Below, piece by piece: positions 1 through 64,000 of a stretch of 64,000 nt of DNA. Position numbers and translations under genes: made by a program. This DNA comes from Macrostomum lignano (lineage: Eukaryota): assembly GCA_002269645.1 (NCBI GenBank), contig NIVC01000244.1:13223-77222 (forward strand). The letters are read 5' to 3'. Numbering within the stretch: position 1 is the stretch's first letter; each line of letters starts with the position of its first letter. Below the pieces are notes generated by a model. It saw nothing but the letters and a program-made list of their open reading frames with translations. It made no database searches and was not told the DNA's origin.

Positions 1-1830
1 TGAATAAGTGACTGGCAGACAGACAGTGACACAGGTGAATAAGTGACTGGCAGACAGACAGTGACACAGGTGAATAAGTGACAGACAGTCAGACCTTAGA
101 CACAGGTGAATAAGTGACTGGCAGACAGACAGTGACACAGGTGAATAAGTGACAGACAGTCAGACCTTAGACACAGGTGAATAAGTGACTGGCAGACAGA
201 CAGTGACACAGGTGAATAAGTGACTGGCAGACAGACAGTGACACAGGTGAATAAGTGACTAGCAGACAGACAGTGACACAGGTGAATAAGTGACTGGCAG
301 ACAGACAGTGACACAGGTGAATAAGTGACTGACAGACAGACCTTAGACACAGGTGAATAAGTGACTGACAGACAGACCTTAGACACAGGTGAATAAGTGA
401 CTGACAGACAGACCTTAGACACAGGTGAATAAGTGACTGACAGACAGACCTTAGACACAGGTGAATAAGTGACTGACAGACAGACCTTAGACACAGGTGA
501 ATAAGTGACTGGCAGACAGACAGTGACACAGGTGAATAAGTGACTGGCAGACAGACAGTGACACAGGTGAATAAGTGACAGACAGTCAGACCTTAGACAC
601 AGGTGAATAAGTGACTGGCAGACAGACAGTGACACAGGTGAATAAGTGACTAGCAGACAGACAGTGACACAGGTGAATAAGTGACTGGCAGACAGACAGT
701 GACACAGGTGAATAAGTGACAGACAGTCAGACCTTAGACACAGGTGAATAAGTGACAGGCAGACAGACAGTGACACAGGTGAATAAGTGACAGACAGTCA
801 GACCTTAGACACAGGTGAATAAGTGACTGGCAGACAGACAGTGACACAGGTGAATAAGTGACAGACAGACAGACCTTAGACACAGGTTAATAAGTGACTG
901 GCAGACAGACAGTGACACAGGTGAATAAGTGACAGACAGACAGACCTTAGACACAGGTGAATAAGTGACAGGCAGACAGACAGTGACACAGGTGAATAAG
1001 TGACTAGCAGACAGACAGTGACACAGGTGAATAAGTGACTGGCAGACAGACAGTGACACAGGTGAATAAGTGACAGACAGACAGACCTTAGACACAGGTG
1101 AATAAGTGACTGGCAGACAGACAGTGACACAGGTGAATAAGTGACAGGCAGACAGACAGTGACACAGGTGAATAAGTGACAGACAGACATACCTTAGACA
1201 CAGGTGAATAAGTGACTGGCAGACAGACAGTCACACAGGTGAATAAGTGACTGGCAGACAGACAGTGACACAGGTGAATAAGTGACTGGCAGACAGACAG
1301 TGACACAGGTGAATAAGTGACTGGCAGACAGACAGTGACACAGGTGAATAAGTGACTGGCAGACAGACAGTGACACAGGTGAATAAGTGACTAGCAGACA
1401 GACAGTGACACAGGTGAATAAGTGAGTGGCAGACAGACAGTGACACAGGTGAATAAGTGACAGACAGTCAGACCTTAGACACAGGTGAATAAGTGACTGG
1501 CAGACAGACAGTGACACAGGTGAATAAGTGACTAGCAGACAGACAGTGACACAGGTGAATAAGTGACAGACAGACATACCTTAGACACAGGTGAATAAGT
1601 GACTGGCAGACAGACAGTCACACAGGTGAATAAGTGACTGGCAGACAGACAGTGACACAGGTGAATAAGTGACTGGCAGACAGACAGTGACACAGGTGAA
1701 TAAGTGACTGGCAGACAGACAGTGACACAGGTGAATAAGTGACTGGCAGACAGACAGTGACACAGGTGAATAAGTGACTGGCAGACAGACAGTGACACAG
1801 GTGAATAAGTGACTGGCAGACAGACAGTGA
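1..1830. repeat. Minisatellite, interspersed 35/36-bp units (GACACAGGTGAATAAGTGACTGGCAGACAGACAGT and GACACAGGTGAATAAGTGACAGACAGTCAGACCTTA), intronic
   Basis: Directly visible tandem array of about 50 units; it explains the repetitive minus-strand ORFs at 96-2119. Confidence 0.97.
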
Positions 1831-2300
1831 CACAGGTAGACAGAGTGACACTGGCAGATAGAGTGACACAGGTAGACAGTGACACTGGCAGACAGACAGA
1901 GAGATACAAACAGAGTGACACTGGCAGACAGTCCGAGTGACACTGGCAGACAGGCAGAGTGACACTGGCAGACAGGCAGAGTGACAATAGCAGACAGGCA
2001 GAGTGACAATAGCAGACAGGCAGAGTGACACTAGCAGACAGGCAGAGTGACACTAGCAGACAGGTAGAGTGACAATAGCAGACAGGCAGAGTGACACTGG
2101 CAGACAGGCAGAGTGACACTAGCAGACAGGCAGAGTGACACTAGCAGACAGGCAGAGTGACAATAGCAGACAGGCAGAGTGACACTAGCAGACAGGCAGA
2201 GTGACACTAGCAGACAGGTAGAGTGACAATAGCAGACAGGCAGAGTGACAATAGCAGACAGGCAGAGTGACACTAGCAGACAGGCAGAGTGACACTGGCA
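1831..2300. repeat. 22-bp minisatellite (GAGTGACACTGGCAGACAGGCA), intronic, abutting a splice donor
   Basis: Directly visible; the array ends about 5 bp from the GT donor at 2306. Confidence 0.95.
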
Positions 2301-2306
2301 GCTCAC

Positions 2307-3093
2307 CCGCCGTATAAAAGACCCCCTTGGCGGCCAGGAAGACCACAGCCAGGACTGCCAGCAGCACGGCGGTCAGGTAGACGCCAACCAGGGCCCGCTG
2401 GCGCAGCTTCTTTCGCCTGACGCGTCGCTGCTCTTCCGGCGAGTCCGGCGTCAGCCTCGAGTCCACGTGCAACTCAGCAGCGGCAGACTCGGCGCAGCCG
2501 GTTGCCGCCAGCTGTTGCTGCGTTGACGAAGCGACAGAGGCTGCCAACGAGCGGATCGACGCCTCGATGTGCTGCCGCTGCTGCCGGAGCTGCTGTAGCT
2601 GACGCAGCTCGTCGTCGTCCTCGTCGCCGTGGTAATTGGCGAGGTTTCCGTCGACCGTGTCGTTTGGCAGAGTCAGCAGAAACGACGGCGGCGTCAGAGT
2701 CCGGCCGCCAGTTGACGGCGTCGGCGTTGCCGAATTTGACGACGGCGGGGGCGGCTCGGCCAGCCGGAGGACCCGCAGGCGCGGGCAGCCGGCGGCCAGG
2801 TGCGCCTCCGCCGCGGACGCTGGGTGGTGCAGCTCCACAGAGCCGCCAATGTCACCGGAGCCACCCAGCAGCGACCGGGAAGCCGACAGGTTCTCGGCCC
2901 GGTGGCGCTCCTTGCTGTGCTCGCTGTGCGCGAACCGGAAGCCGCCGCCTGCAGATGAAGATCCGGCGGACGCCCCTCCAGTTGCCGCCGACACAGAGCC
3001 AGCCACAGAGGAGGGCCGCCGGCCGCTGCCGCCGCCGCTACCGCCGCCGCCGCCTCCTCGACCAGCTGAGCCAGTCCACAGTGAGGTCTGCAT
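2307..3093 (-). CDS. First coding exon of an unidentified single-pass (probably type II) membrane protein; the gene continues beyond the left edge
   Basis: ATG at 3093; long GC-rich, non-repetitive open frame; a basic patch RRVRRKKLRQR followed by the hydrophobic stretch ALVGVYLTAVLLAVLAVVFLAA; consensus donor GG|GTGAG at 2306; TATA box about 120 bp upstream. Confidence 0.7.
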
Positions 3094-3210
3094 TGAAGGG
3101 ACCGCGCGATCGACTGTAGCAGTTGCAGCGCTTTTGGGTTTTTAATATCGCTTTGGGTCGAGAGGGGGGGCAACTGCTGCTGTTGTAATTTTGCACTCGC
3201 GGGGTCGCCT

Positions 3211-3217
3211 ATTTATA
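3211..3217 (-). promoter_or_regulatory. TATA box (TATAAAT) upstream of the 3093 ATG
   Basis: ATTTATA on the plus strand in a GC-rich context; position suits a short 5' UTR. Confidence 0.5.
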
Positions 3218-4504
3218 GCTGGCTGCAATTGCGGCTAGCGTGCAAACTGAGCCTCTTAACGGAGAGAGCGCACGGCGAGCAGCGGCTGAGATGGATGGAC
3301 TATAGAGAGCCAAACGGTTACTCGCTCGTGGTGCGTGCCACTTGTTTCTCCGCTTCTCTCTGCCTCTCTGTCTGTGCGCGCGCTGAAGTGCGACTTGCGG
3401 CAGAGGTCGCGTTCGGCTCTCACCGAAACTAAAGTAGTTTAAAGGATTTTCTCTCTACTCTTTCGGGTTGCTGCATGGCTGGCCGCGCACACGAAAGACT
3501 GACAGTTGCGAGACAGTAGAGAGCGCACACGATGTGGGCCAAGACAGCGGGGCAGAGAGGGCTGTCGCAGCCAAATCAAATTGCGGTCTCCTCTGTAATA
3601 ATTTCTCCCCTTTAATTCTCTCTCTGAATTCTTCTACTGTTTTTCGTTTCCGTTGGTTGGCCGCTGCTCCAAGGTGAAAGGAAAATACTGAAAAAGTGCT
3701 TCTAGCGGTAGTTTAAGTGAGATCTTCATGCTATGGAATTGATTGTTTGCTCTCCAACGGCAAGAGCACCGACTCCCCTGGGCTACTCGGCAAACACATT
3801 CGTTATGGGAATGGAACTAGTGAATATTGGAATTTTATTAACACTCATTTTTAGCGCGTATAGCACGTATATACCTGACCGTGCGATTGCTCCATCAACC
3901 AGAGGGCTGCTCCATGGCAACCGATATGCCTCTCGAGCTGTTCTCAGCAGCAGTGAAGTCTGCAGTACTACAGAGCCTCGCTCAGACTGTTAAGAAACGC
4001 GTCTGCAATGCGTGCAGTCTGACGCGGCAGTTCAACCGTGAGGGTTTGCAGGAGCCGCGGTAACAGCTGCAGGAGGGAAGTCCAGCTTTAAATACAGCCC
4101 GGGCCAGCCAGAGGCTTCAATATACAGTAAATAGCCACGGCTGAGGGATCAAGCGCAGGGGATTTGAATCCCCTTCTAAATGCAAATACACGCGGCAGAA
4201 GCTGTCGCCCATTCAGCACAGGGGGGGGGGTTGCCAGAGGCCCCGCAGCTCTAACCTCTATGGCTCCCCCGCGTCTCTCCGTGTGGGAGAGCCTGTGTGC
4301 TCACAGCGATCTCATCTTTTATCACTATCACTCTATGCACTCGTTCACCCGCCATTCTTTCACTCTTGCAATCAACCAATTCACATCTAAGTGACTCTCC
4401 CCAGTACCACATTCACTAGCTCCTACGCTCGTACATGTACAGTTAGGTCCCTCATGAGACCCCTTATTTACTTAGCCGTACTACACCCCCGCCCTGTCAC
4501 ACTG

Positions 4505-5975
4505 ACCCCAATCCCCCAGTAGTCACTCCAGACACGCTGACCCAAACTGACTCCAATCCCCCAGTAGTCACTCCAGACACGCTGACCCCAACCCCCAGTA
4601 GTCACTCCAGACACGCTGACCCCAACCCCCAGTAGTCACTCCAGACACGCTGACCCCAACCCCCAGTAGTCACTCCAGACACGCTGACCCAAACTGACCC
4701 AATCCCCCAGTAGTCACTCCAGACACGCTGACCCCAACCCCCAGTAGTCACTCCAGACACGCTGACCCCAACCCCCAGTAGTCACTCCAGACACGCTGAC
4801 CCAAACTGACCCCAATCCCCCAGTAGTCACTCCAGACACGCTGACCCCAACCCCCAGTAGTCACTCCAGACACGCTGACCCAAACTGACCCCAATCCCCC
4901 AGTAGTCACTCCAGACACGCTGACCCCAATCCCCCAGTAGTCACTCCAGACACGCTGACCCCAATCCCCCAGTAGTCACTCCAGACACGCTGACCCCAAC
5001 CCCCAGTAGTCACTCCAGACACGCTGACCCCAACCCCCAGTAGTCACTCCAGACACGCTGACCCCAACCCCCAGTAGTCACTCCAGACACGCTGACCCCA
5101 ACCCCCAGTAGTCACTCCAGACACGCTGACCCAAACTGACCCCAATCCCCCAGTAGTCACTCCAGACACGCTGACCCCAACCCCCAGTAGTCACTCCAGA
5201 CACGCTGACCCCAACCCCAGTAGTCACTCCAGACACGCTGACCCAAACTGACCCCAATCCCCCAGTAGTCACTCCAGACACGCTGACCCCAACCCCCAGT
5301 AGTCACTCCAGACACGCTGACCCCAACCCCCAGTAGTCACTCCAGACACGCTGACCCAAACTGACCCCAATCCCCCAGTAGTCACTCCAGACACGCTGAC
5401 CCCAACCCCCAGTAGTCACTCCAGACACGCTGACCCCAACCCCCAGTAGTCACTCCAGACACGCTGACCCAAACTGACCCCAATCCCCCAGTAGTCACTC
5501 CAGACACGCTGACCCCAATACCCCAGTAGTCACTCCAGACACGCTGACCCCAATACCCCAGTAGTCACTCCAGACACGCTGACCCCAAACTGACCCCAAT
5601 CCCCCAGTAGTCACTCCAGACACGCTGACCCCAAACTGACCCCAATACCCCAGTAGTCACTCCAGACACGCTGACCCCAAACTGACCCCAATCCCCCAGT
5701 AGTCACTCCAGACACGCTGACCCCAAACTGACCCCAATACCCCAGTAGTCACTCCAGACACGCTGACCCCAAACTGACCCCAATACCCCAGTAGTCACTC
5801 CAGACACGCTGACCCCAATACCCCAGTAGTCACTCCAGACACGCTGACCCCAAACTGACCCCAATCCCCCAGTAGTCACTCCAGACACGCTGACCCCAAT
5901 ACCCCAGTAGTCACTCCAGACACGCTGACCCCAATACCCCAGTAGTCACTCCAGACACGCTGACCCCAATCCCCC
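4505..5975. repeat. Minisatellite, 34-46-bp units (CCCCCAGTAGTCACTCCAGACACGCTGACCCCAA with or without an ACTGACCCCAAT insert)
   Basis: Directly visible tandem array. Confidence 0.96.
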
Positions 5976-6667
5976 AGACAATCACTCACTTGTCTGACTA
6001 CCTTAGCAATCAGTCAATCTCATATCATGCATCTATACTAAATGCTCCCCTACTCATTCTCAATTTGGGTGTAGATCCTGCATGTTGTACTTGCATAACT
6101 TAGCAGAACTCACCCCCTCGCATTGGGGAGGTGGCAAGGAACGCCTGAGCACTGCATATTTGCTACTCGCATTGGCACAGCATGCGCCCAGACTGACCAG
6201 TGAAGCACACAAAAATTCTGCACTAAAACAAAACGATATGATTTATTATTTTCTTCTCGTACCCAATGCTCGTATGCGTGAGACGCTGGCCGTAGCAACC
6301 ACAATAACCACCAAATCCAATGCACTGTTCTCAAAGTTATATAAAAAATAGAAGAGGAACTGAGATATTGATTTAATTTAAAATAGAATTACATTAAGGA
6401 AATTTAAGTACTATTACATTCTATTAATTTGTATACTACTTCCATGGTAATAATATTTCGCGAAAGTAAAGGGGTAAAATGTCATGAATGATTGCACACA
6501 ATTCGACACAAATGTGGCTGGGACAAAATAGCAGAAAGAAAGATTGTATAAAACAAGACAATTTTGTCAAACAAGACAAAATAACACATTTAGACAGGGT
6601 AAAATAAAATACCCATCTAAACGAAATTAAGGGAACAAAAATATATGGCGCTGAAATCAACGGGTCT

Positions 6668-7000
6668 CCGATTGGCTGGCCAATCAGTGCCTATATATCT
6701 TTAGCTAGTCTCTAATTGGCTAGAGAATCAGTGCCTACATCTCTAGCTAGTCTCTAACTGGCTGACCAATCAGTGCCTGCATATCTCTAGCTAGTCTCTA
6801 ACTGGCTGACCAATCAGTGCCTGCATATCTCTAGCTAGTCTCTAATTGGCTGGCCAATCAGTGCCTGTACATGTATATCTCTAGCTAGTCTCTCATTGGC
6901 TGGTGAATCAGTGCCTGCATATCTCTAGCTAGTCTTTAATTGGCTGACCAATCAGTGCCTGTATATCTCTAGCTAGTCTCTAATTGGCTGGCCAATCAGC
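6668..7000. repeat. About 43-bp degenerate tandem repeat containing ATTGGCTG(A/G)CCAATCAG and TCTCTAGCTAGTCTC
   Basis: About 7-8 units visible. Confidence 0.85.
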
Positions 7001-7617
7001 TACTTTACATGAAACACATCAATAGCGGAAGGGATCCAGTGGATGAGAGTAACTGTTGAATAGTAAAAAGCATTCTAAATATAAAGATAATAAAAAAAAC
7101 AAGGCTGAGAGCCCTGAAGCGACTAGAAAACCTTTGCAGTTCGGACTAGAGAGAGAGAGCGCGCGCAGCTGCAAACGATAGGAACAGCATTTAGGATATT
7201 CACAATGCATGATTGACTCTAACAAATTGAAATATGGATCACAGACTGTGTAAAAATAATTCGTGCGAAATGACTTTAGCTAAGATAAATAAACTGTACA
7301 AAATTCGCTGCGCACCTACTTATAGTAGTAGAATGCTTTAGGTCAGTAATACGCCATCTCTATATGCATAAGTTAGTTTAGCAAGCTCAGGGATTGAATA
7401 ACACAGAAATTAATAAAAAAACAGACTCACTTAATGCGGATACAAGTTTAAAAAAACCAGAGTATTTTTAACATCACAGCAGCGTTATCGGTGGACCGGC
7501 GTTATCGGTGGACTTCATGCACCGGCTTTGCCTATGACAGTCGAGTGTGAACTAACTGACTTTGGAAAGCTTTTATCTTAATGAAGTCTAGAGTGATTGC
7601 ACATTCTGACCGCAGCC

Positions 7618-8220
7618 ACTGAGGATCTGGGAGGCTGGCCCAGCAACTGAGGATCTGGGAGGCTGGCCCAGCAACTGAGGATCTGGGAGGCTGGCCCAGC
7701 AACTGAGGATCTGGGAGGCTGGCCCAGTAACTGAGGATCTGGGAGGCTGGCCCAGCAACTGAGGATCTGGGAGGCTGGCCCAGCAACTGAGGATCTGAGA
7801 GGCTGACCCAGCAACTGAGGATCTGGGAGGCTGGCCCAGCAACTGAGGATCTGGGAGGCTGGCCCAGTAACTGAGGATCTGGGAGGCTGGCCCAGCAACT
7901 GAGGATCTGGGAGGCTGGCCCAGCAACTGAGGATCTGGGAGGCTGGCCCAGCAACTGAGGATCTGGGAGGCTGGCCCAGCAACTGAGGATCTGGGAGGCT
8001 GGCCCAGTAACTGAGGATCTGGGAGGCTGGCCCAGCAACTGAGGATCTGGGAGGCTGGCCCAGTAACTGAGGATCTGGGAGGTTGGCCCAGCAACTGAGG
8101 ATCTGGGAGGCTGGCCCAGCAACTGAGGATCTGGGAGGCTGGCCCAGCAACTGAGGATCTGGGAGGCTGGCCCAGCAACTGAGGATCTGAGAGGCTGACC
8201 CAGCGACTGAGGATCTGGGA
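7618..8220. repeat. 28-bp minisatellite (ACTGAGGATCTGGGAGGCTGGCCCAGCA), about 21 copies, immediately 3' of the par-3 stop codon
   Basis: Directly visible. Confidence 0.96.
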
Positions 8221-8230
8221 GACAGGCGAT

Positions 8231-8750
8231 TCAAGCAAGCAGAGGTGCAGCTGCAGTCAAAAGCACATTATTAAAAGAATTATTAGGAGTCGCTAACTGG
8301 CTGCAGTTTCCGATTCTTGATGACGGTGGCGTAGAGCTCTTCGCCAACCACAGCGCTGACAGAGGGGGCGCCACCAGCACTGCCAGCAGCTGCTTCAGCA
8401 CCGGCCGCGCCAGCCCCGCCTGCGTGCTGTGCGGACTGTAGCGCGCCGGCGGCGGCGGTGGCAACGGCGGCGGAGTCGGCGGCGGAGGTGGCAGCGGCGG
8501 CGGCTGCGTAGGCGGCGGAGGCGGCGGCGGCGGTTGCGGAGGCGGCGGGGACAGCGGCGGCGGGGAGGAGACAAGCCAGGCGTGGCCCGAATCGGGCCTG
8601 AGGCCGCCAGAATTGGACGGCGGCTCCGAGCTGTCCAGCTTGATGGCCAGCGGGCGCGGACTGCCGCCCTGGTTGCGGTGCTGCTGCGTCAGCTGCTGCT
8701 GCTGCAGCTGGTGCTGGTGCTGCGACTTTGACCGACCGGGCCGACGAAGT
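8231..8750 (-). CDS. par-3: par-3 exon 9 (terminal, Q/P-rich)
   Basis: Acceptor ATTCTCAG|A (phase 2) gives FKLRRPGRSK...; stop at 8231-8233. Confidence 0.7.
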
Positions 8751-11700
8751 CTGAGAATAGTGGGGACTTGGTAAATAAATATATTTAGCAAAGATATCAG
8801 TAAGACTGAGGCACGCGGAACTGGAAACACCACCAGACGAAAGCTCCTTGAAGACACCATCCGTGAGGACCCATTTCTGAGAAGACACATCTCTGAAGAC
8901 ACAGAATTGAAGACACTCTTGAGGACAAATTTCTAAAGACATTTCTAAAGACACCCCCGAAGCCACATCCTTTAAGACAAATCCCGAAAACACATCCCTG
9001 AAGACACATTCTTGAAGACACATCCCTGAAGACACATCCCTGAAGACACATCCGAAAGACACATTCTTGAAGACACATCCCTGAAGACACATCCCTGAAG
9101 ACACATCCGAAAGACACATTCTTGAAGACACATCCCTGAAGACACATCCGAAAGACACATTCTTGAAGACACATCCCTGAAGACACATTCTTGAAGACAC
9201 ATTCTTGAAGACACATCCCTGAAGACACATTCTTGAAGACACATCCCTGAAGACACATTCTTGAAGACACATTCTTGAAGACACATCCCTGAAGACACAT
9301 TCTTGAAGACACATTCTTGAAGACACATCCCTGAAGACACATTCTTGAAGACACATTCTTGAAGACACATCCCTGAAGACACATTCTTGAAGACACATTC
9401 TTGAAGACACATCCCTGAAGACACATCCCTGAAGACACATCCCTGAAGACACATCCGAAAGACACATTCTTGAAGACACATCCCTGAAGATACATCCCAA
9501 AGACACATTCTTGAAGACACATCCCTGAAGACACATCCGAAAGACACATTCTTAAAGACACATCCCTGAAGACACATCCCTGAAGACACATCTAAAACGG
9601 TACCTAACGGAGTTATTAGGCATGGGAGAGTTTTGATCGGATATCATAGATGTCGATATGAAAAATCAATTATCAATAAGCCATCAGCTCACTTGAACAG
9701 GCCGCGCAAGAAGCCTCTTTTGCCGCCAGACTGCGGCGGCTGAGCATTTAACTGAGTCGCAGGCTGAGGAGTCTGGGGAGGATGCTGATGGTGCTGCCGC
9801 TGCTCCCTAGGCAGACCGGATGGCAGCGGCACAGTAGGTGGCAGAATTGGCGGCAGCGGCACCGGCACAGCCTCCGCCCGATGCTCCATCAGCACCAGAG
9901 CCTGCCGATTGATATGATCGAAGCAGTGCAATCCGCTCTGAGCAGCCGCCCTGAGCACACCAGCCGTGTTCTCATAATCGGCCGATGCGGCTTTATTATG
10001 GTCACTGCCATTGTTGTCGCTGGAGCCGCCGGACAGAGAAGCAGCGGCGGATGAGGAGGACGAGCGGGAGGACGAGGAGTCGTAACCAACGTTGTTGTTC
10101 ACGCTGTAGTACAGCTGCTGCTGCTGCTGCTGGGGACGGCTGGCGCTGCTGAACGGGGCTGCTGTAAAATAATTGCAACAGAAAGATGTTCGCTACTGGC
10201 TACTATCAGTTGAGTAGTAAGATGGTAGGCTCTGGCCATTCACTGCTGCTCAAGCGCTGCCGCCCTATCGCAGCAGGGGGACTGGAGCTAAGATCAGTTT
10301 TCCATTCTATCACTGTGGCTCCCTGTAGGCGTAGGGGGACCCGAGCATACTAACCACAGCCAACTCTGCTTAACTTGCAGCACTGGCCCACTCCAGCTTA
10401 TATTCACTCGCCTAGTTGTGAAGCAAGTTTAAAAACACAAAAATAATTAAATTAAACTTGGGGACTCGAACCTAGGACCACCGACGGGAGTTTCCAGGGA
10501 AGAGTAAAATACCATTAATTAAATGAAACGAAAATTGGGACTCGAACCTAGGACCACCGACAGGGAGCTTCAAGGCTAAGAGTAAATACAATCAAATAAA
10601 TGAAACGAAAATTGGGACTCGAACCTAGGACCACCGACGGGAGCTTAGAGTAAATACCATCAATTAAATGTAACTAAGCTTGAGACTCGAACCTAGGACC
10701 ACCGACCGGGGTTCCAAGGCTGCACCTGCTGTTTCCGACGAAGTAGCCGCCGTAGTAGAACTGGCACCGCAGTCGCTGTTAACATCGGCAGCGACGACTG
10801 CCTCGATGGCTGAACGACGCCTGGCTGGTCGATGGGTGCGCAGCTGCACTACGCTGCCGCAACCTGACGGGGGGCTGGCCACGCTGCTGCGGGGTTAATT
10901 AGCCATTGATTGGGAATCATGGCCGAATGGCTAAATACCGGTTGGGGAAGATATCTGTTGGGGATACCTAAATACCGATTAGGGATGCCTAAATACCGGT
11001 TGGGGAAGATATCTGTTGGGGATACCTAAATACCGATTAGGGATGCCTAAATACCGGTTGGGGAAGATATCTGTTGGGGATACCTAAATACCGATTAGGG
11101 ATGCCTAAATACCGGTTGGGGAAGATATCTGTTGGGGATACCTAAATACCGATTAGGGATGCCTAAATACCGGTTGGGGAAGATATCTGTTGGGGATACC
11201 TAAATACCGATTAGGGATGCCTAAATACCGGTTGGGGAAGACATCTGTTGGGGATACCTAAATACCGATTAGGGATGCCTAAATACCGGTTGGGGAAGAT
11301 ATCTGTTGGGGATACCTAAATACCGATTAGGGATGCCTAAATACCGGTTGGGGAAGATATCTGTTGGGGATACTCAAATACCGGTTGGGGATACCTAAAT
11401 ACCGGTTGGAGATACCTAAATACCGGTTGGAGATACCTAAATACCGGTTGGGGGTACCTAAATACCGGTTGGGGATACCTAAATACCGGTTGGGGATACC
11501 TAAATACCGGTTGGGGATACCTAAATACCGGTTGGGGGTACCTAAATACCGGTTGGGGATACCTAAATACCGGTTGGGGGTACCTAAATACCGGTTGGGG
11601 ATACCTAAATACCGGTTGGGGATACCCAAATACCGGTTGGGGATACCCAATTACCGGTTGGTGATACCTAAATACCGATTGGGGATACCCAAATACCGAT

Positions 11701-14700
11701 TAGGGATGTCTTAATACCGGTTAGGGATACCCAAATACCGATTAGGGATGTCTTAATACCGGTTAGCGGTACCCAAATACCGATTAGAGATACCCACAAA
11801 ATGGCTGGGAAGAACATCTGAAAACCGGTTGGGACGGCACTGAAACACTGAGCAGAGGCAAGCAGCACAAGGAAATCTTACTCTCTATTATTCGCCCGGT
11901 CCTCAAGCAGCAGTTCATCCAGCGAGCAGGACCGCCTCTTTCCGCACTCCTCCTTGGCGTTGCACACTGCGGCGGCCGTTGCGGCGGCGGCTGCGGCTGC
12001 TGCAGCGGCGGCAGCGACTGCATCGCCAATAGTGGCCGAAGATGTCGAAGGTGGAGGCGCTCGAGGAGGCGGTGTTGGCGGTGCCTCAGTCAGCGGTGCC
12101 TCAGTCAGCGGTGTCGCGGCGGCGGGGTGGGGGCAGAGCGTCTGTGGCTTGTCGGCGTGAATCGAAAGCGGCGACCTCCTGCGAGTTGGCAAGTCGGGAT
12201 TGGGCTGTCACTTGGCTTAGCTGCTTAAAAAAAAGCCATTAGAAATTTTTGCATGCCAACATGCGTTAACTGCCACTATGAGTAGAATATGCCGATTAAA
12301 AATTGACATTTGCAAAGATTCTGTCGCTAATTAACGTCGGGTTTCCTTCCTCTTGTAGCCTCATTTTCTGTGCAGGCACACGAATGAGGCAACGTAAGCG
12401 CACCAAAAATTGGGTGAAAAATGATGCAATTTTCCACGAAAAACAGGTACTCGATTTCAGAATTTCATCTATACTAAAATATCAAGAAGCGAAGGGATCT
12501 CGTGGTGCTACTAATATATCTTATATTAGCCAATGTTGATTGCCAACGCAAAACGCGAGTTTTATTATTATTAGTAGTAAACATGCGGCAGCCACAGAAG
12601 CGGAGACAGTGGAAAAATAACCTGCTAACTTGTAAAGCTGGGTGGGGCAGGGTAGATGGAGGAATTTTTTAAAGCTCAATCCAGCTTCCAAGCTCTTAAA
12701 TCGGACACCGATATTGCAAAGTTTAAAGATGGCACACGAGATTAACAAAAAAATATGAATGAAAAGCTGCTAAAGCACTAACTGACTAGCTTTCACTCAA
12801 GACCGTCTCGACAGCGATGATAGCCTCTGAAAAAAAGAGAGAGCAAACAGAAAATCAATAAGCCGTGTAATGAGATTAGCTAATCCGCAGCCGCAGCATT
12901 TTAGCTAAAGCAGAATCAGTTATTAGAGCTTGCGTATTATAAAATGTGCATTGCTAGCGAGTGAGTTCAACTAATCGGTTAGTGTAGTTGCACCGCACCT
13001 TGGCTGTATCCATGGTCACACAATTGGATAAAGCTACCGTTGCTATGCTGTATCCATGGTCACACAATTGGATAAAGCTACCGTTGCTATGCTGTATCCA
13101 TGGTCATACACTTGGATAAAGCTACCGTTGCTATGCTGTATCATGGTCACACACTTGTATAAAGCTACTACCGTTGCTATGCTGTAGTCATGGTCACACA
13201 CTTGGTTAAAGCTACCGTTGCTATGCTGTATCATGGTCACACACTTGTATAAAGCTACTACCGTTGCTATGCTGTAGTCATGGTCACACACTTGGATAAA
13301 GCTACCGTTGCTATGCTTTATCCATGGTCATACACTTGGATAAAGCTACCGTTGCTATGCTGTATCCATGGTCACACACTTGTATAAAGCTACTACCGTT
13401 GCTATGCTGTAGTCATGGTCCCACACTTGGATTAAGATACCGTTGCTATGCTGTATCCATGGTCACACACTTGGATAAAGCTACCGTTGCTATGCTGTAT
13501 CCATGGTCATACACTTGGATAAAGCTACCGTTGCTATGCTGTATCATGGTCACACACTTGTATAAAGCTACCGTTGCTATGCTGTATCCATGGTCACACA
13601 CTTGTATAAAGCTACTACCGTTGCTATGCTGTAGTCATGGTCCCACACTTGGATTAAGATACCGTTGCTATGCTGTATCCATGGTCACACACTTGGATTA
13701 AGATACCGTTGCTATGCTGTAGTCATGGTCCCACACTTGGATTAAGATACCGTTGCTATGCTGTATCCATGGTCCCACACTTGGATTAAGATACCGTTGC
13801 TATGCTGTATCCGAGTTCTACATTCAAGTTCTAACCGCTGTAAAGTTGATTCATCAAGCAGTTTTTAGTCTAGCACAAGTGCTTACCAATCGTGACCTAA
13901 AATAGTTTCTTAAAGATTTCTTATATGCATTTCAGCCCACCTCTCTAACTGAATGACGGATTAGCTTCGTGTATGTATATGTATTTACTGACTAAATGTG
14001 AGGAGAGAAAGGTTGAAAAATAGGAGGGCAAGAGGGAGAGATTAAGGCTCCAGTGCATAGCCAGAAGGACAGCAGGTTATCAAATTAGGCGCCAAGTCAA
14101 ACTAGCCTAGCACCGAAGGCTACCGTAATCAGAGCTAAAGCCTTCTCCTAGCCCTCAACTGCCCAGCCTGCCAACACAGGGTGCGGGATGGATAGAGAGA
14201 AAGTTGAAGAGGAAAGAAAAAGCGCAACACTATACTGATGCTGCTGTTTGTGCCGCTGAAGCAGGTTCCCTTTTGCTTTTTTGTTCAGAATGCTTTAAAC
14301 AACACTATTTTTACACTCATGCGGTTTATTACCGCAATAGTCAATACTCTAATATACAATTTGTTATAATCCAGTGCAATCTCCACCCCCTGCTGAGCCG
14401 AACTAGCTTAATTAGCCTAACCTATATCCATTGCAAAATAAATAGATAGACATGAACTCAACAAAAGACAACAGATGCTCAACTCAATAAATGTAGCAGC
14501 AAAAAGAGAAAAATATCGCATCAGTTAGACACCAGGTACTGACTAAATGTGAGCCTCGGCATAAACTGAATGGAACTCACTGGAGGCAAAGGAGGCGGCT
14601 GTTGCTTTTGCTGTTGCTGTTGCTGCTCCTGCTGTTGCTGCTGCTGCTGAGCTGTGGGCGATGCCAGATGACTGTTCTCCTCGCTAGAGGCGGAAGTCGA

Positions 14701-17700
14701 TGCCGCAGTCGGTCGACCCTCGGCCAGGGCCGGCAGCAGCGGCGGCGAGTGGTGCACATCAGCGCTGACTGTGACGCTGCCGCTGCTGCCAACGCTGCTG
14801 ACTGTGTTGATGCTAGACGCAGGTGGCCAACCGCTGGAGCCGGAGTCCTGCTGCTGATGGTGCCTGCCGTGCTGCGCCCGCCAGTGCTGCTGGGAGCCCG
14901 GCTGCTGCCTCAGCTGACGCCTGGCAATGGACAGGCGGAGGCAGCCGCCCGGGCCGCCGCATTCGCGGATTGCTCGACGCAGAGTGGCCGTCGCTTCCGT
15001 GTTGTTGACGCCTTCCAGCGAGTAGCCGTTCACGGACAGCAGCTGGTCGTTCTCGCGGAGCCGGCCATCCTGTACAAGGAGTTCCAGAGACAGCTTTCTG
15101 CATGAGGTCATGACCCCGCTGACCCCAGTATCTGCCAGTCTGAGGTCATGACCCCGCTGAACCCAGTGTCTGTCAGATACTGCCAGTCTGAGGTCATGAC
15201 CCCGCTGACCCCAGTGTCTGTCAGATACTGCCAGTCTGAGGTCATGACCCCGCTGACCCCAGTGTCTGTCAGATACTGCCAGTCTGAGGTCATGACCCCG
15301 CTGGCCGCTGGCCACAGTGTCTGTCAGATACCGCCAGTCCGAGGTCATGACCTCGCTGATCCCAGTGTCTGTCAGATACTGCCAGTCTGAGGCCATGGCC
15401 TCGCCATAAAACTCAGGGTGCCATAAAGGCCACGAACCTTGTAAGCGGCGCCTCCACTGATGACGCTTTTCACAAAGACGCCGCGGCCGCCGGAGTCGCT
15501 GCTGGCGCTGCCATTGCTGCCGCTCGACAACGGCAAAGATTTGACGCTGACGCCAAGGCTACCAGCCGCAGCATCAGCCAGCGGGATGTCCAAGTTCAGT
15601 ACCAGCCGGTCGGTGTCCTGGGCTGAGCTTGCCGTTGAGGATGCGGCCGCTGCCGCTGCCGCCAATCCAGCGAATGGTTCGCCAATGTCAGCTGCCAGGC
15701 CCAGATACTGCTGGAGGGGGGAGTTGGAATGCTGAATGACTGACTGACTGACTGACTGCCTGCCTGCCTGACTGACTGACTAACTGGCTGGCTGACTGAC
15801 TGACTGACTGACTGACTGACTGACTGCCTGCCTGACTGCCTGACTGGCTGACTGACTGACTGCCTGACTGACTGCCTGACTGGCTGACTGACTGACTGCC
15901 TGATTGACTGACTGACTGACTGACTGACTGACTGACTGCCTGCCTGCCTGCCTGACTGACTGACTGACTGACTGCCTGCCTGACTGCCTGACTTGCTGGC
16001 TGACTGACTGACTGACTGACTGACTGACTGACTGCCTGCCTGACTGGCTGACTGGCTGACTGACTGCCTGACTGACGAATATCAAAATCCAAATGATCAA
16101 TTCCTAATTGAAACTCATAACAAAGGGCAGCTGGGAATAACTAATCAAAAGACTCAGAATTCCGCGCATAGTGACTAATGCCTGCGCATCTGGTGCTGCA
16201 AGTGAAATTCAGGCCTGAATAAAGTAAGATCCGAAACCATATCCATATCAACATCCATATCGTTATACTCGCACATTTATGATGGCATCTTCTTTTTTGC
16301 CTAATTTGAAAAATTTCAAAATTGGCAATGCTCATTAAAACGCGATGGGAGTACATATGCCGTATGTATATATATATAACGCTCATACATATATCTATAA
16401 AGCTGTAAGAATCGCATGCAATAGTAATGACCTACCAATCATCTCACGAACGCAGACTGTCCACTCACTCCTTTACTGCCTCTGTCATTCACTCTCTTCC
16501 CCGCATCTGTCACTCACTACTTCACCGCATCTGTCACTCCTACTTCACTGCATCTGTCACTCACTACTTCACCGCATCTGTCACTCACTACTTCACCGCA
16601 TCTGTCACTCATTCTCCCGCATCTGTCACTCATTCTCCCGCATCTGTCACTCACTACTTCACCGCATCTGTCACTCACTACTTCACCGCATCTGTCACTC
16701 ACTACTTCACCGCATCTGTCACTCATTCTCCCGCATCTGTCATTCACTACTTCACCGCATCTGTCACTCACTACTTCCCCGCATCTGTCACTCACTCTCT
16801 TCCCCGCATCTGTCACTCACTACTTCACCGCATCTGTCACTCACTACTTCACCGCATCTGTCACTCATTCTCCCGCATGTCACTCACTACTTCACCGCAT
16901 CTGTCACTCATTCTCCCGCATTTGTCACTCACTCCTACTTCGTACTGGCCTACGTACGACGCACTACGGCCTACGGAAAGTCGCTCTCACCGACTTTTCC
17001 CGACATGTCACTGTCTTTCCCCCATTTATATATTCGTGTTTGCGATTTGCACTTTTCTGCGTGTACATGGTTTGATCTTTCTTATTCAAGCGCACTCTTA
17101 TGTACAGTGCAGCCGTTTCCGTCCTAGGTATGGGGGCTGGCTTGAGCCCCATGCTTAAAATATGTCTCGCACGGTGCATGGTTTGATGCGAAGATTGTGT
17201 CGCAAGTGCGTGCCTTTGACTTGTCATTTAATACGAAGATACGAAGCGAATGTGTTTTATGACGTGGCGTGGCTATTCATCATGGCAAATCCAGTCTCGG
17301 CCCGGCTGCACCAGACACAGCAGAAACACGCAAAAAGCGCTTCTACGGCGCGTCCCTGCTGAATAGCCAGTTTGCGCGCAAATAATCTCGCATCAGTCCG
17401 CCGACGTGCCCTTTCATCGCACCCTTCCGCACTTTTATCCCGCACTGTGTGCTGTATATGCGATTCACTGATTTCAAAATAGATTCGCCTTGAACCGCCT
17501 GCCTCCCACTGCTGCCTGGATCCGCGAAGTGGATTACGAAGGGAAGTTGAAAGGAACATGGCTTTGTAGAGCTGGCTGACAGATACAGATTGCTAGCATA
17601 TGACTGTCCATACGTCTGTCTTATGTGTCTGCTCGTCTGTCTGTCGTTATGCCTGTCTGCCTCTCCAGTCATTCAGTCAGTCTGTCTTAGCATTTTGATG

Positions 17701-20700
17701 TTTGTCTTAGTGTCTTAGTGTCTTAGTGTCAGTCTGTCTGTCTGTCTGTCTGTCTGTCTGTGTCTGTCTGTCTGAATCTATTAGCCAGTCCCCCCAGGCT
17801 TGTGCCAAGCTTAATGAGATAACAACTACACTTAACTTCCCTTATCACAATGAATCTCATTTAGAGCAGCCTCAAGCAACCGAACGCTAGTTGCTCTAAT
17901 GCTGCATTGTAGACCAAAGACCGGACGATAGGCCAAGAGCGAGGAAAACTGATAGCTTACCCGAAGCCAATGGAGAGGCAAGAGAGGAAAAACAGGAAGT
18001 AATTTGGCGCACAAATTTTTGCCCCGCTCGGAGGCAAAGCAGCTATCGAGAAAAAATCCAGCGGCACATATCGGGGGGCAGTGCGGATTATTAGGGGAAA
18101 TATATTTTTCTGCGCACGAAACAACTGAATCGAACGGAAGACCAACGGAAGGTCAGCTGTCTCCGCCCTCGGCTTGTACAGCCAGCCATTGCGGGCACTT
18201 AGCGAACTAGGGGGGGGGGGGGGCAGACCCATAATTAAATTCCAATGCATAGCGCGGCCTAAACTGCAATAGCATTATGCAGATATAATTTGCCAAAGCA
18301 GTTTATTATGCCTACTGTTGCACTCCCTGACAGTGAAAAAAAACTTCAGGGAGCTTTTTTCTGTCATTGTGAATGAGCGATATGCTAGCCTTTAAGCTTT
18401 CAGGATTGCAGGGCAGTTCAGCAACAAAATGCAAGTCTTTTAAACTCCCACTTGACCTCTTGTGTCTGTTAAACCTTGACTTGACTTTAATAAGCTAAGA
18501 CAACAATCGTACAAGAGCCTTCTTGAACTTGCTGCCCTAAAGTTCCCCCGAAATGCATAAACAAAGACAGGTAACTATAATGTTAACAATATCTTTTTTG
18601 AGTTTATTGATGGCTCGATTTTATTACAAATCAACTACGAATTCAGTTTGTATATATAGATGGGAATTACTATTACACCTAAACCCAATGGGAGCCGGTT
18701 GCTAAAGAGACTAAAGGGAGTAGGTTACGGATAGTCTAGTAGGGAGTGGTTTCCTAAGGGAGTAGTTTCCTAAGGGAGTAGTTTCCTAAGGGAGTAGTTT
18801 CCTAAGGGAGTGGTTTCCTAAGGGAGTGGTTAACTAAGGGAGTGGTTTCCTAAAGAATGGTTTCCTAAGAGAGTGGGTGGTTTTCAAAGGGAGTGGGTGG
18901 TTTCCTAAGAGAGTGGGTGGTTTCCTAAGAGAGTGGGTGGTTTCCTAAGGGAGTGGGTGGTTTCCTAAGAGAGTGGGTGGTTTCCTAAGAGAGTGGGTGG
19001 TTTCCTAAGAGAGTGGGTGGTTTCCTAAGGGAGTGGGTGGTTTCCTAAGAGAGTGGGTGGTTTCCTAAGAGAGTGGGTGGTTTCCTAAGGGAGTGGGTGG
19101 TTTCCTAAGAGAGTGGGTGGTTTCCTAAGAGAGTGGGTGGTTTTCTAAGGGATTGGGTGGTTTCCTAAGAGAGTGGGTGGTTCCCTAAGGGAGTGGGTGG
19201 TTTCCTAAGAGAGTGGGTGGTTTCCTAAGGGATTGGGTGGTTTCCTAAGAGAGTGGGTGGTTTCATAAGGGAGTGGTTGGTTTCCTAAGAGAGTGGGTGG
19301 TTTCCTAAGGGAATGGTTTCCTATAAGGGAGTAGGTTCGCATTCCTGCTAGACAGACGGGCTTAGTCTATGTATAAATACTAGTTTGAGCCAGCCACCAT
19401 CAACTCGCGCCTCTCCTCTCCTAGCTCCCTACTCATCCACCCGCCCATCCAGCTACTAGATTTCATTAAGGTGCTTTTCGAGACTGCAAGGCTCATTAGT
19501 CATAAGCCGGTGAGGAGGAGCTGAGACGGCTAACTAAGCCACCCTAATCGGGGGAGGCGTAGAGGCGGTGGGCCGCTGTCTAAATGCTCATTATCGGGGG
19601 TCGGAGGCACTGCCGCTGCCCGCAATTAGTTGTAGGCCGGGGCCGCAGCACGCAAGCCGCTAGAGCTGGTGCAGCCAGTCACACACAGACAGAGAGGGGA
19701 TTTCAAATCGCATGGGAAATGCAAACCATTAAAGGGTTAAAGGCAGACCGAACCTATAGAGGTGTTTCCTAATTTCCTAGAAGCTTGGTTCGGTCCTCCC
19801 GACGAATTAGGGATCAGAGAAATAAGCTAGGCGCGGAGGATAAGCCAATTTAAGCATTGCAATCACGCGTTGGAAAATTCTGGCGTTTTATCCAGTCCAT
19901 GCAGCTGGCGTTTTATCCAGTCTATGCAGATAGCGCCTTATCCAGTCTATGCAGCTGGCGCCTTATCCAGTCTACGCAGCTGGCGCCTTATCTAGTCTAT
20001 GCAGCTGGCGCCTTATCCAGTCTATGCAGCTGGCGCCTTATCTAGTCTATGCAGCTGGAGCCTTATCTAGTCTATGCAGCTGGCGCCTTATCTAGTCTAT
20101 GCAGCTGGCGCCTTATCCAGTCTATGCAGCTGGCGCCTTATCCAGTCTATGCAGCTGGCGCCTTATCCAGTCTATGCAGCTGGCGCCTTATCTAGTCTAT
20201 GCAGCTGGAGCCTTATCCAGTCTATGCAGCTGGCGCCTCATCCAGTCTATGCAGCTGGCACCTCATCCAGTCTATGCAGCTGGCGCCTTATCCAGTCTAC
20301 GCAGCTGGCGCCTTATCCAGTCTATGCAGCTGGCGCCTCATCCAGTCTATGCAGCTGGCGCCTCATCCAGTCTATGCAGCTGGCGCCTTATCCAGTCTAC
20401 GCAGCTGGCGCCTTATCCAGTCTATGCAGCTGGCGCCTTATCCAGTCTATGCAGCTGGCGCCTTATCCAGTCTATGCAGCTGGCGCCTCATCCAGTCTAT
20501 GCAGCTGGCGCCTCATCCAGTCTATGCAGCTGGCACCTCATCCAGTCTATGCAGCTGGCGCCTCATCCAGTCTATCTATTGGGCATAGGATTTATCTATC
20601 CTACGCTGTCCTTATACTCTGTGCTTTATCCAGTCGGCATAGTTTGAGGCACAATTCCAGTCTACATTATTTAGCAACACACTGGACAGTCGAGTCGTAC

Positions 20701-23700
20701 GCCCAACAGACAATATAGAAGTTGCAAGGCAAAGGTATGGAGACCCAACCTGCAGCGTGTAGCAAAAACCCCGCATTTACAGTGAAAGCATATATCTGAT
20801 ATACTCTTACAAAAAATGTTGCATTGCCCAATGCCATGCGAAGAGGAAGAGAGGGGGGGTAGAAAAATTGAAAGAGAGAAGTTCATTGACACGCGAGCCA
20901 TCCATCTTAACACACTATAAAACGAATAGCAATGAAAAACACTGCTACACCCAGCAGTAATATAGTAGTAGTAGTAGTAGTAGTAGTAAAGCAATAAAGC
21001 AACCCGATCGTGATACCCGAAACGCCAAAAGTAATCAGAGAATCTTAATCCAAGATCTCAAATCCCAGTTGAGCCCTGGATACTGAGAATACTCGGGCAC
21101 GTTGGCAAGCTGCAGATGATAGAGTAGCAACTGTGGGGGCATGACAGATTTGGATTGAATTTTTTCAGCTTGTCAGACTAGCAGATATCTAGTCTAGGCA
21201 GACAGGCTGCCTAACAAGAGACGCAGATAAATTATGAAGCCAGTTTTCGTTCCAACGCTCAAGGTTGATGTCTGCAGCTTCACGCGATTGACGATTCAGA
21301 GTTGTTTCTCGCAAACTGCGGCAACTCCTTTTAGAAAGCATTTTAGCACATTGCAACGCTTTTTTTGCGTAATCACTGGGGTCCTATCCTGATAATCCTG
21401 ATCTTCACTTCATGGAAATCGATGTTTAAGCATGATTTCAGTGAGCTCATAAATTGAATAACATCACTGAGATATAGAGAGTCTACTATGAAAGAGGTTG
21501 CTGCTGGTATCCTTCTTTGTACTGATGTCTACTATATGGTTGTGGATCTAGGTTGACCTAAATTGATTTTCTATTCACAGTCTGTCTTTGTCCTAAAACG
21601 CCTATACTTATTCAATTTTGGATTCGAAGTACGAGCGTATTTAGAAGGGGAAAGGGTCAGGGGTGTCTCCTTGTTCACAACTTGTTCAGCTCTTCATCTC
21701 GGCCATGTCTTATTCACTTTTTCAACTCTACCGATACTATACTGCCGCCACCGCTGCCAAACAGTCTATCTATGAATACCAATGAAAGCAGGCCAGCAGA
21801 TGTGGGGCGGCTGGCGGAGGGGAAGGGCGAAGTCAGATCCTAGAGGGGAGATTCTGTCTGGCAGGAGACAGAAATATGGTAAGGAGAGCTAAGCGGATCC
21901 GGGAGGGATCAAAAAGGCTGAGAGCGGATGAGAACAAGACACGGGCAACCCGGCCCGCCCTGCACACTTCCGGACCAAGAAGTCAAGGAGATCTACATGT
22001 AGATCTATGGGGGGGGGGCGTAGCCCAGTTGTCTAGCGCGGCGCTCTGTGTCAGCGGCCCAGGCTCGATTCCAAATGCAGTCAAATTATTTCGGGGCTAA
22101 ATTGGAATTGCGGCTTGGCTCTGCTCGTGCAATTAACGGCCTTGAGGGCAAACCCCCAAGGCAAGTATTTTTCTTGCCTTGACTGCATTGAGCAGTCCAT
22201 TGTGCTTAATTAGAGTAATAAAACACCTCAAAACTGTCATAAGGAGTTGCTACTCCCAAGTTATAGATCTAAGAGCTCCCTGTCTGGCTAAGTGCATCCC
22301 TCTACTTATCTCTCTACTAATCTCCATCGCACTCCAGCCAGTGAATGAATAGCTTGCGTAGGTCCTCAGTCTCCTGATCAGTATCAGAGCTTGAAAGCAT
22401 GCCAATTGAAACCCGTCGAACGTTTCACCCGGAATTTTTTCCGGAATTTTGTGATCCGGGCCCGATTTTTAATTGATTTCCGGGTGAAGGCCCGGATCAG
22501 CTTTTTTGGCCCGGAACAGCCCCTTGTTCCGGAAAAAAATCCGGAAATATGATCCGGAAAATTTTCGGGAAAAGGAAAGCTGTTCCGGTCTGATTTTCCG
22601 GAATTTTTCACCCGGAACACTATGGAATTCTGGGTGTAGACCCGAATTTCAGTAGTGTTCCGGGTGAAAATGTTCCGGGTGAGATTTCGGGAATTGAGTC
22701 GGAATTCCCTAGTGATCCGGACCAACTGATCCGGAAAATTCACCCGGATCAGCTCCCTTGACCCGAATTTCAGCCAAGTTCCGGGCGAAGCTGATCCGGG
22801 AAAATTTCGGGACTTGAGTCGGAATTCCCTAGCGATCCGGACCAAATAATCCGGAAAATTCACCCGGATCAGCTCCCTTGACCCGAATTTCAGCCAAGTT
22901 CCGGGCGAAGCTGATCCGGGAAAATTTCGGGACTTGAGTCGGAATTCCCTAGCGATCCGGACCAAATAATCCGGAAAATTCACCCGGATCAGCTCCCTTG
23001 ACCCGAATTTCAGCCAAGTTCCGGGCGAAGCTGATCCGGGAAAATTTCGGGACTTGAGTCGGAATTCCCTAGTGATCCGGACCAAATAATCCGGAAAATT
23101 CACCCGGATCAGCTCCCTTGACCCGAATTTCAGCCAAGTTCCGGGCGAAGCTGATCCGGGAAAATTTCGGGACTTGAGTCGGAATCAATCCGGCATCCAT
23201 TATATAAGTTCCATGGGGATTTTGAGAGGAAGCCTCCGATGGAAAACCGCTGAATACAGACCCCAGCAAATGGCTATCCCATCAGGCAATCCCTGGCATC
23301 CATTTGGTCAACGGCGCTAATTCCTCTTGGAAAGCGAGGGGTAATAAAGCCTCGAAATTGCAATGTGAATTGATCTGCTTTTCGGCGGCTCTGTAGCGTC
23401 CGTAATGTGAGGCTGAGCCCATCCTCCGTACAGGTGACAATTGAAAAATTGTTGCGCCCTGTTTGTGTGCGAGAGGTTTGACTTCCACTGGCATGTAGTC
23501 TATCACAGCTGCTTAGTGTGTCAACGGGCTGAATGATTCTATCGTCATATTTGACGCTTAGAAGCATAAAATCAGCCAACCATATTGTTTGGCACAGCTG
23601 GGTGTCTAGACGGAGACTGTGGCATGGTTCCAAATAGCTCTAACTGGCCCAGTATGCAAAGCAGCTTTCCTATTAAGATAGACGCTAATCCGATTTTTGT

Positions 23701-26700
23701 CGGTACATGCTTCCAGTGGTTTGTCTAAGGCGTTTGCAGTTGCACCAGCCGTGAGCAGATCACGTCTAGAGTAGTCTATACGGACTACTATGGTCGGTAA
23801 CCATATCGTGTGGCTCAAGGCAGCTGATAAGCTGACCTGCGATGGATAATCAATCCTCGCTTCTGTTGTGGCTCAAGGCAGCTGATAAGCTGACCTGCGA
23901 TGGATAATCAATCCTCGCTTCTGTTGTGGCTCAAGGCAGCTGATAAGCTGACCTGCGATGGATAATCAATCCTCGCTTCTGTTGTGGCTCAAGGCAGCTG
24001 ATAAGCTGACCTGCGATGGATAATCAATCCTCGCTTCTGTTGTGGCTCAAGGCAGCTGATAAGCTGACCTGCGATGGATAATCAATCCTCGCTTCTGTTG
24101 TGGCTCAAGGCAGCTGATAAGCTGACCTGCGATGGATAATCAATCCTCGCTTCTGTTGTGGCTCAAGGCAGCTGATAAGCTGACCTGCGATGGATAATCA
24201 ATCCTCGCTTCTGTTGTGGCTCAAGGCAGCTGATAAGCTGACCTGCGATGGATAATCAATCCTCGCTTCTGTTGTGGCTCAAGGCAGCTGATAAGCTGAC
24301 CTGCGATGGATAATCAATCCTCGCTTCTGTTGTGGCTCAAGGCAGCTGATAAGCTGACCTGCGATGGATAATCAATCCTCGCTTCTGTTGTGGCTCAAGG
24401 CAGTTGATAAGCTGACCTGCGATGGATAATTAATCCTCGCTTCTGTTGTGGCTCAAGGCAGCTGATAAGCTGACCTGCGATGGATAATCAATCCTCGCTT
24501 CTGTTGTGGCTCAAGGCAGCTGATAAGCTGACCTGCGATGGATAATCAATCCTCGCTTCTGTTGTGGCTCAAGGCAGCTGATAAGCTGACCTGCGATGGA
24601 TAATCAATCCTCGCTTCTGTTGTGGCTCAAGGCAGCTGATAAGCTGACCTGCGATGGATAATCAATCCTCGCTTCTGTTGTGGCTCAAGGCAGCTGATAA
24701 GCTGACCTGCGATGGATAATCAATCCTCGCTTCTGTTGTGGCTCAAGGCAGCTGATAAGCTGACCTGCGATGGATAATCAATCCTCGCTTCTGTTGTGGC
24801 TCAAGGCAGCTGATAAGCTGACCTGCGATGGATAATCAATCCTCGCTTCTGTTGTGGCTCAAGGCAGCTGATAAGCTGACCTGCGATGGATAATCAATCC
24901 TCGCTTCTGTTGTGGCTCAAGGCAGCTGATAAGCTGACCTGCGATGGATAATTAATCCTCGCTTCTGTTGTGGCTCAAGGCAGCTGATAAGCTGACCTGC
25001 GATGGATAATCAATCCTCGCTTCTGTTGTGGCTCAAGGCAGCTGATAAGCTGACCTGCGATGGATAATCAATCCTCGCTTCTGTTGTGGCTCAAGGCAGC
25101 TGATAAGCTGACCTGCGATGGATAATCAATCCTCGCTTCTGTTGTGGCTCAAGGCAGCTGATAAGCTGACCTGCGATGGATAATCAATCCTCGCTTCTGT
25201 TGTGGCTCAAGGCAGCTGATAAGCTGACCTGCGATGGATAATCAATCCTCGCTTCTGTTGTGGCTCAAGGCAGCTGATAAGCTGACCTGCGATGGATAAT
25301 CAATCCTCGCTTCTGTTGTGGCTCAAGGCAGCTGATAAGCTGACCTGCGATGGATAATCAATCCTCGCTTCTGTTGTGGCTCAAGGCAGCTGATAAGCTG
25401 ACCTGCGATGGATAATCAATCCTCGCTTCTGTTGTGGCTCAAGGCAGCTGATAAGCTGACCTGCGATGGATAATCAATCCTCGCTTCTGTTGTGGCTCAA
25501 GGCAGCTGATAAGCTGACCTGCGATGGATAATCAATCCTCGCTTCTGTTGTGGCTCAAGGCAGCTGATAAGCTGACCTGCGAGGGGTAATAAAGCCTCGC
25601 TTTGATGAGACAACTTATCTGCTTTTCGGCGGCTCTGTAGCGTCCGTAATGTGAGGCTGAGCCCATCCTCCGTACAGGTGACAATTGAAAAATTGTTGCG
25701 CCCTGTTTGTGTGCGAGAGGTTTGACTTCCACTGGCATGTAGTCTATCACAGCTGCTTAGTGTGTCAACGGGCTGAATGATTCTATCGTCATATTTGACG
25801 CTTAGAAGCATAAAATCAGCCAACCATATTGTTTGGCACAGCTGGGTGTCTAGACGGAGACTGTGGCATGGTTCCAAATAGCTCTAACTGGCCCAGTATG
25901 CAAAGCAGCTTTCCTATTAAGATAGACGCTAATCCGATTTTTGTCGGTACATGCTCCATTGGTTTGTCTAAGGCGTTTGCAGTTGCACCAGCCGTGAGCA
26001 AATCACGTTGTCACGGCTGCTAACAAGAGTACCGGATCCCGGTATTCCGCCACTCTCTGGAAGGGGCCTTTGGATAGAAAGGCCCAAGCGATTGAAGCGA
26101 CTGCTTTGGCGCGTGTGCCATCGCAGCAACCGCAGCCGTCACGATGCCCGTCATGCACCACAATGATGGATCAGATTCGGGCCCAAGGCGAAGCCGAGGA
26201 CGAACTGTGTAAGTTTTTTATGCATATACTAGAAGACGTTAGCAGCCTCGTATATATATAAGTGTTGTTGATTCTTAAGTTTGAATCTGCTTCGCCACTC
26301 TCCTCATTTTTATGTACTTAATAGGCCATCAATTGAGCGGAGTTCGTGAAAAGCTGTCGGAGGCTCAAGCCGAAAATCGTCAGATGAAAGCTGAAGTTCT
26401 TCGATTGGAAGCTATCTCCGCTACGAGCTCGTCGGAATCCGACACGACCGTGGCGAGAAGCCAGGCAGTGCTCTTTCAATCTCGGCCAGCCGCAGAGCGG
26501 CAAAAGAAGGCGGACCAGGTGAAGGCGCGACGAATCGCCAGTGCTGCCGAAAATGAGGGGCCGACTTCTGGAAACATATATTTCCAGACGGCGAGCTACT
26601 CGAGGAGTGAAATGCGGGCGATGTCCAAGATCGAGTGCATAACACCACCACCGCATTTATTTGCAATTAATTTCTAGCTTTTTGTTAAGGCCAAATTTGC

Positions 26701-29700
26701 TGGATTCGATTTCATTAGAAACGCTCTTCGAGACATTGGCTGTCTACATTTATGAGCCCTGATAGGTCCTGGAAAATGAGACAAAAGTCGTTCCTTAATT
26801 TTTGCGGAGATCTTTACAATTCTTAAGCAAGTGAATAGACAAGTCAGCTGACTTGAGTTAACTAGCTAATTAGCTGTATAGCGAGTGACCCACCTGACAG
26901 ATGCAATCAGAGGTAGGCGATGGGGATCCCTGAAGAGTAGCCAATGTCGCGATAAGGTATATAAAACCGTATACGGCTTCAAAAAAAGTTAATGGTAGCA
27001 TCGAAGTCCAGCTGCCCATCCGAGTGACATTCAGAAGGTCAGCATTTTTTGTTTCTGAAAGTACGTAGAAGTGCATAGAAATATACGATTTGCAGTTGTG
27101 CACAACTGAATTCAGTATTTCTGTTCGTGGACGGCTAAATCGAATTCGATTCAATTCGTAGTCGTGGAAAATGTATGGAACAATGACCCGTTCTTTATTT
27201 AATTTTCTGCTACTGTGATAAGCCTAAGATTTGGCTGCAAATCCGGTTCAATCATCCAGAATTCACCTGGATTCGTGTGCTAATCCGGTTCACTCTCCCG
27301 GAATTCGCCCGGATTTGTGTGCTGATCCGGTTCACTCGCCCGGAATTAGCCCGGATTTGTGTGCTGATCCGGTTCACTCGCCCGGAATTAGCCCGGATTT
27401 GTGTGCTGATCCGGTTCACTCGCCCGGAATTGTGTGCTGATCCGGTTCACTCGCCCAGAATTAGCCCGGATTTGTGTGCTGATCCGGTTCACTCGCCCGG
27501 AATTAGCCCGGATTTGTGTGCTGATCCGGTTCACTCGCCCGGAATTGTGTGCTGATCCGGTTCACTCGCCCAGAATTAGCCCGGATTTGTGTGCTGATCC
27601 GGTTCACTCGCCCGGAATTAGCCCGGATTTGTGTGCTGTTCCGGTTCACTCGCCCGGAATTGTGTGCTGATCCGGTTCACTCGCCCGGAATTGTGTGCTG
27701 ATCCGGTTCACTCGCCCGGAATTGTGTGCTGATCCGGTTCACTCGCCCGGATTTGTGTGCTGTTCCGGTTCACTCGCCCGGAATTGTGTGCTGATCCGGT
27801 TCACTCGCCCGGAATTGTGTGCTGATCCGGTTCACTCGCCCGGAATTGTGTGCTGATCCGGTTCACTCGCCCGGAATTGTGTGCTGATCCGGTTCACTCG
27901 CCCGGAATTGTGTGTTGATCCGGTTTTCGTCGCCCGGAATTTAGCCCGGATTTGTGTGCTGATCCGTTCCACTCGCCCGGATCGCACCCGGAACAGTCAC
28001 CGGATTTTTTTAGCGATCCGGGTCTATTTTCCGGAATTTTTCTTTTTGATCCGGAAATTTCGCCCGGATTCTGTAAACTTTCGTTACAGATCCGGAATTT
28101 CCACCCGGATCAGATTGCATTACTGGAATAGGAAAAAATTCCGGGTGAACGCAAAAAATTCCGGGCGAAATTCCGGGTGAAAAGTTCGACGGGAATGAAG
28201 CCAGAAGTATCGATGAAGACTGGGGGGACGCTCAACCTGGAATCACTTATTAGTTATTACTCGGAAAAGCATTTGCCCCGAGAGTCTCTTGAAAATTTAG
28301 CCAAGCGGCAATAGTAAAGTCAATGCATGACACTCGATGCTGCTCAGTTGCCTCAAGAGTCGAGGCGGGCGGCAGGCGGAGCAGTCCATGCTCAGTGCAT
28401 GCTTCGATGCTTCAGTTGCACGATGTTTCCCGAAAAATCTTTTTTCGTATTGACAACACTCAAATTGATAGCTGATAGTTACATTGCCAATATTCGTAGA
28501 ACTTTATACACTATATGCTATTGCGCGGCGCATCTGAAGGCTGCGTACGACTGTTTAATCTAAGGACTGGAGGGTGCCCACACAAACCCTGAATTACCCC
28601 AGCTAACGCTGGCACCCATTTTATAGCTGGGTGAACTGAAGCAATGCTAGACAATTTTAAGTGTCTTGCTCAAGGACACAAACTTCAGTTCCGCGTGGAT
28701 CGAGAATCGAACCCCCGACCTTAAAGTCGTGAGTCCGAAGCTCTAACCACTAGGTTACAACCCCTTGGTATCTGATAGCTATCCTTTAACTATCCGTAGA
28801 TGCCCTTAGACTATCCGTAGATACCCTCAAGACTATCTGTAGATACCCTTAGACTATCCGTAGATACCCTTAGACTATCCGTAGATAACCTTAGACTATC
28901 TGTAGATACCCTTAGACTATCCGTAGATGCCCTTAGACTATCCGTAGATGCCCTTAGACTATCCGTAGATACCCTTAGACTATCTGTAGATACCCTTAGA
29001 CTATCCGTAGATACCCTTAGACTATCCGTAGATGCCCTTAGACTATCCGTAGATGCCCTTAGACTATCCGTAGATGCCCTTAGACTATCCGTAGATAACC
29101 TTAGACTATCCGTAGATACCCTTAGACTATCCGTAGATGCCCTTAGACTATCCGTAGATACCCTTAGACTATCCGTAGATGCCCTTAGACTATCCGTAGA
29201 TGCCCTTAGAGGCTTAGACTATCCGTAGATGCCCTTAGACTATCCGTAGATGCCCTTAGACTATCCGTAGATACCCTTAGACTATCCGTAGATAACCTTA
29301 GACTATCCGTAGATAACCTTAGACTATCCGTAGATAACCTTAGACTAACCGTAGATAACCTTAGACTATCCGTAGATGCCCTTAGACTATCCGTAGATAA
29401 CCTTAGACTATCCGTAGATAACCTTAGACTATCCGTAGCTGCCCGACTATCTGTAGATACCCTTAGACTATCCGTAGATACCCTTAGACTATCCGTAGAT
29501 ACCCTTAGACTATCCGTAGATAACCTTAGACCATCCGTAGATCCGTAGACCCTTACATTATTTGTAGACACCGTAAGATTATTCTGAGATACTTTTAGAT
29601 CATTAAAATAGATTTCTGTACGCTGCCAATAAAAAAATTGATGAGCATGAATTATGAACTCAAGAAATACATGCAATATTAAATTGTGCCTACAACTGCA

Positions 29701-32700
29701 GCATTCTTATCTACTCACACTGCACTGCAACACACATACAGAACTGGCTACAGAGCACGCAGCGGTACTCAAGAGTGCAGCCCAGATTTCCAGCCAAATG
29801 CAATAAGGCTGCAGACATTATCAAGTTTACGAGCTTTTTATATGAACCAGTTTTACTCGTAGATACTGTCTATGAATAATAAAACAATATACGCAATAAT
29901 GCTGTTTCCAGCGCAGAGACGGACGGCACATAATTAAATATTGCTCTTTTATTGTCGCCAAAAAGAATCTCCCACTGGTACTTTTGTCAAGCCTGTGGGG
30001 AATTTCGCACAAGGAACCGATGGGTTGCTATGAGCAACTTGGCCCAAGGAAATCTTGAACGAGAAGCTGGATTTTCTGGAAGCTGGAAGAAACGTCGGTT
30101 CCCCCGTCCTACGAGTACTTGAGTAGTTCTTGTGTAAAACACGCATCATCTGTCCTACGAGTACTTGAGTAGTTCTTGTGTAAAACACGCATCATCTGTC
30201 CTACGAGTACTTGAGTAGTTCTTGTGTAAAACACGCATCATCTGTCCTACGAGTACTTGAGTAGTTCTTGTGTAAAACACGCATCATCTGTCCTACGAGT
30301 ACTTGAGTAGTCATTGTGTAAAACACGCATCATCCGTCCTACGAGTACTTGAGTAGTCCTTGTGTAAAACACGCATCATCCGTCCTACGAGTACTTGAGT
30401 AGTCCTTGTGTAAAACACGCAGCATCCGTCCGAGTACTTGAGTAGTCCTTGTGTAAAACATCATCATCCGTCCGAGTACTTGAGTAGTCCTTGTGTAAAA
30501 CACGCATCATCCGTCCTACGAGTACTTGAGTATTTCTTGTGTAAAACACGCATTTATCAAAGTTCTATTATGGTTCGAAATCTGATTATATTTACCGAGA
30601 CAGTGAGAATCTATTTAGCTTTAGAATGAGACTAAGATTCGGCCTTCTACCATTGCGTGCAAACAGTAAAACCTGAAGTCTACCGGGTAAGGGGGTAACT
30701 GTCTGAGAAATCAAGGCTTTATATGGGAAGACTTTCGCACTCCCAGAATCTGGTTTAAGGCCTCCTTAGATTCAGCAGCCCCTGTCCCGCCATCTTCCGG
30801 CGGTCAAGTCAGTGTAATAAGAGTACAAGCAAGCAGCCCGGCAGTGGCCAGTACAGGACAATGCCAAGTGTCTGACAATTGAGCCCATTTACTGTACTAT
30901 ATGTCTGCCTCCTCATTCTTTTCATCATGGTTACAAAAAAATTTTGACTGATTTTTTTGCGTGCGCACACAAAAAAATCAAACCGTTGAGCATGGTTGAG
31001 CATGATTTCTATTGACTGGATTCGACAGCTATATATTAACATACTTTTCTTCTGGCTAGCTTGCTGCAAAGCTCACCTGATTGACATCTATTTTTTTCTG
31101 TCAGCGTCTGCATTCTTTTTAAAATGCCGTCATTCAATTTGTATGGTCAGTTCAAATACTGTTGACTAGCACAGAATATTCAGCATTTGTAATGATAGAA
31201 TTACAATAGAAATAGTACGTGTAAAAGAGCTGCACCCCAAGCCTTCGGGCTTGGCCCTCATGAGCGAGAGCCGCTCCCCGAGCAAATATATGCAGAACAT
31301 ATTTAATAAATGAATTAACAACTAACCTCATCGCCGCCCTGACCAAGATGGTTAATGACTGGTGCAGGCGGCGGCTGCGGTGGCGGCGGCGGCGGCTGGC
31401 CACCCACCCGAGACACCAGCATCTTGACGGTGGCGCCAACAGGTATAGCGCGCAACAGACTAACAGCGTCCGCTTGAGTCTGGCCAGTCAGTTTAAATCC
31501 GTCCACCTCTAGCAGCTGATCGCCAGCCTTCAGCCTGCCGTCCTTAACAGCCGAACCTTTGCCTAGAACATTCTTCACATAGATCCCATTGCTATTATCC
31601 TGCGACTCTTTAGCTGTAACAGAGAAGCCCAATCCGTCGGCTGATTTGCGTATATCGATAGTGAAAGTGTGCACAATAGAGCCAGCATCCGCAGTGCCGT
31701 CGGTCGGGCCGGATGCGGGGGCGGATGCGGGGGCGGGATCGACAGCAGGGCGCCGATTATTATTTAACAACGGTTTCCGCAGTCTAGGCATAACTGGAGG
31801 CGGCGATGGCGATCGAGGCGGAGTCGATGGCTTCAACTGCACTGCCGGAGGCGGCGGCGGCGGCGGCGGGGACGAAGAAGACGGAGGTGCCGCAGCGGTG
31901 GCAGCAGCCTTAACGACAGTTTTAGTATTACTAATAGGCACATACGGTGGAGGCGGAGGCGGCGGCGGGGGCGGCGGTGGCGGTGCAACTAGCACAGGTG
32001 AGTCGGATCTTTCAGAGTTTTCTGGCTGCTGCATCATAATCGACTGAGTGTGAGCTCGAGCAATTTCGTCTAGATTGCGGCATAGTTGCTCCTGCGGTTG
32101 CTGCTGCTGTTTGAGAATGCGCAGATCTAAGCGCAACTCTTGCACCGCTTCGCGCAACAATTCCTGAGCTCTGTTGGGGCGGTTTGAGTTTCACGCATGT
32201 ACCTGCCTAGTTTTTTCTTTAAATTTTACCTATATAAATAAAAAAAAACGGCCACAATTTACAGTCACACCAGTGACCATAGACAATACGGTCACAATGC
32301 AAGGTCACACCGATGACCCTAGACAATACGGTCACAATGCAAGGTCACACCGATGACCCTAGACAATACGGTCACAATGCAAGGTCACACCGGTGACCAT
32401 AGACAATACGGTCACAATGCAAGGTCACACCGGTGACCATAGACAATACGGTCACAATGCAAGGTCACCCCGGTGACCATAGACAATACGGTCACAATGC
32501 AAGGTCACACCGGTGACCCTAGACAATACGGTCACAATACAAGGTCACCCCGGTGACCATAGACAATACGGTCACAATGCAAGGTCACACCGGTGACCCT
32601 AGACAATACGGTCACAATGCAAGGTCACACCGGTGACCATAGACAATACGGTCACAATGCAAGGTCACCCCGGTGACCATAGACAATACGGTCACAATGC

Positions 32701-34157
32701 AAGGTCACACCGGTGACCCTAGACAATACGGTCACAATGCAAGGTCACACCGGTGACCATAGACAATACGGTCACAATGCAAGGTCACACCGGTGACCCT
32801 AGACAATACGGTCACAATGCAAGGTCACCCCGGTGACCATAGACAATACGGTCACAATGCAAGGTCACACCGGTGACCATAGACAATACGGTCACAATGC
32901 AAGGTCACACCGATGACCCTAGACAATACGGTCACAATGCAAGGTCACACCGATGACCCTAGACAATACGGTCACAATGCAAGGTCACACCGGTGACCCT
33001 AGACCCTAGACTCGCGGTCACAGGCCTAGGTACAGTTAAGTACTACTCTAACTAGCCCAACCCAACCCAGCCAGCAGACTCACTGTTGGAATGACACGCC
33101 CAACAAAGAGTTGCCATTGATTTCCACAATTCGATCGCCCGGTCTCAATCGGCCGTCCTTGGCAGCCGAACCGCCGGCACCCAGGGCCTGAATTTCTAGG
33201 CCTGCAGTTCGTTGACTGCGATCTAAAAACGGTTTTGTTGTCATGCCGACCGCATTCCTAGCAGCGCCGGCCGATGCCCGGTCAATAGAGATGCGAATCA
33301 GATAACTGGCCGACTCAAACTCTTGAGCATCGTCCGATTCGAGTTCAGCCTCGCCAGGGGGAGAATCGTATCGCTCAGCCTCGCCGTCCGACTCGGGCAG
33401 TGTAGGCAGAAAATCCGCAGGCGGAGGCGGCAGAAGAGACGGATGATGCAGCTGATGCTGCTGCTGAAACTCCGTCAGAAGCAGATCGTCTGTGCCATCA
33501 GCTGTAGACGCCTCGGACGATGCTGGCCGCGTCTGGGCGATGAGCTGCACAGGAAATATTGATTTAAGTCATTCAGGGAGACTGCACTTTATCAATGGGA
33601 GATTGCACTTTTTCTATGGGAGATTGCACTTTCTCTATGAGAGATTGCAATTTCTCTATGGGAGATTGCACTTTCTCTATGAGAGATTGCACTTTCTCTA
33701 TGAGAGATTGCACTTTCTCTATGGGAGATTGCACTTTCTCTATGAGAGATTGCACTTTCTCTATGAGAGATTGCACTTTCTCTATGGGAGATTGCACTTT
33801 CTCTATGAGAGATTGCACTACGCTGTTGACCCAACTCACCATTTCTCGATCGTCCAGAACATCGGCAACCCGGTCGTCCCAGTCAAGAATTCCGCCATCC
33901 CTGGCCAGAGTCACGCAGGTGACGGTAAACGGCGGCTCAGCCAAGGTGGCGGCGGTGCCATCGCCAGCATCAGTCGGTGGTGCGGTGGCTACCCCGGCAG
34001 CTGGAGAAGAGGTCGAGTTTGATGATGAAGACGCCGCCGCCGCGGCAGCTGATCTGAATCGACTGGTTGCCTTGGCAACCAGATCGCGTATGGTGATCTC
34101 GCCGGCGCCGCATGGCACCACCAGCTTTGTGGAACCGAAGCTCACCGTCACTTTCAT
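8231..34157 (-). CDS. par-3: Partitioning defective 3 (Par-3/Bazooka) polarity scaffold, 9 coding exons: 33840-34157, 33084-33544, 31327-32170, 15438-15731, 14581-15069, 11882-~12204, 10726-10886, 9693-10161, 8231-8750
   Basis: The N-terminus MKVTVSFGSTKLVVPCG...DGGILDWDDRVADVLDD matches the Par-3 oligomerisation domain. Three PDZ domains: PDZ1 GLEIQALGAGGSAAKDGRLRPGDRIVEING, PDZ2 IRKSADGLGFSVTAK...[30 protein letters not shown], PDZ3 LGVSVK...GVFVKSVISGGAAYK|DGRLRENDQLLSVNG. KRRSCSLDELL resembles the 14-3-3 site and KRGFLRGLFK|LRR resembles the polybasic motif. All junctions are GT-AG with matching phases. The exon 6 acceptor and exon 7 donor are weak and less certain. Confidence 0.93.
8850..9592. 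repeat. 14-bp minisatellite (GAAGACACATCCCT / GAAGACACATTCTT), par-3 intron 8
   Basis: Directly visible. Confidence 0.95.
9693..10161 (-). CDS. par-3: par-3 exon 8
   Basis: Acceptor TTTTACAG|CA; donor AA|GTGAG; ends in GGKRGFLRGLFK. Confidence 0.8.
10459..10711 (-). repeat. Four spaced copies (about 70-76 bp period) of a tRNA T-arm/B-box-like motif (GGTCCTAGGTTCGAGTCCC)
   Basis: GGACTCGAACCTAGGACCACCGAC at about 10461, 10539 and 10615, and a variant at 10683. Confidence 0.8.
10726..10886 (-). CDS. par-3: par-3 exon 7
   Basis: Acceptor CCCCGCAG|C (phase 2 matches); the donor G|GTGCAG is weak but phase-compatible with exon 8. Confidence 0.55.
10935..11790. repeat. Compound minisatellite: 60-bp higher-order units, then 21-bp units (GGGATACCTAAATACCGGTTG)
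   Basis: Directly visible. Confidence 0.95.
11882..12204 (-). CDS. par-3: par-3 exon 6 (poly-Ala, RRSCSLDELL motif); 5' boundary uncertain
   Basis: Donor GA|GTAAG. The in-frame acceptor GTGACAG|CCC at 12204 is weak; the stronger acceptor at 12220 leads to stops in all three frames. Confidence 0.6.
13000..13812. repeat. 43-46-bp minisatellite (CCGTTGCTATGCTGTATCCATGGTCACACACTTGGATAAAGCTA)
   Basis: Directly visible. Confidence 0.95.
14581..15069 (-). CDS. par-3: par-3 exon 5 (second half of PDZ3, Q/P-rich region)
   Basis: Acceptor TTGTACAG|GATGGC; donor CCA|GTGAGT. Confidence 0.9.
15100..15395. repeat. 48-bp minisatellite filling most of par-3 intron 4
   Basis: GAGGTCATGACCCCGCTGACCCCAGTGTCTGTCAGATACTGCCAGTCT, about 6 copies. 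Confidence 0.92.
15438..15731 (-). CDS. par-3: par-3 exon 4 (first half of PDZ3)
   Basis: Acceptor CATTCAG|CAT; open frame; donor AAG|GTTCGT, phase 0. Confidence 0.85.
15735..16076. repeat. Imperfect (GACT/GCCT)n microsatellite abutting the exon 4 acceptor
   Basis: Directly visible. Confidence 0.95.
16480..16935. repeat. 21/24-bp minisatellite (CCGCATCTGTCACTCACTACTTCA)
   Basis: Directly visible. Confidence 0.94.
18735..19330. repeat. 16/20-bp minisatellite (GTGGGTGGTTTCCTAAGAGA)
   Basis: Directly visible. Confidence 0.94.
19885..20575. repeat. 25-bp minisatellite (TATCCAGTCTATGCAGCTGGCGCCT)
   Basis: Directly visible. Confidence 0.95.
22011..22167 (+). mobile_element. tRNA-derived SINE family A, partial (5' part) diverged copy
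   Basis: Reverse-complement match to the copies at 43070-43434 and 55242-55614 (e.g. GGCTTGGCTCTGCTCGTGCAATTAACGGCCTTGAG); A-box-like TAGCCCAGTTG and B-box-like GGCTCGATTCC. Confidence 0.85.
22690..23185. repeat. 120-bp tandem repeat (about 4 copies) in the left subterminal region of the TIR element
   Basis: GACTTGAGTCGGAA recurs at 22811, 22931, 23051 and 23171. Confidence 0.93.
23334..26008. repeat. About 430-bp direct repeats (23334-23765 and 25579-26008) enclosing a 58-bp tandem array
   Basis: Near-identical sequence from GCGAGGGG(G)TAATAAAGCCTCG to ATCACGT in both copies. Confidence 0.92.
23809..25582. repeat. 58-bp tandem array, 30 full copies plus 1 partial, almost perfectly homogeneous
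   Basis: Unit TGTGGCTCAAGGCAGCTGATAAGCTGACCTGCGATGGATAATCAATCCTCGCTTCTGT; (25549-23809)/58 = 30; only about 3 substitutions seen. Confidence 0.97.
26070..26677 (+). CDS. Putative spliced cargo/accessory gene of the TIR element (coiled-coil-like protein); exons ~26070-26208 and 26325-~26630 or beyond
   Basis: Two consecutive plus-strand ORFs are joined in frame by donor T|GTAAGT (26209) and acceptor TAATAG|GC (26324), giving ...AEDELCHQLSGVREKLSEAQAENRQMKAEVLRLE...; start and end not resolved. Confidence 0.5.
27235..27960. repeat. 31/42-bp tandem subterminal repeats (GTGTGCTGATCCGGTTCACTCGCCCGGAATT...) in the right arm of the TIR element
   Basis: Directly visible. Confidence 0.93.
28517..28764 (-). 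mobile_element. tRNA-derived SINE family B with a CORE-like central domain
   Basis: Reverse complement aligns with 42019-42258; head GGGGTTGTAACCTAGTGGTTAGAGC...GGTTCGATTCTC has A and B boxes. Confidence 0.88.
28790..29540. repeat. 21-bp minisatellite (CCCTTAGACTATCCGTAGATA/G)
   Basis: Directly visible. Confidence 0.95.
30105..30550. repeat. 46-bp minisatellite (GTCCTACGAGTACTTGAGTAGTTCTTGTGTAAAACACGCATCATCT)
   Basis: Directly visible, about 9-10 copies. Confidence 0.94.
31327..32170 (-). CDS. par-3: par-3 exon 3 (end of PDZ1, Pro-rich linker, PDZ2)
   Basis: Acceptor CCAACAG|A completes the phase-2 codon, giving SFQQAQELLREA; donor GAG|GTTAGT. Confidence 0.9.
32270..33000. repeat. 40-bp minisatellite filling most of par-3 intron 2
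   Basis: AGACAATACGGTCACAATGCAAGGTCACACCGGTGACCAT, about 18 copies. Confidence 0.96.
33084..33544 (-). CDS. par-3: par-3 exon 2 (end of N-terminal domain, most of PDZ1)
   Basis: Acceptor TGTGCAG|CTCATC; donor CA|GTGAGT, phase 2. Confidence 0.9.
33585..33815. repeat. 21-bp minisatellite filling most of par-3 intron 1
   Basis: GAGATTGCACTTTCTCTATG(A/G), about 11 copies. Confidence 0.95.
33840..34157 (-). CDS. par-3: par-3 exon 1 (N-terminal oligomerisation domain)
   Basis: ATG at 34157; donor ATG|GTGAGT, phase 0. Confidence 0.93.
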
Positions 34158-35828
34158 TGATTGCTGCAGAATCTGCTGCCGCTTCTGCGTTTGCTCTTCT
34201 CCAAGTCTGCAAGCAACCGCAGCTCCGTGAGCATCCCAAGAGTTTGATCTGGAGAATTTGTGCTCAGATCTGCAATTATGGCAGTGAAAAAATCATATAA
34301 CTGAACGTTGAACTTGTTGTTGCTTAGGAAACTATAAATTAAATATTAAACTAAATTTGAATTTGGCAACTGCCATGAAAAATTGTACTTAGCCTCTGAT
34401 ACCAGATTGGTCAAACCAAGGTTTCATTAGCGATTTAAATTTCTACACATAGAAGAATAGATACAAGAGACACATACAAACAACTCATTTTAAGTATATG
34501 GATTTAATATTTTTCATTTTAATATATATATGGGAAAATTTAAGATTTACCAATCATTTTTTTTTGTTTGGGATTTTCACTGAATTGTTTTAAACAGCAA
34601 GGAGATTGTATATACCTTAGCATACTTCAAACATCATTGTTACACAACTGGCAAAAGGCATTACTATATATTCTACTAACTCCCTTGAGTAGGCACACAC
34701 AAAGGAATGTATAGCAACCTTCACTATATTTTTAAGGCATATACAAGTCTTGGGAGTTGTATTTCTTAGCTTTTATAGCTAAGCTAACTTGGCTTTCAAA
34801 GGCATTAATTATAACTAATTAATAACTAATTAATATAAGCAATTAGACCTAAGCCAAAATTCCAATTTAGCTTCAAAAGTAATTTGATTGCACTTTGAAT
34901 TGAGCCAAGGCTACTAGCACATAAGAGGCATGCTAGAGCACTAGGTTACTAGCCACTTTTGATGTTGTCATGCTTAGTCTCTAGTTTCTAGCATAAATTG
35001 CTAGGTAGTTATAAAATTTATGACAATATATCAATTAGGATTTTATTAACAAAAAAAGTTAATGCATAAAGATTTGATGTTAACAACAATGAATATTTTC
35101 ACTTAACAACTAGTATTTTACTTAGCAAAAATCCTATTTTAATGAGAAGTATACTTTTTGCAAAAAAATTAATAAATAAATACCTAAAGCACCTTTTGCA
35201 GAAAACACGCTTTTAATCAAGTAGCATTATTGTCAAATTAAATATTACTTATTGCCAAAAAGAAAAATTTCATTAAGTGGGAAATCACTTAAAGTGACAA
35301 ATAACCATTCAACATTATATTTTAAGAAATTTATATTAATAATAAACCTTTACAATTAGAAGTATAAAAAACCTAATTATAATCCTTAAATCATAGGATT
35401 ATAGAATATAAGTTTAAATCCTAAACCCAAGGCCAAAGTTTTTACTGAATTTAACTTATATATATTTATTATTAAAAATAATATAATGCAAAAACATTAA
35501 AAATATCAATATTAAATTAAAAAATATCATTTTAAATTTGAGTAATAAGGATTAATAAATTACTTAACAAGAATAATATAGATAAGCTATTTTCTAGGGT
35601 TTATAAGTCATTGTAAATATGATTGTAAGCAAAACTTTAATTTTATTTTAATTATTATGCTATTATTTACTTGTCTTTATTGATTTATACTATTATTAAA
35701 ATAATTTTGTTTTATTTTATTTAGCTTAACAATTCAATATAAAAATATTGATATAGTTATAGCTATAAGTCTATAAAAAAGCATTAAACTTTTATATTTC
35801 TTTAGCCATTGGGCATAGGATACTAGTT

Positions 35829-36480
35829 GTTTTGGTGACAAGTCATTTTGGTGACAGACATTTTGGTGACAAATAGTCATTTTGGTGACAAGTTGCTTTT
35901 GTAATAGACCACTTCATTTTTGATGAAAAAATAAAGATTTTAAGAGTATATTTATTTTAGTGATAACAGGTGCTTTATAATATTAGCTTGAAGTTATATT
36001 GTTAAGATTTATGCTTTGTATATATATTTAAATTTTTTGCCAAAAGATTAATATTTTAAGAAAAGAAATCAAACCAATTAGATTGTTTTATTTTTGAGCA
36101 GATTGTTTTAAATTGTCTTAGAATATTTAGACATAAACTATACTATAAACCTATAAATCCTTATGAAATGTCAACCATAAGAAAAGCAGAGATATTCACT
36201 GGACACTGTATTATTTGGATTGGAAAACATAAATTCAAAAGATTGCAACCCTGTAATTGTAAATAAACAAAATTAAATAAAGCAATATTTAACCATTTCA
36301 AAAAATTTTTACATTTTTAGGTTTAATATCCCTTAAGATTTGCAAGGTTATTTTCTATTTAAAAACAGAATGGCTATCACTAAAAGGGTATTTTTCTTGT
36401 CACCAAAATGACAATTGCTTGTCACCAAAATGACAATTGCTTGTTACCAAAAAGACTATCACCAAAATGTCACCAAAATC
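35829..36480. mobile_element. MITE-like element with multimerised inverted terminal motifs (TTTTGGTGACA / TGTCACCAAAA)
   Basis: 4 copies at 35829-35892 and about 5 inverted copies at 36397-36480 flank an AT-rich core; TSD not resolved. Confidence 0.6.
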
Positions 36481-39400
36481 TAGGGGCCGGGCTACTAGGG
36501 CATAGTTATATTATATAATTACAAATATAAGTCATAAAAATAGTTATTTATATTCATAGTAAATATATCTCTAACTACTATATCTTGTCTATACTATTAT
36601 TATATACCATTTTACTAGCTCCAAAATCAAAATATTTAAACTTAACTTAGAATTTAAATGTACATTATATGGAGAAAATAGACCTAGCCTAACATTTATT
36701 GCACATTATTGTAGTAGAATAGTACACTTTTTAGCATCTATTATGGATTTTACATTCATTCTCAGTTGAATTTAACTAAGAAGTGTAACCTAGGTTTAAA
36801 TTTGGCACCAGAAATGCAGTGACATGTCTGCTCAGGAGTCAGGACCAGGTGACATTTGAGTCAAAAATTAAATAATAATATTTTAGGGTCAGTTGTAGGC
36901 CTTTACCTGTCAGTCCAGCTATATACAGCACTTATAGTCATACATCAACGATCAGTGTCTTTTTCCTTAAAGCCGCTATACGGTATCTATCTATATCTAG
37001 GCTATAGGCCATATGCCTATATGATATGATAGTGGGCTGGAGATTATTACTTACGTATGTATATGGAGAAGAAAAATTTACTTAAAAATGATTTTTATCG
37101 GGTAAAGGTATCACATTACGCCTCTTTATTCACTCTTAGAGTCTTAGATGATTCACTTATGTGATTATGTCTTGCATAGTCGTTGGAAGATCATAGTTTT
37201 GTTGATGTTTTCTGTGAAAACCGTATTTTAAAAAGTTTTAAATAACTAAAAAACAAAAGATAAGCACAATAGTAGCTTTTAGTTAAAGTTAAGAATTCTT
37301 GAATGCTTAAGCCTTTTCGTTATCATTTTATGTCAAAATTAGTTTTGCAGTTGAGCCGTATAAATTCGTAACAAAAGAAATAAAATTAAAATATCAAATC
37401 AATGCATGCAAAATTTGTTGAATTTATAGTAGGCGCTTTACTACGCACATAATATTAACACACATGCAAAAAAGTTTGAATTTCAAGTAATTGACTTTAG
37501 ATGGCTACTGAAACTACTCGTATTCAAGGACGCTATTTTGAAGTGACATTTATACTAGTGCAGTTCTACTACATGTACTTACATGTATTTAGGCGATAAC
37601 GTATACTCAGTGGTGTGGTCCTGAACCGCCATTGGGCGTAGCCAAAGAGGGTCATGGGGTTCATAGCCCACAGAGACCCGACTATTGAAATTTAGAATAT
37701 TGCTTTTTTAATTGTCAGCAAAATTAAATTAAGGTGATCATCGATACACGAAGAACACACGACTTAAAAGCTATAAACCCCTCGCCTAGCCTGTGGCGCT
37801 AAGTCATTTTATTCAGTGATTCTTGCCTCACTGAAAAATACCCTGGAGCTTGATTATGTCACAGTGACATTGACTATGAGGAGTGCTATGACTGATCTTG
37901 GCTCGCGATCCCTCAGATAAAAATCCGGGTTATGCTATTGTTGACCGAATGGGACCGCGGTACATGTACGTTGTTCACCACGCGCGACTGTCTATCTATA
38001 TCCAACCACGTGATCCCTGAATTATGACTTCATCATCCATTTCATAATGTATAATGCATATACATGTATAGGTAAGGCGATAAGAGAGCCCTGCAGATCA
38101 GTCGACTATTATACAATTGTGAACAGTACATTACATGTATACGATTAATTTACATGGATACCTAAGCGTAAATACACGTGTATACATTGTGACGGGGCTG
38201 CGTTAAAACACATGTGTATAAACACATGGGCTATGGCGCTGAAAATTAATTATACAGTCCCGAGCAGCTTTTTTACGTAACACGGTGGTCCTGGACGTAT
38301 CATTTTACGTATCACATATTTACATGTAAGTCGCTATTGGCTGGGAGCAGTCACGTGACTTACATGTGTGTTGCCAATAGAAACGGCCGGGGGAATCCCT
38401 AGGTTGCGCATGTATGCTTTGTACCATGCGATACCTCGCGGTTTGCAGTTAAGCCGAATAAATTCGTAACAAAAAATGAAAGCAATTAAAATATCAAATC
38501 GATGCATGCAAAGTTTGTTGAATTTTTTTAGTATAGGCGCTCTACTACACACAGTGACTCAATATTAAAAGCTATGTATATGCAGAATAAGTTTGAATTT
38601 CAAGTACTTGACTTGAGATGGCTATTGAAACTATTCAAGGACGCTTTTGATGAAGTGACATAGAGAAGGCCGGTTGAATCGAACCCTAGGTTGCGCCCAA
38701 GCATGGTACAAAACAACAAAAATCGGCACGAATTGTAAATTAGACATTACCCCCCCCGTTCGGAAACAAGCAGGGTTGTGGGGTGACTATATCTACTCGT
38801 ATTGCGAGACAGTGAATTGAGCGCTAGGACTCAGTTACTGTTCTTGCCTTGAATGGGTCGTGATGGATCCATGCACAGTTGAAAAACAACAGCAAAAACA
38901 GTCACTACATGTACCTCGGTATTTGGCCTTCTGTATTCGCTGTGAATAACAATAACAACAGCAATATAAAAGCAACAACAAAAAATGACAACGACAGCTG
39001 CCCGCAATCGAAAGAGACCAAGCGCAACATTGACACACGTATAGACACAGCCCTGACTACAAACCTCTTCTTTCATTAGACTTCCATTTAAGACACGAGA
39101 CGTGTAGGTATTTAGTAATACGGTTTCAATTTGCCTCAATGTAATGACTGGTTAGAAATCCCTTATTTGTTCTTGCACAACTGTTATGGAAAACTTTACG
39201 AGGGGTGCATTTAAAACCGAATTTTTTATTCTTAGACAATGATGCAAGTGAGAACTACTTTCTAGGAAATGCAGGACAGGATTACCGTTCGCCTCAACCC
39301 AAGTCAGCTCAAATGATTACAGTGTTACATATTTGCTGAAAGTAACAAAGTAACAGCGGAGTCTTGGCTGTACTACCTATGGCCAGTAGCCTTTCAAGGT

Positions 39401-39619
39401 CAGATAAACTCGTTATTAACCATGCGGCAAAAAAGCAGAAAAGGCCGAAATCAGAAGTCATAATAGGCACCTATTGCTTGAATTATTCCTACTAGAGCTT
39501 TAAATGATTAATTACTGTAAAAGGTTTACGAATATTTATTTTAATGGATCAATATACATTGGTAGTAAATAGAATAGAATAGAAGAATAGAGAAGACGCA
39601 TAGGGTTACAGAATTCTCA

Positions 39620-40150
39620 GAGGGGCATAGAGCAGTGTCACTCGGGGTCAGGTCAAGGTCGCTGAGTCTGTATAAGCGAGGCAGCACGGCCTTGGCCACG
39701 TCAAGCCGCTCTCGCGATGGGTGAAGCAGCGCCATCGCGAGGGGGTTGGCTTCACCGCGACCGTGCCGTCGCAGAACGTGGCCGGCGAGGGTTTGTCGCC
39801 GCCGCCGCAGGATAACGCTGAGAGGCGGAAGGCCGGTGCGCCGGTCGAGATCGCGGTTCGAGATGGTCTCGGAGAATCGGATGCCGAGTGTGTAGCGGAG
39901 AAGCGCCCGGTAGATGCCGTTTAGTGCGTTTTCCCGCGTTTTCCCGGGTGGTGGTCACCGGTATGGTTTCCAGTCCGTAGAGCAGGATCGGTTCGACTAT
40001 GGCGCGGAAAAGCTTGATCTTTGCACGCCAGGCTTGTGCTTTTAGGTCCGTTATGATATCTTCAGGATTCAGGATCAAGATCAGCGCGCCCAAGTAGCGG
40101 AAGTCTTGGCAGGTTGAGATCGTTTCGCCGCTCGGAAGGCTCAGCTCGGT
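39620..40150 (-). pseudogene. Non-LTR retrotransposon (RTE-like) remnant: reverse transcriptase C-terminal region with frameshifts
   Basis: Translations QDFRYLGA, KIKLFRAIVEPILLYGLETI and YRALLRYTLGIRFSETISNRDLDRRTGLPPLSVILRRRRQTLAGHVLR are typical of the LINE ORF2 end. Confidence 0.8.
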
Positions 40151-41145
40151 AGTAAATACAGCTTGTACATGTATAGTGTATACAAGGACCACTGAAGTCC
40201 TAAGTAGTCCTTGAGTGTATACCGGTATTGTATCAGAAATCCATGTAATATTGCGCTAAATATATCGCAAAATTTAATTGCCAGATTTGTTATAATCTAT
40301 GCGGAATTTCTCAGATGACCAGCAGCTCAAGGGTACATGTAGAGTGCTCAGATGGTCAAGTGTTGAGGAATTAGGAGCGGGAGATGTATTTTGAATTAAT
40401 CAGCAAGGTCGATTTACAAAAGGCCGGTACGCCCGGATAATAAAAAATATGTTATTGCATAGCAGCGAAAAAGATTTTTGTTTGTTTCCAGCAAACCATA
40501 ATCCTGCAACCCGTGCATCACGGAATCCAGGAATTCTTGTTCTACAATTTAAGATATACATGTAAGGATAATACCCATATAGGCTCGATTCAGGTGTGAC
40601 GTGTGATTAGCAATACCTAGATTTGGGATGGCACTCTTGGAGAATTGTTACCTATTGCGCTGATGAAAGACAATTTCTTTGTAAAACTATTCAGCAGTTC
40701 TGGTTCCGATGTCCACGAGGATCTTGCAGTGCATTGTGGACTCGCTCAAACAGCAAGTTGACGCAGGCCTGCTGTTCGCTGCATGTCTTCCAGATCGGCG
40801 ACGAGCGAGTTTCCAACGCGACACTGCATCGCCTTGGCCGTCCAGACTACCTATCGCTGGCCACTTCTTCTGCGCACGAGTCGTACTGCCTGATAGTCAG
40901 GCAGGAGGTGCAGCAGCTGACGCGACTCGTCGACTGCCAGATGGCAGATCTCAAACACGGCTTTGAGATAACAGAAAAGTAGCTCGTAGTGCCAGCTTCC
41001 CAGAGCAGAAAGCTCGAATCTTATTGGCCACTGCTTCACCCTTCCCGTGGAATGCGCTGAAGAGGATAAATACCAGACAGGAGCACAGGCTACGCAAGCT
41101 GCTTCCTTGATACAAAAGACGCCAGAACACATCGCCAGCAAAACT

Positions 41146-50352
<9,207 letters not shown>

Positions 50353-51979
50353 GCCTGCCCGGTCCGGCTGAGAGAGAGGGGGAGAGAGGACAGAAGGATC
50401 ACAGATACTGGGAATAACTGGATGGGCCATTCAGGCACATATACTTAGTAAAACAGCTTTCTACTTACAGTTCAGTAGCAAAGAAGAATACATAAGCTAT
50501 TTTATAAAAATAAAGGCAGCTGAAATGGCTTTGATAAGTTTAGAAGCCCAAGCTTGCAGGCGTAAACAACTTGCTAATTGGTCAGCAATAATGTACATTA
50601 GCCAGTCCACTGAAATGTACATGGCAGCTTTAGGCTGGAATTCCGAGAAAGGCAATAAAATTGGGGCGGGGCGGGGGAGGGGTAGTGCGGAAAGGCGCGG
50701 TTAGATGCTTTAAGCTGGGGGTAAAGCTAATAAATGAGCCTTGGCTTTAAAAATACATTAAAATGCTTCAGTTTAACTTACTACTGAACTGAAAGTAGCT
50801 TACACGCAAACGTGCTGAGTGGCCCATCTAGTTATTCTAGTACCTGTGGAAGGATAGAGGGAGGGAGAGGGAGAAAGGGGAGAGAGGGGAGAAAGGGGAG
50901 AGAGGGAGAGGCAAGACAGACAGAGCTGGCGAGAGAATGGGCGAGAGTTGACCACCAAATCAATTAATAACCGCGAATGAATAGGGAGAGAGATGGAGAA
51001 TACAGAGTTCGAGTGAAAGTTGCTAGGCTCATGGTGTTACTAAAAAACGAGATGGCTAGCCGCAGTGGCTTGAGAAAAACAGAAAATTAAGACCAAAATT
51101 ACCACTTAATAGAGCCAGAGAAAAACATTGAGAAGGACTCATGTTGGTTTCAAGCACTGCAAACAGCGTTTGCTAACTATATTTTATATTTTATAAGCAC
51201 GCTTTGATCAAAGTAGCATTGAGCACGAAGTACCACTACTAAAGCTTAATCAAGTTTTCAAGGAAGTTGATAAAAAACCAACGCAAGCTTACAAAGTTAA
51301 AGTCGAATATTACTGCTATACTGGTATAGTAGTATTAGTGGTAGATTTGCACTATTATTTAATATTTTATTTATCAAAATTCGCGCCTGCACTGCAATTT
51401 AGATGTTGTTTTCTCTACATGGTGACTGTTCTAAATACCCTCCAACTCTACTAGGTCGTATAAATAAAGTGACCAGTTGCTCAAACTCGAATAGAAACTC
51501 TTGTCTGCATCAAGGAGTTCTATAATTAGCACTCTGGAGTGGAAACGAGTTTTCACTTTTACCTCATAAGGCCAGGCAAATTGTTAAGAGAATTGGCATG
51601 GAGCCAGCACTGAATGTTTATGACTCTGGCTGACTCTGGCTATGCTATGTCTATGTCATAACTCAAATCACGATTGATTCAGCCGCTCAGATTGTTGATT
51701 AACAGCTCCGAGTTTGAACCAATTCTTTATTCAATCAAACCGATCTTGAGTTTTGCTCAAACTAAAGGGTTTTTACTCGAGTTCGAACTGTTCCTTTTAC
51801 TCAGAGTTTGATACGGCCTATTACTTTTTGAGTACATAATTTTAGAATCGACTGATTGTTAGAAACACTTCAATGAATAAGCGTAGTTCGCTAATTGTTG
51901 TGTCAGTGGCAAATTCCATACCGTAGCTGCAAATATCATGCGTCACACCCAGAACGAATATTTCTTATGCGTAAATATA

Positions 51980-52558
51980 GCATTTTGCAAGCTAGTAGAG
52001 ACTACGAGCAAGCAATTTAATTCAAGATAGCAAAAACACATGCATTTTGAGCCTCACTGCTAGTTGTCTATGGTAAAAAGTGTGTCAAACCGGCAGGCAC
52101 TTCAATCCTTGGAGCACTCACCTACAAGGAGGAGTTACATAATCACCTCCCAGCGATACAGCCTGTGCGAATTCTTGCCTGCGTGCCAAGTTGGCAATGC
52201 TTCTGTTGTTATCCCCTCCGTCGATAGCGTCGATTATCATTCTATGCTTTTCGTCGCTAATCTTAGCATACTGCACAGGTGGCGCTCCGGCATCTTCGGC
52301 AGCGATTCTGTCGATGTCTTCAAAAATGGTGCTGGCTTGGTCACTTTCGTCTGACATGTTGAAAAACTGAGAGTGGAACGGCATAGACAGCGCTGTTTAT
52401 GGATTTCAGTGCTTAAATGAGTGCTCCACGGATTGAATTGCCTGCCGGTTTGACACACTTTTTACCATAGACAACTAGCAGTGAGGCTCAAAATGCATGT
52501 GTTTTTGCTATCTTGGATTAAATTGCTTGCTCGTAGTCTCTACTAGCTTGCAAAGTAC
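51980..52558 (-). mobile_element. Internally deleted IS630/Tc1-like transposon (579 bp)
   Basis: About 120-bp TIRs (51980-52099 / 52439-52558) with TA on both flanks; the internal ORF 52118-52357 has an HTH-like N-terminus (YAKISDEKHRMIIDAIDGG) fused to ARRQEFAQ, paralleling segments of the transposase at 59765. Confidence 0.82.
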
Positions 52559-52616
52559 TATATTTTTTATAACTATTCTTTTTCATCCATCAGTTTGTTA
52601 TACACAATAGTACATT

Positions 52617-52717
52617 AATACCCATGCTTTAAGGGCGTTATTGGGAAAATCAGAGGGCGCCGTTAGGCCGTTAGGCGCCCGAGGATTCCTCATTAACGCC
52701 CTTAAAGCATGGGTATT
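52617..52717. repeat. About 100-bp palindromic (hairpin/mini-MITE) element
   Basis: AATACCCATGCTTTAAGGGCGTTA / TAACGCCCTTAAAGCATGGGTATT, 24-bp perfect inverted repeat. Confidence 0.8.
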
Positions 52718-52767
52718 ACTATTATTGTGCCATAGACATTTGTGTCCTTGACAAAGGGGGACAGAAA

Positions 52768-53245
52768 AATCGGGCGTTAAATGTCATTGTTTAGCAATTT
52801 GACGATCATTATTCACATTTTTAATGCAGAACAATCCACTACTACAAACAATGCATTGTCTGTAGGATCGTCAAACAGAAAAACAATGCAAAGAATCAGC
52901 GGTCGCAGCACGTGACAACGATTTGTCTATGGCTCGCGCCTACCGGCGCTCGCCAGACAATCGTTATCACGCACTGGGACCGCTGATTATTTATCCATTA
53001 ACTGCCCGCTAATTTGCATTAAAGTAAGTTTGACAATGGATAAATTGTCAGGGCTTGCGCTCGGTAGGCGCGAGCCATAGACAAATCGTTGTCACGTGCT
53101 GCGACCGCTGATTCTTTGCATTGTTTTTTTATTTGACGATCCTACATACAATGCATTGTTTGTAGTAATGGATTGTTCTGCATTAAAAATGTGAATATTG
53201 ATCGTCAACTTGTTAAACAATGACAATCGGGCGTTAAATGTCATT
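52768..53245. mobile_element. Foldback element (about 160-bp inverted arms) flanked by a 21-bp direct repeat
   Basis: Arms at about 52783-52945 and 53063-53224; AATCGGGCGTTAAATGTCATT at 52768-52788 and 53225-53245. Confidence 0.75.
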
Positions 53246-54221
53246 ATAGCACAGACATACAGCACAGACATTGTAGCTTTTGTCAAGCTATAAGTTAGAA
53301 AACGGGCACCCAAAGTTGAAATCCTGCAGAATAAAGATGGGTTGGACCATAGACAGCCGCAGATGTCTGGCTGAGAGACAAGTAAGTCTTCGAGTATTGA
53401 ATTAGCCTTTCAACATTGGATTCCGTTTTTCAACTTAGCATGACAAAATTGCAATGCTGCGTAAAACCACGCTGATGGGCCACTCGTGTAATTTATTGTC
53501 ACGTAGCTCGTAGATCAAGCTTACTGGCAATGCTGTGGAGCAACTGTTTTTACCATAAATTCATTGCGTTTGCGTTTAAAAAACCAAAGAAAAAAACGAA
53601 ACGTAACATTACGAATAACTGTTGTCTATTATGTATAGAAAACAGTATTCAGCCCAAGTCTTGATTCATTATGATTCTTAAATTATATTATCATCATATC
53701 CGAAAACATCACTCTACAGTGCAATAGTGCAATTCGAGAACTAATCGATAGTCTGTTAACGTAGTTCTAATGTAGCACCGACAGTGGTTGCCATGTCTCG
53801 AATTGCACTGTCATGCTTTTAGTTGATCACTTTCATCTGCTGTCTAACCAACTACGAGCGGAGCGTATAAAATTCTACGTCTTGAAAAGCAAAACCTCTC
53901 TAAAGTATCATTGACCGTACCCATCTATAGCGTGTTAAGATCTGTCAGTTTAGTCAATGCACAAAACAGCAAATGGCAACAAATGTTTTTTTTCAAGTAG
54001 CGTTTGTTGTTTAAGTACGTACTAACAGTTAATAAAAATACAACACATTCTTGCTTTCTGCTTTTCTTAGTCAAATCGTTTCAGTGTTCACTTTTTGGCT
54101 TTTTATTTGAACCAACAGTATTCACGATGCACGTACCGGCTGTTGAATTTCATTGGACTCTTTCAAATCGGCTCTAGTAGATAATTTAAATATTTAATCC
54201 TATTATCTGACCTCTTTTTCA

Positions 54222-54358
54222 TGATCCGCTCCTTTCCTCTACCTACCCTCTCCTGATCCGCCCCTTTCCTCTGACCTACCCTCTCCTGATCCGCCCCTTT
54301 CCTCTGACCTACCCTCTCCTGATCCGCCCTTTTCCTCTGACCTACCCTCTCCTGATCA
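54222..54358. repeat. 33-bp tandem repeat, about 4 copies
   Basis: TGATCCGCCCCTTTCCTCTGACCTACCCTCTCC. Confidence 0.9.
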
Positions 54359-55241
54359 TCTCTCACCATGCGCTTGGTGGGCTGAGTCAAATGCAATTTA
54401 AAAAATGACTCAGCCATTTCATTTTTAGACCAGGAGGTATTTCAATTAAAGGGCTCAATAGCCTAGAAAAGCTTAAATAGAACTTTGCTAAATTTTGTTG
54501 AACAAGTGACTCGCACAATGCAGGACTCGCTGCTCATCTGAGTAGGGCGCATCTGTTCACTTGTTTGGTAGTGAAACTTGAGCACGCTAGAATCAACACG
54601 AAAGGCACTGGAGTTGCCTTCCGGTTCTGATCTCGTCTGCTGTGCTATGGAATTTTTTTAAGCTTCATAATGCTTTAGCGAGATACATGATTTTCAGTTT
54701 TATTTCACCTGTACTAGAGCACGAGAAGCGTTTCGTCCGTATTGTCGACTGTTGGTTCTGAACCCAAACTCGAACTTCAAACCTGTTGGAGCTGGCGCTG
54801 TTGAACAAACTGGAAGGAACTTCATTAAAGGCTGAAAGAACATCAGCAATGAAAGGCCTGTGGAGCAGAGATGCGAATTTCTATACACCTACAATACATA
54901 CACTAGGCTTAGCTCTTTGAAATACCAGCTAAACAGGTGAAAACGATGCAATTGTCGATTGCATCAATGAAAACTCACGAGCTAAGCCGCCACTCAGGTA
55001 TTTAATACTTTTTATAAGTCCAGCAATTGTTCTCAGTTTGGAACAGAGCGTTCTGACTAAGAAGCTTGCTTACAAAAGGTTTTGTCGCGTATCATCAGAA
55101 TAAAGAAATACGCCTGACCCGCTGCATTTGTGCGGTAAATGTTTTGTGTACTTGCTTCCATTACTCGCATCCTGTATTTCTGTAGCTCAGATCAGAGCTG
55201 CTACCTATCTATAAATTGACCACTCCCTCACAGGTGGGCAA

Positions 55242-55614
55242 TTTTTTTTTACTAGAGGCAGGGGTTGTGTGCACCCTGGCGCACTTTAAGCGACATCAAC
55301 ACACAACCGGCGAGAGGCATTACTATTACTGCCCATTCCGCTGACTCCCCTGAGCAGGCATACAAGCGCGCGGATACGTACGCAGGCACACACTCACACA
55401 GGAGTGTACAGCGGCCCTACATGTAACTTTATATTATCGTTAGGCATGTACACTTCACTGCGCCTTGGGGGTTCGCTCTCAAGGCCGTTAATTGCACGAG
55501 CAGAGCCAAGCCGAGATTCCAATTCAGCCCCAAATTAATGTGACTGCACTTGGAATCGAGCCTTGGTCGCCGGCACACCAGAGCAGCTGCGCTACCGCTG
55601 GGCTACGGCCCCCT
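55242..55614 (-). mobile_element. tRNA-derived SINE family A, full-length with a 14-bp target-site duplication
   Basis: TSD TCACAGGTGGGCAA at 55228-55241 and 55615-55628; T-run marks the poly-A tail. Confidence 0.93.
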
Positions 55615-56037
55615 TCACAGGTGGGCAAGCAGTCAGTTCAGCTGCATGCATGTGTAGAACAACCATCCGCCGAAAAATTTAATTAACTTGCAGTTCTGGT
55701 AATGAACATGCTGAACCAGTGGGAATTCTATCATATAAATGCGGCCCTGCGACATAGCTACTAACAAATAAGTCAGTACTTTCTCAGCAAAACCAATTTA
55801 ATTCGCACGCAATATCCGACAAAGAGCCGTGGATATCAAAATGAGTAGCAATCAAGGAAGACATGAAAAGAGCTGCATCAAAAGGAAGCGTATCCAGCCC
55901 GTATAAAAGCCAGCTGGCCAATAAGGGAGCGCCGACAACCCCATAAAGAGCTAGCATACATAGATCGAGAGCTATAAGGCAACTCCATTGCTCCGGCTGC
56001 CGTGTTGCTAACCTTGAAGTCGACGAGCTGCGGCGTC

Positions 56038-59000
56038 ATGCTCAAGCAGGTAACTCTGCTAATTCTGCTGCTCCTGGCAGCAGCTGGCGGAGCATCTGAC
56101 GACAGGCAGATTGTGCATCTTCTCTGCATCAGCTCCACATCCTCGAGTTTCGCCACCGACTCCGCCTATTTCAACTTCTCTTTTTCTTACATCAACAACA
56201 ATCTCAGTCACCTGTTTCCCGGATTTCAACTCAGTTGTACTACCAAACTGGCTTTGTCGGTAAGCTTTGGTTCCTACCGCGCGTGCATAGCATTCCACGA
56301 TAACAAAACTGATTGAGGGGCAGAGCCTCTCACGCCGCGACCCCTGGTTTGACTCCGTGCTCCTAAAAGCACAGAAGGTGTACGCGCCAGACAGTTTGAA
56401 ATTTAGGGCTACAAAGCTGCTGTATGAGTGCGTACCTACGGATAGGAGTCAGCGGAATGAGTAGAATTGCATCAGTGTAGGCCGATATCGCCAAAGGCGT
56501 TGCCCAAGTTGCCCAAAACTCCCCTGAGAGGTTTAATTTATTTCATCTTTAAGAGCTGTTCAGTTCTTATAGTTCTAAAATTAAAATATTTAGGAAATAC
56601 AAATACAGAAACGAAGGTTTATGAAGAAAGAGTCTAAAAAGGGTAATTGGGAACTACGGCAACCTACAAAATACATTTTGCAGGAACTCTGCCTGTTTTC
56701 TAGCAGAAAAATATTTTCCTGTTTTCACCTTCTGTTCCTTTCTGCTTCAAATACCTGCGCACAGGAGGCCACTGGCAGCGCCGCCAAGGCATTCATAGAC
56801 GGATACCTGCAGCCGCCAAACAAAGCCCTAATTCTGGGTGCAGCATTCTCGCAGCAGTCGCAGATTGTTGCAGACATTGCCAAGTACTATTACCTGCCAC
56901 AGGTGAGTCTAATTGAGCTGTGAAATTTGCGACGAGCTTGCCATGATAATGAAACCGTTTGTCAGCTTACTTTTTTGTATTCACAACATTGCTACCGTTT
57001 TTCCAGCTTTCACCCTCTCCACTCTCATCTCGATCACTCTCACGTCCTCAACAGCTCATACAGCAAAACTGCTGCATGTGGCTCATAAATGTCTCATTGG
57101 GTCAAGATTCAAGAGAAGAAGCTATTAAGATCACAGCCTCATTCAAATTATGATATATATAGCGTTCAAAAGGCTGCCGATGGTTTGAATCAGATCTTAT
57201 GCCAAAATAGTGTGCGTTTTTTGCGCTCGCATATTCAGCTCTGACAGACTATCGGCACCTGCATGCGCACTAAAAAGAGTTCGCAAGTTCCTTAAATGAC
57301 ATTGAGGCGAAATTTAGCTAACCAATTCACAGAACAGATGGCTGAGAGATTTAATTTTGAATTTCTGTCGGCAGTACCAGCTAGATTGCCTCCTAGATTG
57401 CCAGCTATAGATATCGCAGTCTAATTGCAGTCGCACAGACATGGGCTAGAATTTCAATGCGGAATTTCCCCTTTGATGTCACACTCATCAGCATTAGCCC
57501 TGCTCGAGAAGATGTCTTTGAATCCAGAAGCGAATCATTTTACGGATCAAGGTAATTCAATAAATTTTCGCTACCATAAAACTGTCGCAATTTTAAATAT
57601 GCGACAAGTATTTGCTGGGCAAGTTCGAAAAAAATCGATTGAGCCGTTTTTACTTTAATCGATCAGATAGACACCGACAAACCATTTTTAGTATATGGAT
57701 TAGTCGCAAACTCCCAAGAAGGAAGTAAAGTAAATCATTCGGAAACCATTTTAGATTGGCTACGCGAATAGCTCGCCAGCGCTGAGCGACAAGTCCTCCT
57801 ACCCGTTTTACATTCGTATGCCAATTACCAACAACCTGTTCATTCAGCCCACCATTGAGTTATTGAAGCGATTCGGCTGGAAGAAGATCGCCTTGATAAC
57901 GTCTGACCACGAGATTGTCTATCCGGTGAGTTAAGCTGTGCGCGTTGTATGTCGATGTCTTGTGGATTACTCACGTAGGCTTACTCGTGTGACACTATGA
58001 CGCTCGTAATATGTTACATATCGTATAGGCTAGAAGTCATTCGCAACTGCATTAGTCTAGTAGTACGAGCAGCTTGATCAAAGAATAATGTACGAGCGCG
58101 CATTAATTCCAGTCAAAATAATAACTTGAAATATTCAGATTGCCCGGAAACTGGAAGACGCTTTACAAAGAAGCAATATAACGTCCTATCAGAAGATGAT
58201 ATTCAAAGGCGATCCGACGGAGTCCATTTCTACTTTGCTGGTTTGTTTCTACTTTTGCCTTTTTCACCTGCCTAATTTTACCTTGCATTACACATTTAAA
58301 ATTTTGTAAAAAAATCGACATCGACTGCAGAAGAGCAACTATCGAATCTTCATAGCGATTCGCATCGCTCCGTTCGAAGACTACGGCAAGAGATTAGAGT
58401 GCGTGGTAAGTCCAGCAGGAATGCAGGTTTTGAAATGTTTCAACTGCACTCAAACTGCGGATGCGGATGCAGATGTGGATGTGGATGAGGATGAGGATGA
58501 GGATGAGGATGCGGATGTGGATGTAGATGTAGATGTGGATGAGGATGCGGATGTGGATGCTGATGTGAATGCAGATGTGGATGTGGATGAGGATGCGGAT
58601 GTAGATATGGATGCAGATGTGGATATGGATGAGGATGCGGATGTGGGTATGGATGCGGATGTGGATGTGGATGAGGATGCAGATGTGGATGCAGGTGTGG
58701 ATGCGGATGCGGATGCGGATGCGGATGCGGATGCGGATGCGGATGCGGATGCGGATGCGGATGCGGATGCGGATGCGGATGTGGACGCGTGTGTTGATGC
58801 GGACGCAAATGCAGATGCAAATTTAAATTGAAACGCGAATGCAAATGTGGATGCAAATGCTAATTAACGTGATTTTTAACAGCATCTGCTAATTGTTAAA
58901 TTTAGAGCCTCTTACTAACTAGACAGGCTCAGTCAGGTGGAAAAATCAAGCCGTATGAGTTACAATCTGAATGACATGAGACTGACAGAAAATAAATCAG

Positions 59001-59410
59001 TAGAAAAAACGAAAAATTTTACAGTTTTCTAGTCCCGCAATTCTTTAATTAACTTTTAGGCTTCACTAAACACAGGATAAAAAAAATATCGAAGCTATCA
59101 ATAGAAGCTTCATCACACAGAAAACATGCTACATGCATGATCTGAAGCAAGCATTTAAATTGAAGCTTTGAGGATTATCCAAGCTCATTAAAAAGCCATT
59201 TCGTTACCCCCGCAAACCCAGATCAAGAGCCTGGGCGCCTACGGGCCAAAATATTTCTGGATTCAAATCGGGCTGATCTTCACCGACCTGCCGCTGAACG
59301 GTTCCTGTCCAGACTCTGAGCGGGCCGCCAGCCTCGAGGGCTCCATTGAGTTTGACAGCGTGGTCATGGACCCGACCATGATGGAGTCGGAGATCGGCGT
59401 CGCCGGCAAG
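56038..59410 (+). CDS. Second GABA-B-receptor-like class C GPCR (tandem paralogue), first six exons: 56038-56259, 56765-56902, 57755-57925, 58139-58240, 58331-58405, 59222-59410; the remainder is not in the window
   Basis: Signal peptide [20 protein letters not shown]; [25 protein letters not shown]|[21 protein letters not shown]; exons 2-5 have exactly the same lengths (138/171/102/75) and phases as in the first gene. Confidence 0.88.
58457..58860. repeat. Imperfect hexamer repeat (GATGCG/GATGTG)n in intron 5 of the second GPCR gene
   Basis: Directly visible. Confidence 0.95.
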
Positions 59411-59535
59411 GTTGTTAATGTAAACGATTTCTTGTGCTTCTAATCAGAAATTCTAAGCAGAGATTTCTTGTTTAAAATAGTTATACGTGAATAGCCAATG
59501 CATGGCTGTTTTGTCCTTATATGCATATTAATATA

Positions 59536-61100
59536 GGTTTTGACAATCAATATGAGAAAATGGACAATCAAAATGAAAACAGCCGTAGATCTGCATGCAG
59601 CAGTTCAGCTCAGCTTCGCAGCAGCTGCGGCTTAGGCCATAGACTTTTGACGATCGAAATGAGAATTGGACAATCAAAATGGCAACGCGCGGTTAGTTTA
59701 GCGAGGCAGCACATTTAAGCATTAGCCAGCCATCTTTCTCAGCCATCTCTCCAGTTTGCTGGTGATGGCACCACCTGTGAGTTCAGATGACAGACGTCGG
59801 CTCATCGAGGCAATAGATCGAGGCACACCGGTCAAGGACGCAGCAATAATCCTTCAGCTGTCAAGTTCAGCTGCTCATCGCATCGTGAGGCTGTACAGGA
59901 ATGAGGGAAGGATGAACGGTATGCCTCGTGGAGGCTGAAAAGAAGCAAGGTGCAAGGTGGATGAGGAGATTCGTGAATTTCTGGAAGCAGAGGTGAACCG
60001 CAACCCGTTCCTCACCCTGAGCGAGATGGCACAGCGGGTCAACAACAATTTACCGGACAAACTGGACATCTCGTACAGAACTGTGGACAGAACTCTACAG
60101 GGACTGATGTAGACAGTTAAGCTGGCCACCAAGGGCACGGATGTGCGCTCGAGAACGAACAGCCAGGAGAACATTGAGGCTCGGCGAGAGTACGCAGAGT
60201 TCGTGCTGAATTTGGACCCTGCAGTACGGTTGGTGTTTCTCGATGAAACGGGATTCAATTTGTGGACCAGACGATCACAGGGTCGCAGCCTGAAAGGTGA
60301 AAAGGTCAGGCGAAGGGTCACAACGCAGCGCGGACCAAATGTGACTGTTTGCATGGCGATAATCGCTGAGTTTGGCCTCGTGCACTCATCGGTGTTCCGA
60401 GGAGGCCAGACGAACGCCAGATTTCAGATCTTCATCGACGAACTGAGCGAGGAATGCCACCGTCTTGATGCTGCGGCTTCGTGGATTGTCGTGATGGACG
60501 GTCCGCATTTCCATCGAGCAGCGCGCATTCCGCAACATCTGCAGCACGCTGTGTCCATCCGCATTCTTCCGGGATATTCAACTTTTCTGAACCCTTCGGA
60601 ATTCGCCAACAGTTGCCTCAAGGCCTAGATCAAAAGCAGACTGGCGCAGCCTGACATCGTTGAGGAAGAGGCAGTTTCCCCAGAAGGTGTGAACCAGGAA
60701 GAGTGGCGTTACATGCTGCTGGAGAGAGTGGCGCGTGAGTCATTGCCTGAAGCCGTGACTCCGGACAAGGCAGCTGCGTGGGAATTGCGCTGCTTCCGTC
60801 AGCTTGGACGCTGCCTTGCTGGGCAGGAGTTCTGAACCTATGCTGCTGGACTGCTGTGTTTCCATCATTTTTCTGACTGTGTTGTCATTTCTGTTGTCAA
60901 TTTCTCGTTTCTATTGTTAAAATTTCATTCAATAAACGTGCACTCCTGTTGCCATTTTGATTGTCCAATTCTCATTTCGATCGTCAAAAAGTCTATGGCC
61001 TAAGCCGCAGCTGCTGTGAAGCTGAGCTGAGCTGCTGCATGCAGATCTACGGATTTTTTCATTTTGATTGTCCATTTTCTCATATTGATTGTCAAAACGA
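59536..61100 (+). mobile_element. IS630/Tc1/mariner-superfamily DNA transposon, full-length, inactive
   Basis: About 150-bp TIRs (59537-59686 / 60950-61098); TA dinucleotides flank both ends, although the outermost bases differ. Confidence 0.92.
59765..60835 (+). pseudogene. IS630/Tc1-type DDE transposase, 356 codons, three in-frame stops (59936, 60110, 60626) and no frameshift
   Basis: HTH N-terminus; LVFLDETGF, IVVMDGPHFH and LPGYSTFLNPSE motifs, all in one frame. Confidence 0.9.
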
Positions 61101-61603
61101 TACAAGGTGGTCAGTCAACGCCTGGTTGCTAGAATAACTCGAGATGAAAGACAAACTATATGCTGCGCTATTGAAACGATGAAACGAAAAGGCTTGAGCG
61201 AGATGCTCTGGGTCGATATATTTAATGAGCTGAGTGAAAGCGTACAATACACGTGAGCGTAATGTGGAGTGGGGCGATCAGTGAAGAATGAAAGTGGTGC
61301 GATCAATAATTAGGGACTGTACGTATGAGCAAAATAAATATGTTAGTCTAATTGAACGTACATGTAGCTATTGCAAACGAAAAGTTTAAGAAATACCACG
61401 AGACAGTGGCAGCTCCAGAACATACCCCCACCTTGACATGTCTATGGCAAAAACAAAATAATGATGCAAAAATGTAATTTTGAAAATGAGTGGCAGTGGA
61501 AGCAAACCTATGAAATAAAGATGCAGAAGAAGTTACGACGCAGAACTTACGCATTTCGTACTTGTACAAAGACTTGACTAAACAAAATTGTCTTGCTGGG
61601 CTC

Positions 61604-62004
61604 TGTTACAGTACCGAAAATGTAGAAAAAGAAAAGAAACGCGCTTGAGTTCGAAACATAAACTGCAGTTGCATTTCACGAAAAATGATTTTAAGACAAT
61701 CAACCCATTACCAGAGAGTGATGTGATTACAAGACAAAGGACAACGTGAAATTGCGATGCGACATGGTTAAATTTGGACTACGATATAAATAATAATCGA
61801 TTTAAAAAAATTAACAACCTAAATTATGAAGGCAAACACCAAACTCAAAATTTAAACATGACCGAAATAAACGTATTTGATAAACAAACAAACTAAAACT
61901 AAACAATCATTCGCACACCGCAAAAAAACGCTGTCTAGAAAGTGACAAAAATGATAATGACAAATTGACGAAAATGAAAATACGAATCGACACGGGGATT
62001 AACA
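61604..62004 (-). mobile_element. Probable 3' LTR of the BEL/Pao element
   Basis: TGTTA...TAACA termini located 30 bp past the pol stop; the partner LTR is outside the window. Confidence 0.5.
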
Positions 62005-62034
62005 GTCCATCAATCAGTGAGTCATAGTCAGCCT

Positions 62035-64000
62035 TCAATCAGTAATCAATGGGCACAGTCTGTTGATTAGCCGCGTCAGAACCTTGTCCGCCAGCTGCAC
62101 CTTTGCTACTCGAACATGGCCGTCTCGACCCGGGTACACCTCCAGGACTCGAGCCAGAGGCCAGTGACCCGAGGACTGTCCGGACAGACATACAGCACGA
62201 CGTCCCCGGGCTTGAGGTCGGGCTGCTCTCGCCGCCATTTGGTTCTCGCACCGAGGCCGGGCAGCCAGTCTCGGAGCCATCGCCGCCAAAACGACTGCAC
62301 CAGCTGCTGCACGTAGCGCCACCGCTTGGTTGGGTTGAACACCTCGTCAGCCGAGATCTCCGGTGCCAGCTGTCCGCCAACGTGCCCGTACAGGAAGTGC
62401 GCTGGCGTCAGGACCGGATCGTCACCAGGATGGGACGACTGGTAGGTCAAAGGCCGTGAGTTCAGCAACGACTCCGCTCCAGAAAAAGCAGTCACAAGCT
62501 CCTCATCAGTTACTTCTGCTTTTCTTAGGATCGCATTGATCGCCCTCTTTGCCGACTTTATCATGGACTCGTGCACACCTCCGAAATGTGGAGCCGCAGG
62601 CGATTGAAGTGCCACTTAATCCGAACGTGAGATGTGCGCGACTGCAAAGAGTTTTTGTCCATCGCCTTCCAGAGCTCATTCAGCTCTCTATCCGCGCCAA
62701 CCCAACAAAATTGGTTCCGTTGTCAAATAAATTTCCTCAACTTGTCCTCGGCGGTTGATCATGCGGAACAAAGCATTTAGGAAGCTGCTTGTATCAAGGC
62801 CGTACGCCATCTCTAAGTGAACTGCACGCGTGGCCATGCAAGTGAAGAGCGCCAAGTATCTTTTCTGCCGAACACGTCCCGACCCTGCTTCGTCAGAAAC
62901 GGTCCTCCGAAGTCGAGTGAGACTCTTGTGAACGCTCTTAACGGTTCTAGCTGACCTGGAGGCAATGGCGCCATCAACTGTGAAGCTTTGGGCTTTTCTT
63001 CTTTTGCATTCAGCACACTTGGCCTCCCAAGCTCGAATTGCCTCTCGGCCTGCTGGGATCCAAAATCGAGCAGTCACTGCGCGAGCACTTGGTTGGTGCC
63101 GGCGTGATACGCTTGTTCGTGATGGTGCTTGATGATCAGCTCCGTTACCGGATGGCACTTCGGCAAGATGATCGGCGATCTGACGCTAACAGGCAGTGCC
63201 TCGGCGAGCTGGAGGCGACTTTCCGAACGGATGACGTCACTCAGGTCAAGTTTTGGATGCAAGCCAGCTAGTTTGCTACTCTCAGCAACACTCTTATTCT
63301 TTCTCAAAGCAGCAAGCTCCGCACTAAATGCATCTTTCTGCGCCTCCTTAATTACTCTCAGCTCCGCATCCTCCAGCTCCGATGGTTGCAGCTCTCCTCG
63401 AATTCGATACTGGGGTTCGAGTCGGCAATTGTTGGCGAATCTGCTAATCAGGCACTCAACCGCACGAAACGCGTCCAACGGGAGAACCTGCTAGGGTCAA
63501 GCCGCTCTATTCCCTTTGGTGGCTCGCAGCGAGCAAGAGTCGTACACATGACAGTTTCAGCCGCACCAGAATCTTTCACAGAGTTTCTTATCTCTAGGTT
63601 CTCTGGTCGCTCCAACAGAGTGCTTGGCCAAGTGCAGTCTTCGTGCTGTAGAAATTCCGGACCGCTTTTCCATTTCTGATCCTCGGCTAGCTGAACTATT
63701 GTTGCTCCTCTTGACAGCAGATCGGCAGGATTGCACGCCGTTGGCACGTGTCTCCACTGGTTCGGATCAGTTGTCTGCTGGATTTCTCCGATGCGATTCG
63801 CAACAAAAGGCTTGAAAAAACGGCCTCTACCTCGAATCCAAAAGAGGACGTTCTGCTGTCTGTCCAGAAAACTGCATCTTTGATGCTTATCTCCAGCGCC
63901 TTGGCAACCTTGACGGTTAGATGCAGCCCAGTGAACGCTGCCATCAACTCCAGCCTTGGGATGCTCATGGTTGCTACGGGTGCGACTCGAGACTTCGCAG
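62035..64000 (-). mobile_element. BEL/Pao LTR retrotransposon pol remnant (RNase H region plus integrase), frameshifted; continues beyond the right edge
   Basis: SIPRLELMAA...VFWTDS, PTACNPADLLSRG, PIILPKCHP...[58 protein letters not shown] and [18 protein letters not shown], spread over several frames. Confidence 0.93.

Follow-up and report, generated by a model that had tools for sequence, protein, structure and literature searches.

A 58-bp minisatellite carried by a young non-autonomous DNA transposon family of Macrostomum lignano

The stretch of DNA analysed here, the window, comprises 64,000 nucleotides of contig NIVC01000244.1 of Macrostomum lignano. Within an intron of a Par-3 homologue it contains a terminal inverted repeat (TIR) transposon, the parts of which are listed in Table 1. 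On either side of the element lies one copy of a 2-bp target-site duplication (AA; 22410-22411 and 28194-28195). The element termini read CCCGTCG...CGACGGG, and its TIRs, of 42 nt each, are 88% complementary. The 120-bp array of the left arm, the unit number of which likewise varies among family members, has the strongest fold of all arrays in the window (z −5.7 and −6.8). The arrays of the right arm carry the same CCGG motifs in reversed orientation; the units of the two arms differ (120 bp versus 31/42 bp), and a clean inverted alignment is limited to the terminal 42 nt.

Table 1. Positions in the window of the transposon and of the features inside it.
Feature	Position	Strand	Basis
TIR DNA transposon, complete, non-autonomous, 5782 bp	22412..28193	+	termini, flanking duplication, copies at other loci
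Left terminal inverted repeat (CCCGTCGAACGTTTCACCCGGAATTTT...)	22412..22453	+	
Left subterminal array, 120-bp units, 4.6 copies, ATCCGG/CCGGAA-rich	22639..23185	+	TRF and repeat analysis
Unique segment 5' of the left direct repeat	23186..23333	+	single copy in every transposon copy
Left direct repeat, 432 nt, 'L' patch AAATTGCAATGTGAATTG, marker TTCCAGTGG	23334..23765	+	
Linker, 43 nt, palindromes AGTAGTC..GACTACT and ATGGT..ACCAT	23766..23808	+	between left repeat and array
58-bp minisatellite, 30 full units (23809-25548) and a partial 31st	23809..25602	+	TRF, pattern count
Right direct repeat, 430 nt, 'R' patch CTTTGATGAGACAACTT, marker TCCATTGG	25579..26008	+	
Orphan ORF, two exons (26163-26208 and 26325-26677), 132 aa, predicted coiled coil	26163..26677	+	
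Right subterminal arrays, 31/42-bp units	27241..27993	+	TRF and repeat analysis
Right terminal inverted repeat	28152..28193	+	

The orphan ORF encodes a product with 98% identity to M. lignano PAA55192.1, whose annotation is that of a hypothetical protein; the protein cluster of this product has 11 members, all from M. lignano. No Pfam family matched it at its cut-off, and an exhaustive phmmer search returned, besides a weak hit on a repetitive protein of 1176 aa, only three fragments that are 93-97% identical to it. A homologue search with a minus-strand ORF within the direct repeat was empty. Judged by its sequence, the element lacks a transposase; the 132-aa orphan is its sole ORF and is not a transposase. 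No autonomous partner was found in the window or in the loci fetched for comparison. In one protein of the database, a copy of the transposon is fused to cathepsin-like coding sequence.

The middle of the element is occupied by a module in which two direct repeats of about 430 bp enclose a linker and an array of near-identical 58-bp units, a layout that had been described in an earlier note and that we confirmed. The two repeats share a 21-nt head (GCGAGGGGTAATAAAGCCTCG), differ in a divergent patch of 17-18 nt and then run in parallel for about 392 nt with 3 differences. TRF reported the array with a period of 58 bp, 30.9 copies, 99% matches, 0% indels and a score of 3539, the highest of about 40 arrays in the window; by pattern, 28 of the 30 full units are exact. 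The 31st unit is partial and diverged, stops after ...CCTGCGA and joins the right repeat at GCGA (25579-25582). The 58-bp unit does not contain the CCGG motifs abundant at the element ends. The first 24 nt of the right repeat match hairpin 2 of the unit at 20 of 24 positions, in register. Nothing else in the element matches the linker significantly, and local alignment of linker or unit to the array-less element scored no better than shuffled sequence.

To place the module in its family, we compared the window element with copies at 16 further loci of assembly GCA_002269645.1, giving 17 copies in a sample skewed to loci with an annotated ORF. The further copies are about 99% identical, have the same termini as the window element and all differ in their flanks; they lie mostly within introns of unrelated genes. 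Each of the 15 copies with both ends has its own matching 2-bp duplication. Nine of the 17 copies have a single repeat and no 58-bp unit. The basic form of the element measures about 3.1-3.7 kb, with one segment of about 431 bp. The repeat-linker-array-repeat layout is found in six copies, the window included, with 5, 9, 11, 21, 24 and 30 full units, and the remaining two contain a third repeat and a second array (5+7 and about 7+7 units). These counts are as assembled from long reads, and the exact number at the window locus, the largest among the 17 copies, could be wrong. The linker is present only in array-bearing copies. In all eight of these the module has the same internal position and the same junctions, which agrees with the earlier proposal that it is carried by the transposon. 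No 58-bp unit was found outside the transposon in about 324 kb, and inside it the units occur in one orientation at one position only. Array length ranges from 0 to 30 units between copies.

Several observations point to recombination between the repeats. The middle repeat of L003, one of the two triple-repeat copies, is a hybrid: its 5' patch is that of the right repeat, whereas its 3' marker and the linker are those of the left, as expected if right and left repeats had undergone unequal crossing-over. The repeat markers of copies L004 and L015 are mosaic, consistent with exchange or conversion. Among the single-repeat copies, L006 bears the left-repeat marker. L013, also with a single repeat, has the 'R' patch, so there are two alleles of the patch whether or not an array is present. 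At 13 informative sites in the shared flanks, array-bearing and array-less copies are intermingled, a pattern that suggests repeated gain, loss or recombination.

The duplicated dinucleotide varies across copies (AA, AT, TG, TA, CT, GT and AG). Tc1/mariner elements duplicate a fixed TA. Likewise, ISL2EU elements duplicate a fixed AT (PMC4482050), and the varying dinucleotide fits neither group. The 2-bp duplication lies within the 2-4 bp of the CMC (CACTA/Mirage/Chapaev) elements (PMC4482050), but the termini are not the 5'-CA...TG-3' of that group (PMC12730594). Foldback elements have long inverted arms made of tandem sub-repeats on the two sides of a middle domain; here both arms contain tandem sub-repeats with CCGG motifs in inverted orientation, and the unit lengths of the two arms differ. 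The 8-10-bp duplication of Tetris and Mutator-related foldbacks (PMC4079207) is not seen, the duplication being 2 bp in every two-ended copy.

The layout of the module and the homogeneity of the array had led to the suggestion of a structured non-coding RNA or single-stranded DNA element amplified by rolling circle or slippage. Encoded by the double-hairpin unit and the stem-rich repeats, such an element would be of ribozyme, retrozyme or viroid type, and its array would come from rolling-circle amplification. All the stems listed in the earlier note were present at the positions given there, and the 58-bp unit indeed folds as two short hairpins (RNA −20.5 kcal/mol, z −2.8 for the plus and −2.9 for the minus strand; as DNA, z −3.8 and −3.6). 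The part of the module outside the array (23268-23808) has z values of −4.6 (plus) and −3.9 (minus), and a 433-nt repeat alone −4.95 and −3.86. Against these stand 36 non-repeat segments of 433 nt from the window, with a mean z of −0.7 (SD 2.0) and 3 of 36 at or below −5.5, and 24 other minisatellites of the window, among which seven match or exceed the unit with z ≤ −2.8 on one strand or more, four of them on both. The structure of the module is therefore beyond chance when compared with dinucleotide shuffles, yet unexceptional for this genome. Since plus and minus strands fold about equally, the hairpins are DNA palindromes. Transcription may extend into the module, as the neighbouring ORF is annotated from transcripts and a database protein (P0013) starts at the 3' boundary of the right repeat. 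On the other hand, Rfam at gathering thresholds had no match in the whole window, and permissive scans of both module halves gave only chance-level matches to snoRNA or CRISPR-repeat models (E ≥ 0.13). Neither 23150-23990 nor 25480-27260 matched the hammerhead models of Rfam at E ≤ 10, and no CUGANGA heptamer occurs in the module, in line with the earlier failure to find a hammerhead core. Compensatory changes were seen in 0 of 135 predicted repeat pairs, a comparison with almost no power in 26 repeat copies about 99% identical, and unit variants within stems were one-sided, again with little power at this identity. Together with the complete lack of the array in nine of the 17 mobile copies, the empty Rfam search and the equal folding of both strands speak against the structured-element proposal, which we now regard as very unlikely.

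The occurrence of one, two and three repeats would match the spectrum known from LTR elements if the module were a small nested LTR/TRIM-like retroelement, with the repeats of about 431 bp as LTRs, the linker and array as internal region, the single-repeat copies as solo LTRs and the triple-repeat copies as recombinant tandems. None of four hallmarks was found, however: the repeats have no 4-6-bp target-site duplication (GGAAA precedes the left and TGTCA follows the right repeat), their ends are GC...GT instead of TG...CA, no tRNA primer-binding site follows the left repeat (the sequence there is CTAGAGTAGTC...), and array DNA, not a polypurine tract, precedes the right repeat. In every copy, moreover, conserved transposon sequence adjoins the repeat on either side without a break. 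This explanation is largely refuted, and we give it very little credence. It is also highly improbable that the array, or its length, is an artefact of assembly. Long perfect tandem arrays are a challenge for assembly, and the M. lignano assembly has been described as difficult and partly redundant (PMC5730564), but the same layout with identical junctions recurs at seven other loci with differing unit numbers and private unit variants, and an artefact would not yield such precise junctions at independent sites. A selected cis-acting role of the array, whether as protein-binding sites of the transposon, as a regulator in the Par-3 intron or as a source of small RNAs, to the advantage of array-bearing copies, would agree with the high homogeneity of the array and with the transposition of array-bearing copies to at least eight sites, and tandem repeats with extra transposase-binding sites have been proposed for Galileo (cited in PMC4079207). 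We attach very little probability to such a role, given that the unit is devoid of the CCGG motifs of the element ends, that array-less copies are at least as numerous as array-bearing ones and that the unit number, from 0 to 30, is unconstrained.

In our opinion the module is very probably a passenger, a tandem duplication within a young non-autonomous cut-and-paste TIR transposon. Through slippage or unequal exchange this duplication grows, shrinks and disappears. The passenger status follows from the three structural forms and the variable unit number among the copies, and the transposition of nine copies without an array indicates that the array is unnecessary for mobility. Against this reading stands the repeat of about 431 bp, the fold of which is much stronger than that of its shuffles (z about −5). 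The module is a transposon-borne minisatellite, a known class of which this instance is new: the units are arranged head to tail, the carrier has TIRs and target-site duplications but no transposase, and the position is shared between copies that differ in unit count.

We infer a history in which duplication preceded expansion. The starting point would have been an array-less element with one segment of about 431 bp. In one lineage this segment may have been duplicated in tandem, with about 100 bp of palindrome-rich junction DNA (the 43-nt linker and one 58-bp unit) between the copies; the match of unit hairpin 2 to the repeat head is a hint that the origin was internal. The unit would then have increased in number, with array size changing time and again, possibly by replication slippage, by unequal sister-chromatid exchange or by error-prone repair synthesis when the element is recopied after excision; the hairpins may favour slippage. 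Recombination between the long repeats could have produced the triple-repeat forms with two arrays, and its reciprocal product would be a single-repeat form now devoid of the array. Most single-repeat copies could be either ancestors or revertants of the array-bearing form. Of the two modes of amplification proposed earlier, the variable counts and the hybrid repeat favour a process of the slippage or unequal-exchange type; there is neither a need for rolling-circle amplification nor any sign of it.

The spread of tandem repeats by non-autonomous DNA transposons is well documented, for Tetris (PMC4079207) as well as for Xenopus MITEs, oyster Helentrons and DINE-1 (PMC9659126). Like the present element, the foldback-like Tetris of Drosophila virilis and D. 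americana (PMC4079207) is a non-autonomous TIR element without a transposase, is modular with many rearranged forms, and has arms with tandem sub-repeats. Both also contain a copy-variable internal repeat that resembles neighbouring element sequence (37 bp at about 80% in Tetris, 20 of 24 nt here), suggesting local duplication. However, the Tetris repeats are about 220 bp long, lie in the TIRs and have seeded kilobase-size satellites outside the element (PMC4079207), while the 58-bp array lies mid-element between direct repeats and was not seen outside it; the target-site duplications differ as well (8-10 bp versus 2 bp). With the tandem repeats carried by Xenopus Xmix/Xstir and miDNA4 and the central repeats of the oyster CgHINE Helentron and of DINE-1 (PMC9659126; PMC7492417), the array has in common that it was born inside the element, is dispersed by transposition, varies between copies and is homogenised within arrays. 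It differs in that its carrier, a TIR element of 3-6 kb, has an orphan ORF and is neither a MITE nor a rolling-circle element, and in that a duplicated segment brackets the array and recombines into higher-order forms.

Retrozymes and the hammerhead tandem repeats of animals also consist of direct repeats of a few hundred bp around non-coding, hairpin-rich DNA, and flatworms carry hammerhead-bearing repeats. The module resembles them in this layout, but no ribozyme motif was detected by the Rfam and core searches, its repeats have no duplication of their own and it moves with a DNA transposon.

The module is thus no longer a candidate for a structured RNA or ribozyme. For M. lignano, a model species, the analysis defines a young family of non-autonomous DNA transposons, with at least 17 copies about 99% identical and mostly intronic, that is probably still mobile. 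The copies capture stages of the module, from its absence through 5 to 30 units to higher-order duplication, and form a set of loci useful for measuring array instability. There is a small chance that the 58-bp palindromes and the unusually foldable repeat are more than passengers, in that hairpin DNA drives slippage during recopying after excision or transcribed hairpins feed a small-RNA pathway; in either case, minisatellites would have in this family a natural source that is active to this day. With its several stages, the module provides a concrete example of how the M. lignano genome, in whose assembly simple and tandem repeats make up 15% (PMC5730564), could gain its very high minisatellite load.

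The module, in which two direct repeats of about 431 bp enclose a linker and an array of 58-bp units, is very probably a minisatellite that rides as a passenger in a young, non-autonomous TIR transposon. The array, direct repeats and linker were present as the earlier note had described them, and all the stems that it listed were found in the sequence. TRF delimited the array at 23809-25602, counted 30.9 copies that match at 99% and contain no indels, and scored it highest among about 40 arrays in the window. A pattern search counted 30 full units, 28 of them exact, and a partial 31st unit stops at ...CCTGCGA and runs into the right direct repeat. The two repeats begin with an identical 21-nt head, GCGAGGGGTAATAAAGCCTCG, followed by a patch of 17-18 nt that reads AAATTGCAATGTGAATTG on the left and CTTTGATGAGACAACTT on the right; beyond the patch they show three differences over about 392 nt. 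A 43-nt linker with two small palindromes joins the left repeat to the array. No further copy of the module was found within the window, and a search of metagenome and viral contig collections with the 58-bp unit gave 0 matches.

Features of the module, its carrier transposon and the surrounding host gene (window coordinates)
Feature	Position	Strand	Basis or remark
42-nt terminal inverted repeat	22412-22453 with 28152-28193		
Left direct repeat	23334-23765		
Right direct repeat	25579-26008		
Two-exon ORF right of module	26163-26208 + 26325-26677		GT-AG intron; 132-aa coiled-coil peptide
Par3 N-terminal domain ORF	33573-34157	minus	domain scan
PDZ domain ORFs	31315-32160	minus	domain scan
PDZ-like ORF	14521-15396		by eye

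The window is animal DNA, and the Par3 N-terminal and PDZ ORFs place the module within an intron of a Par-3 homologue. The introns of this gene (minus strand, window 1-34200) hold about 25 separate minisatellites, each 0.3-1.9 kb long and built of units of 20-120 bp. Near-perfect long microsatellites, (TGA)85 and (AGTC)208, lie at 42814-43069 and 44054-44885. A 77-bp tandem repeat at 10461-10706, whose unit starts with GGGACTCGAACC, resembles the complement of a tRNA 3' arm and may be of SINE or tRNA origin; ARAGORN detected no intact tRNA in the window. Downstream of Par-3, a class C GPCR (7tm_3) domain in an exon-like ORF (47761-48222) indicates a second host gene. A Tc1/mariner-like element at 59537-61098 has inverted repeats of about 150 nt that are 96-100% complementary and a DDE_3 ORF (60143-60628), and minus-strand ORFs at 62106-63478 contain a DUF5641 domain together with integrase-like sequence and probably represent a BEL/Pao-type retrotransposon fragment.

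Tandem sub-repeats fill both arms of the transposon, the left with units of 120 bp and the right with units of 31/42 bp; they abound in ATCCGG/CCGGAA motifs, whose orientation is reversed between the arms. No Pfam family was found in the 132-aa ORF, which is 98% identical to the M. lignano protein PAA55192.1; its 90% cluster comprises 11 M. lignano proteins. An exhaustive phmmer search returned near-identical fragments and one weak, low-complexity match; as a clue to the superfamily the ORF was discarded as an orphan. A 427-aa database protein, P0013, fuses this ORF to a cathepsin-L-like peptidase and matches locus L003, within an intron of a Peptidase_C1 gene, which suggests exonisation of the transposon. 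A coding role of the repeat was rejected: its 121-aa minus-strand ORF has no Pfam match, and a search of 5.8 billion proteins gave no homologue. Every frame of the array is interrupted by stops, and the sole ORF of at least 120 aa across it is that of the repeat, reaching the last units.

Through the 11-protein cluster, 16 other loci were found in the assembly GCA_002269645.1. All carry an element about 99% identical with the same termini, at sites that are all different and mostly in introns of unrelated genes; none is the Par-3 intron locus. In every copy with both ends, matching 2-bp flanks were seen (AA, AT, TG, TA, CT, GT or AG). The transposon is a young, non-autonomous cut-and-paste family. 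The evidence on its superfamily is mixed, and no transposase was found in the window or the fetched loci: the variable duplication of 2 bp lies in the 2-4-bp range given for CMC elements (PMC4482050), whereas that group has CA...TG ends (PMC12730594), unlike the CCC...GGG termini of this family. ISL2EU, with its AT duplication (PMC4482050), and Tc1/mariner, with its TA duplication, were both rejected on the variable dinucleotide.

Among the 17 copies, array length varied from 0 to 30 units, a variation that the earlier note had proposed to look for. Nine copies (L001, L006-L009 and L011-L014, L014 ending at a contig edge) contain a single segment of about 431 bp with neither linker nor unit. 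Six show the repeat-linker-array-repeat layout with identical junctions and 5 (L002), 9 (L016), 11 (L005), 21 (L004), 24 (L010) and 30 (window) full units, the window copy being the largest array sampled. The remaining two, L003 and L015, each comprise three repeats with two arrays. In about 324 kb the 58-bp unit was seen nowhere but inside the element, always on the same strand and at the same position, and the suggestion that the transposon carries the module holds.

The middle repeat of L003 combines a right-type patch at its 5' side with the left-repeat marker TTCCAGTGG and linker at its 3' side, and by this arrangement it appears to have arisen by unequal crossing-over of a right with a left repeat; the reciprocal product of the same event would be a single-repeat element. 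The single-repeat copy L006 has the left-repeat marker, and the markers of L004 and L015 are mosaic. These hybrid and mosaic repeats support recombination between repeats. The single-repeat copy L013 has a right-type patch. Two strongly divergent alleles of the patch are found (L013:7268-7330 against L012 and window 23355-23372/25600-25616). Single-repeat copies include both of them, so that the duplication alone does not account for the dimorphism and the alleles are independent of the array. A tree of the shared flanks, drawn to see whether the array-bearing copies go back to one origin, with 13 informative sites only and with an insertion or misplaced boundary taken into the L015 extraction, intermixed array-bearing and array-less copies.

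The stems of the module are real and non-random. As RNA, the 58-mer folded into the two hairpins described earlier at -20.5 kcal/mol (z -2.8 on the plus and -2.9 on the minus strand), and as DNA into the same two hairpins with z of -3.8 and -3.6; the non-array part at 23268-23808 gave -4.6 and -3.9, and the 433-nt repeat -4.95 (plus) and -3.86 (minus). Unit and repeat folded better than dinucleotide shuffles, the comparison proposed earlier, but when 24 distinct minisatellites of the window, two to six units each, were compared with such shuffles, 7 reached z of -2.8 or below on at least one strand and 4 on both. Hairpin-forming repeats are common in this DNA, and the 120-bp, 48-bp and 21-bp arrays fold far more strongly than the 58-mer (z -9.2 for the 21-bp array at 33578-33819, -5.5 for the 48-bp array at 15132-15404). 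Against 36 non-repeat windows of 433 nt (mean z -0.7, sd 2.0; 3 of them at -5.5 or below), the repeat ranks in the top tenth for the region. Two MITE-like foldbacks lie at 51973-52565 and 52782-53225, with inverted arms of 148 and 164 nt (96-97%) and spacers of 297 and 116 nt; elements like these are probably behind the few very negative background values. Both strands of the module fold about equally, indicating DNA palindromes and not strand-specific RNA.

The better folding than in shuffles speaks for the earlier reading of the module as a structured non-coding RNA, ssDNA or ribozyme-like element with a rolling-circle array, which we nevertheless regard as very unlikely. Rfam gave no match in the whole window at gathering thresholds, and permissive scans of both module halves yielded only chance-level matches (E of at least 0.13). 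The earlier statement that the module has no canonical hammerhead core was borne out: CUGANGA heptamers occur twice in the whole element, neither within the module nor with GAAA downstream. RNAalifold on 26 repeat copies, which at about 99% identity has almost no power, found 0 of 135 pairs compensatory and a covariation term of -0.11 kcal/mol. Across 126 units, again with little power at 99% identity, about half of some ten variant sites fall in loops, and those in stems affect one side only, as C-to-T wobbles or breaks. Weightier than these tests, the array is absent from 9 of 17 transposed copies and the unit number is unconstrained. The earlier interpretation therefore survives in carriage by the transposon and slippage-type amplification, but not in the structured RNA.

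A nested LTR/TRIM element, with the repeats of about 431 bp as its LTRs, would account for the one-, two- and three-repeat forms; the repeats lack a target-site duplication, TG...CA ends, a primer-binding site and a polypurine tract, and with these hallmarks missing such an origin is extremely improbable. That the array or its length is an assembly artefact is also very hard to credit, given that eight independent loci share the same junctions while carrying private variants, although the count of 30 at this locus is as assembled only.

For a passenger minisatellite, an internal segment of the transposon would have been tandemly duplicated and the junction DNA would have become the repeat unit. 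The repeat head matches hairpin 2 of the unit at 20 of 24 positions, in register, and this similarity, the sole pointer, hints that linker and unit may come from inside the element; local alignments of linker and unit to the array-less element scored no better than shuffles. The module would then move passively with the element, and the array would be resized and lost through slippage and through unequal exchange, both among units and between the long repeats. Error-prone repair synthesis, in which a sister copy serves as template to restore the element after it has excised, is possibly an additional, conjectural route. Gap repair of P-element and Ac/Ds is the model for such repair.

The minisatellite reading agrees with the genome context, as 15% of the M. 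lignano assembly consists of simple and tandem repeats (PMC5730564). There are published cases of arrays that arose within non-autonomous DNA transposons: Tetris (PMC4079207), and Xenopus MITEs, oyster Helentrons and DINE-1 (PMC9659126). The array is one more transposon-borne minisatellite, ordinary in kind though well displayed, and an instance of a phenomenon already described.
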